Under the pieces are notes generated by a model. The model searched no databases. It worked only from the letters and a program-made list of their open reading frames with translations, and had not been told where the DNA came from. Below, piece by piece: positions 1-61,102 of a stretch of DNA of 61,102 nt. The stretch's first letter is position 1; the number at the start of each line of letters is the position of its first letter. This DNA is from Candidatus Yanofskybacteria bacterium RIFCSPHIGHO2_01_FULL_43_32. Its GTDB lineage: Bacteria; Patescibacteriota; Minisyncoccia; 2-02-FULL-40-12; GWA2-44-9. The position numbers and the translations under genes are program-made. The DNA lies in contig MGJF01000004.1 of assembly GCA_001794125.1 (NCBI GenBank), positions 1 through 61,102 of the forward strand, read 5' to 3'.

Positions 1-63
1 AAGTGAAATCCCTTAAGGCCCATGATAGTCGGTTTCCACCGGCGAAAGTAGGTAGCTGCCCTA

Positions 64-90
64 CAATGCTCATGAATGTGCTCGTTTTTA
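64..90. repeat. 27-bp direct repeat copy 1 (pairs with 431-457)
   Basis: caatgctcatgaatgtgctcgttttta vs caatgttcatgaatatgctcattttta, 3 mismatches. Confidence 0.8.
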
Positions 91-139
91 ATTTTATAAA
101 ATAAAAAAGCAACCGTTGGGTTGCTCTGTGAACCTGAGA

Positions 140-376
140 TTAACAAACTGGACTGAAGCAAATTCCAATATTTCCTTGGGCAACTATATAATGGTCATCC
201 TTATCGTACAAATAAGCCTTACCATCTTCCATTTGACCAGGGATACGCTTGGGAAGTTGTTCCCTGAGTGCTTTTATGAACTGTTCATCGGTGGGATGGT
301 TAGGAATTAATTCATATACCATGAAACATTCATAATGAGCATTGAAGTCTGTAATCGCATGTTCCATTATGGTCAT
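140..376 (-). CDS. small hypothetical protein (78 aa)
   Basis: ORF with GGAG upstream of ATG, TTGACA-N17-TAATTT-like promoter (~404-430, minus strand) and downstream GCAACC/GGTTGC hairpin plus T-run; no recognisable family. Confidence 0.5.
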   Translation of the reverse strand: MTIMEHAITDFNAHYECFMVYELIPNHPTDEQFIKALREQLPKRIPGQMEDGKAYLYDKDDHYIVAQGNIGICFSPVC

Positions 377-430
377 GGGCGACTCCGTCTAAAAAACTTG
401 TTTAAAATTAACACATGTTTTATATAGTGT

Positions 431-457
431 CAATGTTCATGAATATGCTCATTTTTA
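431..457. repeat. 27-bp direct repeat copy 2
   Basis: near-identical to 64-90; quasi-palindromic core ATGTTCATGAATAT. Confidence 0.8.
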
Positions 458-463
458 GTTATC

Positions 464-588
464 CCCGCCGTTGAGAATAGATACAACAAGACCACGACCT
501 TCGACAATGGCAAATATTGTATAGGATTTATGGTTTTATTTGAATACTTATAAGTGCTCCTTTGGAGCCGTCTATTCTCAACGGCGGG
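464..588. mobile_element. 125-bp MITE-like element with CCCGCCGTTG terminal inverted repeats and GTTATC target duplication
   Basis: 19-bp perfect IR (463-481 / 571-589); GTTATC directly repeated at 458-463 and 589-594; same termini as 56596-56891. Confidence 0.75.
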
Positions 589-725
589 GTTATCCACTTG
601 CCCGTATTAAAGTTAAAATGATACTAAGGATATATATTTACAAAACGGGGCTTTTTAAAAAGGTGGTATGGCGTCCCTTCCCAGGGACGCTTTTTTATTT
701 TGCCAATAAATCATATACTGTCTGT

Positions 726-1511
726 ATGGAAGCGAGGACTCAAAAACAGCTAATAGCGGGACTTATATTTATTTTAATATTGAGCGGAATCGGCTACGGT
801 ATCTATTCAATATTGGCGCCGAAAATTTCCTGCACGGATAGGATAAAGAACGGCAAAGAAGAGGGGGTTGATTGCGGTATTTTAGCCTGCGGCAAAGCAT
901 GTGAACCGGCGATAATGCCGATAAATATAATTTCAAGCCAGTTTTTCCAGATCGGGCCCGGCGACTATGATTTTGTGACGCAGCTTTCTAATCCCAATGT
1001 TTCTTACGGCGCTTCCCGGCTGGAATATAGCCTGGGTTCAATTTCAGGCTCATCTTATATTCTGCCCGGTCAGACAAAATGGTTAGTTCTTACCGCCTTG
1101 AAAATTCCCGACGGAATTCAGGATGTTCAGCTTGTAATTAAAAATGCTCAATGGGAAAAATTAGATATGCCGGACAACACGGTGAACCTTACAATAAGAA
1201 GAAAGGATTATCACTCTGTTCAGAAGGGCACGCAGTTGGATGCGGTTCTTTACAACGATTCCAATTTTGATTTTGACAAAATAGACGTAGCGGTTATATT
1301 ATTCGACGATACGGGGAGTATTGTCGGAGTGAACAGAACGGATATCAGGACATTTCTTGCCAGGTCGGAAAGAGGGTTCAATGTTGTCTGGCCGTTTGTC
1401 CTACCGGGGCCCGCCGTGAGACAGGATGTGGAAGCATCAACCAATCTGTTCGAAAATTCTAATTTTATAAAAAGCTATGGCTCTCAAGAAAAGTTTCAGA
1501 AATTCTATTAG
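726..1511 (+). CDS. membrane-anchored hypothetical protein with Cys-rich motif (CTDRIKNGKEEGVDCG)
   Basis: N-terminal TM helix follows Met at 726; the ORF extension to 540 runs through the MITE and is probably spurious. Confidence 0.75.
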   Translation: MEARTQKQLIAGLIFILILSGIGYGIYSILAPKISCTDRIKNGKEEGVDCGILACGKACEPAIMPINIISSQFFQIGPGDYDFVTQLSNPNVSYGASRLEYSLGSISGSSYILPGQTKWLVLTALKIPDGIQDVQLVIKNAQWEKLDMPDNTVNLTIRRKDYHSVQKGTQLDAVLYNDSNFDFDKIDVAVILFDDTGSIVGVNRTDIRTFLARSERGFNVVWPFVLPGPAVRQDVEASTNLFENSNFIKSYGSQEKFQKFY

Positions 1512-2610
1512 ACAAGGGCTGACGAAAAAACATCTTATAAGAGCCCTCTTTAAGGAAATTGACCTTCCTTTGTTTGCCGCGGTAGCGGCTGTTTCTTTGT
1601 TCAGTGTTCTGAATATGTACGGCATTAACGGATTCGGACCGCTTTTCAAGAAACAGATAATTTTTGTGGCTATAGGAATGGCGGTGATGATATCGTTTTC
1701 TTTTTTTAATTACCGTTATTTGAAAAACTATTCCTTTCCTGTTCTGTTCTTTTATTTTGTGTCGATTATTCTTCTGCTTTTAACTTTTTATTCCCGTTCG
1801 GTCAGGGGGGTAAATGCCTGGATAGTTCTCGGTCAATTCACTTTTGAGCCGGCTGAATTGGCGAAGCTGATGCTTATCGTCCTTATGGCAAAATATTTTT
1901 CCCAGAGGCATGTTCACATCAATCAATTCAGGCATGTGTTGGTTGCCGGTATTTATTATGGTATCCCTGTTTTAATAATTTTGGCTCAGCCCGACCTGGG
2001 TTCGGCCATAATTTTTTCTTTAATATGGATAAGCATTCTTGCCGCTGTAGGCATCAACAAGAAACACTTTTTTCTTTTGGTCATTTTGGCCGTGATTGTT
2101 TCTTACAGTTCGTGGATTTTTGTTTTAAAGCCATATCAGAAAGACAGACTCCTCACTTTTGTGAATCCCGGTGGTGATCCAAGAGGAAGCGGATATAATT
2201 TGATTCAATCCAAAATTGCCATCGGTTCCGGCTACTGGTTCGGAAACGGCTTGGGGAAGGGTTCACAAACAACATTGGGATTTTTACCGGAATCCCACAA
2301 TGACTTTGTTTTTGCCGCCACAGCCGAGCAATTCGGTTTTGTCGGAGCTGGTTTGGTGGTAGCTGCGATTTTATTTATTGTGTATAGAATATTGAGCGTA
2401 GGAAGGGCGGTTGTTTCTAATTTCGGTAAAATATTTTCAATCGGAATGGCGGTATTTATTTTTGCCCACGCCCTCATTGGCGCTTCCGTGAATATCGGTC
2501 TGATGCCGGTGACGGGAATTCCATTTCCGTTTCTAAGTTACGGAGGAAGCTACCTCATTTCTATTATGAGCGGGTTGGGTATTTTGCAGAGTATTAAAAG
2601 GTATGGATAG
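1477..2610 (+). CDS. rodA: rod shape-determining SEDS protein (RodA/FtsW family)
   Basis: multi-TM; motifs FEPAELAK, QPDLGSA, GYNLIQSKIAIGSG, LPESHNDF, PFLSYGGS; exact start uncertain. Confidence 0.9.
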   Translation: MALKKSFRNSIRQGLTKKHLIRALFKEIDLPLFAAVAAVSLFSVLNMYGINGFGPLFKKQIIFVAIGMAVMISFSFFNYRYLKNYSFPVLFFYFVSIILLLLTFYSRSVRGVNAWIVLGQFTFEPAELAKLMLIVLMAKYFSQRHVHINQFRHVLVAGIYYGIPVLIILAQPDLGSAIIFSLIWISILAAVGINKKHFFLLVILAVIVSYSSWIFVLKPYQKDRLLTFVNPGGDPRGSGYNLIQSKIAIGSGYWFGNGLGKGSQTTLGFLPESHNDFVFAATAEQFGFVGAGLVVAAILFIVYRILSVGRAVVSNFGKIFSIGMAVFIFAHALIGASVNIGLMPVTGIPFPFLSYGGSYLISIMSGLGILQSIKRYG

Positions 2611-2625
2611 TCGCTCCCGCCATCT

Positions 2626-2771
2626 GAATAGTTCACATAACCTCCATGCATGACTGCGGGGTGCACTTTTTTAAAATATTACTAATTTTAAAAAAGCACA
2701 CGCCCTCCGCCGGTTGCTTAGTATGCAGCTTACACTTGGCAATAAAGGGTCAAACTATTCTGAAATAAAGT
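2626..2771 (+). repeat. long-hairpin element E, copy 1
   Basis: gaatagttcac-a-aacc...AT-rich-loop hairpin...ccggttg...tggcaat...caaact; 6 copies in window. Confidence 0.85.
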
Positions 2772-2825
2772 GCTATCTGAGCTGTTGATTTTATGAGGAA
2801 ATGGTGGAATAATCAAAAACATTAA

Positions 2826-3227
2826 ATGACGATAAACCCCATTGCACAAGCGATTGTTGATTGGACGAGGCTCAAAATAAAGCTTCATTTTTCAGACCGT
2901 GTTATCTATTTTAAGGAAAAACAAATTTGGTGGATAGCTATCGGACAGAATATTGGAGATGAACAGAATGGAAAGAATTCTAACTTTGAAAGGCCAGTTC
3001 TGGTACTAAAGAAATTTAACATGAATATGTTTTTGGGTGTCCCTATTTCTACTAAGATTAAAGACGACCAATATAAACATATCTTTACCAATAATGGCAC
3101 TCAATTCTCCGCAAATTTATCTCAAATTCGAGTTTTTAGTAGCAAAAGACTTTTACGCAAAGTTGGAGTTATGGAAAATTCTGATTTTGAACAAGTGAAA
3201 GAGGTGCTTAATAGTGGGATAAAATAA
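2826..3227 (+). CDS. PemK/MazF-family endoribonuclease toxin (orphan)
   Basis: IWWIAIGQNIGDEQNGK...RPVLVLKK...GVPIST...QIRVFSSKRL, typical PemK-like motifs; no adjacent antitoxin ORF. Confidence 0.85.
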   Translation: MTINPIAQAIVDWTRLKIKLHFSDRVIYFKEKQIWWIAIGQNIGDEQNGKNSNFERPVLVLKKFNMNMFLGVPISTKIKDDQYKHIFTNNGTQFSANLSQIRVFSSKRLLRKVGVMENSDFEQVKEVLNSGIK

Positions 3228-3279
3228 CGGCTCCCCCTTGCGGGGGAGCCTCGGAACCCTATTTCCAGGGTCAAAATGT
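3221..3279 (-). ncRNA. candidate small RNA convergent on pemK-like gene
   Basis: minus-strand TTGACT(3310-3315)-N18-TATACT(3286-3291) promoter, 5-bp hairpin, then GGCTCCCCC-GCAA-GGGGGAGCC hairpin plus T-rich tail. Confidence 0.55.
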
Positions 3280-3417
3280 ATTTAGAGTATAGCATGTCAA
3301 GCGGTCGGTAGTCAATAGTTATCAACAATTCGTCAAAGTGACATAAAAGCAATGGGACTACGATTTTGACTCTGCCCATCTTTAGATATATAATCATGAA
3401 AAAGATTTAACGTTTTT

Positions 3418-4104
3418 ATGAAATTAAATATTAAAGAACTACTCGATTTTCTTGATGATAAGAAAGATTCCCAAATGGGTGATGCCAATGCCATAATTGC
3501 TGTTCTCGGTGAGGATTTAAACGCTTCTGCATATAAACATTTTAGAGGAGGTAAGGTAGAAATTCTTAATGATTCAGTTCTTCCCGGTACTAATAAGGGT
3601 AAAAGATTAGATCGATGGATATTAGATAAGACTAATAATAATTTATTTCAATGTGAGATTAAGAATTGGGCAGCAACCGCCATTGGAGGTAAGTCATTGA
3701 AATCTGATGCAAGTATTGAAGAAACTAAAAAGATTGTTGAATATTACTGGAAACGCGAATTAAATAACAACCTTTCAAGCAAGGGGGAACACCCAAATGG
3801 TGTTACCAAGGTATTGCTTAAAATGAAACTACCTGACAAGCACAGTAAAATAAAGGTTCAACCGCTACTTATCTATTGGATGCCAATTTCTTCAGATATA
3901 GACGGGTTACATCCATTATCTGTTGTTTCTGTAAAATCACTTCATTTACCAATGGTGACTGAATTTTCAAAACTTTATGTTTTTTCTGTGTCCCTATACC
4001 TTCGCCAGTTGTATAAAAACGGGAAGGGGCAAAAACTTATTGACATAGACACACCACATTTTGAACATAGAATTAAAATATTAAATAAATTGGGGGATAA
4101 ATAA
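3418..4104 (+). CDS. putative PD-(D/E)XK nuclease-like protein
   Basis: RLDRWI...FQCEIKNW resembles the D...E-x-K catalytic motif; own TTGACT-N17-TATAAT promoter. Confidence 0.5.
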   Translation: MKLNIKELLDFLDDKKDSQMGDANAIIAVLGEDLNASAYKHFRGGKVEILNDSVLPGTNKGKRLDRWILDKTNNNLFQCEIKNWAATAIGGKSLKSDASIEETKKIVEYYWKRELNNNLSSKGEHPNGVTKVLLKMKLPDKHSKIKVQPLLIYWMPISSDIDGLHPLSVVSVKSLHLPMVTEFSKLYVFSVSLYLRQLYKNGKGQKLIDIDTPHFEHRIKILNKLGDK

Positions 4105-4105
4105 A

Positions 4106-4330
4106 AGCGAAGCCCCCACTCCTTTAGGCGATATTGCTTGAGTAGATACAAACAAACGAACATTTATAAAGTTTTCAGGAATAATAAAAATTTAGCCGGA
4201 AAATCCCCTTAGGGAGGAACGGATGCTAGAATTTTTATCCTGAAAACAAAAAAATGGAGTATTGTTTGTCTATTGAGAGCAGCCGAAGGCAATACAGAGT
4301 ATGCGCTTAAAGGGGTGAGGGCGGAGCGAC
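4106..4330. repeat. ~220-bp imperfect long hairpin (MITE-like or structured RNA)
   Basis: nested complementary segments: cccccactcctttaggcg/cgcttaaaggggtgaggg, tagatacaaacaa/ttgtttgtcta, gttttcagga/tcctgaaaac. Confidence 0.65.
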
Positions 4331-4340
4331 TAATACAACA

Positions 4341-4607
4341 ATGAACCTAATCATAAATTTTACAGAAAAGAGAGGAGAGGTGGAACTAAAACTCCAGGAA
4401 GACAAAAGGTTGATAGACACCTTGACTTTTGAGTTTGAGGCTAACTTGGACTCGGTGTTGATAGTGGCTGTTGACAAAATTTTAAAAAGGAATAGAATAG
4501 ATACATCGTCTTTAAAAACAGTAAAGGCCATCGGAAGGGTTGATAAGGGAAGTTCCGCTTACAAAATAGTCCAGACCTTTATAGAGGCCATAAAAGCAAG
4601 CAAGTAA
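4341..4607 (+). CDS. short TsaB-like protein
   Basis: 88 aa; LIVAVDKILKRNRID..LKTVKAIG..SSAYKI resembles the TsaB N-terminal half. Confidence 0.5.
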   Translation: MNLIINFTEKRGEVELKLQEDKRLIDTLTFEFEANLDSVLIVAVDKILKRNRIDTSSLKTVKAIGRVDKGSSAYKIVQTFIEAIKASK

Positions 4608-4968
4608 GCCATTATTGCAGGTTCTTAAATGCTCATAAGTCCGCCGGTCGGCGGTGTGAATATTTAAGAATCTAACAATTTGCCCCCAATTGTTTTGTCC
4701 AGAATCAATCGAATAATTTAATATAAAGAATCCGTCAAGCACGACAGGAGAGAGCGTGTTTGTTAAGTTTTTGTCCAAGAGCGAAAGCGATTGGAAACAA
4801 AAAGTTAACCCAGCCCCACTTTTCATAATTAAACATACTGGTCATCGTATGGCATGGTACATGCGTTACGGTTGCTTGTGGAGTTTGAAAATTAAAAGTG
4901 GAGCTGGGTGACAATTTTCTAACAACTCAGCGTCGCAGAAACTGCTTGCCTCGTTGAGAAAATAAGTC

Positions 4969-7900
4969 ATGCGTAAAATCTTCTCAAAATTTGGCATCGA
5001 CCAATTTGAAGCCCCAAATTTGGTGCAGGTCCAATTGGATTCGTATAAGTGGTTTTTGGATACCGGCTTAAGGGAGTTGTTGAAGGAAGTTTCTCCAACC
5101 GAGGACTGGACCGGCAAAGAACTTGAACTGCGATTTTTGGATTACAAACTGGACGAGCCCAAATACAAAGAAAGAACGGCGATAGAAAAAAATATCACCT
5201 ACGAAGCGCCCCTAAAGGTCAAAGTGGGATTAAGAAACAAGAGAACCGACCAGTATAAAGAGCAAGAATTGTTCCTTTCGGATTTTCCCCTCATGACTCC
5301 GAGAGGAACTTTTATTATTAACGGAGTGGAAAGGGTTGTCATTTCCCAGCTTATCCGCAGCCCCGGCGTTTTCTTCTCGATGTCCCGATCTTCAAGATTA
5401 AAAAGATTTTTCGGGGCGAAACTCATTCCTTCCCGCGGCGCCTGGCTGGAATTCGAAACCGAATACAATGGAGTCATCTCCTGCAGGATAGACAGAAAAA
5501 GAAAAGTTCCCGCGACGGCTTTGTTGAGGGCTTTTGGCATAACCAAAGACGAGGAAATAAAAAAACTTTTTGAAGATGTTGACACCGATCCCAATGTTAA
5601 ATACATCTTAGCCACAATATTGGCAGATCCTTCTTCAAATGAAGAGGAAGGATTGATAGAACTCTATAAAAGAATCCGCCCGGGAGATCCGGCTACTCCC
5701 GACAATGCCCGGCAGATGGTCCATAATTTATTCTTCAATGCTTCCCGGTACGATCTTTCCAAGGTCGGCCGCTTCAGAATGAACAAGAGATTTAACGAAG
5801 AACTTGCTTTGGATAAGACCGAAAACAGAATCCTTCGCAAAGAAGACATAGTTTTAATATTAAGAGAGATAATTAATCTCAACAACAATCCGTCATCGGT
5901 GCCGGACAACATAGACCATTTGGGCAATCGAAGGGTTAAGACGCTCGGCGAACTTTTACAGGACAGATTGAGGATTGCTTTTGCCCGAATGGAAAGAATA
6001 ACCAAAGACAGAATGTCCACCTCGGACATCGCGACCATTCTTCCTTCCCAGCTTATAAACGCCAGACCCTTTGTTGCCGCCCTGAAAGAGTTCTTCGCTT
6101 CCGGTCAGTTGTCCCAATTCATGGACCAGCATAATCCTTTATCCGAGCTGGAACACAAGAGAAGGTTATCCGCTCTCGGCCCCGGAGGTTTAACCAGAGA
6201 AAGAGCGAGTTTTGAAGTTCGAGACGTTCACCCTTCCCACTACGGAAGGATTTGTCCCATCGCCACTCCGGAAGGTCCGAACATCGGTCTGGTCGGACAC
6301 CTGTCTTTATATGCCAAGATATCGGATCTCGGTTTTATTCTTACTCCTTACAGAAAGGTAATCAAAGGAAAGGTTACCGATGAACTTGTTTATATGGACG
6401 CGGTTGAAGAGGAAAGATATATCATTGCCTCGGCGGGAGCCGAAGTAGACAAGAATAACCAATTGGCCGGCGACGAGATAGTCGGACGTATTCACGGCGA
6501 GCCGGGAACCGCCGAACCAAAAGACGTTCAGTATATGGACATTTCTCCAAGGCAAATGTTCTCGGTCTCGACTTCTCTGATACCGTTTTTGGAACACGAT
6601 GACGCTAACCGCGCTCTGATGGGTTCCAACATGCAAAGACAGGCTGTGCCTCTTATCCAGCCCGAATCTCCTTATGTCGGAACCGGTCTTGAAGGCAAAG
6701 TGGCTAAAGATTCGGGAATGGTTGTGGTCGCCAATGAAGCGGGAACCATTACGGCCGCGGACGCTTCTCGTATTGTTTTGGAAACCGAAAAAGGAAAAGA
6801 ATACGAACATAAACTTTTGAAATTCGCCCGTTCCAACGCTTTTACCTGTTTGAATCAGAGAGTTTTGGTCAAAAAAGGCGATAAGGTAAAGAAGGGCCAG
6901 GCCTTGGCCGACGGGCCGTCGACTCAAGACGGAGAGATTGCCTTAGGCAAAAACCTCGTTGTGGCCTACATGTCTTATGAGGGATGCAATTTCCAGGATG
7001 CTATCGTCATCTCGGAACGGCTCGTAAAAGAAGATGTTTTCTCGTCCATCCATATAGAAGATTATTCGACAGACGTCAGAGAGACCAAGCTTGGTCCGGA
7101 ACTGACCACATATGACATTCCCAATGTCGCCATGGAAAGACTGAATGACCTTGATCCGGACGGAATCGTAAGAGTCGGAGCCGAAGTCCGTTCCCAGGAT
7201 ATTCTCGTCGGTAAAATTTCTCCGAAAGGCGAAAGCGATCTTACTGCTGAAGAAAGATTATTGAGAGCGATATTCGGAGATAAATCCAGAGATGTTAAGG
7301 ACTCTTCATTGCGATTGGATTACGGCAAACAGGGACGCGTCGTGGACGTTAAGGTTTTTTCAAGAGAAGAGGGAGACAAGCTGGATGTCGGGGTAATTAA
7401 GAAAATCCAGGTTTCAGTCGCTCAATTAAGAAAAGCCCAGGTCGGAGACAAGTTAGCCGGAAGACACGGCAACAAGGGCGTTATTTCAACAATTCTGCCC
7501 GAAGAAGATATGCCGTTCCTGGAAGACGGAACTCCTGTGGACATTATTTTAAGTCCTTTGGGCATTATTTCCCGTATGAATATCGGACAGGTTCTTGAAT
7601 CCCATCTTGGTATTGCCGCCAAAAAGCTCGGCTACAAAGCCGCCACCCCAGCCATGGCCGGTCCGACCGAAGAAACAATTAAAGAAGAACTTGAGAAAGC
7701 CGGATATCCGGTGGACGGCAAGATGCAATTATACGACGGAAAGACTGGAAAGGCCTACGATGCCAAATGTCATGTCGGAGTAACCTATTTTATGAAACTG
7801 ATTCACATGGTTGAAGACAAGCTTCATATGCGTTCAATCGGGCCTTACTCATTGATTACTCAACAACCCTTGGGGGGTAAGGCGCAGTTCGGAGGACAGA

Positions 7901-8124
7901 GGTTTGGAGAAATGGAAGTGTGGGCTCTTGAAGGTTACGGCGCCGCCCACACGCTGCAAGAAATGCTGACCATTAAATCCGACGATGTTTTGGGGCGCGC
8001 GAAGACATACGAATCGATAGTCAACGGGGAAGAAATAAGAGCGCCCCATTTGCCGGAATCGTTCAAGGTTTTGTTGTCTGAAATCAAGGGATTAGGATTA
8101 AACGTTGAATTAATAGAGAGGTAA
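4969..8124 (+). CDS. rpoB: DNA-directed RNA polymerase subunit beta
   Basis: GDKLAGRHGNKG, GGKAQFGGQRFGEMEVWALE and other conserved motifs. Confidence 0.99.
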   Translation: MRKIFSKFGIDQFEAPNLVQVQLDSYKWFLDTGLRELLKEVSPTEDWTGKELELRFLDYKLDEPKYKERTAIEKNITYEAPLKVKVGLRNKRTDQYKEQELFLSDFPLMTPRGTFIINGVERVVISQLIRSPGVFFSMSRSSRLKRFFGAKLIPSRGAWLEFETEYNGVISCRIDRKRKVPATALLRAFGITKDEEIKKLFEDVDTDPNVKYILATILADPSSNEEEGLIELYKRIRPGDPATPDNARQMVHNLFFNASRYDLSKVGRFRMNKRFNEELALDKTENRILRKEDIVLILREIINLNNNPSSVPDNIDHLGNRRVKTLGELLQDRLRIAFARMERITKDRMSTSDIATILPSQLINARPFVAALKEFFASGQLSQFMDQHNPLSELEHKRRLSALGPGGLTRERASFEVRDVHPSHYGRICPIATPEGPNIGLVGHLSLYAKISDLGFILTPYRKVIKGKVTDELVYMDAVEEERYIIASAGAEVDKNNQLAGDEIVGRIHGEPGTAEPKDVQYMDISPRQMFSVSTSLIPFLEHDDANRALMGSNMQRQAVPLIQPESPYVGTGLEGKVAKDSGMVVVANEAGTITAADASRIVLETEKGKEYEHKLLKFARSNAFTCLNQRVLVKKGDKVKKGQALADGPSTQDGEIALGKNLVVAYMSYEGCNFQDAIVISERLVKEDVFSSIHIEDYSTDVRETKLGPELTTYDIPNVAMERLNDLDPDGIVRVGAEVRSQDILVGKISPKGESDLTAEERLLRAIFGDKSRDVKDSSLRLDYGKQGRVVDVKVFSREEGDKLDVGVIKKIQVSVAQLRKAQVGDKLAGRHGNKGVISTILPEEDMPFLEDGTPVDIILSPLGIISRMNIGQVLESHLGIAAKKLGYKAATPAMAGPTEETIKEELEKAGYPVDGKMQLYDGKTGKAYDAKCHVGVTYFMKLIHMVEDKLHMRSIGPYSLITQQPLGGKAQFGGQRFGEMEVWALEGYGAAHTLQEMLTIKSDDVLGRAKTYESIVNGEEIRAPHLPESFKVLLSEIKGLGLNVELIER

Positions 8125-8129
8125 ACTAT

Positions 8130-11100
8130 ATGGACTTATCAAGCATAAAATTAAAGATTGCTTCTCCAGACGATATAATGTCATGGTCATATGGAGAGGT
8201 GACAAAACCGGAAACCATCAACTACCGGACCCAGAAACCGGAGAGAGACGGTTTGTTTTCCGAGTCAATTTTCGGCCCCACGAAAGACTGGGAATGTTAT
8301 TGCGGCAAATATAAGAGAATCCGGTATAAAGGAATCATCTGCGACAGATGCGGAGTTGAAGTAACGCGCTCAATCGTCAGAAGAGAAAGAATGGGCCACA
8401 TTAAACTTGCCGCCCCCGTTGCTCACATCTGGTTCTTAAGAGGCGTGCCTTCCAAAGTTGCCACTGTTTTAGGGGTTTCCTTGCCTGAACTGGAAAGAGT
8501 GATTTATTTCGCGAGCTATATCATTACAAGCGTGAATGAAGACCTGAAAGCCGAAGCGATGAAGAGGATTGAGTCGGAATTCAAATCCAAACTAAAGAAC
8601 TCCAAGAATGCCGGCGAAGAGGAATCACTGAAAGAATTAAAAGACCGCGAGAAGAATAATTTAAAAAATATGCTGAAGTATCAGATAATTTCCGAACTTG
8701 ATTTCAGGGACCTTTCTTCCAAGTACGGCGAAGTGTTTGAGGCCTCGATCGGAGCGGAAGCGGTCAGAAAACTTTTGGAAGAGCTGGACATGGAAGAAAT
8801 GCTTTCCGAATTGGAAGGAGAAGCCAAGAACGAATCAAATCCTTTGGAAATAAGAAAAATATCAAGGCGGCTCAAGTACCTGAAAGGAATGATAAAGGCT
8901 GGAATTCGTCCGGAGTGGGCGATAATCACCATTCTCCCGGTCATTCCGCCGGCATTAAGACCGATGGTTCCTTTGGACGGAGGCCGTTACGCCACTTCAG
9001 ATTTAAATGACTTATACAGGAGAGTAATAAACAGAAACAACCGTTTAAAGCATTTGCTTGAATTAAAAGCGCCTGAAGTCATCACCAAAAACGAAAAAAG
9101 AATGCTTCAGGAAGCCGTTGACGCCTTGATAGACAACTCAATGAGAAGGGGACAGATAACCACTGCCGCTTCAACCGGCCAGAAGAGGGCCTTAAAATCT
9201 TTGGCTGACATGCTCAAAGGAAAACAGGGCCGGTTCAGGCAGAATCTGCTGGGCAAAAGGGTGGATTATTCGGGAAGGAGCGTTATCGTTATCGGTCCGG
9301 AATTAAACTTAGCCGAATGCGGATTGCCCAAACAAATGGCTTTGGAGCTGTTCAAGCCGTTTGTTGTCGGAATTTTAATAAGAAAAGAACTTGCCCATAA
9401 TATTAAATCAGCGGGCCGGTTGATAGAACAGGAGACCGCGGATGTGTGGGCCGCTTTGGAAGAAGCGATGAAAAACAAATTAGTTTTGTTGAACCGCGCT
9501 CCGACCCTGCACCGTTTATCCGTGCAGGCGTTTGAGCCGATTCTTATAGAGGGTAAAGCCATTAAAATCCCGGCCTTGCCTACGCACGCTTTCAACGCCG
9601 ATTTCGACGGAGACCAGATGGCCGTTCATTTGCCGCTGACGATTGAAGCCCAGAGAGAAGCTAAGGAATTAATGCTTGCCAGCCACGGAGTTTTGAAACC
9701 GGCCACGGGAGAGCCTGTCGCTTCGCCAAGCCACGACGTGTCTTTCGGTGTTTACTATTTGACCAGCATGTCAAACGGCGCAAGAGGAGAAGGCAAGACA
9801 TTTTCCTCGCGGTATGAAGCGCTCTTGTCTTTTGAGAACGACCTTACCGATTTAAGAGCTAAAATAAAAGTTCCGAACCCTGACCATCAAATCGACGATA
9901 GTCAGCCGAAAATGATAGAGACGACTCCGGGCCGCATGATATTCAACAAGGCCTTGCCGAAAGGACATGTGTTCGTGAACAGAACTTTGACCAAACCGGA
10001 CCTGAAAGTTATCGGTTCCGACATCTGGGACGAATTTGGAAAAGAAGCTACTGTTGTTTTTCTGGATAAAGTAAAAGACCTCGGATTTCATTATGCCACA
10101 ATATCAGGCATTTCATGGGGCATGAATGATTTGAGAATTCCGGTTGAAAAGCCCGGTATCATTAAAGAGGCCGACCAAAAAATAGAAGAAAATAAAGCAT
10201 TATACGAAGACGGTCTGCTTACCGAATATGAGAGGCGTTCAAAAGCAATCGAAATATGGAATACCACCAAATCAAAACTCTCCGTTCTCGTTAAGAAACA
10301 GCTTAACCCCGATGATTCCGCTTTTATGCTCGTTGATTCCAAATCCAGAGGAACCTGGGGAACATTGGACCAGATGATGGGAATGAGAGGTATTTTCGCC
10401 AATCCGGCGGGGGAACTTATTGAATTGCCGGTGAGAAATTCTCTTAAAGAGGGCTTAACTTCGCTTGAATATTTCATATCCACTCACGGAGCCAGAAAAG
10501 GATTGGTGGATACCGCTTTGAAAACCGCCACTGCCGGATATTTGACGAGGCGTTTGGTTGATGTGGCGCAGGACATCGTCGTTACCGAAGCAGATTGCAA
10601 AGATAAAGAAGGATTTGTAATGCATGCCGAGGACGGCAAGGTAAGCGGTGAGACCTTGGGCAGAAGAGTGAAGGGTCGGGCTGTGCTGGAAGATATAATC
10701 GGACTCGACGGTGAGGTTATTGTTAAGAAAAATAAAATAGTAGATAAAGAATCAGCCAAGAAAATTGAAACTTTAGGATTAAAGACCATCAAGGTCCGCT
10801 CGGCCATAAAGTGCAAGGCCTATACCGGTATTTGCCAATTATGCTACGGATACGACCTTTCCAAGAACGAACTGGTTGATATAGGCGAAGCGGTCGGTAT
10901 TGTTACCGCCCAGGCAATCGGAGAACCGGGAACCCAGCTGACGATGAGAACCTTCCATACCGGAGGCGTTGCCGGCGGAGCCGATATCACCATGGGTTTG
11001 CCCCGGGTTGAAGAAATTTTTGAAGCCCGTCCGCCGACATTCAAAGCGCTGGTCGCTGATGTCGACGGTAAGGTTTTGGCGGTGGAAGACAGAGGCAAAC

Positions 11101-11717
11101 AGAAAGTCTTAGCCGTTGAAGTCGCCCCTTCGGCAGGCTCAGGGCAAGCGGGGGAGAAGAGAGAATACCTCGTGTCTCCTAATATTACTGTTACCGTGGC
11201 GGCCGGCGATTTAGTTACTGTCGGCCAGCAATTGAGCGAAGGCCATGTTGACCTCAAAGAATTATTTAAAACTACCGACAGTATTGATTTAGTTGCAAGA
11301 TATATCATCAAGGAAGTACAGGCAATTTATTCGCCGACCGGAGACAGTATTAACGACAAGCACGTTGAGCTGATAGTCAGACAGATGTTCTCAAGAGTGA
11401 AAGTCCTTGATTCCGGAGACACTGATCTCTTGGCTGGCGATACCGTTGAAAAGAGGACCGCCTGGATTGAGAATGAAAAAGCTAAAGACAACAAAAAGAT
11501 AGAAGCGACATTTGAACAATTATTGCTTGGTATCACCAAAGTATCTTTGACCACCGACAGTTTCCTCTCGGCCGCTTCCTTCCAGGAAACAGCCAGAGTC
11601 CTTATCGATAGCGCAATCCTCGGCAAAGAAGATTACTTAAGAGGTTTGAAAGAGAATGTTATTATTGGACGGTTGATACCGGCGGGGACGGGGTTCGGCA
11701 ACGAAATGGAGGAATAA
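8130..11717 (+). CDS. rpoC: DNA-directed RNA polymerase subunit beta'
   Basis: NADFDGDQM catalytic motif, N-terminal Zn finger, GEPGTQLTMRTFH. Confidence 0.99.
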   Translation: MDLSSIKLKIASPDDIMSWSYGEVTKPETINYRTQKPERDGLFSESIFGPTKDWECYCGKYKRIRYKGIICDRCGVEVTRSIVRRERMGHIKLAAPVAHIWFLRGVPSKVATVLGVSLPELERVIYFASYIITSVNEDLKAEAMKRIESEFKSKLKNSKNAGEEESLKELKDREKNNLKNMLKYQIISELDFRDLSSKYGEVFEASIGAEAVRKLLEELDMEEMLSELEGEAKNESNPLEIRKISRRLKYLKGMIKAGIRPEWAIITILPVIPPALRPMVPLDGGRYATSDLNDLYRRVINRNNRLKHLLELKAPEVITKNEKRMLQEAVDALIDNSMRRGQITTAASTGQKRALKSLADMLKGKQGRFRQNLLGKRVDYSGRSVIVIGPELNLAECGLPKQMALELFKPFVVGILIRKELAHNIKSAGRLIEQETADVWAALEEAMKNKLVLLNRAPTLHRLSVQAFEPILIEGKAIKIPALPTHAFNADFDGDQMAVHLPLTIEAQREAKELMLASHGVLKPATGEPVASPSHDVSFGVYYLTSMSNGARGEGKTFSSRYEALLSFENDLTDLRAKIKVPNPDHQIDDSQPKMIETTPGRMIFNKALPKGHVFVNRTLTKPDLKVIGSDIWDEFGKEATVVFLDKVKDLGFHYATISGISWGMNDLRIPVEKPGIIKEADQKIEENKALYEDGLLTEYERRSKAIEIWNTTKSKLSVLVKKQLNPDDSAFMLVDSKSRGTWGTLDQMMGMRGIFANPAGELIELPVRNSLKEGLTSLEYFISTHGARKGLVDTALKTATAGYLTRRLVDVAQDIVVTEADCKDKEGFVMHAEDGKVSGETLGRRVKGRAVLEDIIGLDGEVIVKKNKIVDKESAKKIETLGLKTIKVRSAIKCKAYTGICQLCYGYDLSKNELVDIGEAVGIVTAQAIGEPGTQLTMRTFHTGGVAGGADITMGLPRVEEIFEARPPTFKALVADVDGKVLAVEDRGKQKVLAVEVAPSAGSGQAGEKREYLVSPNITVTVAAGDLVTVGQQLSEGHVDLKELFKTTDSIDLVARYIIKEVQAIYSPTGDSINDKHVELIVRQMFSRVKVLDSGDTDLLAGDTVEKRTAWIENEKAKDNKKIEATFEQLLLGITKVSLTTDSFLSAASFQETARVLIDSAILGKEDYLRGLKENVIIGRLIPAGTGFGNEMEE
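11126..11145 (+). repeat. in-frame CCTTCG..GGCTCAGG-family palindromic element in rpoC (encodes PSAGSG)
   Basis: matches copies in ssb, groEL and at 54658. Confidence 0.7.
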
Positions 11718-11720
11718 TCC

Positions 11721-11849
11721 GAATAGCTCACACAACCTCTATACGTACGGAGGGAGACACCTTTTTAAAAATTTACTAATTTTGTAAAAAGTGTCTCCCT
11801 CCGCCGGTTGTTTACTTGATAGTTGGCAATTGGCAAGCGAGTTCAAACT
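11721..11849 (+). repeat. long-hairpin element E, copy 2
   Basis: cggagggagacac...gtgtctccctccg stem; immediately after rpoC stop. Confidence 0.85.
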
Positions 11850-11858
11850 AAATATACC

Positions 11859-11886
11859 TCAACGGCTCACACATGTGAGCCGTTGA
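11859..11886. repeat. 28-bp palindrome P28 (TCAACGGCTCA-cacatg-TGAGCCGTTGA)
   Basis: perfect 11-bp arms, 6-bp spacer. Confidence 0.9.
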
Positions 11887-11920
11887 TTTTAGGGTAAGAA
11901 AGTGGGAAGATTGGGAGATT

Positions 11921-12502
11921 ATGGGCGACATGAAGAAGTTAACTGAAGAGATTAGGGTGCATGTTTTTATTGATGCTTCAAACTTATGGCAAGCACAAAA
12001 AGCCAAAGGAAGCATGTTTGATTATGAAAAATTAAAGGCTTTTTTAAAAAATAAATTTACCGCTTCTGAGTTAAAAGTTTTCTATTACACAGCGTATCCA
12101 GCCGAAGGTACTAGGGACTATAGTCTTGATGGAAAACATAAGTTTTTTACCTATCTTAAAAAGGGACTCGGGTTTGATGTCAAAAAGAAAGAGCTAAAAA
12201 GGATAACGACACATAGTGATGCTGGTGATTCGATTCAAGAAAAAGGAAATATGGATGTTGAAATGACAATTGATGTAATACACAATGCTTCTAAATATGA
12301 CATTGCCGTCTTGTTCTCGGGTGATTCTGATTTTTTGGCATTAGTGACCTATTTGAAGAATATTGGTAAAAAGGTTTATATTTTTTCTTCAAAGAACAAC
12401 GTTTCCCAAGAATTAAGAACTGGAGGAGACGGTTATTTTGACGTGTTAAATTTGGAGGAAGATATTTGGCGCAGAGAACTCAAACATCGAGGTAGTAAGT
12501 GA
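11921..12502 (+). CDS. NYN domain (LabA/DUF88, PIN-like) ribonuclease
   Basis: VFIDASN, KGNMDVEMTID, LFSGDSDFLAL acidic motifs. Confidence 0.9.
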   Translation: MGDMKKLTEEIRVHVFIDASNLWQAQKAKGSMFDYEKLKAFLKNKFTASELKVFYYTAYPAEGTRDYSLDGKHKFFTYLKKGLGFDVKKKELKRITTHSDAGDSIQEKGNMDVEMTIDVIHNASKYDIAVLFSGDSDFLALVTYLKNIGKKVYIFSSKNNVSQELRTGGDGYFDVLNLEEDIWRRELKHRGSK

Positions 12503-12577
12503 TAAAAAAGCAACCCTCCTTGCGGAGGGTTGCCCTTAGATGTAATACCCTTTTGGTTCATGGTAGAACCAGAAGAT
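12503..12577 (-). ncRNA. candidate small RNA convergent on NYN gene
   Basis: minus-strand TTGACT(12608-12613)-N18-TATACT(12584-12589) promoter, 10-bp hairpin, then GCAACCCTCC-GCAA-GGAGGGTTGC plus T-run. Confidence 0.55.
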
Positions 12578-12627
12578 GTATAGAGTATAGCATGCCAGCC
12601 GGCCGGCAGTCAATGGTTGTCAACAGA

Positions 12628-12653
12628 TAGCGGCTCATGTAGTGAGCTGTTGA
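12628..12653. repeat. degenerate P28 copy
   Basis: tagcggctcatgtagtgagctgttga followed by ttttaggg, as in other copies. Confidence 0.65.
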
Positions 12654-12685
12654 TTTTAGGGGGAGAAAGTGGGATGATTTAAGAT

Positions 12686-13219
12686 GTGAATGAAGAAAAA
12701 ATTGAGTTACAAAAAAGAGAGTTAGCAGATATCAAGACGTATTTTCTTGACATGGCTAAGTATTCTGATAAAAGACAACATGAGGTTGACGACCACTTCA
12801 CATTTAGTCAATTGACAGTTGCCTCAATCATTTTTGCCCTGTCTCTAAATATTTTAAAAATAGTTGCGGAAAGTTTTATTTGGGTAAGAATATTTTACAT
12901 AGGCGGTCTCGTTTTGTTGTTATTATCGTTGATGTTTGGGGTTATTCATTTTAACATGAAAAATAAGTTTTGGAAGAGTAATGGTTTAAAATTTAGTGAA
13001 GTTTTTAATTTATGGAAGAGCGCGGAAAACAGGTCTTTACTAAGCAAAGACGAGGAATTTATTACCAGCATAAAGATTCAGACAAAATTAGGTGAGAATG
13101 CGATCTTGGGCAAAAAAGATAGCATATCACAAGATGGACGGGCTTCAGATTGGCAATCCATGACCTTAATTTTTGGTGCACTACTCGAAACTATTTCTTT
13201 GATTATTACTATTTTTTAG
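12686..13219 (+). CDS. hypothetical membrane protein (about 3 TM)
   Basis: GTG start; two adjacent hydrophobic helices plus a C-terminal helix; AT-rich island. Confidence 0.75.
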   Translation: MNEEKIELQKRELADIKTYFLDMAKYSDKRQHEVDDHFTFSQLTVASIIFALSLNILKIVAESFIWVRIFYIGGLVLLLLSLMFGVIHFNMKNKFWKSNGLKFSEVFNLWKSAENRSLLSKDEEFITSIKIQTKLGENAILGKKDSISQDGRASDWQSMTLIFGALLETISLIITIF

Positions 13220-13246
13220 CCTCACTCTCTTGGATTATGACAAACC

Positions 13247-13274
13247 TCAACGGCTCACACATGTGAGCCGTTGA
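13247..13274. repeat. P28 copy (spacer cacatg)
   Basis: identical to 11859-11886. Confidence 0.9.
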
Positions 13275-13331
13275 AATTTTAGGGAAAAGTTGTGCCTTGG
13301 CTAGGAGAGGCTTGGGTAGTAGAATTTAATC

Positions 13332-14345
13332 ATGGAAGATAGTTTAAACAATCATCCCACATATGTGGATCTTTTTAGTGGGGCAGGAGGGTTTAGTTTG
13401 GGATTTGATAATAATGGTTTTATAAATATTTTTTCTGTTGATATGGAGCCTAGTTTTTGTGAGACTTATAGCAAAAATTTTCCAGGGCACAGGTTAATCC
13501 AAAAAGATATAACAAACCTTACTAAGCAAGAAGTTTTAAGCCTTATTAAAGGTAAAAGAATAGATGTGGTTATTGGGGGTCCACCGTGTCAGGGTTTTAG
13601 TATGGCTGGCAATATTGGAAGAAAATTTGTAGACGATTCTAGAAATAGTTTATTAATGGAATTTGCAAGAATGGTAGAAATAATTAAGCCCAGTTATTTT
13701 ATCATGGAAAATGTTGCACGCCTATATAACCACAACAAGGGGAACACCAGAGAAGAGATAGTTAAAAAATTTATTAAATCAGGCTACAAAGTTGACTGTA
13801 GAATTTTAAATTCGGCAGATTATGGAGTTCCACAAATAAGAAAAAGAATTATTTTTGTTGGATCAAGGGTTGGAGGAAAAATATTATTTCCTGAGAGGGA
13901 GGTTGAAAGATATATAACAACGGAGGAGGCCTTAAGAGAATTTACTTCAAAAGATCTCAACAAAGATTCTAACATTTACAACCATGAGACAATGAAACAC
14001 TCAGGTCAAATGTTAAAAAAAATGAGCTATGTATCAGATGGAGGAAACAGGTTCGAGATACCTAGTCACATAAGACCAAAATCAGGCGATGTGAGAAAAT
14101 ACATAAGATATAACAGCAATAAACCATCAATTTGCGTTACTGGTGACATGAGAAAAGTTTTTCACTATTCGGAAAATAGGGCTCTAACTGTTAGGGAGTT
14201 AGCAAAACTTCAGTCATTTCCAAACGATTTTATTTTTGTAGGTTCTCGTATTTCTCAGCAGCAACAAGTTGGTAATGCCGTGCCGCCCTTGATGGCTTCA
14301 GCTATTGCTAGAGTGGTAAAAAAAATGATTAAAAATGATAAATAA
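13332..14345 (+). CDS. DNA (cytosine-5) methyltransferase
   Basis: motifs FSGAGG, GGPPCQGFS, ENV, QIRKR, GNAVPP. Confidence 0.95.
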   Translation: MEDSLNNHPTYVDLFSGAGGFSLGFDNNGFINIFSVDMEPSFCETYSKNFPGHRLIQKDITNLTKQEVLSLIKGKRIDVVIGGPPCQGFSMAGNIGRKFVDDSRNSLLMEFARMVEIIKPSYFIMENVARLYNHNKGNTREEIVKKFIKSGYKVDCRILNSADYGVPQIRKRIIFVGSRVGGKILFPEREVERYITTEEALREFTSKDLNKDSNIYNHETMKHSGQMLKKMSYVSDGGNRFEIPSHIRPKSGDVRKYIRYNSNKPSICVTGDMRKVFHYSENRALTVRELAKLQSFPNDFIFVGSRISQQQQVGNAVPPLMASAIARVVKKMIKNDK

Positions 14346-15348
14346 AGAATTACCCAAGATAAACTTCATAGGAAACAAAGAAAATATTTCCGGATGGATA
14401 TCCAGTTTTTTCCCTGCCGGTATTAAATCCGTGTTTGATGCTTTTTCTGGTGGTGGCTCAATTGGTTATCAAGCAAAAAAAATGGGATTTAGTGTTGTGA
14501 GCAACGATATATTGAGGGTCAATTACTTATTAGCGAAATCACTTATTGAAAACAATAGCGAGATTTTAAATGATTCAGACATAGAGGTTGTATTTAGAGG
14601 GAAACCTTTTCGTGGCTTTATGTTTGAAAATTACTCGAATGTATTCTTTTTTCCAGAAGAATGTATGGAGCTTGATTTATATAGAAAGAATATAGAAGAT
14701 TTATCGAATGAATTTAAAAAGGCCATTGCCATTTCCCTGATTAGGAGGGCGATGGTCAGAAAAATGCCATACTCTAGGTTTAATATAAAATGGGATAAGA
14801 TTAAACAACTAAGAGATGAAGAATATAGCTATAATAAGTATGGTAGACGAAGAGCATATCACAATATTTCTTTTAAGGATCATTTTTTAGAAAATGTTAA
14901 GGATTATAACAATGCAATATTTGATAACAATAAAAAAAATATCGCACTTAATGACGATACTTTTGACTTACTCGGAACAGTTAAGGCAGATTTAATTTAT
15001 CTTGACCCACCATATACGGGAACAATGAACAATTATTTCAGTTTTTATGGGCCACTTGATGAATACATAAGCTCAAAAAAACTAACGCCTTTTAAAAACA
15101 ATTTTATAGACAAACAAACTTCTGTGGCACTATTTGATAATTTATTTTCCAAACTATCAAGCTATAAGTATTGGTTTTTAAGTTATAACAACAGTTCATA
15201 TCCGTCCAAGGAAACCCTAATGGACTTATTAAGTAAGTATTGCAATAATGTTAAGGTTGTTGAAAGAGGACATGAATATAAAATCACAGGCAAAGATAAT
15301 AAACAAAAAAATAAGGAGTATTTATTTATAGCTACCAATATTAAATAA
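14335..15348 (+). CDS. DNA N6-adenine methyltransferase (Dam/FokI-like alpha group)
   Basis: DAFSGGGS motif I and YLDPPY motif IV. Confidence 0.93.
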   Translation: MINKELPKINFIGNKENISGWISSFFPAGIKSVFDAFSGGGSIGYQAKKMGFSVVSNDILRVNYLLAKSLIENNSEILNDSDIEVVFRGKPFRGFMFENYSNVFFFPEECMELDLYRKNIEDLSNEFKKAIAISLIRRAMVRKMPYSRFNIKWDKIKQLRDEEYSYNKYGRRRAYHNISFKDHFLENVKDYNNAIFDNNKKNIALNDDTFDLLGTVKADLIYLDPPYTGTMNNYFSFYGPLDEYISSKKLTPFKNNFIDKQTSVALFDNLFSKLSSYKYWFLSYNNSSYPSKETLMDLLSKYCNNVKVVERGHEYKITGKDNKQKNKEYLFIATNIK

Positions 15349-15357
15349 TAAAACAAT

Positions 15358-16425
15358 ATGACGAGTCAAAATTACGAAGATTATTGGAAGTTAACATTAG
15401 AGTATAGTGATATTAATAGTGACAAATTTTTAGGAACTTTGAGTATAATAGTGAATTTCATAGACAAGAATAGCTCAGAAGAATACTCAAAAGAAAAATA
15501 CGACAGACTACAACAAGAGGTTTTTGACACCTTTCCAAAAGAAGATATGGGCTCTGTTCGTAAAAGTATAAATCAGTTTATTAAACTGGGTTTCATCAAT
15601 TTTGAATTACGGTCGTATCATCCCAACACTAAAGACTTTATTAATGCAAAGACAAAAAGAAAAAGGCAGTCTATTTTTTCAAGGATAGTTTACACAAATT
15701 CAAGTTTTAGTCGTTCTGTTACCAACGATTCGAATGGTCGTGAAATAAATTTTTTGATAAAAACATTAGAAGAAAACGGTAAGTTGCATAAGAGAGACAT
15801 CATATCTCTAATGACAGTAGATGTTTCAGAAATAGCGAGCGGTTATTTAAATAGTCAAGAATTAAGCGACAGAAGGGTATACGCCGAAGAAATCGATTTT
15901 ATAGAAAGAAAATATAATCAAGTTTCTTATTTGTGGGGTGTTTTGGGTAAACTGGATGACCTGATTATAATCGATGATTATTTATATTTTCAAGAAGATG
16001 CCCAAGTAATTCTTGACTCTGAAATTAAGAAGGACAAATTGAGAGACCCATATTTACACAGAATATACAAAAATCAATTAAAAGAAGAAAGCACTGAAAT
16101 TTTAGGTGGTATCAAGTGTATGGTAGAAAAATTAGTCTACCCGACGCTTGTTGCAAGTCACATAAAACCATTTGTCAAATCCTCTGAAGAAGAATCATAC
16201 GATCCGGAAAATGGCTTGTTGTTAAGCCAAAACATGGACGGGCTGTTTGATAAGGGTTACATATCATTTAATGATGATGGGAGTATTATTTTATCAGATA
16301 AATTAGACCCCGAATTAAGAGATTATCTGAGCAAATACGTTCTCGACGGTGTTTTTGTTGGAGCCAAAAGGAAAGAGTATCTGAATTACCATAGAGAAAT
16401 TTTTGGAGAGAGATTGGGTATTTAG
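15358..16425 (+). CDS. HNH restriction endonuclease
   Basis: C-terminal LVASHIKP...ENGLLL...DGLFDKGYISF HNH_2-type domain, directly after two MTases. Confidence 0.88.
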   Translation: MTSQNYEDYWKLTLEYSDINSDKFLGTLSIIVNFIDKNSSEEYSKEKYDRLQQEVFDTFPKEDMGSVRKSINQFIKLGFINFELRSYHPNTKDFINAKTKRKRQSIFSRIVYTNSSFSRSVTNDSNGREINFLIKTLEENGKLHKRDIISLMTVDVSEIASGYLNSQELSDRRVYAEEIDFIERKYNQVSYLWGVLGKLDDLIIIDDYLYFQEDAQVILDSEIKKDKLRDPYLHRIYKNQLKEESTEILGGIKCMVEKLVYPTLVASHIKPFVKSSEEESYDPENGLLLSQNMDGLFDKGYISFNDDGSIILSDKLDPELRDYLSKYVLDGVFVGAKRKEYLNYHREIFGERLGI

Positions 16426-16451
16426 AAAAAATTTTTGGTGTGATTCAAATT

Positions 16452-16473
16452 CCGCCCACTCGGGCGGTTTTTG
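16452..16473 (+). terminator. intrinsic terminator (repeated at 18294-18315)
   Basis: ccgccc-actc-gggcgg plus T-run. Confidence 0.75.
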
Positions 16474-16556
16474 TTTCGAACCGGATTAATTTTTAGTCAA
16501 GATTGTTGGGGTAAATTTTGTATGATAAAATAAAGCAAAATTTTTAATTACCAAAC

Positions 16557-17075
16557 ATGCTTGATTTTCTTACCGATTTTCTTAAAAACATTAACGATAA
16601 CTATGCCCAGGTATTCCTACTTTTAATAGCAGTCCTCTCCACCTTTTTTGTTTATAATGAATTTGTTTTAAAAATAAGACCTTATGTAATACCAGAAATT
16701 GCCGTTGAGCTGAAGGATGGAAATTGGTATTTCAATATTGTTTTAATAAACAAAGGTGAAAAGCCGGGGATTGCAAGAATTATCAATGCTGTTCTAAAAA
16801 TAGGAGATGAAAAATATCCTACACTTTTTGAACTTAACCTTGTTCTTGCTCCGAATGAGCGTCAGAGAGTTCTTCCCATTGGACACATAAGTAGTATTGG
16901 CAGAACAAAGATACTAGGTCACGAATATGTAGATAACAATGTCCAAATATTTTTAGAAATTGAGTCTAAGGCCATTGGAGATAAAAAATTCAAATATAAA
17001 ACCAAGGAAGAATATCGTGTAGACGTAAGTGGGAGCCAACCCCGCATTACATTAATAAAAGAAGACCTGAATTAA
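16557..17075 (+). CDS. hypothetical protein with N-terminal TM anchor
   Basis: 172-aa ORF, hydrophobic N-terminus, beta-rich remainder. Confidence 0.7.
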   Translation: MLDFLTDFLKNINDNYAQVFLLLIAVLSTFFVYNEFVLKIRPYVIPEIAVELKDGNWYFNIVLINKGEKPGIARIINAVLKIGDEKYPTLFELNLVLAPNERQRVLPIGHISSIGRTKILGHEYVDNNVQIFLEIESKAIGDKKFKYKTKEEYRVDVSGSQPRITLIKEDLN

Positions 17076-17160
17076 AAATCGCTGAAATCTGGGGCGAATA
17101 AAAAATGATAGTCTGGTGCACTTTACTTTGCTTAATAATCTGCTAAACTTCAGATTTATT

Positions 17161-18096
17161 ATGGTCGACACGCCTCAACCCATACAAAAAGAGAATAATT
17201 TACATAAACTGGCAAAAGCAACAGTTGTATTTAGAAACAAGCCCACACTTCTTTTGAATCTTGACCATGTCATGCCCATGTCAGTAATGCTTGTTGCTAA
17301 AGAATTACATGGGAAAAATATTCCAGACCTGGATGTTATTTTACATACTCCGGGAGGCCACATCGAATCTGCCTATAAAATTGTAAAATTATTACGCAAA
17401 CATGCGAAGAAAATAAACGTAATTGTTCCATCATTCGCAAAAAGTGCAGGAACTTTAATTTGTCTTTCAGGGGAAACTCTCATGTTGTCTACGATATCAG
17501 AGCTCGGTCCGTTAGATGTGCAAATCGCCGAGCACCAAGAAGGCGATATAGATACCTACAAGTCAGCCCTTAATGGCTATAAAGCTCTTGAGCAAATTCA
17601 AAATCATGCAGTTGAAAATCTTGATGTTGCAACACAACTTATTTTACAACGAACCGGTAATAGGATGAGATTGCAAGATATTATAAAATTAGCCATTGAT
17701 TTTTCCGGCAATACGAGTGGTTGTCTATATAACCAGATTCATCCTAAAACTATTGCAGAATCGGCTCGCTATTTGGATATTGGCGAACAATACGGAGTGA
17801 GAATCTTAGAGCGTTATATGGGTTGGGATAAGATCAAGGCAACAAAAGTTATACACCATCTTGTCTATGATTATCCATCACATGAGTTTATAATAGATAA
17901 AGAAGAGTTGTCGAAAATGGGATTTGCTGTACAGGATATTCCGAGTGAATTGGAGATACCTCTTGAAACATCGGCGGCACTTTTACAGGGGCAAGATATA
18001 AAATTCTTTGATATAATAAACCCCGGTTCCTCAAAAGTAAAGTTAGAAAATAAAAATACTAAAAAAAATGAAAAAGATTCCAAAAAAGCAAAATAA
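17161..18096 (+). CDS. SDH-family Clp-fold (S49-like) serine protease
   Basis: LHTPGG, IVPSFAKSAGTLI, ELGPLDVQ motifs; start chosen at the ATG at 17161. Confidence 0.85.
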   Translation: MVDTPQPIQKENNLHKLAKATVVFRNKPTLLLNLDHVMPMSVMLVAKELHGKNIPDLDVILHTPGGHIESAYKIVKLLRKHAKKINVIVPSFAKSAGTLICLSGETLMLSTISELGPLDVQIAEHQEGDIDTYKSALNGYKALEQIQNHAVENLDVATQLILQRTGNRMRLQDIIKLAIDFSGNTSGCLYNQIHPKTIAESARYLDIGEQYGVRILERYMGWDKIKATKVIHHLVYDYPSHEFIIDKEELSKMGFAVQDIPSELEIPLETSAALLQGQDIKFFDIINPGSSKVKLENKNTKKNEKDSKKAK

Positions 18097-18268
18097 GAAG
18101 CCAGAGGAAGCACAACAAGGAGTGGTTATCGATGCAGATATGGCCGGATTTATAAAACGTATAATCAGCGATAGCCGCTCCTTGGTAAAAGATATAAATC
18201 GTGCCAAACATGCACTTGGGTCTACTCCTGTTTTTTCTGTCGATAAACAACGCCGCTATATATTATAA
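18068..18268 (+). CDS. small basic protein overlapping protease 3' end
   Basis: 66-aa ORF followed by a terminator. Confidence 0.5.
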   Translation: MKKIPKKQNKKPEEAQQGVVIDADMAGFIKRIISDSRSLVKDINRAKHALGSTPVFSVDKQRRYIL

Positions 18269-18293
18269 AAGATGTGATTAGTTTTGAATTTTT

Positions 18294-18315
18294 CCGCCCA
18301 CTCGGGCGGTTTTTG
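18294..18315 (+). terminator. intrinsic terminator (identical to 16452-16473)
   Basis: ccgcccactcgggcggtttttg. Confidence 0.75.
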
Positions 18316-18325
18316 ATTATTTGGG

Positions 18326-18589
18326 TTGGGGGAGTATGATGAGGGTATGAAAAAGATTTTTGCCGAGATTGGTTTGGGAAATGAAACTTTTCTTTCTACT
18401 GAAATTGAGGAGAGCGATGGTGAGTATCGGATTTCTGGATTTATAATACCCAAGAAAATAAAAGGGTGTTATATACGCATTTGGGTTTTTAAAACTGTTT
18501 TTATTATATCTACTGATAATGGGTTTGAAATTAAGAAAAAAGATAAAAAAAGATTAAAAATAATTTTTGGTATTTCTGGGATAGAATAA
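18326..18589 (+). CDS. hypothetical protein
   Basis: 87-aa ORF (start may be ATG 18347). Confidence 0.5.
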   Translation: MGEYDEGMKKIFAEIGLGNETFLSTEIEESDGEYRISGFIIPKKIKGCYIRIWVFKTVFIISTDNGFEIKKKDKKRLKIIFGISGIE

Positions 18590-18674
18590 TTAAGATTAAC
18601 CCCAAAACTGCTGAAATCTGGGGCGACGACCGAATGTACGGAGAATGATGTTTTTATGATCCCCACACATATGA

Positions 18675-18704
18675 CATCCTTACAAACTGGAGTTTGTAAG
18701 GATG
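18675..18704. promoter_or_regulatory. 30-bp palindrome, putative operator
   Basis: catccttacaaact-gg-agtttgtaaggatg just upstream of TATAAT and the ArsR-like gene. Confidence 0.6.
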
Positions 18705-18723
18705 TTGTGTATATAATGTAGGC

Positions 18724-19014
18724 ATGGCAATATCAAAGATAAAGACTGCAAAACAAATGGAACGGCACCTCAAGGGAATGTCTAATCATTACCGCATTGA
18801 GATATTGCTTTTGATTGCGGAGAGCGGAGGCATAACCCTTGAGAACATTATTAAGGCGATAGGGGCAAATGAGAAAACTCTCGGGGAACATACACGACGA
18901 CTTCATCAGGCAGGATTAATTAATAAAAGATATCGGGGCAAATTTGTAGAGCATACCTTGTCACCATACGGCAAAGCATTTTCCCGCTTTCTTAAAACCT
19001 TCCAACAAACCTAA
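18724..19014 (+). CDS. ArsR/SmtB-like winged-helix regulator
   Basis: KGMSNHYRIEILLLI...TLGEHTRRLHQAGLI wHTH pattern. Confidence 0.8.
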   Translation: MAISKIKTAKQMERHLKGMSNHYRIEILLLIAESGGITLENIIKAIGANEKTLGEHTRRLHQAGLINKRYRGKFVEHTLSPYGKAFSRFLKTFQQT

Positions 19015-19030
19015 TGAGGCAACATAATAT

Positions 19031-19060
19031 CATCCTTACAAACTGGAGTTTATAAGGATG
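19031..19060. promoter_or_regulatory. second copy of the 30-bp palindrome
   Basis: catccttacaaactggagtttataaggatg, 1 mismatch to 18675-18704. Confidence 0.6.
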
Positions 19061-19094
19061 ATAAGAAGTTTAAAATAAATGCTATAATAAAAAT

Positions 19095-19520
19095 ATGAAT
19101 AAAATCTTTTGGAAAAGGATTGGGGTGGTGTTTGTGATTGCGCTTGTGGTAAGTGTGGGGGTCGACCGGTTTTGGGAGTGGGCGTTTCCGAACAGTTCAT
19201 CGCGTTGGGACACTACGACGGTTATCGCCGTGATACTCGCTTATGTTGTTATCATGTGGGGTCGGCGTGGAAAGGGTATTTGGTGCAAAGATAATGGTGT
19301 GGCGTCAGGGTTAAGTCAGCCGGAAATGAAAAAAGATGAAAATCTGGACAAGGTAATAGGGATGTTTAATTCGGGCAATGAGATAACCAATGATGAAGTT
19401 GAGAAAGCACTCGGGGTTTCGGACGCTACAGCGACCAGATATCTGGATAAACTGGAGGCCGAGGGCAAGATAGTCCAAATCGGCAAAGAAGGGAGATTTG
19501 TCAAATACCGCTTAAAATAG
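19095..19520 (+). CDS. 2-TM membrane protein with C-terminal winged HTH
   Basis: two hydrophobic segments, then ITNDEVEKALGVSDATATRYLDKLEAEG. Confidence 0.75.
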   Translation: MNKIFWKRIGVVFVIALVVSVGVDRFWEWAFPNSSSRWDTTTVIAVILAYVVIMWGRRGKGIWCKDNGVASGLSQPEMKKDENLDKVIGMFNSGNEITNDEVEKALGVSDATATRYLDKLEAEGKIVQIGKEGRFVKYRLK

Positions 19521-19527
19521 ACCGTCC

Positions 19528-19555
19528 TCAACGGCTCACATGTGTGAGCCGTTGA
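19528..19555. repeat. P28 copy (spacer catgtg, inverted relative to 11859 and 13247)
   Basis: tcaacggctcacatgtgtgagccgttga; right edge of the AT-rich island. Confidence 0.9.
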
Positions 19556-19583
19556 GGACTGGCCGCTTAGTTAATCATGTTTT

Positions 19584-19913
19584 ATGGATTTTAACGAATA
19601 TCAAAAACAATCACGGAAGACGGCTATATATCCGGACAAGGGGAAGAATTATATTTATCCCGCTTTGGGATTGGGCGGGGAGTCCGGCGAGGTTTTGGAA
19701 AAGATTAAGAAGCTTATCAGAGACAAGAACGGCAAAGTTGATAAAGAGTTTTTGGTTCTATTGGAGAAAGAGCTTGGAGACATGCTGTGGTATCTTGCCA
19801 ACCTGGCTTCCGAATTCAAAATTAAGTTAGATATTATTGCCATAAATAATCTCAAAAAACTTGCAGACCGCAAGAAGCGTAATAAACTAAGAGGGGAGGG
19901 CGACCTGCGCTAA
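19584..19913 (+). CDS. MazG-like nucleoside triphosphate pyrophosphohydrolase
   Basis: LGLGGESGEVLEKIKK...KELGDMLWY. Confidence 0.9.
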   Translation: MDFNEYQKQSRKTAIYPDKGKNYIYPALGLGGESGEVLEKIKKLIRDKNGKVDKEFLVLLEKELGDMLWYLANLASEFKIKLDIIAINNLKKLADRKKRNKLRGEGDLR

Positions 19914-19969
19914 ACCGGCCCGAAAAAGCCGATTTTGTTTTTAGGGAAAAATGATATAGTAACTCCGAT

Positions 19970-20458
19970 ATGTCTAAAGAAAAACTTAAAATTGACAATG
20001 AACTGGCTAAAGAATTTGACGGGTTGATACGGGAAGAAGGCCGGAAGATAGAACCCGAAGAACGAATCCAAAAGACCCTGTGGGCTTTGGATGCGTTAAA
20101 ACAAGAGAACAGGATAAAACCCGGGACGACGCTGACGGAACTTATACGAATTATTGAGGAAAGGCAGAGGGAATTACGGCAGACCGATGCCTATGCCAAA
20201 GATACCGCTGAAAGCCCGGTTAGAGATGAAGTTGGCGCCGAACTGCAAAAGGTTGCCGAAAAGGAGTTTGAAACGGCCGAACGGTTGCTCGGCTATTTGA
20301 ACGCCGCCTGGTCCGTATTAAAGCCGATGGACATGACAGCGTATGATTCGGAAATCGACTTGGGCCAGCTGCAAGCCAGATTAAAAAGAGACCTTGCGTT
20401 AAGAGAAGCCAATGTTAATCGTGATGAAAAAGAAAAGCGGGGACGGAAACAGGGGTAA
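19970..20458 (+). CDS. hypothetical alpha-helical protein
   Basis: 162-aa charged ORF with upstream -10 box. Confidence 0.7.
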   Translation: MSKEKLKIDNELAKEFDGLIREEGRKIEPEERIQKTLWALDALKQENRIKPGTTLTELIRIIEERQRELRQTDAYAKDTAESPVRDEVGAELQKVAEKEFETAERLLGYLNAAWSVLKPMDMTAYDSEIDLGQLQARLKRDLALREANVNRDEKEKRGRKQG

Positions 20459-20497
20459 TTTGATTTTTTTACCGAAAAGTATGTATACTATATAGGT

Positions 20498-22702
20498 ATG
20501 GCGAGGCATAAAAAGAAAGATAAATCAGCAAAATCCAAGGAAGAGCGGGTGTCAAAGTTTGATATTTCCCGGGAAACCAAGAACAGCATCTGGGGCATAG
20601 GGAGTTTTATATTGGCCGTTTTGAGCGTCTTAAGCTTTGTCGGCAAAGCCGGCTGGGCCGGCGAGGGGTTTGATATTTTCGCGCGTTCTCTTTTTGGCTG
20701 GGGATTTTTTATTGTTCCGGCGGCTTTTCTTCTTCTCGGCCTTTCTTTTGTTAAATCAATATCAAGAAATATCTATCATAGCGCGGTATTCGGAACCTTG
20801 CTTTTCGTCTCATCTGTTCTGGGAATGTTTTACATATTCGGGAACGGTAATTTTGACACAAGACTGGTTCAGGGCGGATATCTCGGAGTTATTCTTGGGG
20901 CGCCTCTTTTGTCTTCCGTTGGTTTCGGGGCCTCATTGATAATTTTGCTTTCTTTAATCATCATTGCCTTGTTGGTATCCTTGAATGTCCCGCTTTACGG
21001 ACTGCTTTCCAAAAAGGACGAGGAGGAAGAAAAATTAGTTGACAATGTCGTGATTAAAAAAGGTTCCGAAGTTGTTGACCAGAAAAAACAATCAGTTAAG
21101 CCGGCTCTTGCCGCTAAGCCCGTAAAGGTTGAAGAAAAAGAATTCGTCATCAAGAATTTCAAAAAAGGCAGATGGGTTCTTCCGCCAACCGACCTTCTGC
21201 ACGAAGACCAGGAAGAAGCGATTACCGGAGACATTAACACCAGCGCATCCATAATCAAGAGAACTTTGGGCAACTTCGGGATTGATGTGGAAATGGGTGA
21301 AGTATCAATCGGCCCTACGGTTACCCAATTTACAATGAGACCGGCGGTTGGCATGAAACTATCGCGCATTACGGCGCTGAACCCCGATCTGTCTTTGGCT
21401 TTGGCCGCTTATCCAATCAGGATTGAAGCTCCAATTCCGGGCAAGTCCTTAGTCGGCATAGAAGTTCCCAACAAAAAGGTGGCGTTGATAGGTTTGAGAA
21501 ACATGTTTGACCACGATGACTTTAAGAAATCAAAATATTTCCTGCCTCTTGCTTTGGGACGGGATGTTTCGGGAAATCCGGTTTTTGCCGGACTTGAAAA
21601 AATGCCCCACCTCATGATTGCGGGCGCGACCGGCACCGGTAAATCCGTCAGCATCAACACGATACTTCTTTCCATGCTTTATAAACATTCTCCCGAAGTT
21701 TTGAAATTGATTCTGATTGACCCGAAGCGCGTGGAGCTTACCCTGTTCAACGATATCCCGCATCTGATAACCCCGGTCATTACCGATAACAAAAAAGTTC
21801 TCGGAGCTTTGAAGTGGTCCTTGGGTGAAATGGACAGGAGATATGACGCGCTTTCAAAGAGCGGTTCCAAAGACATATTTTCATACAATGCAAAAATGGC
21901 TAGCAAGAGTGAAGCCGACCTGCCTGCCGGCAGGCAGGTAATGCCGGCTATCGTGATTGTTATAGACGAGTTAGCCGATTTGATGGCCTCATACGGGCGC
22001 GACGTAGAAGCGGCTATCGTGCGTCTGGCTCAGATGTCCCGGGCGGTGGGAATACATCTCATTTTGTCCACCCAGAGGCCTTCGGTCGAGGTTATCACCG
22101 GACTTATCAAAGCCAACATCACTTCCCGTGTGGCTCTTCAAGTGGCCAGCCAGATAGACTCCAGAACTATTCTTGATATGGCCGGAGCCGAGAAGCTTCT
22201 TGGTAAGGGAGATATGCTTTTCTTGGCCGGCGACGTGGCTAAGCCACGCCGATTGCAGGGCGCAATGGTGACTGAAAAAGAAGTCAAAGACGTCATGAAA
22301 TTCATCAAAGCCCAGGCCGAGAATATGGAAGTGGACGAAGAAAATGATTTGAAACTTGATTTTAATGCGAATATCAATTCCAGCGGAGGATTTACCGGCG
22401 GGGGAAGTGATGATGTCGACGATGATATGTATGGCGAAGCAAAGGAGACAGTTGTCTTGGCCGGCAAGGCCTCGGCGTCGCTTTTGCAAAGGCGTCTGCG
22501 CGTCGGATATGCCCGGGCCGCCCGATTGCTGGATATTCTTGAAGAAAAGGGCATTATCGGGCCGGGGGATGGCGCCAAACCCAGAGAAGTCTATATCAGG
22601 CCTGACGGCACGGTAGCCCAGGAACCGGCTAATCTGGTCGGAGCAAGCGGAATAAACGCAGACACTCCCGAAGCAGAAGCTGAAGAGACAGAAGAGGTGT
22701 AA
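20498..22702 (+). CDS. ftsK: DNA translocase FtsK
   Basis: N-terminal TMs, PHLMIAGATGTGKS, STQRPS, C-terminal gamma domain ASASLLQRRLRVGYARAAR. Confidence 0.97.
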   Translation: MARHKKKDKSAKSKEERVSKFDISRETKNSIWGIGSFILAVLSVLSFVGKAGWAGEGFDIFARSLFGWGFFIVPAAFLLLGLSFVKSISRNIYHSAVFGTLLFVSSVLGMFYIFGNGNFDTRLVQGGYLGVILGAPLLSSVGFGASLIILLSLIIIALLVSLNVPLYGLLSKKDEEEEKLVDNVVIKKGSEVVDQKKQSVKPALAAKPVKVEEKEFVIKNFKKGRWVLPPTDLLHEDQEEAITGDINTSASIIKRTLGNFGIDVEMGEVSIGPTVTQFTMRPAVGMKLSRITALNPDLSLALAAYPIRIEAPIPGKSLVGIEVPNKKVALIGLRNMFDHDDFKKSKYFLPLALGRDVSGNPVFAGLEKMPHLMIAGATGTGKSVSINTILLSMLYKHSPEVLKLILIDPKRVELTLFNDIPHLITPVITDNKKVLGALKWSLGEMDRRYDALSKSGSKDIFSYNAKMASKSEADLPAGRQVMPAIVIVIDELADLMASYGRDVEAAIVRLAQMSRAVGIHLILSTQRPSVEVITGLIKANITSRVALQVASQIDSRTILDMAGAEKLLGKGDMLFLAGDVAKPRRLQGAMVTEKEVKDVMKFIKAQAENMEVDEENDLKLDFNANINSSGGFTGGGSDDVDDDMYGEAKETVVLAGKASASLLQRRLRVGYARAARLLDILEEKGIIGPGDGAKPREVYIRPDGTVAQEPANLVGASGINADTPEAEAEETEEV
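21918..21939. repeat. in-frame CCTGCCTGCCGGCAGGCAGG palindrome in ftsK (encodes LPAGRQ)
   Basis: same palindrome at 26288-26307 and 44070-44091. Confidence 0.8.
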
Positions 22703-22805
22703 TGTGAATTTTAAAAAAGCAATGTGTCAACATTGCTTTTTTATTTATATCTATTAAAATAGGAAGATAAATTTAAAACCGCTTTGAGGGAAGCGTCTCA
22801 ATAAA

Positions 22806-23813
22806 ATGTCAGCCAAGAAACCGGCAACAACCGAAAACAAGCACGTCGATATGACAGTCAAAGAGATTCAGGAGAAGTATGGCGAAGGGTCTTTAATGCG
22901 TTTGGGTGAGGTAAAGAGGGTCAATGTGGACGTAATTCCGACAGGTTCTATTTCTTTAGACTTAGCCTTAGGAGTAGGTGGAATACCAAGAGGCAGAGTT
23001 ATAGAAATATACGGTCCTGAAAGTTCCGGTAAGACAACCCTTTGTTTGCATATTGTTGCCGAAGCCCAAAAAAGGGGCGGAGTCGCCGCATACATTGACG
23101 CTGAACACGCTCTGGATCCTGAATATGCCAAGAAGATAGGGGTTAATTTGGGAAACCTTTTGATATCCCAACCGGATACTGGCGAACAGGCGTTAGATAT
23201 AGTAGAGTCATTGGTTAAATCAGGAGGTATAGATGTTATCGTGATTGATTCAGTGGCGGCACTGACCCCGAGAGCGGAAATAGAGGGGGAGATGGACCAG
23301 CAGCATATGGGTTTGCAAGCAAGGTTGATGTCTCACGCTTTGAGAAAACTTACCGCTATTGTTGCCAAGTCCAATACCTCAATAATTTTTATTAACCAAT
23401 TAAGAATGAAGATTGGAATCATGTTTGGAAATCCCGAGACGACTCCGGGCGGAATGGCTTTGAAATTTTATTCTTCCGTCAGAATTGAAATTAGAAAAGC
23501 CGCCCAGATACAGGCTGCCGAAAAGATAGTGGGGAACAGGGTTAAGGTGAAAATAGTTAAGAACAAAATTGCCCCTCCGTTCAGAACTTGCGAGTTTGAT
23601 ATCCTGTATAACGAAGGCATCTCGCGATATTCCGATGTCGTGAATACCGGAGTTAAATTTGGTGTTCTTGCCAAAGCAGGCAGCTGGTATAATTATGGCG
23701 AGCAAAAATTAGGCCAAGGCGTAGAGGGCTCGCGGCAATTTCTCAAAGAAAATCCAAAGCTTGAAAAGGAGATAGTGGGCAAGATTAAAGAAGCAGCAAT
23801 ATTAGAAGCTTAG
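22806..23813 (+). CDS. recA: recombinase RecA
   Basis: [31 protein letters not shown]. Confidence 0.99.
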
Positions 23814-23818
23814 AGCTT

Positions 23819-23880
23819 GCCCCGCACCAAACTTATCCGCTAACCGCCATTAAGAAAGGGGGCGGGTTTGGTGCGGGGTC
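23819..23880. repeat. ~63-bp CCCCGCACCAA...TTGGTGCGGGG hairpin element, copy 1
   Basis: homologous to 27621-27685 and 38268-38330. Confidence 0.85.
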
Positions 23881-23927
23881 ACTAAAATTAAGGCCGCAGC
23901 AGTACTTGAAGCGAAGGGTTAAGCGAA

Positions 23928-24379
23928 CCCCCACCCATTTCCGACCTGTTGGATTACGGCCTCCGGCCTTCTTCGGACAAATGCTTAAATTAACTCTCAA
24001 TTTGCTTAACAAATTTTAGCATCCGTTTGCCCCGCCTAAATTTTACCTTATAAAACTTAGGCGGGTTTTCCGGCTAAAATTTGTTGACTAAGCAAATTAT
24101 CAACTAATTTAATCATTGTGTTATCCTCGAAACCAATCGGTCTGAAATGGGCAGGGGTTTCGCTATTTTTTAAAGCGAGGGACATATGCCCTCAGAGAAC
24201 GACCCGCAGATGCTTGGGCTTGGTTCTTCCAAGCGCCGAGGGAGAAGAAAGATTTGCCGCTGGAGCAAATCTATTCTGGTTCGAGGAAGGCATGTGGCCT
24301 TCGCAGTTTTTAAATCAAGCGAAATCCCTTCCCATTTGAGACCGAAGGCGCAGGCAATAGGTCGTAAATGGGTGGGTGG
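23928..24379. ncRNA. candidate large structured element with possible pseudoknot
   Basis: closing stem 23928-23950/24356-24379 plus several long internal stems; no credible ORF. Confidence 0.5.
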
Positions 24380-24400
24380 AAGCTATGTTTTAAGGCGGGG

Positions 24401-24429
24401 TTGACATTTTGGTTTTAGGAGAGTATAAT
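24401..24429 (+). promoter_or_regulatory. consensus sigma70 promoter
   Basis: TTGACA-N17-TATAAT exact. Confidence 0.85.
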
Positions 24430-24590
24430 GATAAAGTACCTGGCCAAGGCTTACCGCATAAAGGCGTGGCTGGGTTTGTAATCAACAAAGGGGTAGTTGG
24501 TGCGGCTGCTACCGCCGTTACCGCCGGGCCAATAATTAGGCGGAAAGGATAAGACCGCTCTCCTTAAGAAGCGGTCACTCTGGAGGTCCC

Positions 24591-24692
24591 ATGAAGACAG
24601 TTGTCGTCAGTGGTCAGGTTTACACCGGCAAAACTCTGGCCGAAGCCATGACCAAGGCTCGGGAAGACCAGAAGGACAGGAACACCCGGTAA
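24591..24692 (+). CDS. 33-aa small ORF MKTVVVSGQVYTGKTLAEAMTKAREDQKDRNTR
   Basis: GGAGG 4 nt before ATG; below the ORF-track cutoff. Confidence 0.45.
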   Translation: MKTVVVSGQVYTGKTLAEAMTKAREDQKDRNTR

Positions 24693-24902
24693 GGGTCAGG
24701 CCGAGTGGCCAGGCCGAGTTGTTAACTCGGTCTCTCTAAACTAACTTCTGAAAAAATTCAGAACTTAATTTAGCGAGGCCTGGGGTGTCCCTTACCTTTC
24801 CGAAAGGTGAGGGACTATGGTCGGGAAAATCTGCCGGGCGGTAATCCTGCCGCTCGGGTGGCTCCCGGTCATTCTCCTGCTCCAGCCTCGCTCCGTTTCT
24901 CG

Positions 24903-24927
24903 AGACCCCTTGACTGGGGTCTTTTTT
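24903..24927 (+). terminator. intrinsic terminator
   Basis: agacccc-ttgact-ggggtct plus T-run. Confidence 0.8.
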
Positions 24928-25017
24928 AATTAAAATGATAAAGCGAAAGCTATGTTCCCACAGGGAGAACTTGCGGAGGCATTTCGGCTTGGTTCTGCGA
25001 AATGCCGAGCATGTAGA

Positions 25018-25046
25018 TAAAAAGCGCCCGCTGGAGGCGCTTTATT
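25018..25046. terminator. bidirectional terminator downstream of rpsR
   Basis: aaaaagcgcc-cgctgga-ggcgcttt. Confidence 0.7.
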
Positions 25047-25079
25047 ATCGGTCGAGTCGTGGGGATATAGCTTGAGCGA

Positions 25080-25289
25080 TTATTTAACCGTCTGATTCCG
25101 GGTATACGGCATGATGGCCATGAACCTTGCGAGTTTGACCGCTTCGGCTATTTTGCGCTGGTGCTTGTTGCAAAGCTGATTTCTCCGGCTTGTGGCAATC
25201 TTAAACTGGGAAGTGACATACTTCCTTAAAAATTGAGTGTTCTTATAGTCCACTCTGTTTATATTGTCTTGGCAAAATTTACATTCCAT
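25080..25289 (-). CDS. rpsR: 30S ribosomal protein S18
   Basis: VDYKNTQFLRKYVT...CNKHQRKIAEAVKLARFMAIMPY. Confidence 0.95.
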   Translation of the reverse strand: MECKFCQDNINRVDYKNTQFLRKYVTSQFKIATSRRNQLCNKHQRKIAEAVKLARFMAIMPYTRNQTVK

Positions 25290-25291
25290 AT

Positions 25292-25807
25292 TTAAAACGG
25301 TAAATCTTTTTCTTTAATACTCATTTCGTCCTCGTCAACCCCAGAATGCATCGGTTCGTTCTCGTCTATGATTGGTATCTCGGCATCTTTAACAGGTGAC
25401 GGAGAAGAACTTCGTCCTGAGCCTGTCGAAGGATTTTTAATGTCAGTTACTTCGGCAGAATAATTACTCTGTCCGCCTGTTGCCTTCGGTCCCATCTGCA
25501 AACTCTCGGCGACTATCTCGGTAACATATCTTTTGACATTATCTTTTCCGGTCCAGTTTCTTGTCTGAAGACGGCCCTCTATCATGACCAAACCGCCTTT
25601 TCTCAAATACTGGCTGGCAATCTCTCCCAACCGGCTCCAGGCGATTACGGTGTGGTATTCGGTGGCATCTTTTCTGCCTCCGGAAGGATCTTTCCAGACC
25701 CTGTTTGTGGCCATTCTCAAGGTAGTAACGCTTTGACCGCTTGTGGTTGACCTCGTTTCCGGGTCTTGGGTTAATCTTCCAATGAGGTAAACTTTATTTA
25801 GATTCAT
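25292..25807 (-). CDS. ssb: single-stranded DNA-binding protein
   Basis: NKVYLIGRLTQDPE, EGRLQTRNW, C-terminal DLPF. Confidence 0.97.
   Translation of the reverse strand: MNLNKVYLIGRLTQDPETRSTTSGQSVTTLRMATNRVWKDPSGGRKDATEYHTVIAWSRLGEIASQYLRKGGLVMIEGRLQTRNWTGKDNVKRYVTEIVAESLQMGPKATGGQSNYSAEVTDIKNPSTGSGRSSSPSPVKDAEIPIIDENEPMHSGVDEDEMSIKEKDLPF
25410..25432 (-). repeat. in-frame CCTTCGACAGGCTCAGG element in ssb (encodes PSTGSG)
   Basis: same family as the rpoC, groEL and 54658 copies. Confidence 0.75.
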
Positions 25808-25821
25808 ATTGTTTTATTTAA

Positions 25822-26268
25822 TTACAACCCCTCAATGATTTCTTCAAGTTTTTTGTCCAATTCTTTCGACTCTTTTTTGGGTTCTGCCGGAGCGGAAGCC
25901 TTGGCCTGGGCTCTTTTTTCCTGTCTTTCTCTCATCTTAATCTGTTTTAACATGGACTGTTTCTTTTGTAAATCCGAAGGCAGTTTGATTATCAGATATC
26001 TCAATACTTCGGGATTTAATTTAAGCTGTTCATTTAATTCGTCTAAGGCCTGGGATTCCGACAAATTAAACTGGATATAACCAAAAAAACTGTTTCCGTG
26101 ATGTTTTATCTCGTAAGATAAGCGTATTTTTTCGGGTTCTTTAGAATAAGAAATAACACCCTTATTGGAGGTTATAATGCTTTCTATTTTTTCTTTTGCT
26201 TCCCTGACTTTGGCTTCTTCCAGATTTGGATTTAAATGAAAGGCCAGCTCGTAATTTGTCTGTTGCAC
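25822..26268 (-). CDS. rpsF: 30S ribosomal protein S6
   Basis: YELAFHLNP...LSYEIKH..FGYIQF...NPEVLRYLII; rpsF-ssb-rpsR order. Confidence 0.93.
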   Translation of the reverse strand: MQQTNYELAFHLNPNLEEAKVREAKEKIESIITSNKGVISYSKEPEKIRLSYEIKHHGNSFFGYIQFNLSESQALDELNEQLKLNPEVLRYLIIKLPSDLQKKQSMLKQIKMRERQEKRAQAKASAPAEPKKESKELDKKLEEIIEGL

Positions 26269-26308
26269 TTGTGGATCGTTTTGAGTCCCTGCCTGCCGGC
26301 AGGCAGGC

Positions 26309-26360
26309 GGCAGATGGAGCCAGAAGTGGCTACAATGGGTCCGCTCCGAGCGGATCTGCC
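26309..26360 (-). promoter_or_regulatory. putative S6:S18 autoregulatory leader
   Basis: ggcagat/atctgcc closing stem, two hairpins and an unpaired CCC, between the promoter and rpsF. Confidence 0.5.
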
Positions 26361-26418
26361 TTGGGCGAAAAACGTGTTTATTAATGTGGCCTTATATTAG
26401 CAATTTGGGGTTCAAATG

Positions 26419-26446
26419 TCAACGGCTCACATATGTGAGCCGTTGA
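26419..26446. repeat. P28 copy (spacer catatg); left arm overlaps the rpsF -35 box
   Basis: minus strand reads TTGACA-N17-TAATAT toward rpsF. Confidence 0.85.
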
Positions 26447-26455
26447 TTTGTTGCA

Positions 26456-26588
26456 GAATAGTTCACACAACCTCCATGCATACGGAGGGAGACGTCTTTT
26501 TAAAAATTTACTAATTTTGTAAAAAGTGTCTCCCTCCGCTGGTTGCTTTGGTTGTTAAGTGATGATTGGCACTAGAAGGTCAAACTCT
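26456..26588 (+). repeat. element E, copy 3
   Basis: near-identical to copy 2. Confidence 0.85.
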
Positions 26589-26801
26589 CTCTGATATTTT
26601 CAAGTCAAAATTATTACCCCTATGTCCAGTGTAGGGGTAGATTTATTATTTTGGAATACATATCCAATCAACTTCAGCTCTTGATTCGCCTCGTCAAAGT
26701 GATTCGAAATGATGAGGCTGCGCTTGATACTCCAATGCTTGCTTTATTTAAAACATATTGTATAATAAAGTAGCTTAGTTCTTTTAAGGAATGGGTGACG
26801 G

Positions 26802-27389
26802 ATGGGCGAAAGAGTTCTTCATTTTTTGTTAATCAATGGTTATGGATGTCATCTGGACACTCCGCTTGGTCGGGTCTATTTGCCAAGGATGCTGAAATTT
26901 ATCAAAGAGAATGTACCTGACTACATAATTTTGCTTGGTGGTTTTACTCAACGTAAGAGTGCACCGGGTGTTTCGGAAGCCAAGCTGATGTTGACTTGGT
27001 TTTTTGACCAAATGTCTACTCCCGATCAAAAACGTTTTCTGATTGAAGAAAATTCCTATACGACCCTGGAGAATAGCAGGAATGGAGCGATTTTGATTCC
27101 TCGGATTCTTGGTTTAACTATGTCTGATGACCATCTTCCAGAAATTAAAATTACTCATGGTTGTGAAGCAACCCGAGCGGCAAATATAATCATGCTCGAC
27201 CGGTACTTTATGGGTGGTTTGGTTAAATCAATCGACGACATCACTGTTGAGACGGCGAGCTGGGAACGAGCTGACCCGTTCAGACAAGTAAAAACCTTGA
27301 TTCACGATAAGTTGGCAATTACATATCCGTGGCTTGGTCTAGCCGAACGAGAGCGCAGAAAGCGCATCCGCCGTTCTGCAGAGATTTAA
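26802..27389 (+). CDS. DUF218/YdcF/ElyC-like protein
   Basis: LLGG...SEAKLM...IEENSYTTLENS motifs. Confidence 0.75.
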   Translation: MGERVLHFLLINGYGCHLDTPLGRVYLPRMLKFIKENVPDYIILLGGFTQRKSAPGVSEAKLMLTWFFDQMSTPDQKRFLIEENSYTTLENSRNGAILIPRILGLTMSDDHLPEIKITHGCEATRAANIIMLDRYFMGGLVKSIDDITVETASWERADPFRQVKTLIHDKLAITYPWLGLAERERRKRIRRSAEI

Positions 27390-27446
27390 TTTTTAGTAAC
27401 ATGCGACCCAAAAATTGGGCCGCTTTTATTTTTAGTAAAAGCCCAA

Positions 27447-27594
27447 TACTTTATTTCAGAAGAGTTTGAATCTTAATTGCCAAATATCAAATATTTACTA
27501 AGCAACCGGCGGAGGGCGTGTGCTTTTTTAAAATTAGTAATATTTTAAAAAAGTGCACCCCGCAGTCATGTATAGAGGTTGTGTGAGCGATTCT
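27447..27594 (-). repeat. element E, copy 4 (inverted)
   Basis: reverse complement nearly identical to copy 1. Confidence 0.85.
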
Positions 27595-27620
27595 TTATTT
27601 TCCGATAAGAATCTCTACCA

Positions 27621-27685
27621 CCCCGGCACCAAGCTAATCCGCTGACCGCCATTAAGAAAAGGGGCGGGCTTGGTGCGGGGCAGGC
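27621..27685. repeat. 63-bp hairpin element, copy 2
   Basis: ccccggcaccaagc...gcttggtgcgggg. Confidence 0.85.
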
Positions 27686-27690
27686 ATCGC

Positions 27691-28662
27691 CTATATTTTT
27701 ATCTCTACAACATCTCCTTCGGTGATGATATAGTCCCGGCCGACGGTGCGGACGAGGCCTTTAGAGCGGGCGGGGACGAGGCCACCGGCTTCAAGAAGTG
27801 TTTTCCAATTTATGACCTCGGCGCGGATAAATAACTTTTCAAAATCGGTGTGGATGGCGCGGGAAGCCTTCGGTATCGCTTCGCCTTCATGGGCGGTCCA
27901 AGCGCGGGTCTCGTCTTCTCCGGTTGTAAGAAAGGTGACCAACCCTAAGGTCTTGTAGCTTTGTTTGATAAGACGGTCCAAGCCGGGTTCTTTCATATTG
28001 AAACCTGCCAGATATTCTTTTTTTTCGTCTTCGGTTGCTTCGGATAAGATCAGTTCAAGCGGAGTAGAAAGAACAACATAGTCCCTTCCGTTCATAGCCT
28101 CCAATAATTTATCGTCCGGCTGCCAGTTGGCAGACATTTGGGATTCTGAAACATTTAAAACAAAAATAACCTTTTTCTCGCTCAATAAATCCAATTCCGG
28201 CAATTCGCCAGCTGGTGAACTTTTTTTCTTGTCTGCCCTTTTTTCTTTTGTTTGAAGGTCGGCAAGATCCAGTTCGGTCTGGATAATTTCTATGTCGCCG
28301 ACGGGGTCGATTTTGTTGTGGACGTGGGTAATATTCTTGTCTTCAAAAACTCTGACAACATGGGCGATGGCGTCAACTTCACGGATATTGGCAAGGAATT
28401 TATTTCCAAGACCTTCGCCTTGCGAGGCGCCTTTCACCAGTCCGGCAATATCATAGAATTCTATGGTCGTATTTATTATCTTTTTTGAATTTGAAAGTTC
28501 GGCCAAAGGCTTCAGGCGTTCATCGGGCACGGCAACAACACCGACATTCGGGTCAATGGTAGTGAAGGGATAATTCTGAATATCAACCTGCTTGTTTGTC
28601 AGAGCTTTAAAGAGCGTGGATTTACCCACATTCGGAAGTCCGACGATGCCTATCGAAAGCAT
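27691..28662 (-). CDS. ychF: Obg-like ATPase YchF (short coiled-coil)
   Basis: [30 protein letters not shown]-terminal TGS domain. Confidence 0.95.
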
Positions 28663-28766
28663 TTTGCCAATTTAGCACTTAAAACAGGTTTTCTCAAGGT
28701 GTTCTCAACTCTCGGTTGCAAGTTTCACAATATGCGTATAATTAAGTATAATAACATAATCGGAAT

Positions 28767-29462
28767 ATGAATTTAGCCAAGAAGGGGACAATTATTTCCA
28801 TAAAACAAATCGCCAAACGGACCGTTGAGGCGGTAATAAAGGTATCTGAAGATTTTAATTTTATTGCGGGGCAGTATATCTGGCTGATGGTTCCAAAATT
28901 AAAATATCCGGACCCGAGGGGCAACACTCGGATGTTCTCCATTGCTTCTTCCCCAAATCTTAAAGGCGAACTGAATATAATTTTTCGGATTAGCGGGAGC
29001 GGCTATAAAAAAACCTTAGTTGAAATGACGCCCGGGGAAGAGATAATCTTTTCCGGCCCTTATGGCCACATGATGCTTCCGGAAGATAATTCACTGCCTA
29101 TTGTGTTTATGGCCGGAGGAGTCGGGATAGCGCCGTTTTTAAGCATGATTAGATTTTCAAATGAAACCTCTTCGGAGCATAAAATTACCCTTATTTATGC
29201 CAACGCCAACCGGGAAGAAGCGGCATATCTAAATGAATTAACCCAAACACAAGGTCAAAACCCAAATTTCAAACTGATTACCGTTTTTGGAAAGTTATCT
29301 ATGGAAACACTGAAAAAAATCACAAAACAACCGTTCAAAGCGATTTGGTCAGTCGTCGGACCGCAAGGTTTTATTGACTTCGCCGGGAAATATTTAAGCG
29401 AAAGGGGCATTCCTTTCAAGGACATTGTCTTTGAACAGTTTTATCCCAACCCAGCCTCCTAA
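28767..29462 (+). CDS. FNR-like FAD/NAD(P)-binding oxidoreductase
   Basis: RMFSIASSP, GPYG, MAGGVGIAPF, VGPQGF, FEQF. Confidence 0.88.
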   Translation: MNLAKKGTIISIKQIAKRTVEAVIKVSEDFNFIAGQYIWLMVPKLKYPDPRGNTRMFSIASSPNLKGELNIIFRISGSGYKKTLVEMTPGEEIIFSGPYGHMMLPEDNSLPIVFMAGGVGIAPFLSMIRFSNETSSEHKITLIYANANREEAAYLNELTQTQGQNPNFKLITVFGKLSMETLKKITKQPFKAIWSVVGPQGFIDFAGKYLSERGIPFKDIVFEQFYPNPAS

Positions 29463-29463
29463 A

Positions 29464-31047
29464 ATGAACATTTTTTTCATTATTCCGGCGGTTATTTCGA
29501 TAGCTGTTTTTTTATGGATTTTAATATCCAGATTTAAGAAGTCGGCTGATCAAGACGTCAAGAAATATCTGCTGGCATTAGAAAGCGCCAGCAATCACAT
29601 AATTATCACCGACGTTAACGGGATGATACTTTACGCGAATAAGGGCGCGGAGAAGATGACGGGCTATAACCTTGAAGAGATGAAAGGCAACACGCCGCGC
29701 TTATGGGGCGGACTTATGCCCGGGGAATTCTATAAAAAACTTTGGCAAACAAAAAAAGATAAATTGCAGGTATTCAGCGGAGAAATAAAAAACAGGCGGA
29801 AAAACCAGGATGAATATTTTGCCCTTATGCGCATATCCCCGATCATTGACCAAAAAGGCAATTTAACGGGATTTGTCTCTACCGAGGAAGATATTACCGA
29901 ACGAAAACAAAAAGAAGAAGAGCTTCGTGTTGAGAAAAACAAGCTTGTTGAGGCTAAAGCAAAAAACGAGGCAATTTTGGCCAGCATGGGCGACGGATTG
30001 TTCGCAGTTGACAGAGAGGGGAGGGTTATTATGATAAATGCCCAAGCGGAAAGACTGCTCGGAGTTCTCAAGAACAATGTTTTGGACAAGTATTATTACG
30101 AAGCGTGGCACATGGAAAACGAAAAAGGCGCGGCGATACCTTTAGAAAAAAGACCCGTTCAAGTCGTTCTCTCGACAGGAAAAAGAACCGAAACAATGAC
30201 ACCCGCCGACTATGTATATGTGCGCAAGGGCGATACAAGACTGGCCGTCGCATTCACGATAACCCCGATACTGGTAGGCGGGGCTGTCAGCGGGGCCGTT
30301 GTTGTTTTTCGGGACGGGACCATGGAAAAAGAAATTGACCGGGCCAAAAGCGAATTCATCTCCATTGTCTCGCATCAGTTAAGAACCCCCGTTTCCGGTT
30401 TAGGCTGGCTGACAGAAGAACTGGAATTTGATTCTAAAAATTTAACTTCTAAGCAAAAGAAATATGTTAAAGATCTGGTCACTCTCTCGAAACGGCTGAT
30501 CGGACTAATTGAGGATTTGGTGAATTTTTCAAAGATTGAGCTTAAGACGCCCGCAATAAGTGAAATAAAAAGTATAGAAATCAACGATTTTATCGGCGAG
30601 TTTGTCAAAGAGATGGAGGCATATGCGGCTTTAAAAAAACATACTATAATATTAAAGAAAGAAGTTTCCGGGCCGCTGATCGTTGAAACAAGCGAAAAAG
30701 CGTTATCCAAGGTCTTACAGAACCTCATATCTAACGCGATAGATTACTCGCCGAAGAATACCCCCGTTATGATTAATGCGGATAAAGCCGACGGTTTTGT
30801 TAAGATATTAATTTCAAGCAAGGGTACGGCCATCTCCAAAGAAGAACAATCTCATCTTTTTGAGAAGTTTTACAGAACGGAAGAAGCTAAAAAAATTAAG
30901 CCGGAAGGCATGGGATTGGGGTTATATATTGCGAAAGTCATAATTGAAGAAGCCGGCGGGAAGGTCGGTTTGGGATCGGCAGATAGCGAGGAAGTCGTAT
31001 TTTGGTTTACTATACCCTTAAAAGAGGCTATGATTAATAAAAATTAA
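29464..31047 (+). CDS. PAS-PAS sensor histidine kinase
   Basis: N-terminal TM, two PAS domains, SHQLRTP H-box, NLISNAIDYS, GMGLGL. Confidence 0.93.
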   Translation: MNIFFIIPAVISIAVFLWILISRFKKSADQDVKKYLLALESASNHIIITDVNGMILYANKGAEKMTGYNLEEMKGNTPRLWGGLMPGEFYKKLWQTKKDKLQVFSGEIKNRRKNQDEYFALMRISPIIDQKGNLTGFVSTEEDITERKQKEEELRVEKNKLVEAKAKNEAILASMGDGLFAVDREGRVIMINAQAERLLGVLKNNVLDKYYYEAWHMENEKGAAIPLEKRPVQVVLSTGKRTETMTPADYVYVRKGDTRLAVAFTITPILVGGAVSGAVVVFRDGTMEKEIDRAKSEFISIVSHQLRTPVSGLGWLTEELEFDSKNLTSKQKKYVKDLVTLSKRLIGLIEDLVNFSKIELKTPAISEIKSIEINDFIGEFVKEMEAYAALKKHTIILKKEVSGPLIVETSEKALSKVLQNLISNAIDYSPKNTPVMINADKADGFVKILISSKGTAISKEEQSHLFEKFYRTEEAKKIKPEGMGLGLYIAKVIIEEAGGKVGLGSADSEEVVFWFTIPLKEAMINKN

Positions 31048-31089
31048 CCAGGCACGATTGCGGCCGGTTCGCAATCTGTCTCTAATGAG

Positions 31090-31494
31090 ATGAAAAAAAT
31101 ATTAATCGTCGAAGATGAGGAGGTTTTGCTGAATGTCCTGAAGGACAGGTTTGAAGCCGACGACTGGGAAGTTTCGGTTGCCCATGACGGCGAAGAAGCC
31201 ATTCAAGCCATAGAAAAAGAGTCTTCAAAATCTAAATTTGATTTGGTTCTGCTCGATTTGCTGATGCCTAAGAAAGACGGATTTTCGGTGTTGAGAGACA
31301 TTAAAAACAACCCGGAACTCAAAAACCTTTCAATTATCGTCTTATCTAATTTAGGCGGAGACGAAGATATCAAAAAGGCTTTGGCATTGGGAGCGAAAGA
31401 TTACTTCGTGAAAACCCAGCACCCGATGAGTGAAATAGTGGAGAAGGCAAAAAAATACAAATCCGGCGGCGCGAGCGCAAAGACCAAGAATTAA
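31090..31494 (+). CDS. single-domain response regulator
   Basis: ILIVEDE, LLDLLMP, LSN, YFVK. Confidence 0.93.
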   Translation: MKKILIVEDEEVLLNVLKDRFEADDWEVSVAHDGEEAIQAIEKESSKSKFDLVLLDLLMPKKDGFSVLRDIKNNPELKNLSIIVLSNLGGDEDIKKALALGAKDYFVKTQHPMSEIVEKAKKYKSGGASAKTKN

Positions 31495-31526
31495 CTCAAA
31501 AGCTTATTTGCTGTATAATACAGGTA

Positions 31527-33620
31527 ATGGCAAATAAGCTTTTAGTTTTGGCTGTAATTCTCTGCCTGCTTTTACCGGCCCTTTCGGCGCTTGCGGCTAC
31601 GTTTACGGATGATACGCAAACCGAATTTGACGCAGGCGTCTACGGCAACACTGTTTGGGATACCAACCACGTAGAATTAAGCCCGGGACAGACTTCCGGC
31701 ACCTTTACTTCGCAGGTATTTGACGGCGGAGCAGTCGCAAACTGGAGCCAAATAAGCTGGTCGGAGACGCTTATAAGTGTTGATAAACTGATTACCGTAG
31801 ATGTTACGGCGGATGTATGGAAGTCGGTTGATAACGCGGCCGCCTGGAGCTTGGTAAAAGACGATTATAACGGTACCGACGGAAACAATGCCATCGATAT
31901 GGTGATTGATGGCAACGAGAATTTATGGATTCTTAATAATCAGGATGTTTGGAAATCAACGGACAAGGGCGCATCATGGACCAAAATAAACGACGATTAT
32001 AACGGAAGCGAGACGCAAAACGGAGCGCAAATTGCGCGCGACGGCGGCAATAATCTTTATATTGCCGAGGCCGACGAGGACATTTGGTATTCGGCTGACG
32101 GCGGCGTAAATTGGACCAAGCAGGCGGTTAATATAAACGGCGGCGTCGGGAACATCGGCGGGTTTGTCGGCGTCGGCTCGTCTTTGTATGCGGCTGACGC
32201 GGCTTCCGATGTTTGGAAATCTACCGATAGCGGCATTAACTGGACCTTGGTGAAGGATGATTATAATGGAACTGACGGAAACGGCGTCAGTCACATGACG
32301 GCCAGCACGACCGGGAATCTTTATATTGTCGATAGTCAAGATGTCTGGAAGTCGACAGACGCCGGCGTATCGTGGACTAAAATAAATAATGATTATAACG
32401 GAGGAGAGACGCAAAACGCAGTCGTCATGACCATAAACAGTTCCGGCCATTTATTTATCGCAGAAACCGATGAAGATGTATGGAGATCCGCTGATGACGG
32501 AGTGAATTGGACCAAACAAGGAGCAAATATTAACGGGGGCAATGGCAATATTGTAGGCATGGCGTATGTTTCTGTTTCCACTGACATTACTTTTGCCGCC
32601 CGCTCCGGAAACGTGAATCCGCCAACCGATAGCTTTTCTGGTTCCTTAACTAATCCTTCCGGCGGAGCTCCCGGTGTTTCAGACGCGCGATATTTTCAGT
32701 ACCAGGCTTCATTTTCTACCGAAGATAGCGGTATAATCCCCGAACTCTCGAGTGTTACTGTTACGTATACGGCAGGCACTCCGACTCCAACATCAAGCGG
32801 AAGCCCAACACCGACTCCCACTCCGACTCCGACACCTGTCGAGACCCCGGTTGTGGAACAGGTATCAAGCGGCGGCGGAGGCAATGATCCGACGAGGATT
32901 GTTTTTTCAGGCAAGGCATTTCCCGGAGCAACTGTGGGTATTTATTTGATGGGCGTTGAATATGGCCAAGTTCTTATAGATACCGAGTTTAAAACTCAAA
33001 GCGACGGTTCTTTTAAAAGTGAGATAGTAAGTCCGGTTGAAGAACAGCGTCTGTATGGCCTGCTTGTTAAAGACAAGGAAGGAAAACCCGCAAAATCCAA
33101 GTTTTTTACGTATAATTTAAAATTCAACACGATTGTCCGGCAAGAAAACATAATCCTTGCTCCAACCATTAAGACAAACAAACCGGTTTTCGTCAGGAAT
33201 GAATTTTTGCTGGTTTCAGGAGATGCGGCGCCGGGCAATACCGTTGAGGCGCTTGCCGACGGAAAGGTTATCGACAGTGCCCGGGCGGATGATTCAGGCT
33301 TTTACGAGATGTTCATTAATACCAACAATCTAATGTTGAAAATTTATAATATTCAGACGCGACAGATTGATTCTGTGAGCGGAAAAACGAGCGATGTGTC
33401 TGAAACGAGGATAATTAAAGTCGGTTCCTTTGCTTTTGCAAACATTGATTTTAATCAGGACGGACAAATTAATATCAGCGACTGGAGTGTTTTCTTGAGC
33501 AATTGGTCTTCCGTCGATTCGAATTTCAGAACCAAGGCTGATCTAAACGGAGACGGCAAGCTTGATGTGTCTGATTTCAGTGTATTCCTCGTGTCTTTTC
33601 AATTAAGCCAAGGGCATTAA
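31527..33620 (+). CDS. secreted BNR/Asp-box beta-propeller protein with Pro/Thr linker and C-terminal dockerin-like domain
   Basis: signal peptide; six W(K/Y/R)SxDxGxxW-type repeats; PTPTPT linker; DFNQDGQINISD / DLNGDGKLDVSD. Confidence 0.85.
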   Translation: MANKLLVLAVILCLLLPALSALAATFTDDTQTEFDAGVYGNTVWDTNHVELSPGQTSGTFTSQVFDGGAVANWSQISWSETLISVDKLITVDVTADVWKSVDNAAAWSLVKDDYNGTDGNNAIDMVIDGNENLWILNNQDVWKSTDKGASWTKINDDYNGSETQNGAQIARDGGNNLYIAEADEDIWYSADGGVNWTKQAVNINGGVGNIGGFVGVGSSLYAADAASDVWKSTDSGINWTLVKDDYNGTDGNGVSHMTASTTGNLYIVDSQDVWKSTDAGVSWTKINNDYNGGETQNAVVMTINSSGHLFIAETDEDVWRSADDGVNWTKQGANINGGNGNIVGMAYVSVSTDITFAARSGNVNPPTDSFSGSLTNPSGGAPGVSDARYFQYQASFSTEDSGIIPELSSVTVTYTAGTPTPTSSGSPTPTPTPTPTPVETPVVEQVSSGGGGNDPTRIVFSGKAFPGATVGIYLMGVEYGQVLIDTEFKTQSDGSFKSEIVSPVEEQRLYGLLVKDKEGKPAKSKFFTYNLKFNTIVRQENIILAPTIKTNKPVFVRNEFLLVSGDAAPGNTVEALADGKVIDSARADDSGFYEMFINTNNLMLKIYNIQTRQIDSVSGKTSDVSETRIIKVGSFAFANIDFNQDGQINISDWSVFLSNWSSVDSNFRTKADLNGDGKLDVSDFSVFLVSFQLSQGH

Positions 33621-35368
33621 TGAGGTATAATTTAAAAATGAGCGGATATTATAAAAAATACTTGGTTATGGGGTCCGGTCTGTTGGCGTATCTTTTTTTG
33701 GCGGGGGTTGTTCATGGCGCCGACTTTAATGCGGTTCCCGCCACAGGCATCTTTGGCATCAAAAATAATATTACGGTAAATATAAAAATAGACACAGGCG
33801 GAGAGAGTGTGAATGCCGCCCAAGCTAAGTTAAAATTTAATCCTGATATTCTGGAAGTTGAATCTGTTTCTAAAGACGGTTCCATTTTCAATTTTTGGCT
33901 CCAGGGACCGGTATTCTCCAATAAAGACGGAACAATAGAATTTATCGGAGGTGCCCCTAACGGAGTTTCGGGCTCTTCTTTGCAAGCGCTCCAAATAAGT
34001 TTTGTTTCCAGGGGAGTGGGTTCGGGCAACCTTACGTTTGCAGATGCTTCCATTACCGCAGCCGATGGAACCGGTACGAATATTCTCGCGAAAGCCAACG
34101 GGGCAAAATTTACCATTTCATCGTCAAGCGCCGTTCCGATAACAGCAACCCCTCCGGTACAAATTATCCGGACACCCGTCAAGGTTTCCGGTATGCCGGC
34201 TGCTCCAGACATAAGCATTCCTTTATATCCCAATCCCGATAATTGGCATGGTTCCACCGCTCAATTTACCGCGTCATGGAAACTCCCGCCGGATATTTCA
34301 GGGGTGAGCACCGCTTTTAATTCAAATCCTTATTTTAAAGCTCCGGCGGTTTCCGAGGGTTTGTTTGAAGCAAAGACGCTTCCTTCGATTACCAAAGACG
34401 GCATATATTATTTCCATGTCAGGTTTCAAAATAATAACGAATGGGGGCCTACCGCTCATTACCGGATCGCGGTTGATAGCCAGCCGCCGGTGCCTTTTAA
34501 GATTAACGTTGGCACAGGCCTGACAAGCGATAATCCTTCACCGAAGCTGGGGTTTGCCGCAACCGACGCTCTTTCGGGCGTGGACCATTATGAAATTTTT
34601 GTAAATTCAGAACGGGCAATGGTAACAAATCAATCAGAATTTCTGCTTCCTCCGCACCCGCCCGGCGAATATATGGTAAGAGTAAGAGCGCTTGATAAGG
34701 CGAATAATGGAGTTGAGGATAAGGTCAAAATTGAAATTTTGCCGATCGAAACCCCGACAATTACTTTTATAACCAAGAAAATACTACTCGGCGCAGACAG
34801 TCTTTTTGACATAAAAGGCGTAGCAATTCCCAACGCAAGCGTTATTGTGACATTTGAAGACAAAAATAAATTTTTAGTGCTTCAGAATGAAAGCAAGACA
34901 AATGCTCAGGGAGAATATGAATTCCAACTCGATAAAGAATTGCGTAAAGGCGATTATCTTGTAAGTGTGAAAGCAAAAGATTCCAGGGGAGCTATGAGCC
35001 TGCCGGCCGGACCGGTGTCTGTAACATACGCAGACAAAGCCGTTATTTCGTTCTTTGGACTGGATATTACCCTGGCCGGACTCACTATTATTTTAGCCGT
35101 TGCCGGTGTTTTAGCGGTTGGCTGGTTTTGGAGAAAAACGCTGTTGCGTTGGGCCAGATTGCAGCGGGAATCGACAATCATCAACAGGGACATCAAGAAC
35201 GCTTTTGATATGATTCGGAAAGACTTGGGCAAAATATCCGAAATAATAAAGAAAGAAAGACCGGCTGAAACAACGGAGACGGAGTTTAATACCGTCAATA
35301 AAAAAATTAAAGACACCTTGGATAAAGTGGAAAAGTATTCGAGCGAAGACATAGAAAGGTTAAGATAG
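33620..35368 (+). CDS. cohesin-like/Ig-like surface protein with C-terminal TM anchor
   Basis: ITVNIKIDT..VNAAQAKLKFNPDILEV cohesin-type strand pattern; TM near the C-terminus. Confidence 0.75.
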   Translation: MRYNLKMSGYYKKYLVMGSGLLAYLFLAGVVHGADFNAVPATGIFGIKNNITVNIKIDTGGESVNAAQAKLKFNPDILEVESVSKDGSIFNFWLQGPVFSNKDGTIEFIGGAPNGVSGSSLQALQISFVSRGVGSGNLTFADASITAADGTGTNILAKANGAKFTISSSSAVPITATPPVQIIRTPVKVSGMPAAPDISIPLYPNPDNWHGSTAQFTASWKLPPDISGVSTAFNSNPYFKAPAVSEGLFEAKTLPSITKDGIYYFHVRFQNNNEWGPTAHYRIAVDSQPPVPFKINVGTGLTSDNPSPKLGFAATDALSGVDHYEIFVNSERAMVTNQSEFLLPPHPPGEYMVRVRALDKANNGVEDKVKIEILPIETPTITFITKKILLGADSLFDIKGVAIPNASVIVTFEDKNKFLVLQNESKTNAQGEYEFQLDKELRKGDYLVSVKAKDSRGAMSLPAGPVSVTYADKAVISFFGLDITLAGLTIILAVAGVLAVGWFWRKTLLRWARLQRESTIINRDIKNAFDMIRKDLGKISEIIKKERPAETTETEFNTVNKKIKDTLDKVEKYSSEDIERLR

Positions 35369-35377
35369 ATTCTCAAT

Positions 35378-36721
35378 GTGAGCAATATTTTCAGGGCATA
35401 TGATGTAAGGGGAATATATCCTCAAGAAATAAATACCGATATCGCAAAGCGGGTGGGAAATGCCGTTGTCAGGTATTTGGAAGCTCATTCGACGGACTTT
35501 GGACAAACCAAGACAATTATTGTGGGCGAAGACGGCAGGATTGGTTCGCCGGAATTAAGACGGGCCGTGATAGAAGGCATTACTTCGGCCGGAACAGGCG
35601 TTGTTTATATCGGCCGATGCACTACGCCTCTTTTTTATTTTGCCGTGAACCGGCTTCATGCGGACGGAGGAATAATGATAACCGCATCCCATAATCCGGC
35701 TCAATATAACGGGTTCAAGTTTGTCGGGTTGGGAAGTGTCCCGATTGCTGCGGATTCGGGTTTATTTGAGATAGAGAAATTATCAGCTGATTACGTGATT
35801 GCCGACAAGTGCGGAGGCGTCAAAGAAGCGAATCCGGTTAACGATTATGTAGACGAGGTTATTAAACGAGCCGGCGGATTCCGCAATAATTTAAAGGTGG
35901 TCATTGACGCTTCCAACGGCATAACATCGGTGACCTCCAAACCATTATTGGACAAGCTGGGTATTTCGTTTATTCCTCTTAATTTTGACATTGACGGGTC
36001 ATTTCCGAATCACTCTCCGGATATTTCAAAAGAAGAAAATCTCCAACAACTGCGAAAGTCCGTATTGGATAATGGAGCCGATCTTGGCCTTGCGTTTGAC
36101 GGAGACGGGGACAGGGTTGTTTTTATAGATAAATCCGGGGCATATGTCAGGCCGGATTACATATTGGCGTTATTGTTCAAGAACAGTTCAAGTTTTTTTA
36201 AAAAACCTAAAGTCGTATATGATTTGAGATTTACCAAATCAGTGAGGGAATATTTCGGCTCTAATGGTTTGAGATCAAAAGTCGGATACACATTCATAAA
36301 AAAAATAATGAGAGAAACAGGAGCAGACCTTGGGGCTGAACTGGCCGGCCATTTTTATTTGAAAGACATGAATTATTCAGAAGCCGCCTCGCTTATAATG
36401 CTGAGGGTTTTAAAGATAATTAACAGGGAAAAGAAGTCGCTTGGCGAATTGGTCAAGCCTTGGCAAAAATATTTTAATTCAGGGGAAATAAACATAGATG
36501 CCGCGAGAGGATCGGAAAAAATATCCGGCCTAAAAGCAAAATACAGTGACGGAAAAACAGACGAGCTCGATGGTTTGACGGTGGAATACGGTAACTGGTG
36601 GTTTAATATCCGCCATTCAAATACCCAACCCATAATCAGGCTGGTTGTTGAAGCCGATACCAAAGAATTAATGGATCAAAAAGTTTCGGAATTGGTTTTA
36701 AAAATAAAAAAAGAACCCTAA
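35378..36721 (+). CDS. phosphomannomutase/phosphoglucomutase
   Basis: FRAYDVRG, ITASHNP, FDGDGDR, RHSNTQP. Confidence 0.95.
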   Translation: MSNIFRAYDVRGIYPQEINTDIAKRVGNAVVRYLEAHSTDFGQTKTIIVGEDGRIGSPELRRAVIEGITSAGTGVVYIGRCTTPLFYFAVNRLHADGGIMITASHNPAQYNGFKFVGLGSVPIAADSGLFEIEKLSADYVIADKCGGVKEANPVNDYVDEVIKRAGGFRNNLKVVIDASNGITSVTSKPLLDKLGISFIPLNFDIDGSFPNHSPDISKEENLQQLRKSVLDNGADLGLAFDGDGDRVVFIDKSGAYVRPDYILALLFKNSSSFFKKPKVVYDLRFTKSVREYFGSNGLRSKVGYTFIKKIMRETGADLGAELAGHFYLKDMNYSEAASLIMLRVLKIINREKKSLGELVKPWQKYFNSGEINIDAARGSEKISGLKAKYSDGKTDELDGLTVEYGNWWFNIRHSNTQPIIRLVVEADTKELMDQKVSELVLKIKKEP

Positions 36722-36731
36722 CGGAGACTTA

Positions 36732-37868
36732 TTATCCCATCTTATATTTTCCGGTCAGTTTAGCAACCTTTTCTAATTGTTCTGTAAGTTTAAAGTTTTT
36801 CTTAATTTTTTTAATCCCGCGCTTTTCAAGCCGCTGGATTACGGCTTTCAGTATCCATGGCCAGACAACCGTTGCGTCTTGAAGGACTTCTGAAAAATTA
36901 CCGTCAAGTTTCATTTTTCCCCATGAAACGCCTTCTGAATAAGTACAGCCGGACAAACCTCCCCAGTTGACCGGTTCCGGACATATTCTTAATCCATAAG
37001 AAAACCGGATACCTTTAATGTGCTTCGGAGCTTTATTTTTGGGCATTCTGCCTTGTATTAACTCAAGAAGAGGTGCGACTTGCTGGGCCCAATTTCTGGG
37101 TACGCCGCCGCCTATCGTAAAGAGGGCAATTTTTTTCTGTTGGTTGATGAGCTCGGTATAGTGCTGGAGATCCAGCAGGGGATTAAATTGAAACGGTTTT
37201 TCTCCCTCGATTGCTTGGCGAAGAAGGTAAATGTAAACATCAAGGCCGAGTTCGGAGTCCGTATCCGCCGGTATGTAAACCGGAACATTCATTAGGCGGG
37301 CGCTTTTTAATATGCCTCTTTCTTTCGTGTTCTCTGTAAGCCACTGGCCGAGTTCTCGAGTTATTGTTCTTGACGTCAGGATTTGGTTCTGCGGTAATTT
37401 TTTCAAAATTTGGTGAACGATTCCTTCGGTTTCATCCAGATTTATTTCCGGTTCGATCACATCATATATGCGGTTATATCCTTTCTCATACAAATCGGAA
37501 TCGCTCATGGCGGGGTTATATTTGAAATGTTTCCGGCCGCTTGATTCAACGAATCCGTGCGTCATCAGGGCGCCGGTAGAAACAATGGCATGGACAAATC
37601 CGCGTTCAACCATCTCGCAAACCAAAAGCCCCATCTTTGCCGGAGTCATTGCGCCGGATAAGGTCATGACCACAAACACATTTTTGTCCGTTATCATTTT
37701 GAACAGCGTATCGGCGGCTTCGCCGACAGTACGCCCTCCAAATGCCGTTAAAGATTGGGACCTTAACATATCGTCAAAATCGTTTATTTTTGAAAGGTCC
37801 AGCGGTTCCAGAGGGGTAAGATTGTCATCAAATCCGGTATGATATTGATGTGCGTTTCGGTGCTTCAT
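36732..37868 (-). CDS. deoxyhypusine synthase-like protein
   Basis: TLSGAMTP, IGGGVPRNW, GGLSGCTYSEGVSWGK. Confidence 0.88.
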   Translation of the reverse strand: MKHRNAHQYHTGFDDNLTPLEPLDLSKINDFDDMLRSQSLTAFGGRTVGEAADTLFKMITDKNVFVVMTLSGAMTPAKMGLLVCEMVERGFVHAIVSTGALMTHGFVESSGRKHFKYNPAMSDSDLYEKGYNRIYDVIEPEINLDETEGIVHQILKKLPQNQILTSRTITRELGQWLTENTKERGILKSARLMNVPVYIPADTDSELGLDVYIYLLRQAIEGEKPFQFNPLLDLQHYTELINQQKKIALFTIGGGVPRNWAQQVAPLLELIQGRMPKNKAPKHIKGIRFSYGLRICPEPVNWGGLSGCTYSEGVSWGKMKLDGNFSEVLQDATVVWPWILKAVIQRLEKRGIKKIKKNFKLTEQLEKVAKLTGKYKMG

Positions 37869-37879
37869 TGTTTGTTTTA

Positions 37880-38917
37880 TTATTCTAATCCCATCTTTTC
37901 TTTTACTTCTTTTAGTGTAGAACCGGCTAATGCTTTAGCTTTTTCTTCGGATTTTATTAAAATAGACATAACGTAGTCAGGATTTTTCTTGAGTTCGTTA
38001 TATTTTTCCTGAAACGGTTTCAAAAAGCCCACAACAACTTCGGCGAGGTCGTTCTTGAAGTCCGCATATGATTTGCCTTCGTATTCGGCTTCAATGTTTT
38101 TTATCTCTTTTCCCGAGAGCATGTGGAAGATGGTGATAAGATTTGAGATTGCCGGCTTTTCTTCCTCGTTGTAGTAAACTTCTTTTCCGGAGTCGGTGAC
38201 GGCTTTTTTAATTTTTAACCTAATCTCATTTGGAGTATCAACTAGAAAAATACAACTATCGTCTCCGGCCTGCCCCGCACCAAGCCCGTCCCCTTTGCTG
38301 GCGGTCAGCGGATCAGCTTGGTGCGGGGTCTTGGACATTTTTTTGCCCGGATCCTGGAGGGACATTATTCTGGCACCTTCAGTCAGTTTTGCTTTGACCG
38401 GTTCAAATGTCTGGCCGAACATGGAATTAAATTTTTTGGCAATCTCGTTGGCTAAGTCGATGTGGGGCATCTGATCTTCTCCGACAGGAACAAGATTGGA
38501 TTTATAAATTAAAATATCGGCGGCCATTAAAACGGGATAATCTAAAAGCCCCATGTGGTTGTACTTGGGGGATTTGGCGAGCTGTTCTTTATGGGTAGGC
38601 AGGCGATCCAGCCAGCTCACCGGTGTAATCGTATTAAATATCCAAGCGAGTTCCGTATGCTGGGAGACTTTTGACTGGCGGATAAGGAGTGCTTTGTCGG
38701 GGTCAACTCCGGCGGCTAAATAATCCAAAACTACGTCCATGACTTGCCCGCGGTATTTCTTTGGGTCAAAAGGGGTAGTAATGCCGTGGTAGTCCACAAC
38801 GGCAAAAATTGCCTGGTCGGTTTTGTCCTGAAGTTCAATCCAGTTTTTGATGGCTCCGAGGTAGTTGCCGAGATGCAATTTTCCCGACGGTCTTATGCCA
38901 GAAAACACTTTGGTCAT
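37880..38917 (-). CDS. trpS: tryptophan--tRNA ligase with in-frame palindromic insertion
   Basis: SGIRPSGKLHLGNY, VPVGEDQ, KKMSK; start chosen at MTKVF. Confidence 0.96.
   Translation of the reverse strand: MTKVFSGIRPSGKLHLGNYLGAIKNWIELQDKTDQAIFAVVDYHGITTPFDPKKYRGQVMDVVLDYLAAGVDPDKALLIRQSKVSQHTELAWIFNTITPVSWLDRLPTHKEQLAKSPKYNHMGLLDYPVLMAADILIYKSNLVPVGEDQMPHIDLANEIAKKFNSMFGQTFEPVKAKLTEGARIMSLQDPGKKMSKTPHQADPLTASKGDGLGAGQAGDDSCIFLVDTPNEIRLKIKKAVTDSGKEVYYNEEEKPAISNLITIFHMLSGKEIKNIEAEYEGKSYADFKNDLAEVVVGFLKPFQEKYNELKKNPDYVMSILIKSEEKAKALAGSTLKEVKEKMGLE
38268..38330 (-). repeat. 63-bp hairpin element, copy 3, in frame in trpS
   Basis: encodes TPHQADPLTASKGDGLGAGQA directly after KKMSK. Confidence 0.85.
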
Positions 38918-39001
38918 TAAATTAAATAATAACCTAAAGACAATGAAAAACAAAGTGGATTGACACGGGTGTATATTATATTAAAGTTCTAAATAAGTTC
39001 A

Positions 39002-39532
39002 TTGAAATCAGGGGATTGCAAAATGCGGCGGTTTAAAACAAAAAGATTGCTTTGGATTTTGAGCTTGGCGCCGATAGCGCTTGTCGCCAACCTGCTGTTA
39101 ACAATTATTTTTGTTTATTTTGTATTGGTTTTTGATATTTACTTAAACACAGAAAAATTGAGCAAGATAGACAATTCCATGAATGCTTTTTGTCAGAATG
39201 TTGCTCACAATTCTATATTTACAAAGGGCCAGGTGGTTTTTAGGGTCGACAGGGGAACTTTGCTCTATCGTTTACATCCCTATATCAGCGGCGGGGGTGA
39301 TCCGTACGGATATGCTCCGTTTTTTATATTTCCACACCACCGGACGATTATTCTTGCCGAAGAAGTGTTAAAAACGAATAACTTAGCCCTGAAATCAATA
39401 GTTGCGCATGAAATGGGACATATCCAGGGCGGACTAAAACATTTTGGTCCCAAAAAAGAAATGGAGCAGTATGCCAATGATTTTGCGAAGAAGATAACAA
39501 AACCCAGCTTAAAAAAAGAACCTCATGAATAA
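39002..39532 (+). CDS. membrane-anchored HEXXH zinc metalloprotease-like protein
   Basis: VAHEMGH...EQYANDFA; N-terminal TM. Confidence 0.7.
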   Translation: MKSGDCKMRRFKTKRLLWILSLAPIALVANLLLTIIFVYFVLVFDIYLNTEKLSKIDNSMNAFCQNVAHNSIFTKGQVVFRVDRGTLLYRLHPYISGGGDPYGYAPFFIFPHHRTIILAEEVLKTNNLALKSIVAHEMGHIQGGLKHFGPKKEMEQYANDFAKKITKPSLKKEPHE

Positions 39533-39545
39533 GAGGTTCTTTTTA
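39511..39545. terminator. bidirectional terminator
   Basis: aaaaaagaacctc-atgaataa-gaggttctttttt between convergent genes. Confidence 0.75.
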
Positions 39546-39557
39546 ATGCTCCGTGTT

Positions 39558-41345
39558 TTAATCAACTTCAATTAATACCGGCAGTACCATCGGCCGGCGT
39601 TCTGTTTTTTGGAAGAGGAACAGGCCGATCTGGTTTCTTATCTGATCTTTGAGGAAGGGGAGGTTGGGCTGTTGGTGGCCGCCTTTGCCTTCAACGATGA
39701 ATTTAATCCGTTTTCGGACCTGCGACAAAAGCTCTTTATTTTCCTTCAAATATATGAATCCGCGGGAAATAATATCCGGACTGCCTCGCACCGTGCCGGT
39801 TTTGGAATGTATGAGAACGACAATTACGAACATTCCATCCTCGGCTAATATCTGCCTATCGCGCAATACAACGTTGCCGATGTCGCCGATTCCGAGTCCG
39901 TCAACAAAGACATAGTCGGACGGGGCCCGCATTTTATCGAACCACCATTTGTCCCTTTCTATATTAACAACCGTTCCGTTGTCGGCGATTATAATGTTCG
40001 CTTCGGGGATGTCTTCTTCCTGAGCCATTAAGCCGTGGTTGACCATCATGGAGTATTGTCCGTGGACAGGGAACATGAATTTGGGTTTAATTAGGCGTAT
40101 CATTTCTCGAAGGTCTTCTTTGTTCCCGTGTCCTCCCGTATGAACATCCAGCATTTGGTAATTGAAAACTTTCGCTCCGTTTCGGTATAACTGGTCTTTC
40201 AAAAATTGAACATTAACTTCATTTCCGGGAATGACCGAAGACGAGAAAATGTAAGTGTCATTCTTGCTTGTCCGCAGATAGCGGTGTTCGCCGTTGGCGA
40301 TTCTCATCAGAACGGCATTTCCTTCTCCCTGGGCTCCGGTAACAACGGCAACCACCTTGTCTTTGGGATAACTGTTAACTTCTTCCATGCCGATCTGTGT
40401 GCCTTTTTTGATTTTTAAATAGCCGAGTTTTTTACATATCTCGACATTTGTTTTCATGGAATACCCGTCAAAAACGACTTTTTTGCCGAATTTTTCGGAT
40501 ATGGTTATAATCTGCTGGATACGGTTTATAAGAGAAGCGAAGGTTCCAAGAATGATCATGCCGGTTGCTTCAGTGAATAGTTTTTCAAGATTGGCGGTAA
40601 CCTGCTGTTCCGACAGCGAATGTCCTTCTTTTTCGGCTCCCGTGGAATCGGACATAAGAACCAGGACCCCTTCCTCAGCGAGTTTCTTCATTTCTTCAAT
40701 ATCGGCCGGCAGGTCGTTTACCGGAGTATTGTCAAATTTAAAGTCGGAAGTATGGACGACGCTGCCTATGGGGGTCTTGATAACTATTTCAAGGTCGTCG
40801 GGAATGGAGTGGTTGATGCGGAGAACCTTAACGATTAATTTATCGCTTATTTTTATTTCGTCCCCGGCTTTTATTTCGTTGATTTCCAGAGGTTTTTGGA
40901 ATTTAAAATCATCCTGTCTTTTTATGAGGATTGCTTTGGTCAATGGAGCGGCATATATATCCGGGTCGCCTATTCTGTCCCTGATGAACGGCAGGGCTCC
41001 GATGTGGTCCATGTGGCCGTGGGTAAAGAACATGGCTTTGACCATGTGTTTTTTGTCGTCTAAGTATCCGGCGTTGGGAATTATGAAATCTATTCCCGGC
41101 ATATCTTCTCTTGGGAATCTCACCCCGGCGTCTATCAGTATTATTTCATCGTCGTATTGAACCGCCGACATATTGCGTCCGACCTCGCCCAGTCCGCCGA
41201 AATGAACGATTTTAAGACCGCCGACTTTATTTTCGGTCGGCTTGTGGGGAGCGTCTTTTTCGTTTTTGAAAACTTTTACTTGCCTGACGACCGGTTTCAT
41301 CCAGCGTCTTTTAACCGAGGGCTGTCTTGATTTGGGACTCATCAT
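39558..41345 (-). CDS. rnj: ribonuclease J
   Basis: GGLGEVGRNM, THGHMDHIG, HTGGHG, PVHG. Confidence 0.95.
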   Translation of the reverse strand: MMSPKSRQPSVKRRWMKPVVRQVKVFKNEKDAPHKPTENKVGGLKIVHFGGLGEVGRNMSAVQYDDEIILIDAGVRFPREDMPGIDFIIPNAGYLDDKKHMVKAMFFTHGHMDHIGALPFIRDRIGDPDIYAAPLTKAILIKRQDDFKFQKPLEINEIKAGDEIKISDKLIVKVLRINHSIPDDLEIVIKTPIGSVVHTSDFKFDNTPVNDLPADIEEMKKLAEEGVLVLMSDSTGAEKEGHSLSEQQVTANLEKLFTEATGMIILGTFASLINRIQQIITISEKFGKKVVFDGYSMKTNVEICKKLGYLKIKKGTQIGMEEVNSYPKDKVVAVVTGAQGEGNAVLMRIANGEHRYLRTSKNDTYIFSSSVIPGNEVNVQFLKDQLYRNGAKVFNYQMLDVHTGGHGNKEDLREMIRLIKPKFMFPVHGQYSMMVNHGLMAQEEDIPEANIIIADNGTVVNIERDKWWFDKMRAPSDYVFVDGLGIGDIGNVVLRDRQILAEDGMFVIVVLIHSKTGTVRGSPDIISRGFIYLKENKELLSQVRKRIKFIVEGKGGHQQPNLPFLKDQIRNQIGLFLFQKTERRPMVLPVLIEVD

Positions 41346-41438
41346 AACCGCTTTAAAGAGACACGATTATCAATCAGTTAATACGATTAAATGACTAAAT
41401 AGATCATGACTTACTATGAGTATTGGTTTTTACTAATG

Positions 41439-41522
41439 TGGGCGAGGGGAGATTTGAACTCCCACGAGCTTGCGCTCATAGCGCTCTGAACGCTACATGT
41501 CTGCCAGTTTCATCACTCGCCC
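41439..41522 (-). tRNA. tRNA-Leu(CAG)
   Basis: GGGCGAG/CTCGCCC acceptor, TAGCG-TTCAGAG-CGCTA anticodon arm, long variable arm, TTCAAAT T-loop; CCA not encoded. Confidence 0.95.
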
Positions 41523-41598
41523 GAAGAGGGTTATAATCACCAAGAGAATCAACGTTATTCCCAGTATACGCTTAATTTATAAATAATGCAAGGTCCGG

Positions 41599-43437
41599 TT
41601 ATTTCCAGCTTCTCTTGGTGTTTATGTACCACTTTTCTGCGTTGGAAAACCTGTCCGAAGGCATGGAGATTATCTTGCCGTTGAATCCTTTGATGTTGTT
41701 GGTTTGAGCATAGATATACAGAGGGTTATACAGGAATACGGCCGGGACATCTTCGACTACTAATTTCTGGAAGTCTTGATACTGCTGTATTCGCTCAAGA
41801 GGATTTAACGTCTGTCTGGATTTTTCCAAGAGGCCGTCGACCGACTTATTGTCGTAAAGAGCCAAATTCAACCCCGGGTCGCGTTTTTGGGAAGAATGCC
41901 ACAAACTGAACGGGTCAGGGTCTATGTTCAAAATTTCTCCGAAAAGAAGTGCCTGATAACTGCGTCCCTTTATTGCCTGCTGGAGGCTCTGTGTCGGAAG
42001 CGCTTCTATAATCAACTCTATTCCAATCTTGGCCCACTGTTCTTTCAGGATATTGGCGACATTATTCAGTTCCGGCCACGTTGAAGTGGTGAGCCGGATA
42101 GCCAGTCTTTCCGTAGCGGGTTTATCCTTCGAGGACTTGGCTTTTACGGTTTTGGTCAGTACTCCCTTGTCGTCCGGTCCGCCAGCCGGCGGAACCCAGC
42201 CGGCACCGGCAAGCAATTCTTTTGCTTTATCGGGATTGTAATCGTATTTTTTTACATCGCCGGCAATATCTAAAACTTCTCCTATCATCGGCGAGTTTAC
42301 TTCAAGACCCTTGCCGTCGAGTATCTTGTTTATAATTTCTTTTTTATCCGTTCCATAGTTCAGGGCAAGCCGGATGTTCTTATCGGAGAGTATTGGGGCC
42401 TCGTTTTGATTAAAAAATACTCCGAAATATCTCGGAAGCTTGAGTTCTTCTATGTTGAGCCGTTTTTTGAATTTGACCTTTTTAAGATTATTGGCCGAAA
42501 CAAAAGCCATGCTTTCGATGCTGTTCTTGTTAAATTCATCTATCATCTCATCTTCAGAGTTGTAGAATTTTAGCTCGATGCGGTCTACATACGGCCGGCC
42601 GTCATAGAAATTCCTGTTGGAATCCAGTTCGAAAGATGTAATTTTGCCCGTATCGTCTTTCTTTAATTTCTTAAATTTATACGGACCCGAGCCGATTGGC
42701 TTCAGATTAAAATCAGAAAGCGCGAAATTTACCGGCTTAACATCTTGCCAGACGTGCTGCGGAAGAATGTTGAGGGTTAAATTGTTGAGGAATTGGGCAT
42801 ACTTGTTTTTTAGTTTCAGTATCACTGTATGTTTGTCTGCGATCTCAACATCAACGCCTTGCCAATTTATTCTTTGCAAGCTTCCATAATCGGGATTTTG
42901 GGCCGTTTGGATGGTGAACACGACATCATCGGCGGTTATGGGAGCGCCGTCATGCCACTTTGCGTTTTCCTTCAGATATATAGTGTAATTCAGACCATCA
43001 CCGGATATTTCATAGGACTTGGCAAGGTCCGGAACAAGCTTTCCTTCCCTGTTGTATTTCATCAGACCGGAATAGACCAAACTGACCAAATCGCGGTCAA
43101 CGTCATTGTTTTGGGACAGGAGCGGATTTATGTAATGCGGTTCGCCGACCATTCCTTCGCTGAAAGAACCGCCGTAATCAGGCACGGCTTTGGTGTAGTG
43201 ATAAAAAACAGTGAACGGCAGTGATATTAAAGAACCGGCGAAGATAAGCAAAAAAATTATAATTAAATACCTTTCTTTTTGGGAAAGAACCTTTGGCAGT
43301 AATCTTATTTTGGCGGTGCCGATGTTTTTTAAGACAGTTTCTTTGATACCTTCTCTCCGCCGGCTGGCGGATGGTTTTTCCTTATCATCTGATTTCAAAC
43401 CAAAGAAGTCGTCTAATTGGCTATCATCTTTGAACAT
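41599..43437 (-). CDS. ABC transporter substrate-binding protein, family 5 (OppA-like)
   Basis: LVYSGL, PDLAKSY, KWHDGAPITADDVVFT, GSGPY; start moved to avoid overlap with secG. Confidence 0.9.
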   Translation of the reverse strand: MFKDDSQLDDFFGLKSDDKEKPSASRRREGIKETVLKNIGTAKIRLLPKVLSQKERYLIIIFLLIFAGSLISLPFTVFYHYTKAVPDYGGSFSEGMVGEPHYINPLLSQNNDVDRDLVSLVYSGLMKYNREGKLVPDLAKSYEISGDGLNYTIYLKENAKWHDGAPITADDVVFTIQTAQNPDYGSLQRINWQGVDVEIADKHTVILKLKNKYAQFLNNLTLNILPQHVWQDVKPVNFALSDFNLKPIGSGPYKFKKLKKDDTGKITSFELDSNRNFYDGRPYVDRIELKFYNSEDEMIDEFNKNSIESMAFVSANNLKKVKFKKRLNIEELKLPRYFGVFFNQNEAPILSDKNIRLALNYGTDKKEIINKILDGKGLEVNSPMIGEVLDIAGDVKKYDYNPDKAKELLAGAGWVPPAGGPDDKGVLTKTVKAKSSKDKPATERLAIRLTTSTWPELNNVANILKEQWAKIGIELIIEALPTQSLQQAIKGRSYQALLFGEILNIDPDPFSLWHSSQKRDPGLNLALYDNKSVDGLLEKSRQTLNPLERIQQYQDFQKLVVEDVPAVFLYNPLYIYAQTNNIKGFNGKIISMPSDRFSNAEKWYINTKRSWK

Positions 43438-43442
43438 ATATT

Positions 43443-43667
43443 TTAGGCAAAAAATACTCTGGCGACGGAAATGCCGAGAAATAGAACGGCTAAAACTATT
43501 GTAGTCCAAAAAATTATTTTCTCTGCGCCGCGCTTCGTGCTGTATTCCAAAGACCCGCCTCCGAAAGTTGAGGACAGCCCTGTTCCGCGCTGTTGAAGCA
43601 AAATGGCGGCTATAAGCAATAAGGATAATCCGATTTGGGCATAGGTTAATATTTGTGCGGTGTTCAT
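43443..43667 (-). CDS. secG: preprotein translocase subunit SecG
   Basis: LLQQRGTGLSSTFGG...KRGAEK. Confidence 0.92.
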   Translation of the reverse strand: MNTAQILTYAQIGLSLLLIAAILLQQRGTGLSSTFGGGSLEYSTKRGAEKIIFWTTIVLAVLFLGISVARVFFA

Positions 43668-43668
43668 T

Positions 43669-44019
43669 TTATATTACGGCTTTTTTAGTGGCTGATACGG
43701 CCAGATTTATTATGGTAATTATGACGACGGCGTATAAAAGCGTTGCCGTGTCTTTGATTGATACGAAGTCAAATATATAATCAACTGTCCATAAAAGCAA
43801 CCCGTTGATGACTAAAGTGAAAAGTCCGAGAGTCAGGATTATAATGGGCATGGATATCATTTTCAGCACCGGCTTGACGGTAAGATTCAACAGTCCCAAG
43901 AATGCGCCGGCCAACAGATATTCTTTCCAGCTTCCATTCACGACAAAGCCCGGAACGAAGTAGTAAGCCGCATAAAGAGCCAGTGAATTGCCGAATATTC
44001 TGATTATAAAACCAATCAT
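43669..44019 (-). CDS. 4-TM phage holin-like family membrane protein (YvlD/DUF360)
   Basis: LGLLNLTVKPVLKMISMPIIILTLGLFTLVINGLLL. Confidence 0.85.
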   Translation of the reverse strand: MIGFIIRIFGNSLALYAAYYFVPGFVVNGSWKEYLLAGAFLGLLNLTVKPVLKMISMPIIILTLGLFTLVINGLLLWTVDYIFDFVSIKDTATLLYAVVIITIINLAVSATKKAVI

Positions 44020-44089
44020 ACTATGGTTATAACGATAGCATCAAAAGGATTAAAATTCAACCATTGACACCTGCCTGCCTGCCGGCAGG

Positions 44090-44221
44090 CAACCTCCATG
44101 CATGCGGAGGGAGACGCCTTTTTAAAAATTGATTAATTTTGTAAAAAGTGTCTCCCTCCGCTGGTTGTTTGGTTAAATAGATGACAACTGGCAATAGAGA
44201 TTCAAACTCTCTTGGAATAAG
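44090..44221 (+). repeat. element E, copy 5 (5' end replaced by CCTGCC palindrome)
   Basis: gcggagggagac...gtctccctccgc stem. Confidence 0.8.
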
Positions 44222-44304
44222 GTGTCATAGAATTCTTCTTTTGACCATAAAACACAACCGTGCTAATATAGACGATAATCTCTGTTCTTTTCCAAGGAGA
44301 TTTC

Positions 44305-44523
44305 ATGAAGCAAGGACTATCATCAAAACGTAAAATCGTAAGAACTTTAGAAGCAGGAATAGTATTAGAGAAAGACATTGTTTTTCCTGCTAGATTGAGT
44401 GCTTCATTTGTTCTTGGGGGATGGTCGAGGATAGCAAATAATAAGAAAGAGTTTCGTGAGTTGCTAAAGACGGGGTTAGAACTTTCTCCCATATCCGAGG
44501 TTTTGATAAAATGGAAAGAGTAA
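44305..44523 (+). CDS. 72-aa hypothetical protein between inverted E copies
   Basis: TTGACC-N17-TAATAT promoter, AGGAGA RBS, downstream hairpin plus T-run. Confidence 0.6.
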   Translation: MKQGLSSKRKIVRTLEAGIVLEKDIVFPARLSASFVLGGWSRIANNKKEFRELLKTGLELSPISEVLIKWKE

Positions 44524-44562
44524 ATTCATGTATTGCCGTCTGGTTAGTCCAGCGGTTTTTTT

Positions 44563-44692
44563 GTTTGACCTTTTCTTATCAATTGTCATTTAGCTACCAA
44601 AACAACCGGCGAAGGGTGTGCCCTTTTATAAAATTGCAAGATTTTAGAAAAGGGGCACCCCGCAGCATGCATAGAGGTTGTGTGAACCTATC
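44563..44692 (-). repeat. element E, copy 6 (inverted), overlapping the uvrC stop
   Basis: same conserved flanks as the other copies. Confidence 0.8.
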
Positions 44693-46064
44693 TTAGATAT
44701 TTTCTGTGCAGTTTTCTGTAATATCCAATCGCGAAGCGATGGGCTTCGCTATCAATGGCAAGGAGGAGGTTTCTGTCGGCGGGGGAGAGTTTGGTTAGGG
44801 GAACGGTTCGCCATCCGCCCGAATTGGCGGAGGCGGATTTTCTGCCCGGGACAATCAGCTGGTGGCCCATGTGGCGCTCGTTTTTGGAAATACCGATAAT
44901 TTGAATTTTGATGGCCAGTTTTTTGAGTGTTTTAACTGCCGCACTAACCTGACCCTTGCCCCCGTCAATAAGTATCAAGTCCGGGAACGGCCATTCTTCG
45001 TGCCGGAAACGCCGTTCAAGTATTTCGCGTAGCATTGCCGTGTCGTCGGGAGTTTGTTTGGTATAAATCTTAAACTTTCTGTAAAAATTCTTATCCGGCT
45101 GGCCGTGAACGAATGTAACCATGGAGCCGGTGGCATGGGCGCCTTGAATATTGGAAACATCGTAACCTTCTATACGGACTATTGGTTTTTGCAATTTTAG
45201 CAAAGATTCCAATCCGGAATGTTGGGTTTTTAAAATGTCGGAGCTTTTTATTATTCTGGAATTCTCGAATATTTTTTCCAATTTTGTTATTTTGTCGCGC
45301 AACTCTATGGCTTTTCCAAAGTCGTCTTTTTTAGCGGCATTGCCGGCCTCTTTCCCGAGTTCTTTTACGAAAGAATTCTTTTTCCCGTTCAATATTTCCC
45401 TGACAGCATTTATGTTGTCTGCGTATGCTTTTTTGTCTTTGCTTGAAGTTCCTGATTTTAAACAGCAAAATCCCAAACACTTTCCAATGTGGTAATTAAG
45501 ACAGCGGTTGTGATGAAGCTGTTTACAGGTGCAATATGGAAAAACCGAGCGCAGAAAACGCAGGGTTGTTTTTAAAGCGCCCCCGTCAGTAAAAGGACCT
45601 ATGAAATGTGTATTAAACAAACGAGGGGTGGCCCGAGTGGGGACCCCGGTCGCGTGGAGGTCTAGCAAGACCGAACCCGTCCGGGGTGATGAGGGGCAGG
45701 CCCCCGAAGTCCGTGTTTGATGAGTGATAAAAATCTTTGGGAAATTTTCATTACTGAAGCCGACATAAAAATACTGTTTGTCATCCCGCATCACGATATT
45801 GAACTGCGGGCGATATTTTTTTATCAATTGTGATTCAAGTATTAATGCCTCAATATCCGATTGAGTAGAAATAAATTTCAACGTTTGAGACAACCCCACC
45901 ATTTTTTTAATTCTAAAATCTTTCGTTTTTAAATACGAACCAAGCCGGATTTTTAAATTGGAGGCCTTGCCTATGTACAAATATTTTTTGGCATCCTTGA
46001 ATATGTAAATTCCCGGGTTGGACGGTAGTTTCGGTATGTATTTTTTGAGCGCGGCTTGATTCAT
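44688..46064 (-). CDS. uvrC: excinuclease UvrC (short, no HhH; two in-frame insertions)
   Basis: PGIYIFK..YIGKASNL GIY-YIG, CTC..CLNYHIGKC, UVR domain, RIEGYDVSN, LILIDGGKGQ. Confidence 0.92.
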   Translation of the reverse strand: MNQAALKKYIPKLPSNPGIYIFKDAKKYLYIGKASNLKIRLGSYLKTKDFRIKKMVGLSQTLKFISTQSDIEALILESQLIKKYRPQFNIVMRDDKQYFYVGFSNENFPKIFITHQTRTSGACPSSPRTGSVLLDLHATGVPTRATPRLFNTHFIGPFTDGGALKTTLRFLRSVFPYCTCKQLHHNRCLNYHIGKCLGFCCLKSGTSSKDKKAYADNINAVREILNGKKNSFVKELGKEAGNAAKKDDFGKAIELRDKITKLEKIFENSRIIKSSDILKTQHSGLESLLKLQKPIVRIEGYDVSNIQGAHATGSMVTFVHGQPDKNFYRKFKIYTKQTPDDTAMLREILERRFRHEEWPFPDLILIDGGKGQVSAAVKTLKKLAIKIQIIGISKNERHMGHQLIVPGRKSASANSGGWRTVPLTKLSPADRNLLLAIDSEAHRFAIGYYRKLHRKYLR

Positions 46065-46114
46065 TCAGGTCAATATTATACAATATTTTCAGTAATTTGA
46101 AAAGCGAGAATCTC

Positions 46115-47029
46115 ATGAGAAAAACTTTTTTGGCTATTCTGCTGTTTTTTATTTTTGGGTGCGAATCTCCAAAAGAAAATACCGGCGCTAAAGCTCTTCA
46201 TAAAACCTATCCGTGTCCGCAGAGCTTTAAGACAGATGTCGCCTGGATAGTTCTTGAGTGGAACGGCAAACCGGAATATGGCGGTTATGGCTCCGGTTTT
46301 ATTATCAACAAAGAAAAAGGAGCGTTTTTTACCAACAAACATGTTAGCGACACATTCGACGCTTTAGGCAGGGGAAGCCACAAAATACTTTTTAATTGCG
46401 GGATATATGACGCCGAGATAGTTAAAACGGCTTTGTTTGCCGATGTCGCGTTGGTGCGGATAACGGGCTTGTTTGATTCTTCCGGTTTTCCCGATCCTGC
46501 TCCGTTTGCCGGAGAAAAGACCAAGGTTGGCGACAAAATTGTTGTAGAAGGTTTCCATGTCCATCCGTATTGGGTGCGCAAAGCGGACGAAGATGCGGGT
46601 TACAAATTTTCTGTTATTCCCATTTTCCGGGATTACTACAATTTAGGCACCAAAAATCTTGATAAGGAACAAGAAGTCGTGTTTGAGACACTGGAAGCGG
46701 TTGTCGTCGCGGTTGATGAAAAAATTAAAGTTGAAGGCCAGGGTTCGGGAATTATGCAGAGTCTCAGAGAAAACATGAATCTTTATATAAAAATAAAAAC
46801 CACGAAAGACCACAAATTTCCGTTCAGCGGTTTAAGCGGAACAGTGGTCAGGAATGAAAAAGGTGAAACAATCGGTATCTTCACTGCCGGACCGCAACTT
46901 GAGTATGATCCCGAGACAAAAGAAGACCTGCCGGACGGTTCTTTTTTGGCGGAACGGGTTTTTAAAACAGCCTTTCTTACGCCCATAGAATCGGCAGAAA
47001 ACTTAAGACTGTATTTGAATGAACGCTAA
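46115..47029 (+). CDS. trypsin-like serine protease, probable lipoprotein
   Basis: FIFG-C lipobox-like; GSGFII, TNKHV, ADVAL, GLSG. Confidence 0.75.
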   Translation: MRKTFLAILLFFIFGCESPKENTGAKALHKTYPCPQSFKTDVAWIVLEWNGKPEYGGYGSGFIINKEKGAFFTNKHVSDTFDALGRGSHKILFNCGIYDAEIVKTALFADVALVRITGLFDSSGFPDPAPFAGEKTKVGDKIVVEGFHVHPYWVRKADEDAGYKFSVIPIFRDYYNLGTKNLDKEQEVVFETLEAVVVAVDEKIKVEGQGSGIMQSLRENMNLYIKIKTTKDHKFPFSGLSGTVVRNEKGETIGIFTAGPQLEYDPETKEDLPDGSFLAERVFKTAFLTPIESAENLRLYLNER

Positions 47030-47128
47030 TCCCTCACCCTTCAGAAAGGTGAGGGGTTTTTATTTGACTTGTTTCGGCATTTTCTTTATTCTTTTTAACA
47101 ACGCACGTTGAAAATTAAGAGGTAGATT

Positions 47129-48241
47129 ATGCCGCTGACAAATCCCGACGAAGGAAGAATGTTGCTTAGGGAAGTGGAAAAACAGCCCAACAAATTTGTG
47201 TTTGGAGTCAAAGGGGCAATTTTTAATACCGTGCTGGCTTTGGTTACTCCGATAGCGCGTGACGGCGACCTTGGAAAGGAATATGCGCAAGCTCACACAT
47301 ATTTGCTTGATCTGCCCGGCCGAGGCAAAACCGCCATTCTTAAATATCTCTCCGCCGCTATAACGGCGAAACTGGGCCGCATTGACGGCAGAGCTGACAC
47401 TTTGCCGTCTGACCTGACCGGCTATGAACATGTTGACAGGTTTACCGGCACCAGGACTCTTTTGAAAGGGCCTTTGCATAGCAATATTTTCTTTGACGAC
47501 GAAATTAACAGGACCCCGCCCAAGGGGCAGTCGCCGATGCTTGGCGGAATGGAGGGCGGATATGTGATTATGAACGTTACCAACATTAAAACGGGAGAAT
47601 TAGAAGCCAAACGATTTCCGCTCTATCCGATATCGGATGACCCAAACGAAACGAGGATGTTTTTTATTTGTCTTGCCACAGCCAACCCCATTGAATTTGA
47701 GGGCACTTATCCGCTCTCGGAAGCTCAAAAAGAGCGGTTCACTTATGGGATTAGAATGGGTCTTCCAGACAGGGAAAATGAAATGATGATCCGGCCGTGG
47801 AATGTTGCCGGAAAAAAAGTAGAAACAGTTATGGACCTGGCCACTCTTTTGGACATCCAAGATATGGTAAAACAGATCCGACTTTCTCAAGCGGCTGAAG
47901 AATATGTGATGCGTCTTATCGAAAATTCGCGGCCCTATTCTCAAGATCTGGAAGAGTGGAGCAAGATAAAGCCCCGTAAAGCGACACGAGAACTGGTTGA
48001 TTTTATAAACCGGTACGTCATATCCGGCTGTTCGCCCAGAAGGAATTTTCACATAGTGGGAGCGGCTCAAGCGTTTGCGTTTATGCGCGGTGAAAATGAA
48101 ACAGCTACGGTTGATGATGTCAGGGCGATTGCGCCGATTACCATGGAGCACGTTATTTTGCTTCAACCGAGAGCGGAAGGTGATGATATAACGCCCCGAA
48201 AATTAGTTCAAAAAATAATTGATGAAACTATTCTGCCATGA
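47129..48241 (+). CDS. MoxR-family AAA+ ATPase
   Basis: PGRGKT, DTLPSDLTG, DEINRTPPK, ATANPIEFEGTYPLSEAQKERF. Confidence 0.93.
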   Translation: MPLTNPDEGRMLLREVEKQPNKFVFGVKGAIFNTVLALVTPIARDGDLGKEYAQAHTYLLDLPGRGKTAILKYLSAAITAKLGRIDGRADTLPSDLTGYEHVDRFTGTRTLLKGPLHSNIFFDDEINRTPPKGQSPMLGGMEGGYVIMNVTNIKTGELEAKRFPLYPISDDPNETRMFFICLATANPIEFEGTYPLSEAQKERFTYGIRMGLPDRENEMMIRPWNVAGKKVETVMDLATLLDIQDMVKQIRLSQAAEEYVMRLIENSRPYSQDLEEWSKIKPRKATRELVDFINRYVISGCSPRRNFHIVGAAQAFAFMRGENETATVDDVRAIAPITMEHVILLQPRAEGDDITPRKLVQKIIDETILP

Positions 48242-49164
48242 AACTTTTTGCTTTCAACGAAGTTCTGTCCGCCCTAACTCATATAAGAGGCGGTCTTCCC
48301 GCAACAAGACTGTCAACGCGAGTGCGTCTTGCTGAACACAGAAGTGTTTTTTTTGGACAGGGAGATTTTCATGATATTCAAGAGTATAATCCCGAACGGG
48401 ATCTTCCCGGTCAGATTATACCTTATTTAGTCGGACCGGATGATGAAATTTATTCCAGAAAATGCGTTGAACACCATGAGATCAAAGCTGTCTTTTTAAT
48501 CGATCTAAGCTCTTCAATTGATGCGGGAATTAATTTTATCAAGAGGCGGTTGCTTCTTGAAACGATCGGTTATATCGGCCTGACGGGCGCTCGCTACCAA
48601 GATCCGATAGGATTGGCGGGATTTACCGACAGGATTGTTCTTAATTTGCCGGCGCGATGCGGCCAGAATAATTTTACCCATCTTTTAAGAACGGTATATA
48701 GTTTTTTGGCAGAACGGGATCCTGACGACAAAAAAACGTCCAGACAAAAAACCGATTTTTTCTCCGCTCTTGATTTTATCAGGCGTTCTTTCAATCAGCG
48801 CTGTTTTATTCCGGTAGTGTCTGATTTTGTCGGCTTTGAGGACGTAGTTTCATCGTCTCTTTTGAGAGCCGTTGCTTCAAAGCATGAACTGGTGTTTGTG
48901 TTTCTGGATGATCCGCAGGAATTTGTTTCAGCGGGCGGCATCGGATACATAAGAAGGCAAAGTATTGAAGGCGGCAGACCGCGCGTTGTTTCAAGGTCCA
49001 AGTTGGCCGAGGACGAACAAAACATAAGAGCCGAAAGAACGGAGTTAAGGAGAGAATTAAAAGGATTGAAGATCCAATCCGTTGTTGTGGAATATAACAA
49101 ACACTTTAATCGCCTATTCAGATTTTTTGAAAAAAGACGTAAGACGCGAATAAGCCGCCAATAG
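48238..49164 (+). CDS. DUF58 family protein
   Basis: GEHRS-like LAEHRS, EYNP, LIDLSSS, VVSDF; follows moxR. Confidence 0.85.
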   Translation: MKLFAFNEVLSALTHIRGGLPATRLSTRVRLAEHRSVFFGQGDFHDIQEYNPERDLPGQIIPYLVGPDDEIYSRKCVEHHEIKAVFLIDLSSSIDAGINFIKRRLLLETIGYIGLTGARYQDPIGLAGFTDRIVLNLPARCGQNNFTHLLRTVYSFLAERDPDDKKTSRQKTDFFSALDFIRRSFNQRCFIPVVSDFVGFEDVVSSSLLRAVASKHELVFVFLDDPQEFVSAGGIGYIRRQSIEGGRPRVVSRSKLAEDEQNIRAERTELRRELKGLKIQSVVVEYNKHFNRLFRFFEKRRKTRISRQ

Positions 49165-49242
49165 AGGCGGTTTTTTGTTGACAATAACAATTTTATTCCT
49201 TATCTTTGTCGTCATAAGTTCCTTTTCAACTTAAGGCGAACC

Positions 49243-50379
49243 ATGAGATATAAGGCCGTTTCTCTGGCAATTGCCGTTCTGTTAACTGCGACTCCGAGCT
49301 ACGCTCAGCAAAAGTCATACATCGTTGTTGAAACGCCACAGACAGCCGAGCCGACCACGGTTATTACCGGTCAGCCATTTATGCAGACCTACGTGGTAAG
49401 GTTTATTGATCTGACAGATTATAATGAAGAGATAATCGTTCAAGAAGAATTGCTGAACAATTTTAAAACACTCGGCGATTTTGAAGTTCTGGATTTCCAC
49501 ATTGACAAGCAGACAAAAGAGAGAGAGTTTTTGGAGCATATTTGGAATTTGCGTCTTACTCTTTCCATCGTGAATCCTAAAAAGGGCGCTTATTTCATTC
49601 CTCCCATAACAATTCCGTGGAAACACAAGAAAGCGGGGCAAAAAGAAGACGACCCGTCAATTTTGACAAACTACGATTTTAAAACAGACGAAGTTCACAT
49701 CAATTACGTTACCACCATCCCCGAAAAAGAACCTAATTTTGAGATTCGGGACGGAATGAATCTCGGCACTTTTAAAGATCAGGTCTGGTTCTGGCGGGCC
49801 GCCGCATGGTTTTTAAGAATTGCCCCCCTTGTGTTCTTGCTGATTGTTTTTGCGGCATTGAGACGGTTTTCCCGTAAAGAATCCAAAACCGAATACACAG
49901 AAACAGACAGCAAGATTGAGGTTGGCGAGGCGATAAAAAATCATTCAACACTTAGGGTTTGGCTCGGTCTTCATAAGAGCATCAGACGTTTTGAGCATTG
50001 CCAAACCAACAGTTCCGGCCAGATAAGCGATTGTTTAAAAGCCGAAGCGGAAATTGTGTCGGCCATTAAGGATTACTTAAGAATTAAAGCCCTGCGGTTA
50101 AGCGTAGGCAATACGCCCCTGAGCATGGCGGAACATATTTCCGAGAACATAGATCAGTATTCAACCAAGAAAGACGCTCTGCTTCAATTAGCCCGTAAGG
50201 CCGTCGTATATCAAGCCGACATTGAGAAGGGCAAGGACGGTTACTTCAGAAGCCCTCTCGTTGAAGCTAAGGAATTGCGCCTCATTCTCGGCCAATTAAG
50301 ATTGTATCGCCGGGCGATTCCGCTTATTAGAAACAGTTTTCTTAAGGCCGGAAACCGGTTCAGGAGACGGCAGCAATGA
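49243..50379 (+). CDS. BatD-like exported/TM protein
   Basis: signal peptide, beta-rich domain, internal TM; position in MoxR-vWA operon. Confidence 0.6.
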   Translation: MRYKAVSLAIAVLLTATPSYAQQKSYIVVETPQTAEPTTVITGQPFMQTYVVRFIDLTDYNEEIIVQEELLNNFKTLGDFEVLDFHIDKQTKEREFLEHIWNLRLTLSIVNPKKGAYFIPPITIPWKHKKAGQKEDDPSILTNYDFKTDEVHINYVTTIPEKEPNFEIRDGMNLGTFKDQVWFWRAAAWFLRIAPLVFLLIVFAALRRFSRKESKTEYTETDSKIEVGEAIKNHSTLRVWLGLHKSIRRFEHCQTNSSGQISDCLKAEAEIVSAIKDYLRIKALRLSVGNTPLSMAEHISENIDQYSTKKDALLQLARKAVVYQADIEKGKDGYFRSPLVEAKELRLILGQLRLYRRAIPLIRNSFLKAGNRFRRRQQ

Positions 50380-51560
50380 TGAGACCCCCTTCTTTTGATG
50401 AAATTCTGTTTATTATTAAAAACGGCTGGCATGACCTTATAAATACTGATTTTGATCAGCTGAAATATTCAGCGGTTGATTTTGCCGTCAAGGTCGGAAT
50501 GGTGGCGGCAATGATTGTTTTGTTGAAATTGACCTGGATCTTGCTCTGTAAAATATTCGGTTGGCATAAATACTCCCGAACAGATTCCGGCCACACCGTT
50601 TCTCGCGACAGCGAGAGAGGATTTCTGGCCGGATTTTTTTTGATTTTGCCGAAGATCGCCTTGCTGGCGCCGTTAACGGCAATTCTGTTTGCTGTTGCTG
50701 ATCCTTTTCTCGCGACCATCAAAGAAGAAAAAAAATACGTGGAAGTCAAAACCATAGTTAAACTTCGCGATGCATCCGGTTCAATGGGGTACAAGTTTAA
50801 ACAGAGCGGTAAAAGCAAGGGCGAAATTGCCATGAATGCCGATCTTAAGTTTTTAGAGATGAGGCGCGGCAAGAATGATCGGATCGCTTTTTGGCTTTTC
50901 AGCGACGACCCGTACCCCGTTCAGGAAGATTTTATTATGGACGAGGAGTTGTCTTATCTTAAGGCCTATGACGCGCCTTGGGAAATTGGAGGCGGGAATC
51001 TTGATTCTTGGACGGAAGAACAGTGGCAGGCATATTCAATGCCGAGTTTCAGATACCTTCAGGTGGACGGACAGGGCGGAACCCAGCTGTCCAAGACGAT
51101 GAAAGCGGTTATCCGGCTGTTTGACGATGATGAAGAAAAACAGAAAAAAGCGCCCTATTTCAAAAACGGAGGCCGGTCGGTGTTAATTGTAACCGATGCG
51201 GCGATAGCCGATTTTAACGCAGTTGCAGCCGATCTTAAAGAGTTAAACAAAAGAAAGATAACCCCGTATATTATTTTTATTGATGAGTCAGAGGGAGAGC
51301 AGAATCCGGGCCAGCTGGCCAATATACCGGAATTGCTAAAAGAGGTAATGTTTATTGGCGGCAAGTTTTTTCCTGTTTCCGATGAAAAAGCCATTGAAAA
51401 CGCTTACCGGGAGATTGACAAATTAGAAATGGGAAAAGTTGAAATAGAAAAAAAGGTATTCAAAATCCCCGCATTTCACAAGTTTATTTTCTTGACGATT
51501 ATTTGTTTGATGATTGCGGTCATTGTCGGACTGTCGGCAGAATTATTGTCCTATCCCTAA
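50376..51560 (+). CDS. vWA domain membrane protein (BatA-like)
   Basis: RDASGSM MIDAS, GGTQL, IVTDA; flanking TMs. Confidence 0.85.
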   Translation: MMRPPSFDEILFIIKNGWHDLINTDFDQLKYSAVDFAVKVGMVAAMIVLLKLTWILLCKIFGWHKYSRTDSGHTVSRDSERGFLAGFFLILPKIALLAPLTAILFAVADPFLATIKEEKKYVEVKTIVKLRDASGSMGYKFKQSGKSKGEIAMNADLKFLEMRRGKNDRIAFWLFSDDPYPVQEDFIMDEELSYLKAYDAPWEIGGGNLDSWTEEQWQAYSMPSFRYLQVDGQGGTQLSKTMKAVIRLFDDDEEKQKKAPYFKNGGRSVLIVTDAAIADFNAVAADLKELNKRKITPYIIFIDESEGEQNPGQLANIPELLKEVMFIGGKFFPVSDEKAIENAYREIDKLEMGKVEIEKKVFKIPAFHKFIFLTIICLMIAVIVGLSAELLSYP

Positions 51561-51641
51561 CCGCGCGCCAACGCGGTTTTTTATTGACATTAAAGGCGAT
51601 TAGTTATTATATAAACGATATCAGACCTTTTAAAACACAGG

Positions 51642-52376
51642 ATGAACAAAATGAGTAAAAAAACCGGACGGAAGTCGGGATTTTGGCTCGGTCTTTGTTT
51701 TGTTTTCGCTGTTTTGTCTTTCGTCGTTTCATTTCCGGCTTCGGGTCTAAGCGTTTTTTACGGCCATCTCAATTCATTTAGTTACGGAGTCAGAAATTAT
51801 GACCGAGATGAAGTCGAAAAAGGACTCAAAAATCTTGAGAATGATTACAATGTTTTTTCCGGTTGGAAATTACGGTATTTTGCCGATCGCTGGCTTTTCG
51901 ACAAGATGTATCGTTATGAAGCCGCGGTTTCTATCGTGAACGAGGACTACGAAAAAGCAGAAGAGACCCTAAAAGACCACGGAGATGATTACTATGCTTC
52001 TTATATGCTGGGTATTGCCAAATTCAAGACCTTGCGCCCGGCTTTTCAGCAGGCGACGGCCAAAAAAGATAAAGAACAAATGGCCGCGATCCTTGTTTTG
52101 GTTTTAAAAGAAGTAAGTCCCGATTTTGAAAAGTGCGTTAAAGAAGGTCCCGGTCCGGCCGATAATTTTAATTGCTCGTTTGACTATGACCTGACCAGCA
52201 ATCCCGAATCCGCTTTAAAAGCGTTAATGAGCCAGAAACCGGTGCCGCAGTATGTTCTCGGCATTCCGGGCGGCAAAAATCCAAATGACGGAGAGCCGGA
52301 GAAAAAAGGACCGCCTCGATTAAATCCGAATGAAAAAAAAGACAGCGGTCAAGGCGGATCCCAGAAGGTGGGATAA
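51642..52376 (+). CDS. helical/TPR-like membrane-anchored protein (BatC-like)
   Basis: N-terminal TM, helical repeats, low-complexity tail. Confidence 0.55.
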   Translation: MNKMSKKTGRKSGFWLGLCFVFAVLSFVVSFPASGLSVFYGHLNSFSYGVRNYDRDEVEKGLKNLENDYNVFSGWKLRYFADRWLFDKMYRYEAAVSIVNEDYEKAEETLKDHGDDYYASYMLGIAKFKTLRPAFQQATAKKDKEQMAAILVLVLKEVSPDFEKCVKEGPGPADNFNCSFDYDLTSNPESALKALMSQKPVPQYVLGIPGGKNPNDGEPEKKGPPRLNPNEKKDSGQGGSQKVG

Positions 52377-53512
52377 TGGCAGGACAGGATATTGTTCGGT
52401 ATTGGAACGACCTTTATTTCGCAGAACCGGACAACCTCCAGCTTCTTTGGGTGGTTGCCGCAGTATTCATGTTGGGAATTTTTGTCTGGCTGTTAAAATT
52501 ATGGCATAAGCCGGCAAGAACACCCGGTTCGAGGTATCCTTTATTGGGGACGATGAAGTTTTGGTTCGCGCTGACAGTTTCGTTGTTTCTGTGCATAATT
52601 GCTTACGCGCAACCCTTTATCGCCAAAGGATCGGTTGTTATAAAACGAGGCAATGTTGAAGTTGCCTTTATTGTTGATTATTCCGCGTCCATGTTTCTCA
52701 AAGACACCGGCTTGGCCAGAATTGATATTGCCGGCAGAGAGATAATGAAGACGGTAACAAGCGAGATAATTAAAAAAGGCGACAGAGCGGCCGTTTTCAT
52801 CTTCGGCAAGATTGCTTCGCCGAGAATTTATTTGACGCGGGACTTGAACGGTTTTGCCACCGAGGCTGATAAAATAGGACGGCCGAAGACGCTGCTTTTT
52901 AACGATCTCTACTGGGGTTCTGCCATCGGCACCACTTTTCGCAGGGTCTATCAGGCGCTGGACAGGCAGGATATGATCGCCGAACTTGGCAAAGAATCGG
53001 AAAGTTGGCGGCCTCGGTTCAGGCGGGACAGGGTGGTTTTTATCTTGAGCGACGGCGATTTCTTTAACTACGGCGATAATGAAGAAACAAAATTAAGGGC
53101 GGAATCAGAGATTAAAAATTTGAACGATGCGTTAGTGGAATTTAGAAAAAGAGGCCTGCCGGTTTACGCGGTAGGCATAGGTACGCGATCCGGCGCGCAG
53201 CTGATTGATATTTTTCAGGACTATAAAAGGGACGATGAATATGATCCGGTGCTCGAAGAAGAATTAAAGGAACAGTTTTCGCGGCTCAATGTCTCTAATT
53301 TAAATATTTTGGCGGCTGCTACGGGAGGACGAGTGTTTACGATTGAACACTCGAATGACGATGCCGGCGGGTTTATCAAGTCGGCGCTTGACCGGCATAG
53401 AAGCACGTTTGTGGAACCGGTTGCCGAGCAGGAAAAACAAGAATTGTGGTCCTACGCCCTTTTGACGGCTTTGGCCGTATTTTTGGGAGGAATGGCAATT
53501 ACCAAGTTTTAG
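52376..53512 (+). CDS. vWA domain membrane protein (BatB-like)
   Basis: VDYSASM MIDAS, LSDGD, AVGIGT. Confidence 0.85.
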   Translation: MAGQDIVRYWNDLYFAEPDNLQLLWVVAAVFMLGIFVWLLKLWHKPARTPGSRYPLLGTMKFWFALTVSLFLCIIAYAQPFIAKGSVVIKRGNVEVAFIVDYSASMFLKDTGLARIDIAGREIMKTVTSEIIKKGDRAAVFIFGKIASPRIYLTRDLNGFATEADKIGRPKTLLFNDLYWGSAIGTTFRRVYQALDRQDMIAELGKESESWRPRFRRDRVVFILSDGDFFNYGDNEETKLRAESEIKNLNDALVEFRKRGLPVYAVGIGTRSGAQLIDIFQDYKRDDEYDPVLEEELKEQFSRLNVSNLNILAAATGGRVFTIEHSNDDAGGFIKSALDRHRSTFVEPVAEQEKQELWSYALLTALAVFLGGMAITKF

Positions 53513-53594
53513 CTCAGCGTCTTTGGACTTAAGCCCGGGACGAGGGGCTTTTTTATTTTAACTATAAACTATAAACTATATCTATAAACTTTTT

Positions 53595-54590
53595 ATGACC
53601 TACTTCCGAGACTCAATTTTAGCGACCCTTGTTTATTACGACACTCTTGATTTCCCGTTGACCATGTTTGAAGTATATAAGTATTTGATAAACCCCGCGC
53701 GATTAGACAAAAATGCCAAAAGTTCGGTTTTTAAAATTGAAGCGTCAGATATCGCCGTTGAGCTGGACAATATGGCAAAGGCGGAACTTATAAGACACAA
53801 GAACGGTTTTTATTTTTTGCCGGACCGGGATTTTTTGTACGAGTTGAGAATAGAGAAGGAAAAAATAGCCGCTCAAAAGTGGAAGAAATTTTTGAGGATA
53901 GCAAAATGGTTCCAGGCCGTGCCTTATTTACGGGCAATATTGGCTTCCGGTTCTTTGGCCATCAACAACACGGTACACGAAAGCGATTTCGACGTTCTGG
54001 CGGTGGTCAAAGACGGCCGTCTCTACACCGCCAGGATATTTTTATCTTTAGCCGCCTCTTTTTTCGGGGCCCGCAGAACCAGATACGATAAAAGCGCGCC
54101 TGATAAATTCTGTTTCAACCATTACATCACCGACGGAAACATGAACATAAGACACGAGAGCTTGTATAACGCCCAGACCTACGCCAATCTCAAACCGGTT
54201 CTGGCAAGAAACGGCGCATTAAGCAAGTTTTATAACGAGAATATGTGGTTGAACGAATATATTTACGGTTTCAAGCCGGCGGAAGAATTCGTTCTAAGAA
54301 AAGTTTCTTCAAATCCCGCACTCCTTGGCATCGGCGGTCTGGGGGAATTTATTTTGAACTCTCCTTTGGGAAACAAGCTTGAGAGTTGGGCCAAGAGGTA
54401 TCAGCAGAAAAGAATAAAGGAAAACCCGATGACACATGAATCAGGGGGCAGGGTTGTTTTTAACGATAATGAACTGGAGTTTCATCCCCGTTCTTTTGAA
54501 TCTTTTGCCGTCAGTAAATATAATTGGAATTTGAAAAAATTAGGTATTGTTCCTTTTGCCGAAGAAAAAGATTCAGGACTTCTTGTATAG
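53595..54590 (+). CDS. Pol-beta-type nucleotidyltransferase domain protein
   Basis: ASGSLA...ESDFDVL (GS..DxD) motif. Confidence 0.65.
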   Translation: MTYFRDSILATLVYYDTLDFPLTMFEVYKYLINPARLDKNAKSSVFKIEASDIAVELDNMAKAELIRHKNGFYFLPDRDFLYELRIEKEKIAAQKWKKFLRIAKWFQAVPYLRAILASGSLAINNTVHESDFDVLAVVKDGRLYTARIFLSLAASFFGARRTRYDKSAPDKFCFNHYITDGNMNIRHESLYNAQTYANLKPVLARNGALSKFYNENMWLNEYIYGFKPAEEFVLRKVSSNPALLGIGGLGEFILNSPLGNKLESWAKRYQQKRIKENPMTHESGGRVVFNDNELEFHPRSFESFAVSKYNWNLKKLGIVPFAEEKDSGLLV

Positions 54591-54649
54591 TTTTCTTAAT
54601 TTATTTATACTTGCCGCAGACTCTTTCGGTTCTTTGAAAAGAGGACGAA

Positions 54650-56551
54650 ATGACCCATTCGACAAGGCTCAGGGTCATCCTGAGCAAAGCCGAACGGACG
54701 AAAGTTTTATTGCGACTTCTCTCCTTTTTTATCCTATTCATTTTTTTCTCCGGCAACGCTTGGGCGAGTACCCCCAAGATTCTCCTGCTCAAAGATTTGG
54801 AGCCGGGCACCAAAGCTATCGGTTTTTCCGTTTTCAAGGGCGTTGAACCCCAGCCGTTTGATGTTGTTCTTGGTGAACCGATTGACCAGGCGGGCAATAG
54901 TTTTATTTTGGTCAGAATATCCGGCGGACCCATGGATACGCCGCTTGAAAAGATCGGCGCCATACACGGCATGAGCGGCAGCCCCATATTTACCGGCTGC
55001 ATCAATAAAAAACTTTCAGAGACAGAGCAATACGATTTCTGTATTTCTCAAGCGATTCTTGAGGGAAATAGCGTTTTTCTGGCCGGAGCATTAAGCTATG
55101 CCGTCGGTTCTTTCATTGAAGGAGGCCCGAATGCTTTGATTACCCCGGCGGAATATATGCTTGGAGCGAGGGTCAACAGTTATGCGGCCGCGTCCAGTTT
55201 TTCCAACGGATCGCCTAATAAAATAAATATCGGAGGAAGAGAGTTTGCCAACTTGATGCTTTTTCCGAAAATGGAAGATTTGGCCGTTACCGCAAATCCC
55301 GCCGGCCGCTGTCAGGAATCAATAAAAAGCGATATCAAGCCCGGTTCGATGGTCACCGTCTTTTTTGCCACGGGCGCCGTAAATGTAGGCGGTTCCGGCA
55401 CGGTGATTTGGCGGGATGACGATAAGATGTATATTTTCGGCCATCCGCTAATGGGTACCGGCATGGTCAACTATCCTTTTGTCCAGATTTCTGTGGCAGA
55501 CACCTTGCAAACTCCGCTTAACGCTCAAAAACTGCCGGGCTGCCATCTTGATGCCAAAGGCGCGATGCTCGTTGACGGCGCATTCGAGATGGCCGGCGTG
55601 GTGGGCAGGACTGCGCCCATGCTTCCGTATCAGGTCGATGTCCGTCTTGGCAACAGCGGCGCGGTTCTTTACGAAGAGATTGCGGCAAGTCCCATGGCTG
55701 CCGCAATCATAAAACAACTTCCGGTCATTTGGGCCGAGCAGTCGTTGGGCGATTTGAGCCATTACTCCCTGTTTTATCAAGCGCGGATAACCATAACGGA
55801 TCAGCCGGAGATCTTCGTCAAGAATTTTGTTCCGGCCCAGGTTTACAAGAATCCGTTCGAAGAGGTGTTTAACAGGGTTTACGGTCCTATCGAAGACTTG
55901 AGAAAAAGCGAATTTAACTACGGTCTGGAAAGCGTCAAAGTGCGGCTTGATTTTGTAAAAGAATTCCGATTGTGGACCGCAAAAAGATCTTTTTTATCTC
56001 CGGAAAAGCCAAGCTCCGGCGATACTGTCTATGTGAACGTCGTTCTGGAGGAATACTTCAGTTCCGTCACGAAGCAAATAAGCATTCCGATTAAAATTCC
56101 CGAGGACTTCACGGACCAAGCGAGTTCCGGAATTACCCCAAACCTTACCATTCACGTTCAGGGAGGCAGTAAGTTCACCGATAAGAGAGAACGGCCGGAA
56201 GTAAATTCTATCGAGGATTTGATCAGACAGCTTAATAACTCGATGAATTACAAGAACAATGTTCTTTATGTTCAGCGGGTAATGTCCGGAAACAAGGCTG
56301 AACAGGAAGATGACATGGCCAAAGCCAAAGCGGCGGTTAAACCGGCCGGGAAATGGGTTGATGTCGAAAGGGATGATTTGAAACAGCTTCCGCGCGCAGA
56401 CAAAAACAATGTCGCCTTGACCGTTTCATCGGAATTGAACGATTTCATCGATCTTAATTTGACTTTCAATCTGCAAGTTCAGCCGAAAAAAGACGCGACT
56501 GACGAAGACAAAAAAGAAACTAAAAAGAGAAAGCGATTTTTGTTCTTTTAA
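54650..56551 (+). CDS. SpoIVB-type (S55) serine peptidase
   Basis: GFSVFKG, IGAIHGMSGSPIF, FGHP; real start may lie downstream of the palindrome at 54658-54694. Confidence 0.8.
   Translation: MTHSTRLRVILSKAERTKVLLRLLSFFILFIFFSGNAWASTPKILLLKDLEPGTKAIGFSVFKGVEPQPFDVVLGEPIDQAGNSFILVRISGGPMDTPLEKIGAIHGMSGSPIFTGCINKKLSETEQYDFCISQAILEGNSVFLAGALSYAVGSFIEGGPNALITPAEYMLGARVNSYAAASSFSNGSPNKINIGGREFANLMLFPKMEDLAVTANPAGRCQESIKSDIKPGSMVTVFFATGAVNVGGSGTVIWRDDDKMYIFGHPLMGTGMVNYPFVQISVADTLQTPLNAQKLPGCHLDAKGAMLVDGAFEMAGVVGRTAPMLPYQVDVRLGNSGAVLYEEIAASPMAAAIIKQLPVIWAEQSLGDLSHYSLFYQARITITDQPEIFVKNFVPAQVYKNPFEEVFNRVYGPIEDLRKSEFNYGLESVKVRLDFVKEFRLWTAKRSFLSPEKPSSGDTVYVNVVLEEYFSSVTKQISIPIKIPEDFTDQASSGITPNLTIHVQGGSKFTDKRERPEVNSIEDLIRQLNNSMNYKNNVLYVQRVMSGNKAEQEDDMAKAKAAVKPAGKWVDVERDDLKQLPRADKNNVALTVSSELNDFIDLNLTFNLQVQPKKDATDEDKKETKKRKRFLFF
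54658..54694. repeat. full-length TTCGAC..GGCTCAGG/CCTGAGC..CGAA hairpin element
   Basis: ttcgacaaggctcagg-gtcat-cctgagcaaagccgaa. Confidence 0.75.
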
Positions 56552-56559
56552 TAAAACTT

Positions 56560-56583
56560 TACCCCTAAGGAGGGGTATTTTTT
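56560..56583 (+). terminator. intrinsic terminator
   Basis: tacccct-aagg-aggggta plus T-run. Confidence 0.75.
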
Positions 56584-56595
56584 ATGACTGTTGAC

Positions 56596-56891
56596 CCCGC
56601 CGTTGGGAAGCCCTATTATTTTTAGCATGCACTTCGTATACATTTTAAGACTTAGCAATGACCAACTATACATCGGTTTTACTCGAGATTTGAAAAAGCG
56701 CTTAAAGGAACATGAATCTGGAAAAGTATTTACTACAAAGAAGTATTTACCGCTCGAATTGATATACTATGAGTGTTATAGCGCCTTTCTTGATGCTAAA
56801 AACAGAGAGTCTAAAATCAAGCAATTTGGCAGTACTTACTCTCAACTAAAGAAACGCATAATCCATAGTATTGGGGCTTCCCAACGGCGGG
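56596..56891. mobile_element. 296-bp element with CCCGCCGTTG TIRs and GTTGAC target duplication carrying a GIY-YIG gene
   Basis: 20-bp perfect IR (56594-56613 / 56874-56893); GTTGAC at 56590-56595 and 56892-56897. Confidence 0.8.
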
Positions 56892-56896
56892 GTTGA
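56627..56896 (+). CDS. stand-alone GIY-YIG nuclease
   Basis: FVYIL...LYIGFTRDLKKRLKEH...ELIYYE..AKNRESKIK. Confidence 0.92.
   Translation: MHFVYILRLSNDQLYIGFTRDLKKRLKEHESGKVFTTKKYLPLELIYYECYSAFLDAKNRESKIKQFGSTYSQLKKRIIHSIGASQRRG

Positions 56897-61102: not shown

Follow-up and report, generated by a model that had tools for sequence, protein, structure and literature searches.

The ~450-nt fold that follows recA in this window (the whole 61,102-nt stretch of DNA that was analysed, hereafter 61 kb) is a one-off mosaic of intergenic inverted repeats, built at the DNA level and arranged in a way that is unique to this locus. Enclosed in it is a core of ~140 nt (24170-24311, + strand), a three-way junction of the helices P1, P2 and P3, which belongs to a family under selection for a single-stranded branched fold and which is apparently undescribed. 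On balance, we favour reading the region as a repeat mosaic around a conserved element that is structured as a single strand, most likely an RNA acting in cis.

The element sits downstream of ftsK in the recA-rpsR spacer, which is 1266 nt long and non-coding (Table 1). Judged from sequence, the host is a CPR bacterium of the Rifle aquifer with Candidatus Yanofskybacteria as its closest RecA relatives (81–83% identity to the nearest RecA in GTDB genomes). The locus is 100% identical in 8 assemblies, including MGKK01000003.1 (GCA_001794695.1), and an identical RecA is found on at least 24 Rifle aquifer contigs; as the spacer is invariant among them, these contigs hold no variation that could be used for comparison. 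The Yanofskybacteria relatives keep the order ftsK-recA-...-rpsR-ssb-rpsF, with a 91–97-aa gene between recA and rpsR, and in 80 recA loci of GTDB genomes, those of the nearest Yanofskybacteria among them, we found no similarity to the window spacer, no m motif (see below) and no covariance model match. Thus, the content of the window spacer is lineage-specific. Contigs from four independent assemblies (L005–L008) stop within the spacer, at window positions 23974, 24450, 24536 and 25055, as is expected where repeats confuse assemblers. Another contig, L004, is identical to the window through 25138 and then diverges sharply within rpsR (from 25139), next to the second core copy, which suggests strain-level recombination or an assembly junction.

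Table 1 Features of the recA-rpsR spacer and dispersed repeats elsewhere in the 61-kb window
Feature	Position	Strand	Remarks
recA	22806-23813	+	Gene left of the spacer
recA-terminator hairpin (likely), R3 family, 60 nt	23820-23878	+	13-bp perfect arms; directly after the recA stop codon
m1, left terminal m motif	23923-23951		CCCACCCATTTCCGACCTGTTG; forms the closing stem with m4
Module A, nested palindromic repeat	23952-24122		Arms ~23976-24030 and 24066-24122; apex 24031-24065
m2, inverted m motif	24124-24159		Pairs with m1 (around A) or m3 (around the core); repeat search
Core copy 1, three-way junction	24170-24311	+	Alignments, RNAalifold; covariance model R1, 143.9 bits
P1 of core copy 1	24179-24194/24285-24300	+
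P1b of core copy 1	24197-24200/24279-24282	+	GAAC/GUUC
P2a of core copy 1	24203-24205/24240-24242	+	CCC/GGG
P2 of core copy 1	24209-24215/24231-24237	+	Loop GGGCUUGGUUCUUCC
P3 of core copy 1	24246-24258/24262-24277	+	Loop CGCUGGA
Right arm, inverted L089-type left flank	24301-24383		m3 24326-24343; m4 24360-24376
Consensus sigma-70 promoter (predicted)	24401-24429	+	TTGACA-17-TATAAT, 12/12 match; between the core copies
Core copy 2, diverged subfamily	24938-25081	+	Abuts the stop codon of convergent rpsR
rpsR-ssb-rpsF	25080-26268	-	Right of the spacer, convergent with recA
R1 repeat family copies	2622-2772, 11717-11850, 26455-26597, 27448-27594, 44090-44224, 44563-44698
CAACGGCTCACAnnTGTGAGCCGTTGA palindrome copies	11856-11894, 12642-12679, 13240-13284, 19524-19559, 26413-26451

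The pairings of the ~450-nt region, which the initial annotation had read as a large structured RNA, a ribozyme or a decayed mobile element, are real and far beyond chance. Its closing stem 23928-23950/24356-24379 (21/24 paired), the hairpin 23985-24112 (47/64 paired, with perfect sub-stems of 12–13 bp) and the stems 24138-24164/24318-24344 (24/27) and 24170-24190/24289-24313 (18/25) were all recovered, and an inverted-repeat search returned the same arms. RNAfold gave −206.3 kcal/mol for the + strand of 23920-24390 (471 nt; z = −14.75, an energy that none of 100 dinucleotide shuffles reached) and −200 kcal/mol for the − strand (z = −11.0). The longest exact stem measures 13 bp, and 200 shuffles gave no stem above 11 bp. 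Two additional pairings proposed for the region exist and are not conserved. The helix 24124-24135/24277-24287, which crosses the others, pairs at 11 of 12 positions with one bulge; it is found in the window and in the related locus L106 only, and is absent from L105, L089, L107 and L108. Similarly, ACGACC (24199) can pair with GGTCGT (24360) over 6/6 positions, and the former is lacking in the subfamily-2 copies described below.

The long stems are inverted repeats at the DNA level, since the modules that make them are independently repeated, pair almost purely by Watson-Crick rules and have their own depths in community data. In the minimum free energy (MFE) structure only 6 of the 174 pairs are G-U, and the mismatches have no strand bias. 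The m motif (CCCATTTnnGACC / CCCnnCCCATTTnnGACC, 20–27 nt) is present at 23934 (+), 24139 (−), 24331 (+) and 24360 (−); its fourfold alternation, together with the nested palindromic module A and the inverted left flank, gives rise to the long near-perfect stems. No fifth exact copy of the motif is present in the 61-kb window, where two further matches carry one mismatch each, and its 22-mer matches solely its own inverted partner. Module A forms a hairpin of 138 nt by one measure, with an inner hairpin of 170 nt by another; its arms are conserved, and its apex, a swappable GC hairpin followed by TTTT, differs among the window, L105 and L106. The right arm, which generates both a long hairpin (hairpin B) and the closing stem, is seen at the window locus only: window 24286-24383 is the reverse complement of positions 6043-6140 of L089, a contig with an element copy, at 98% identity.

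Depths in public metagenomes are modular as well. In groundwater DNA runs, element-related sequence is 10–100 times deeper than the unique DNA of the host, and separate depths, at 10–80 times the unique flanks, were obtained for the recA-terminator hairpin, the arms of A, the apex of A, the P3 part of the core and the m3/m4 pair. The A arms are 20–60 times deeper than the unique flanks, the recA-terminator hairpin reaches a community depth of 800–2000 vs a baseline of ~25–90 (20–80 times the unique flanks), and the centre of subfamily 2, represented by core copy 2, reaches ~2700 in run X1 vs ~25 for unique host DNA. Contigs break exactly at the borders between modules (24031/24065 and 24237/24282), beyond which they run on into unrelated DNA, and 1.4-kb contigs in runs X1 and X2 match 23952-24121 in other contexts. 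Relatives of the element occur in geographically separate aquifers, in addition to aquatic and soil runs; in the RNA-labelled aquatic and soil runs they appear as contigs of depth 2–24 only, for which DNA carry-over is possible.

The hairpin at 23820-23878 is context, outside the element. It has three copies in the window (23820-23878, 27620-27685 and 38268-38329), with 83–90% identity, and the window holds at least four palindromic repeat families besides the modules of the element. The R1 repeat family (~100–150 nt, intergenic) has six copies in the 61 kb, with 73–91% identity and a central palindrome ACGGAGGGAGAC..TTTTTAAAAATT..GTCTCCCTCCG whose sequence is unrelated to the studied element. 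At least five window copies were also found of the perfect palindrome CAACGGCTCACAnnTGTGAGCCGTTGA (28–40 nt), which recurs at 100% identity at ~2541-2570 of L093 and may serve as a common terminator or as a binding site for a protein.

Matches to the spurious ORFs in the protein database led us to DNA copies of the element elsewhere. In Rifle contigs L089, L090, L093 and L096, a copy lies between a 215-aa gene and an S1-domain gene. The left part of this L089-type copy is the reverse complement of the right arm of the window (98%), its centre corresponds to window 24137-24300 (89%), and it ends just past window ~24300, without right arm, closing stem or hairpin B; it is also devoid of module A. 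L106 and L107 are orthologues of the S1-domain-gene locus. Module A is present in L106, while the L107 contig starts inside the core, so that its left portion with the A region falls outside the contig. As A is present in L106 and missing from the orthologous L089, it is a presence/absence polymorphism between two m motifs. L104 and L105, from the Hainich aquifer, represent a related species (rpsR-ssb ~85% identical) in which the element directly follows rpsR, at the opposite end of the spacer and in the opposite orientation compared to the window, and in which a solo A+m2 copy occupies the position of the window element. Between this solo copy and the promoter (L105 2700-2760, reverse strand) the sequence reads ..TTTCGCTTTTAGATATGTGGCTGGGAAGCG.., which looks like the joined halves of P1 without a core and could be an excision footprint or the state before insertion. 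In L108 the central ~140 nt stand alone, wedged between a stop codon and mreB, with an extra GC hairpin inserted into the P2 loop. L109 has two tandem subfamily-2 units (521-807). The same AT-rich stretch of ~60 nt (..TTATTTGATGAATTTAGATAATCTTTTAAGCG..) lies in front of both units; its GATAAT box, 7 nt ahead of the conserved AAGCG, is the best hint in any copy that the element has a promoter of its own. Finally, the covariance model detected a further core copy, similar to window copy 2, at 2626-2766 of L093, and the window and L093 both have subfamily 1 followed by subfamily 2 in direct orientation. The copies thus come from Rifle, Hainich and further assemblies and are located in the recA-rpsR spacer (two), at the S1-domain-gene locus (two), upstream of mreB and in L109.

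In none of L089/L093, L104/L105, L106, L107 and L108 does the right arm follow the core; the closing stem and hairpin B are missing from all other copies, the inner hairpin of 170 nt is missing from several as well, and compensatory support for the 450-nt architecture was not found. The closing stem, hairpin B and the crossing helix are therefore not a conserved unit, and the single ~450-nt structured RNA of the initial annotation falls with them. It is very improbable that 23928-24379 as a whole forms a single large pseudoknotted RNA or ribozyme: its folding energy is extreme and the crossing 11-bp complementarity recurs in L106, but the architecture is conserved in no other copy, the near-perfect Watson-Crick stems come from independently repeated modules, both strands fold almost equally and Rfam offers no match. 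Nested MITE-like inverted repeats, the explanation that the annotation itself had set against a structured RNA, largely account for the long stems; they do not account for the core, which covaries. The idea of a structured RNA thus survives as a structured element with covariation support, much smaller than proposed.

Nor was a ribozyme or any other Rfam family matched in covariance-model searches. With Rfam 15, the whole window gave one tRNA only at the gathering threshold, and at E ≤ 10 the segments 23700-24900 and 24880-25120 and the loci L106–L109 gave weak miRNA/sRNA noise with no family common to different copies. Rfam 15 includes hammerhead, twister, twister-sister, pistol, hatchet, HDV-like, HEARO, IS605-orfB, ROOL, GOLLD, OLE, 6S and 5S families. 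BLAST against phages and plasmids returned no match, four patterns searched in IMG/VR gave nothing or chance matches that the covariance model rejected, and full-text searches of the literature turned up no account of such elements in CPR bacteria.

The structure of the core was obtained from a MAFFT alignment of six distinct copies followed by RNAalifold, which gave P1/P1b, P2a/P2 and P3. Three stretches are 100% identical in the six copies, GAGAACGACCCGCAG, GCUUGGUUCU and CGAGGGAGAAGAAAGAUUUGCCGC-GGAG-CAAAUCUAUUCUGGUUCGA, while the stems vary; both loops of the core, GGCUUGGUUCU and CGCUGGAG, and the junction strands are invariant. The covariance model R1, built from these six copies, matched core copy 2 (24938-25081, +) over its full length with 76.5 bits (E = 2e-16), and the improved model R2 with 118.6 bits; with filters off, R2 found just two copies in the 61-kb window. 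The two subfamilies differ in the sequence of all three stems, which are still paired, and their loops are identical. P1 reads AAGCUAUGUUCCCAC/GUGGGGAUAUAGCUU in one subfamily vs AGGCCACAUGCCUUC/GAAGGCAUGUGGCCU in the other, P2 GCAUUUCG/CGAAAUGC vs GCGCUUGG/CCAAGCGC, and P3 AAAGCGCC/GGCGCUUU vs AGAUUUGC/GCAAAUCU.

Across eight copies, 94.6% of the pair cells are standard, vs 32–44% when the partners are slid by 1–3 columns; in 30 of 46 pairs both partners have changed, and the observed values were not reached in any of 500 column shuffles. A structure-blind MAFFT alignment yielded the same three helices, with compensatory changes in 19/35 pairs. There are 9 distinct full copies that can be aligned, and as most of the double changes reflect the split between the two subfamilies, these counts represent few independent events. 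Loose ends in the read data contain further stem variants with the same loops, such as GGCCTCC-CGCTGGAAG-GAGGCC. Complementarity for a kissing interaction between loops L2 and L3 was not detected, and a 5-bp pairing between L2 and J1 (GUUCU/AGAAC) is possible, with both sides invariant and covariation hence uninformative. In a generic test for conserved structure, compensatory helices were found for the 140-nt core only. Since the stems change and yet stay paired around two invariant loops and invariant junction strands, the core family is under selection for its fold as a single strand. The insert in L108, the tandem copies in L109 and the variants in the read data fit a long-lived, diversified and structure-constrained family.

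These results also bear on the proposal that nothing here is functional and that the region consists of decaying nested MITEs whose stems are recent inverted duplications. The genome is indeed repeat-rich, the depth profile is modular, and the right arm, seen in the window only, matches the inverted flank of another locus at 98% identity. However, decay would erode the stems, whereas the two subfamilies differ wholly in P1, P2 and P3 and keep them paired around invariant loops, and members of the family occur in separate aquifers and in aquatic and soil runs; we consider this explanation improbable. Of the decayed mobile element put forward in the initial annotation, one part survives: the DNA is repeated and probably mobile.

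The folded strand, which had been left undetermined, now appears to be the + strand, on modest evidence: the pair cells of the core include 18 of the G-U type vs 6 of the A-C type, and the MFE of the + strand is below that of the − strand in 9/9 copies. This bias is silent on whether the molecule is RNA or single-stranded DNA (ssDNA), since G-T is the most tolerated mismatch in ssDNA too. Metatranscriptome runs from Rifle contained nothing from the host, ribosomal-protein genes included. Upstream of the core copies no consistent promoter was found; −10-like boxes precede some of them (TTGACT-18-AATGAT at window copy 2, TTGATT-17-TATTAT at L089), and a U-run follows P1 in some copies only. A co-oriented gene lies upstream at 5/7 loci and one locus has none on either side. 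The orientation relative to the neighbours is mixed, with copy 1 of L093 antisense to both flanking genes.

Several known roles were considered and rejected. A riboswitch or leader does not agree with the downstream genes, which are incoherent, or with the several copies that face no gene; such incoherent gene associations argue against a riboswitch. A mimic of the S6:S18 leader, suggested by the rpsR neighbourhood, is at odds with an element that lies at the operon's 3′ end, has antisense orientation in the window and has further copies beside unrelated genes. Regarding coding capacity, the initial annotation saw no credible ORF, and we agree: the 72- and 73-aa ORFs have no Pfam match and their relatives are translated copies of the element only. 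Coding was rejected for a 46-aa ORF as well; like the other two, it was of use only for finding further DNA copies. Although the ORFs were called in several assemblies, the chance that the region encodes small proteins is close to negligible, as their boundaries differ among copies, they overlap in different frames and the differences between copies are non-synonymous, falling on codon positions 1 and 2.

The predicted promoter 24401-24429, which lies between the core copies, would drive a unit with a small ORF and is context, outside the element. Downstream of it come a leader of ~150 nt, a Shine-Dalgarno sequence GGAGG and a 33-aa ORF (24591-24692; MKTVVVSGQVYTGKTLAEAMTKAREDQKDRNTR), and the Hainich relative (L105 2385-2700, reverse strand) has TTGACA-17-TATGAT and a similarly patterned 31-aa ORF (MVQKIIIGGKTYFSQDGVVLTKKEAKEAGLK). 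From these sequence features, the 33-aa ORF appears to be a genuine gene for a small protein, with strong expression. The ORF of 37–40 aa at 24807/24817-24929, frame-shifted between the window and the Hainich species, is probably non-coding.

Mobility is supported by the different positions and orientations in orthologous spacers, the presence or absence of module A, the tandem duplication, the placement against stop codons and the high copy number; that the core copies spread as mobile DNA is inferred from their differing positions only. A Pfam search that covered ~45 window ORFs and the genes next to other copies detected no transposase, RAYT, TnpB, reverse transcriptase or integrase. As for a MITE, multiple copies are present at unrelated loci. 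The window copy has terminal inverted repeats of 29 nt (23923-23951/24355-24383), and the right-hand repeat is lacking in L089, L105, L106, L107 and L108. No direct repeat flanks the window element (..GGGTTAA / .. / TATGTTTT..), and a possible ~11-nt duplication TCGGnC..AAATG around module A is indistinguishable from the A palindrome itself. An autonomous IS with the same ends was found neither in the window nor near the other copies, and a metagenome motif scan gave the same locus only: the m-hairpin pattern returned 13 loci, of which 2 were real, both of them the L089 locus, and 11 were unrelated palindromes. As for REP/BIME, units alternate (m = + − + −) with repeated linkers, although the unit itself is not palindromic, and no RAYT (Y1 transposase) gene was found in the 61 kb and a few further loci of the genome. 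As for a PATE/omega-RNA carrier derived from IS200/IS605, the copies are full-length homologues rather than distinct ends, and the window and the neighbours of other copies contain no TnpA/TnpB and no Rfam omega-RNA match. A left-end/right-end pair of a cargo transposon was considered and not adopted, given the same full-length homology; in L093 the cargo would be the S1-domain gene, and L109 carries tandem subfamily-2 units.

The most serious alternative to an RNA is that the core acts at the DNA level, as an ssDNA junction read by an enzyme of the HUH/Y1 type (IS200/IS605-PATE-like or REP/RAYT-like) or by another recombinase; the element would then be non-autonomous and moved in trans, and any RNA would be incidental. 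This would agree with multiple copies at differing positions and orientations in orthologous spacers, with copies that abut stop codons and the tandem duplication of L109, with the strand-specific structure (18 G-T-type vs 6 A-C-type cells), with the location of both window copies on the G-rich strand, the would-be lagging-strand template, with the nesting of repeats in hairpin loops and with the lack of a consistent promoter. On the other hand, none of the enzymes listed above is encoded by the ~45 window ORFs or beside the other copies, neither a target-site duplication nor a conserved cleavage tetranucleotide was seen, and the two spacer copies are homologous over their full length instead of being distinct left and right ends. 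The core, with three helices branching from a junction and two long invariant loops, differs from the simple subterminal hairpins that known HUH transposases recognise. We regard an ssDNA element as rather unlikely, though worth keeping in view.

By analogy, the organisation of the locus most resembles BIME/REP, pneumococcal BOX and ERIC, all of them modular mosaics between genes that form hairpins and have no transposase next to them. Like the BIME/REP of enterobacteria, it shows a short motif alternating in orientation with conserved linker modules in between, strictly intergenic placement, often after stop codons, copies that would form hairpins in transcripts and mosaic variation from locus to locus. 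Unlike them, the m motif is not itself palindromic and has no GTAG-type head, no RAYT gene was seen, and the window has a 140-nt branched covarying element that BIMEs lack; there is no sequence similarity. BOX of Streptococcus pneumoniae, ERIC and IRU are likewise intergenic repeats of 100–300 nt, modular (like boxA-B-C) or bearing insertions, with stable folds in either orientation and no known transposase, but the whole unit of BOX and ERIC is a simple imperfect palindrome rather than a three-way junction with invariant loops, and they come from another phylum without homology. With MITEs (Correia of Neisseria, RUP, Nezha) the element shares small size, non-coding sequence, multiple copies, repeats nested within repeats and, in the window copy, 29-nt terminal inverted repeats; these repeats occur in the window copy only, however, with no target-site duplication and no parent IS found, and covarying stems with conserved loops are unexpected for ends bound by a transposase. 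Three-way-junction RNAs, such as 'tuning fork' aptamers of the purine-riboswitch kind and 5S rRNA, have a similar variable P1, two hairpins with conserved loops, conserved junction strands and ~120–140 nt. They differ in that no shared-family Rfam match was obtained at E < 10 and in that the core is multi-copy and embedded in repeats.

Returning to an RNA acting in cis, the reading that we favour, the core molecule would be an RNA transcribed through read-through of the gene upstream or else from weak −10-like boxes nearby, and its invariant loops and junction may offer a binding surface to a partner, either protein or nucleic acid. Copies would be spread and reshuffled by recombination or transposition among palindromic modules, as in BIME, BOX, ERIC and MITE. 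By the same analogy, the effect in the cell would most likely be in cis, in the formation or protection of 3′ ends or in the insulation of convergent or adjacent units; a trans-acting small RNA would be the alternative. More tentatively, the core might represent an undescribed class of small structured RNA of Patescibacteria/CPR, multi-copy and abundant in groundwater, with the loops GGCUUGGUUCU and CGCUGGAG and the junction as its binding or catalytic core; it would then be, for example, a component of a trans-acting RNP or an RNA that promotes its own spread.

Three further observations concern genes elsewhere in the window. A low-GC island at ~11900-18100 (31–35% vs ~44%) encodes an NYN-domain protein, a C5 cytosine DNA methyltransferase, a D12-class N6-adenine methyltransferase, an HNH endonuclease and a ClpP/SDH-like protease, and is probably a restriction-modification or defence islet. 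An ORF at 2826-3227 encodes a PemK/MazF-like toxin of 133 aa, and 36732-37868 encodes a homologue of deoxyhypusine synthase (Pfam DS, E = 2e-72) in this CPR bacterium.

CPR/Patescibacteria have tiny, streamlined genomes and, to our knowledge, almost no described biology of non-coding RNAs or repeats. At least one CPR lineage carries several interspersed palindromic repeat families, and also a ~140-nt element that is kept for its branched single-strand fold, in aquifers on two continents and, taken together, in very high abundance. In such a genome, stacked inverted repeats can produce very negative folding energies, and the functional unit can be far smaller than the fold and be revealed only by comparison between copies. 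If the element is an RNA, it would be a candidate for a new class of non-coding RNA in organisms that are not culturable on their own; if it is mobilised as ssDNA, it would point to an unrecognised mobilisation system in CPR genomes.

Follow-up and report, generated by a model that had tools for sequence, protein, structure and literature searches.

A promoter-to-terminator unit between recA and rpsR in Yanofskybacteria is probably the structured mRNA of a conserved micro-protein

A promoter-to-terminator unit between recA and rpsR in Candidatus Yanofskybacteria bacterium RIFCSPHIGHO2_01_FULL_43_32 (contig MGJF01000004.1) is probably a monocistronic, heavily structured mRNA, which encodes a conserved micro-protein and carries cis-acting RNA structure. 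This lineage-restricted mRNA is probably regulated or attenuated, and possibly has a dual function. As a small-protein gene with cis-regulatory RNA the unit is of a kind already known; its family has not been described before. As far as sequence comparison reaches, neither the micro-protein nor the RNA modules of the unit match any described family.

Candidate-phyla-radiation (CPR) bacteria have tiny genomes with little intergenic DNA, and to our knowledge almost nothing is known about gene regulation in these organisms. The 0.5 kb kept here between recA and a ribosomal-protein operon offers a concrete, testable case of lineage-specific riboregulation, and the micro-protein is a small protein that standard annotation overlooks or leaves without a name.

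Genomic setting and layout of the unit

The window (the whole stretch of DNA that was analysed, 61,102 nucleotides) has a stretch of 1.27 kb without long ORFs at 23814-25079. The structured unit is located in it, between recA (22806-23813, + strand) and the convergent rpsR-ssb-rpsF operon (25080-26268, - strand), and has the following features:

24401-24429, + strand: sigma-70-type promoter, TTGACA-17-TATAAT (hexamers TTGACA at 24401-24406 and TATAAT at 24424-24429; 12/12 consensus matches)
24438-24475, + strand: 5' hairpin, followed by UUUGUAAU (MFE prediction; specific to the window)
24521-24543, + strand: leader hairpin L1 (CCGCC...GGCGG), followed by the conserved purine tract GAAAGGA at 24543-24549 (alignment and RNAalifold)
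24553-24576, + strand: leader hairpin L2, a covarying stem with the pyrimidine-rich conserved loop CUCUCCUUAAGAA (alignment and RNAalifold)
24582-24586, + strand: Shine-Dalgarno (SD) sequence GGAGG, 4 nt 5' of the ATG (sequence)
24591-24692, + strand: putative micro-protein gene, 33 aa, MKTVVVSGQVYTGKTLAEAMTKAREDQKDRNTR (ATG at 24591, stop at 24690-24692; GGAGG-led, homologous ORFs, codon test)
24712-24732, + strand: post-stop hairpin GGCCGAGTTGTTAACTCGGTC, directly 3' of the stop codon (conserved in relatives)
24728-24743, + strand: module Y strand a, pairs with strand b (pairing and covariation counts)
24766-24784, + strand: module Y strand b (TAATTTCGCGAGGCTGG), common to helices a:b and b:c (pairing and covariation counts)
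24785-24879, + strand: module Y inner domain of the 'W' type, two nested hairpins inside helix b:c (RNAalifold on the window and L208)
24880-24901, + strand: module Y strand c, pairs with strand b (duplex energies and pairing counts)
24902-24928, + strand: intrinsic terminator, an 8-bp GC-rich stem (24902-24923) followed by the T run TTTTTT (terminator search)

The main landmarks given in the initial annotation, which had been made from the letters alone, are all borne out at these positions: the exact promoter, the GGAGG-led ORF of 33 codons and the clean terminator. The exact TTGACA-17-TATAAT occurs only once in the 61 kb window (chance expectation 0.05), and transcription, with a start predicted near 24436, would run from there to the terminator. 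In these genomes promoters close to the consensus are common upstream of ordinary genes as well, and for this reason a perfect one does not mark an RNA gene.

The predicted 492-nt RNA has a minimum free energy of -214.5 kcal/mol, as compared with -176.1 +/- 6.4 kcal/mol for shuffled sequences (z = -5.98); its MFE structure contains about 12 hairpin loops by our own count of the dot-bracket string, in keeping with the at least seven hairpins that were initially noted. A 13-nt tandem duplication (24694-24719) lies ahead of the post-stop hairpin. Two further ORFs were considered as genes and dismissed: one of 47 aa (24409-24552) overlaps the promoter, and one of 40 aa (24807-24929) is disrupted in L208, where indels of 1 nt and 13 nt break the frame.

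Alternative folds had been proposed for the 5' segment of the RNA. Both of the complementarities behind this proposal exist: ACCTGGCCA (24438-24446) can base-pair with 24611-24619 (9 bp, one of them G-U) and with 24706-24713 (8 bp). The segment itself is absent from the relatives, however (24438-24475 has no blastn match in them), and the long-range alternative gains no support from the comparison.

No known RNA family accounts for the unit. The hallmarks of RNase P, tmRNA and SRP RNA were initially judged to be missing, and a match to any known RNA was looked for: the unit reaches the gathering score of none of the Rfam 15 families (RNase P, tmRNA, SRP, 6S, riboswitches, ribozymes and large ncRNAs included), the only Rfam match at gathering score in the window being one tRNA outside the unit. 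A search of the unit alone at E <= 10 returned only miRNA and CRISPR-repeat noise, the relatives gave no Rfam match at E <= 1, and ARAGORN found neither a tRNA nor a tmRNA in the unit. Three metatranscriptomes from one of the groundwater studies have zero reads in 23700-25400, with none on recA or rpsR either, and are thus uninformative.

Across the DNA runs containing the sequence, no strain variation is seen in the unit at organism depth. One contig of run X17 joins 24577 to 24711, excising exactly the SD and the ORF; if this joint is real, some strains lack the protein.

Conservation of the unit among relatives

An early comparison with species representatives had suggested that the unit is an orphan: at the 80 GTDB species-representative loci found through RecA, the intergenic region has no blastn or nhmmer match, and the two nearest representatives (L001 and L004; their RecA is 81-83% identical to that of the window) carry an unrelated ORF of 91-97 aa between recA and rpsR. 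This conclusion was overturned by orthologous loci in closer relatives. The RecA of the window is 96% identical to the RecA that NCBI names from Yanofskybacteria GW2011_GWA1_39_13, and our comparison set consists of contigs fetched, through the protein database, via RecA proteins that are 91-97% identical (L197 is identical to L198, L199 and L204, and L200 is identical to L202).

The recA-rpsR gaps of L197, L200, L205, L208 and L209 have patchy but clear blastn matches to the unit, with the order preserved. Five parts are common to these diverged copies (promoter, two-hairpin leader, ORF, post-stop hairpin and module Y) and are kept, between recA and rpsR, in no fewer than six lineages of Yanofskybacteria. 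In all five of the named loci the promoter retains its 17-nt spacer and hexamers that are perfect or one letter off, and the conserved GGAGTATAAT is part of the promoter region common to the relatives. In the 1.4 Mb searched, a search with an nhmmer profile of the leader returns these orthologous loci (E 1e-10 to 1e-25) and no others, and module Y and the post-stop hairpin are likewise confined to this locus. Distant-mode blastn found no match to the unit in phages or plasmids, and the promoter 31-mer was not found in scans of viral contigs.

It is extremely unlikely that the locus is a non-functional mosaic of decaying genes and repeats, with accidental transcription from a promoter that points out of a dispersed hairpin repeat. 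The region is indeed packed with dispersed repeats, the homologous promoter in L105 belongs to such a repeat (it is at the right end of a long hairpin repeat and points outward), and the more distant L001 and L004 have their unrelated ORF at this place. But the order and content of the unit are kept across lineages whose RecA proteins are 91-97% identical, and selection on the ORF and compensatory changes in the helices (see below) are not expected from this reading.

The micro-protein

The peptide of the window ORF starts with MKTVVVSGQVYTGK, and homologous ORFs are found at the matching position in L200, L208, L209 and P0125, the last of which encodes a close variant of the window form:

window: MKTVVVSGQVYTGKTLAEAMTKAREDQKDRNTR
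P0125: MIIVVNGQVYSGKTLAEAMTKAREDQKDRSTR
L209: MVTIVVNSKVYSGHTLAEAWRKARQDQNDR
L208: MVQKIIIGGKTYFSQDGVVLTKKEAKEAGLK
L200: MTLIIIDGIVFSSWKDALEYKAGK

The L197 group has an N-extended ORF of 65 aa behind the same leader, and P0126-8 are variants of this L197 form (67-71 aa; core RRLFVVGGLVVGSRRDDALEVKA). The cores of the N-extended forms (P0126-8 and L197) align with the short forms, with VV.G.V...KA..D...R invariant. A search with the core profile recovers all copies (E 4e-11 to 6e-18) and no others in the 1.4 Mb searched.

We applied a codon test to one pair, the window and L209, the only pair close enough. Their ORFs differ at 33 of 90 nucleotides and share 19 of 30 residues (63% identity at both the nucleotide and the amino acid level); 13 codons differ synonymously only and 11 non-synonymously, and the differences at codon positions 1, 2 and 3 number 10, 5 and 18, respectively. 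The remaining two frames share just 7-8 residues, and none of 20000 random mutation sets of equal size reached 19/30 identity without a stop. The ORF is thus predicted to encode a conserved protein of 24-33 aa under purifying selection on its amino-acid sequence. The micro-protein appears to be confined to a small group of Yanofskybacteria (Parcubacteria).

Since the ORF is kept in position and in amino-acid sequence, with a synonymous-substitution pattern, the coding readings are favoured, and the initial suggestion of a purely non-coding novel RNA is not upheld. In that reading the ORF would be incidental and conserved through RNA structure only, which we regard as very unlikely. It would fit the very stable fold, the conserved RNA modules on either side of the ORF and the X17 contig without the ORF segment. 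It is contradicted by the third-position and synonymous bias with 63% amino acid identity at 63% nucleotide identity, by the presence of ORF and SD at the same place in five lineages, by the N-extended paralogous form that shares the core, and by the fact that the nucleotides of the ORF are the least conserved stretch of the unit. The case also carries a caution: relatives should be checked before a promoter-to-terminator structured RNA is called non-coding.

Outside the group, HMMER with the 33-aa peptide against 1.84 billion representative proteins returned only the protein itself at E <= 0.001, and no significant match was found in Pfam, NCBIfam, PHROGs, PADLOC or PDB sequences (the best E-values are 0.063 for a fragment of a dsRNA-binding domain, dsRBD, and 0.16 for a PHROG). 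AlphaFold2 on the 71-aa form with a five-sequence alignment gave a model of low confidence (pLDDT 54), in which a beta-hairpin and a helix make up the secondary structure; the core is predicted to be a hydrophobic beta-hairpin with a charged helix after it.

The dsRBD fragment (beta-3/alpha-2; the best PDB match is the ADAR2 dsRBD, 2l3j) shares with the micro-protein a local pattern of a hydrophobic strand, G, x, x, an aromatic residue, ..., (S/T)KKxAK(E)xA, which is clearest in the L208 peptide (IIIGGKTYF...TKKEAKEAG). The match is insignificant, however, it covers one third of a dsRBD, and there is no Pfam match, so that the dsRBD-like segment is a lead for RNA binding and not a sign of family membership.

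That the locus encodes a type I toxin-antitoxin system or another small toxin has next to no likelihood in our view. A small ORF in a structured mRNA, with a ribosome-binding site that is possibly occluded, is what such a locus would look like; but the peptide is hydrophilic and mildly basic (net charge about +3) without a membrane helix, no strong minus-strand (antisense) promoter is found within the unit, and PADLOC gives no match.

Leader, Shine-Dalgarno sequence and post-stop hairpin

The leader consists of the hairpins L1 and L2, and 5 of its 15 pairs show both-sided changes (alignment and RNAalifold). At the L1 position, L205 has TCGAC/GTCGA. The loop of L2, UCUCCUUAAG, is near-invariant among the relatives. 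An SD-like tract precedes the ATG by 4-7 nt, after the same leader hairpin, in the window, L200, L208, L209 and L197 (GGAGG, GGGGG or GAGGA at the matching place in the relatives); L205 has the ATG and no SD.

The L2 loop resembles the anti-SD sequence, which suggests, as a weak hypothesis, that it mimics the anti-SD and occludes the SD. This hypothesis fails a shuffle control: the loop-to-SD duplexes have energies of -4.6 to -7.7 kcal/mol, shuffled loops pair equally well or better in a fraction of 0.09-0.54, and pairing of the loop with the SD or with the upstream purine tract does not rise above the shuffled-loop level. The lack of an SD in L205 also speaks against it. Most likely, the leader hairpin with its conserved loop is a putative binding or docking site, at which recognition would tune the translation of the micro-protein.

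The post-stop hairpin has the conserved motif GGCCGAGTTGTTAACTCGGYC; in L200, GGG/CCC replaces GAG/CTC. In L197, which is without a downstream Y, this hairpin is directly followed by a T-rich tail.

Module Y and alternative helices

Module Y is predicted to hold two mutually exclusive helices via strand b, each kept by compensatory change. Both duplexes are strong in every one of the nine Y copies, with energies from -10 to -26 kcal/mol (a:b) and from -20 to -28 kcal/mol (b:c). The pairing counts are given here together with covariation statistics that rest on few independent events (there are about six lineages and nine Y copies, several of which are orthologous):

helix a:b: 89.6% of cells paired; both-sided changes in 8/15 pairs; covariation score as high in 0/500 shuffles; slid controls at most 50% paired
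helix b:c: 74.6% of cells paired (an undercount due to the gapless alignment, as there are indels in four copies); both-sided changes in 4/14 pairs; covariation score as high in 0/500 shuffles; slid controls at most 48% paired

In the 3' domains of the window and L208, every stem substitution preserves pairing, and one hairpin is replaced outright. Of the readings first offered, a structured RNA with a switch that controls a micropeptide therefore finds some support in this covarying structure with its two mutually exclusive helices, and the micropeptide ORF appears to be under amino-acid selection.

Across the Y copies, the a/b/c frame holds inner domains of at least five unrelated types: for instance, the 'G' domain is found in Y1 of L208 and in Y2 of L209, and the 'W' domain in Y2 of both the window and L208. 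The relatives have TCTTTT(N)ATAA 3' of strand c; in the window the U tract is weak and is immediately followed by a canonical terminator. The relatives also carry an upstream Y copy between promoter and ORF, where the window has only the plain hairpin 24438-24475; judged by its position and U-rich tail, this hairpin may be all that is left of the upstream module.

Module Y could act as a conformational switch, in which helix a:b would form first during transcription. Helix b:c would then close the inner domain, and with the U tract after it in the relatives it could terminate transcription, so that a Y copy between promoter and ORF would attenuate transcription ahead of the coding region. The effector might be the micro-protein itself, which is mildly basic (autoregulation, which is a guess), the ribosome or another factor.

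Transcription attenuators and the expression platforms of riboswitches are antiterminator/terminator pairs. Module Y is like them in that its middle segment pairs with either neighbour and both helices are kept by compensatory change, and, in the relatives, in the U tract after the 3' helix and the Y copy between promoter and ORF. It differs in that the would-be terminator helix (b:c) encloses a domain of 60-100 nt, which is unusual for an intrinsic terminator and completely different between copies; in that no ligand-type conserved core was found in module Y; and in that the sole full Y copy of the window lies downstream of the ORF.

With its short ORF ahead of alternative hairpins, the unit also recalls leader peptides of the trpL type. 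In ribosome-mediated attenuation the ORF would serve solely as a sensor: its translation would determine how module Y folds and thereby control a downstream gene. The order of elements fits (a short ORF, then a hairpin, then alternative helices ending in a U tract), and L209 has a same-strand gene (DIT1/PvcA family) about 700 nt downstream. We nevertheless consider this mechanism highly improbable: the next gene is the convergent rpsR in the window and in most relatives, so that mostly no same-strand gene follows; the peptide is conserved as a sequence, apparently under selection, and not as runs of regulatory codons; and the distance from the stop codon to the start of strand a, about 36 nt, is more than a terminating ribosome would reach.

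SgrS/SgrT, RNAIII/delta-haemolysin and SR1/SR1P are dual-function or coding small RNAs. Like these, the unit gives a transcript a few hundred nucleotides long, has a promoter and a terminator to itself, is extensively structured and contains a single SD-led ORF in the range of 25-45 codons. Unlike them, it has no known trans-pairing region or target, and its RNA modules look cis-acting (alternative helices and U tracts); there is no sequence or Rfam relationship either. It is unlikely, but worth serious consideration, that the unit is a dual-function RNA, i.e. the mRNA of the micro-protein whose whole transcript or processed Y and leader pieces would have a further role in trans, either as small RNAs or by sponging a protein, with the swappable inner domains as the specificity parts. 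Several observations are consistent with this: the at least five unrelated inner domains sit in a conserved a/b/c frame at positions that differ per genome, a U tract closes each Y, as in an sRNA that stands alone, and the Y of the window, downstream of the ORF, is unable to control the transcription of the ORF. On the other hand, module Y is seen only at this locus in the 1.4 Mb searched, and a dual function supplements the coding reading and does not replace it.

A more far-reaching proposal, to which we give rather little credence, is that the unit belongs to a small undescribed RNA-protein system of Parcubacteria. The protein, a beta-hairpin/helix of about 30 residues, would bind its own transcript, and module Y would be an a/b/c scaffold displaying exchangeable structured RNA domains, mobile from position to position and from genome to genome. 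Such a modular riboregulator or RNP would have no described counterpart, and the region, with the three-way-junction element on either side of the unit, would mark a set of uncatalogued CPR-specific structured RNAs. We keep to the reading of the unit as the structured mRNA of a micro-protein.

Flanking repeats

Two direct copies of a three-way-junction RNA element flank the unit, at 24160-24309 and 24930-25085, and a long hairpin repeat is found at 23926-24157, which recurs in L096, L105, L151, L182 and L208. AGCGA-like motifs bound the unit, and we considered whether it might be a cargo of the flanking repeats; this was rejected, as L197 and L200 carry the unit without an adjacent match to the flanking element in the recA-rpsR gap.

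The three-way-junction element has no Rfam match and was not found in scans of viral contigs. It is present at high depth in groundwater metagenomes, and a metagenome scan yielded dozens of true copies. In 38 copies analysed with RNAalifold, covariation is strong (compensatory changes in 23 of 30 pairs); the loops GGCUUGGUUC and CCGCUGGAG and a GCCGAG are invariant. Contigs carry multiple copies of the element, in either orientation; no neighbouring gene is constant, and AGCGA often forms the boundary. Widespread in groundwater Parcubacteria, the element may be a more general discovery than the unit, and merits its own study.

Structured RNA elements flanking the unit

The promoter-to-terminator unit is flanked in the window by two copies of a three-way-junction RNA element, and two hairpin features lie upstream:

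23820–23878: hairpin just 3′ of recA, with perfect arms of 13 bp
23926–24157: long hairpin repeat of ∼230 nt, with partial extra arms at 24308–24345 and 24355–24376
24160–24309 (+ strand): three-way-junction RNA element, copy 1, upstream of the unit
24930–25085 (+ strand): three-way-junction RNA element, copy 2, downstream of the unit and in direct orientation to copy 1

The three-way-junction element is ∼115–150 nt long, and we found it at many other loci (e.g. L086, L094, L096, L105, L111, L116 and L127, plus about 40 more). It has two invariant loops, GGCUUGGUUC and CCGCUGGAG, and an invariant GCCGAG segment. All three stems are variable, with compensatory changes at 23 out of 30 pairs among 38 copies; the many G-U pairs in these copies fix the strand of the element. 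A search of Rfam with the element gave no match at E ≤ 10, and it looks like an uncatalogued structured RNA of Parcubacteria. Single contigs carry multiple copies, in both orientations; no gene is consistently found next to the element, whose depth in groundwater metagenomes can be high. The element is possibly mobile. Both of its ends are often bordered by the direct motif AGCGA (e.g. at 24941–24946 and 25074–25078 of the window): allowing one mismatch, the motif is found on the 5′ side of 28 of the 38 copies, on the 3′ side of 22 and on both sides of 18, an arrangement reminiscent of a target-site duplication or of a site favoured for insertion.

The long hairpin repeat, related copies of which were found at five other loci (L096, L105, L151, L182 and L208, the last a relative's recA–rpsR locus), is often followed immediately by a three-way-junction element. 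The hairpin next to recA is apparently a terminator-like palindrome that occurs as a repeat, with two further copies in the window (27622–27680 and 38273–38328, 83–90% identity).

tRNA calls

ARAGORN places a tRNA-Leu (CAG) at 41438–41522 on the − strand, which is not among the matches of the Rfam gathering-score scan of the window; the only tRNA listed there is at 60862–60948.

Promoters

At locus L105, the right end of the long hairpin repeat bears a homologue of the unit's promoter, which there drives a different gene. Near-consensus sigma-70 promoters, often with GGGG upstream, precede ordinary protein genes at many loci, with one example in the window:

56886–56920: near-consensus sigma-70 promoter upstream of an ORF starting at 56950

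This promoter and that of the unit have GGCGGGGTTGACAT in common. In these genomes, a strong consensus promoter seems to be the usual case. The unit's promoter is itself preceded by an AGCGA-like motif, AAGGCGG (24392–24398).

Variation of the ORF and of the downstream region

Just after the 33-codon ORF, the window carries a duplication that is absent from the orthologous loci of the relatives:

24694–24719: 13-nt tandem duplication (GGTCAGGCCGAGT / GGCCAGGCCGAGT), in which the post-stop hairpin's 5′ arm is repeated

In one contig from metagenome run X17, 24577 is joined to 24711, a gap of 133 nt that exactly covers the Shine–Dalgarno sequence, the ORF and copy 1 of the duplication; the contig may represent an allele that lacks the ORF, or it may have been misassembled. 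In one lineage, the unit's leader is followed by a protein of 65–71 a.a. (1992–2189 of the relative's contig L197, identical in L198, L199 and L204; protein variants P0126–P0128), in which the micro-protein core makes up the C-terminal half and a conserved QPADWLxDPLPKGYQRPVERR segment lies in the N-terminal half. The convergent rpsR directly follows the unit in the window but not in relative L209 (1780–3678), where the unit is followed by ∼700 nt more of GC-rich non-coding sequence and then by a DIT1/PvcA-family gene on the same strand.

Follow-up and report, generated by a model that had tools for sequence, protein, structure and literature searches.

A palindromic repeat, probably read through in frame, beside the KMSKS loop of tryptophanyl-tRNA synthetase in a family of Patescibacteria

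How does the only tryptophanyl-tRNA synthetase (TrpRS) gene of a bacterium come to carry a hairpin-forming repeat beside its KMSKS loop, and what becomes of that repeat when the gene is expressed? The question is raised by the window, i.e., the whole 61,102-nt stretch of DNA analyzed here, which is contig C4 of the genome of Candidatus Yanofskybacteria bacterium RIFCSPHIGHO2_01_FULL_43_32 (G000; 762 kb in 13 contigs, rated 100% complete with 0.58% contamination). On its minus strand, trpS occupies 37880..38917 and encodes 345 aa from an ATG start at 38917 (PF00579, E 7e-64); a longer TTG ORF begins at 38953, a start not used by homologues. The closest solved structures are bacterial TrpRS (E 2e-74), and the nearest TrpRS records carry the names Candidatus Yanofskybacteria or Paceibacterota. 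The protein has the HLGN motif, the KMSK and the TrpRS fold of a class I aminoacyl-tRNA synthetase, KMSK being invariant across the TrpRS alignment (A4).

Comparison of filled with empty sites placed the palindromic element in frame at 38267..38326 (minus strand, 60 nt; covariance model 76.9 bits, E 5e-17), where it specifies residues 198-217, PHQADPLTASKGDGLGAGQA. Its edges can be shifted by 2 nt (CC), so that 38269-38328 is equally valid. The original prediction of a hairpin element in frame at the KMSKS loop was therefore right about its nature and position, while the 63 nt and 21 residues it gave have to be corrected to 60 nt and 20 residues. The hairpin arms are two 13-nt segments, CCCCGCACCAAGC at 38273..38285 and GCTTGGTGCGGGG at 38316..38328 (both as read on the plus strand), the latter overlapping the Thr197 codon by 2 nt; as RNA, the trpS copy has a computed folding energy of -38.9 kcal/mol (z = -4.3).

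Along the protein, KMSKT is followed by the 20 residues PHQADPLTASKGDGLGAGQA and then by GDDSCIFLVD. In relatives without the insert (about 75 of the 119 homologues), the empty site reads AAG AC(C/G/T) followed directly by GGx GAx GAG, i.e., KMSKT joined to GDEGIALSD, with ACC, ACG or ACT as the Thr codon. The codons for K193-M-S-K-T197 (38327..38341, minus strand), which form the class I KMSKS signature (here KMSKT), are intact. The claim that the final Ser of KMSKS had been replaced by Thr in this gene was mistaken: since about 75 insert-free relatives also read KMSKT, Thr is ancestral in the clade. More distant bacteria have KMSKS followed by a linker three residues longer.

Between the Thr and Gly codons, filled alleles carry exactly 60 nt (the window, L018, P0002, P0003 and P0053) or 63 nt (P0004, P0008 and P0026) of extra sequence. 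Beyond the ambiguous CC, the filled and empty trpS sites showed no target-site duplication; the site of another copy, in pheS, was variable when inspected for such a duplication. In diverged relatives the same trpS site holds inserts of 8, 9, 11, 12, 14, 17, 21 or 22 residues, all in frame. Decayed same-site forms of 24-33 nt keep the frame as well, with the long stem gone in L004 and shortened in L002. Insert-bearing TrpRS occurs in lineages that are 65-83% identical to one another.

The trpS insert is one copy of a dispersed family. Ten copies were found in the source genome by nhmmer and a covariance model (search R1). Those that had been proposed near recA and ychF proved to be matching repeats: one at 23820..23878 (plus strand), 3-7 nt past the stop codon of recA (22806-23813, plus strand), and one at 27622..27685 (plus strand, including a 3' CAGGC tail), between convergent genes and 5 nt from the stop codon of ychF (27691-28662, minus strand). 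The 13-nt arm motif matched eight times in the window against 0.95 expected, and none of 100 shuffles reached eight. Elsewhere in the genome, in-frame genic copies lie in pheS (C7:1573-1634) and in a PAP2-type phosphatase ORF (C6:2041-2104), hosts that were named from sequence motifs while trpS was checked by Pfam, and another copy sits just upstream of the dnaE start. The pheS insert lies between two conserved segments, in a hairpin turn whose length varies. Across the family to which the genome belongs, 24 of the 62 genomes, spread over 10 of the 23 genera, carry the element at 1-26 copies each according to the R1 search, which found it in none of 43 genomes from other families of the same order.

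The consensus, A-CCCCGCACCAAGC-TTAT-CCGC-TGACCGCCATTCAGAAAGGGG-GCGG-GCTTGGTGCGGGG-CARG, describes an outer stem of 13 bp and an inner stem of 4 bp with a 4-nt bulge between them, a conserved loop of 21 nt, and CARG as the 3' tail. Counted from the first C to CARG, the modal copy spans 63 nt, equal to 21 codons; two of the three sense frames of the element are open. Over 90 distinct copies, 94.4% of stem cells were paired and both-side changes occurred in 10 of the 17 stem pairs (113 cells); these values were reached by none of 500 shuffles, and no slid register came near them. Judged by its sequence, the element appears to be a lineage-specific, selfish-looking palindromic repeat of the REP/RPE type.

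We then classified the flanks of 97 strong copies, counting a copy as genic when it lay inside an open frame with at least 40 open codons on each side. Thirty-seven copies were genic, and in 34 of these the sense strand of the element was the coding strand (binomial p 1e-7), giving the reading frames TPHQxxPLTAIxKGGGxGAGQ or (D/N)PAPSLSADRHSEKGRAWxGA. Among the host genes examined, Pfam confirmed 20: RmuC, two Mur ligases, UDP-glucose dehydrogenase, Dus, UvrB, a nucleotidyltransferase, DnaG, PolA, an FAD oxidase, UvrD, Ddl, KsgA, a GT2 glycosyltransferase, PGI, GluRS (gltX), a GTPase, BacA/UppP, PriA and a PMT-family glycosyltransferase. Insertion sites in dnaG, uvrD, dus, the UDP-glucose dehydrogenase gene, the PMT-family gene and trpS are common to several genera. 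Length was a multiple of three in 33 of 35 genic copies versus 42 of 55 intergenic ones.

The 60 intergenic copies lay in convergent (17), co-directional (29) or divergent (6) contexts, and 24 of the 29 co-directional copies were antisense to the neighboring genes. Their distribution is REP-like, mainly downstream of genes. The orientation preference is opposite in genic and intergenic copies (Fisher p 5e-10); therefore no single, uniform strand-specific insertion bias is at work, which rules out uniform insertion of the IS200/IS605-like kind.

What happens to the trpS copy when the gene is expressed? We consider it likely that the whole locus is accounted for by a copy of this RPE-like/REP-like repeat that is read through and tolerated beside the KMSKS loop. 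A 60-nt copy sits between the Thr197 codon and the next Gly codon of the sole trpS; its multiple-of-three length and the two open sense frames leave trpS intact, and the ribosome would read straight through the insert in the trpS mRNA. The 20 Gly/Ala/Pro/Asp-rich residues would extend the mobile KMSKS loop at its C-terminal hinge, as a disordered stretch exposed to solvent, and the catalytic KMSK(T) residues would remain untouched.

The structural evidence came from an AlphaFold2 model of the cluster representative P0001 (pLDDT 87.7, pTM 0.84), which matches the window protein at all but 1 of its 345 residues, the exception lying far from the insert. Residues 197-218 were the only segment of the model with pLDDT below 50. 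The model superposed on solved bacterial TrpRS with TM 0.89-0.95 and about 2 A rmsd, the solved chains showing an 18-residue gap exactly at the insert. The prediction is thus of a normal TrpRS fold in which the insert alone is disordered, and the sequence evidence suggests that translation of the insert most likely yields a floppy loop on the protein surface. A loop of 20 residues placed one residue past the catalytic lysine could impair the handling of ATP or tRNA, an effect that lies beyond what an AlphaFold2 model can judge; sequence conservation is what points to TrpRS activity with the insert in place. Taken together, sequence and model strongly support translation of the insert and its tolerance by the enzyme, tolerance having been one of the two outcomes proposed at the outset: trpS is the sole copy, the frame is kept in all relatives and the predicted structure retains the TrpRS fold.

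The insert does not stand alone in these alleles. Just downstream lies a linked 15-codon patch, GDDSCIFLVDTPNEI (38222..38266, minus strand), that was seen in insert-bearing alleles only; at this position insert-free alleles read GDEG-IALSDxPDxI and are one residue shorter. The GD(D/E)SCIFLVD strand is present in every full-length-insert allele and in most shorter-insert alleles, and in no insert-free allele. At the DNA level, L001 (P0004) and L168 (P0032) are 85-95% identical along the gene versus 42-66% in the approximately 50 nt just 3' of the insert, a stretch in which insert-bearing alleles resemble one another. With pS 0.68 and pN 0.15, the patch evolves as ordinary, old coding sequence. 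We infer that GDEGIALSD to GDDSCIFLVD is a linked compensatory change.

With the insert masked, the alleles that carry it fall at scattered places in a TrpRS tree, and the nearest relative of each full-length allele is insert-free: P0004 and P0032 share 95% identity, and P0008 and P0073 share 92%, whereas P0004 and P0008 are only 74-83% identical to other full-length alleles. Simple vertical inheritance of one insertion is ruled out by these insert-free closest relatives. Recent lateral transfer of insert and patch together is unsupported because the patch itself is old (pS about 0.68). Insert and patch together are mosaic with respect to the remaining gene, which implies that related lineages have exchanged them by homologous recombination. 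The simplest reading of the sequences would be an old two-form segment (insert plus adapted strand) shuffled by homologous recombination, with internal deletions giving rise to the short forms; recurrent insertion at a hot spot with convergent adaptation would be less economical.

Inside the insert, the pattern of substitution is of another kind. Among trpS alleles pS is 0.138 and pN 0.137, against pS of 0.68-0.77 in the flanks, a comparison that used well-preserved alleles and is by that choice biased towards apparent conservation. Because pN equals pS, the insert peptide is unconstrained; because, in addition, pS is far below that of the flanks, the insert is not a passively drifting translated spacer. 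Moreover, arm variants between trpS alleles are compensatory (AAGC/GCTT, AAAC/GTTT and AATC/GATT). The low divergence points to some process acting on the DNA or RNA, which could be constraint at the nucleotide level, ectopic conversion, recent re-insertion or hairpin-directed arm correction, the last of which has been discussed for other coding palindromes (PMC6649704).

One wider reading of these data, which we hold to be unlikely, is that the element is not a passive fossil of insertion and is instead an actively maintained nucleic-acid structure belonging to an undescribed, CPR-specific system. Such a system could be a structure-specific enzyme by which 21-codon hairpin cassettes are inserted, refreshed or corrected, or else a host-recruited RNA or DNA signal. 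The reading fits because the three codon positions of the trpS insert are conserved to the same degree (pS equals pN) amid saturated synonymous sites in the flanks, the stems are compensatory, the loop is nearly invariant and genic copies are sense while intergenic copies are mostly antisense.

More doubtful is recruitment of the trpS insert for a function of its own, either as a peptide that tunes KMSKS-loop dynamics or docking, or as an mRNA or DNA hairpin serving as a pause, stability or regulatory signal. Nucleotide-level conservation amid saturated flanks, the compensatory arm variants and the linked downstream patch speak for it, together with two features of the wider family: stems are kept equally in genic and intergenic copies (94.5% and 94.3% paired, respectively), and the loop CTGACCGCCA is nearly invariant over 90 copies. 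However, about 75 of 119 close relatives do without the insert, it has decayed to 8-14 residues in many lineages, and the peptide is unconstrained (pN = pS). Furthermore, arm complementarity can persist without selection via template-switch or hairpin-directed correction (PMC6649704), and the choice of well-preserved alleles inflates the apparent conservation. Recruitment is on these grounds improbable, and tolerated read-through of a selfish-looking repeat is preferred.

A second alternative is that this trpS copy is dispensable or dead, i.e., a pseudogene in the making, or a gene whose Trp-tRNA product comes from elsewhere (another gene, or the host of a putative episymbiont). CPR bacteria rely on hosts for many functions, a general dependence that lends the idea some plausibility, and the insert does adjoin the catalytic loop. 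Yet the ORF is intact with its HIGH-type and KMSK motifs kept, and for the gene without its insert pN is 0.157, with pS saturated at 0.77 (28 allele pairs) and dN/dS about 0.03 in the closest allele pairs, pointing to strong purifying selection on trpS. A second, intact trpS, which would have made this copy expendable, was absent from the source genome in tblastn and PF00579 searches, the only PF00579 matches being TyrRS and this TrpRS; a PF00579 search likewise found trpS as the sole copy in the insert-bearing genomes G042 and G038. The insert-bearing form also persists in lineages with no more than 65-83% identity between them. Dispensability of the gene is accordingly very unlikely.

Removal or skipping of the insert at the RNA or translation level (by splicing, by processing and ligation, or by ribosomal bypassing), which would yield a mature enzyme without the 20 residues, widens the other outcome originally proposed, removal at the RNA level. 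The hairpin is indeed very stable (-38.9 kcal/mol, z -4.3), and it is the nucleotide sequence that is conserved and not the peptide (pN = pS, 0.14). Against this, an Rfam search of the whole window matched only a tRNA and nothing at the element, the insert contains no stop codon, and the flanking codons ACC and GGA are unmatched as take-off and landing sites. A self-splicing intron, an intein or a bypass element can be rejected on the same grounds: no intron family matches, the codons do not match, and 20 aa compares with at least about 130 aa for an intein. Excision is disfavored because conservation of the frame would be unnecessary were the stretch excised: all relatives keep a multiple-of-three length, even in the 24-33-nt remnants, hairpin-less ones included, and the frame is preserved in 33 of 35 genic copies of the family. 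To our knowledge, no bacterial mechanism excises a 60-nt hairpin from mRNA. We thus judge removal to be a remote prospect.

Finally, wrong stitching of a repeat into trpS during assembly or binning, an error to which metagenome assemblies are prone at repeats and which had been named as a caveat, is practically out of the question, since the identical 345-aa insert-bearing protein is found on more than 21 contigs from several sources (NCBI, JGI, ENA and Logan), same-site inserts recur in dozens of independent assemblies, and the insert is in frame with a co-varying patch alongside. What explains the locus, and was missed by the original prediction, is the invasion of many essential genes, in frame and across the whole family, by this element.

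By what means the element moves was approached through its association with candidate enzymes. Genes of the PF01797 (Y1/RAYT-like) type are present in 30 of the 62 genomes of the family and co-occur with the element (counts 20/4/10/28; Fisher p 1.8e-5 over 62 genomes, a statistic that ignores phylogeny). However, presence correlates without adjacency: the two RAYT-like genes of the source genome, at C12:4310-4978 and C5:3916-4623, are flanked by other hairpins and not by the element, and in other genomes the nearest element copies lie 3.6-5 kb from such genes. As cognate transposase Y1/RAYT was rejected for this reason, and a Y1/RAYT-like enzyme is a weak candidate for mobilizing the element. 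Stand-alone GIY-YIG nucleases were also rejected: they occur in all 62 genomes at 1-15 copies, unrelated to element counts (G009 has 13 nucleases and no element; G018 has one nuclease and 12 elements). No parent insertion sequence with the same termini as the element was found.

Among known systems, the element most resembles two kinds of palindromic repeat. The first is the Rickettsia palindromic elements (RPE-1 to RPE-10; Ogata et al. 2000, 2002), which, as summarized in PMC10969869 and PMC3733652, are roughly 100-150 bp long, with RPE-bearing proteins reported to be expressed. The likeness is as follows: i) both are dispersed palindromic repeats of small, reduced genomes with several copies per genome; ii) a large share of copies lies in frame in unrelated housekeeping genes, which are left unbroken; and iii) copies decay with time and are predicted to lie in fold-compatible loops. 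In our data the same traits were seen as dispersed copies, in-frame insertion into intact genes and a fold-compatible loop in TrpRS and pheS. The differences are a host from another phylum (CPR/Patescibacteria), a length of 63 nt against roughly 100-150 bp, a marked sense bias in genes (34 of 37) and nucleotides that are more conserved than flanking synonymous sites. The element would work like an RPE without being a member of the Rickettsia RPE families, from which size and host set it apart.

The second is the REP/RAYT system, whose repeats are GTAG- or CGTC-tagged imperfect palindromes of 20-40 nt (Di Nocera et al. 2013, PMC3733652); intragenic REPs are documented in uvrA/B/D, polA, dnaE and aaRS genes (PMC10969869, PMC3733652). 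Like REPs, the element combines an imperfect palindrome with a short, conserved tag that lies beyond the stem, and its intergenic copies lie mostly downstream of genes in convergent or co-directional contexts. Like intragenic REPs, it favors replication and repair genes (uvrB, uvrD, polA, dnaG and priA) and tRNA synthetases, and Y1/RAYT-like genes are present in the genomes. Unlike REPs, it has no GTAG/CGTC tag, its flanks being a 5' A and a 3' CARG; its hairpin is longer, at 59 nt versus 20-40; genomes hold few copies of it (1-26 each); and the RAYT-like genes of the source genome have other hairpins at their flanks.

More distant parallels exist. Bacterial MITEs (Coxiella QMITE, ERIC; PMC5896051, PMC10969869) are likewise small, non-autonomous elements with inverted termini (13 bp here) that can lie within ORFs, but the present element shows no target-site duplication at trpS, has no parent IS that could be found, and is as a whole one hairpin instead of two inverted termini around a spacer. 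The coding palindromes of nematomorph mitochondria (PMC6649704) are also hairpins in translated sequence, with arm complementarity kept and with gains and losses between relatives; those, however, are gene-specific and encode conserved host residues in both arms, whereas the element is dispersed. A literature search found no published description of such coding palindromes in CPR bacteria. The finding is best explained as a new family of a kind known since 2000, that of the RPE-like/intragenic-REP-like coding palindromes.

For the biology of these bacteria, the finding would mean that 20 foreign residues can be borne one position past the catalytic KMSK of an essential class I synthetase, and it means that selfish palindromes of the Rickettsia type in coding genes now extend to ultra-small CPR bacteria, where two or three aminoacyl-tRNA synthetases are among the targets, as is much of the machinery for replication and repair. 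Should the CPR-specific reading be true, a hairpin system of this lineage would operate within essential genes, and trpS would hold an ancient allele segment in two forms (insert plus adapted strand), with recombination between species. For annotation, the family accounts for odd GC-rich Gly/Ala/Pro loops in CPR proteins. Moreover, the trpS site offers a natural series at a single position (empty, full, and decayed to 8-14 residues) of how proteins absorb insertions, and the same series can be used to ask whether the change from GDEGIALSD to GDDSCIFLVD is compensatory.

Across 97 copies of the 63-nt hairpin element in the family, taken from loci L081-L167 in relatives and from the genome that contains the window (G000), genic copies were in sense to the host gene in 34 of 37 cases, while intergenic copies within co-directional gene runs were antisense in 24 of 29. 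Two of the three reading frames of the element are open in either orientation; therefore stop codons were ruled out as the cause of this difference between genic and intergenic copies.

One copy outside the window, at G000 contig C7:24029-24090, ends ~20 nt upstream of the start codon of dnaE. It introduces no break in the dnaE frame, which reads TPHQFFPPTTKRRGGIGAGQAQVFN-MSKF...; this copy either belongs to the 5' UTR or extends the protein at its N terminus. In loci of two other genomes of the family, G042 and G019, variants of the element have 12-48 additional nt nested within their loop, as in PAPSLSADRQSASPADQGRAWGGA; such variants include L139, L143, L150, L155, L160, L163 and L167. The frame is retained in these variants in spite of the extra loop nucleotides, suggesting an insertion within an earlier insertion, or else a modular loop. 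For trpS, the window gene with an in-frame copy, the start codon was called in two ways: the mechanical ORF list begins at a TTG at window 38953 (357 aa), and homologues and the database cluster place the start at an ATG at window 38917 (345 aa), the two calls differing by window 38918-38953.

Several further repeat families were present in the window. One, of 90-146 nt and in both orientations, lies at window 2626-2771, 11721-11855, 26456-26590, 27448-27593, 44090-44223 and 44563-44694; perfect palindromes of 28-30 nt (TCAACGGCTCACAyrTGTGAGCCGTTGA) lie at window 11857-11886, 13245-13274, 19528-19557 and 26419-26446. Small stand-alone GIY-YIG nuclease ORFs (~80-130 aa) were multi-copy throughout the family, at 1-15 copies per genome and 7 in G000.

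Elsewhere in G000, the Y1/RAYT-like gene at contig C5:3916-4623 has on either side a hairpin, TTCCATAAGCCTTGCTTATGGAA (~3880-3915 and ~4950-5000), that differs from the 63-nt element. The downstream copy is apparently in frame within the next gene, which is ksgA-like (...LLLSSISLAYGRKVNYKVVGNIPYY...), and would be a second in-frame hairpin in this genome, unrelated to the 63-nt element. A second RAYT-like ORF, at contig C12:4310-4978, has CGACACGCCGTGTCG palindromes on both flanks, a REPtron-like arrangement with a repeat that is different again.

Moreover a 24-nt insert, CCTTCGRCAGGCTCAGGGCARGC, translated as PSxGSGQA, was found in frame in three genes of different genomes: in trpS at the trpS insert site (L004), in pheS at the hairpin-turn site (L180) and in ksgA (L130), as well as in related loci. 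What it has in common with the 63-nt element is limited to the 3' GGGCARGC, and the insert may be a separate short element and not a decay product of the 63-nt element.
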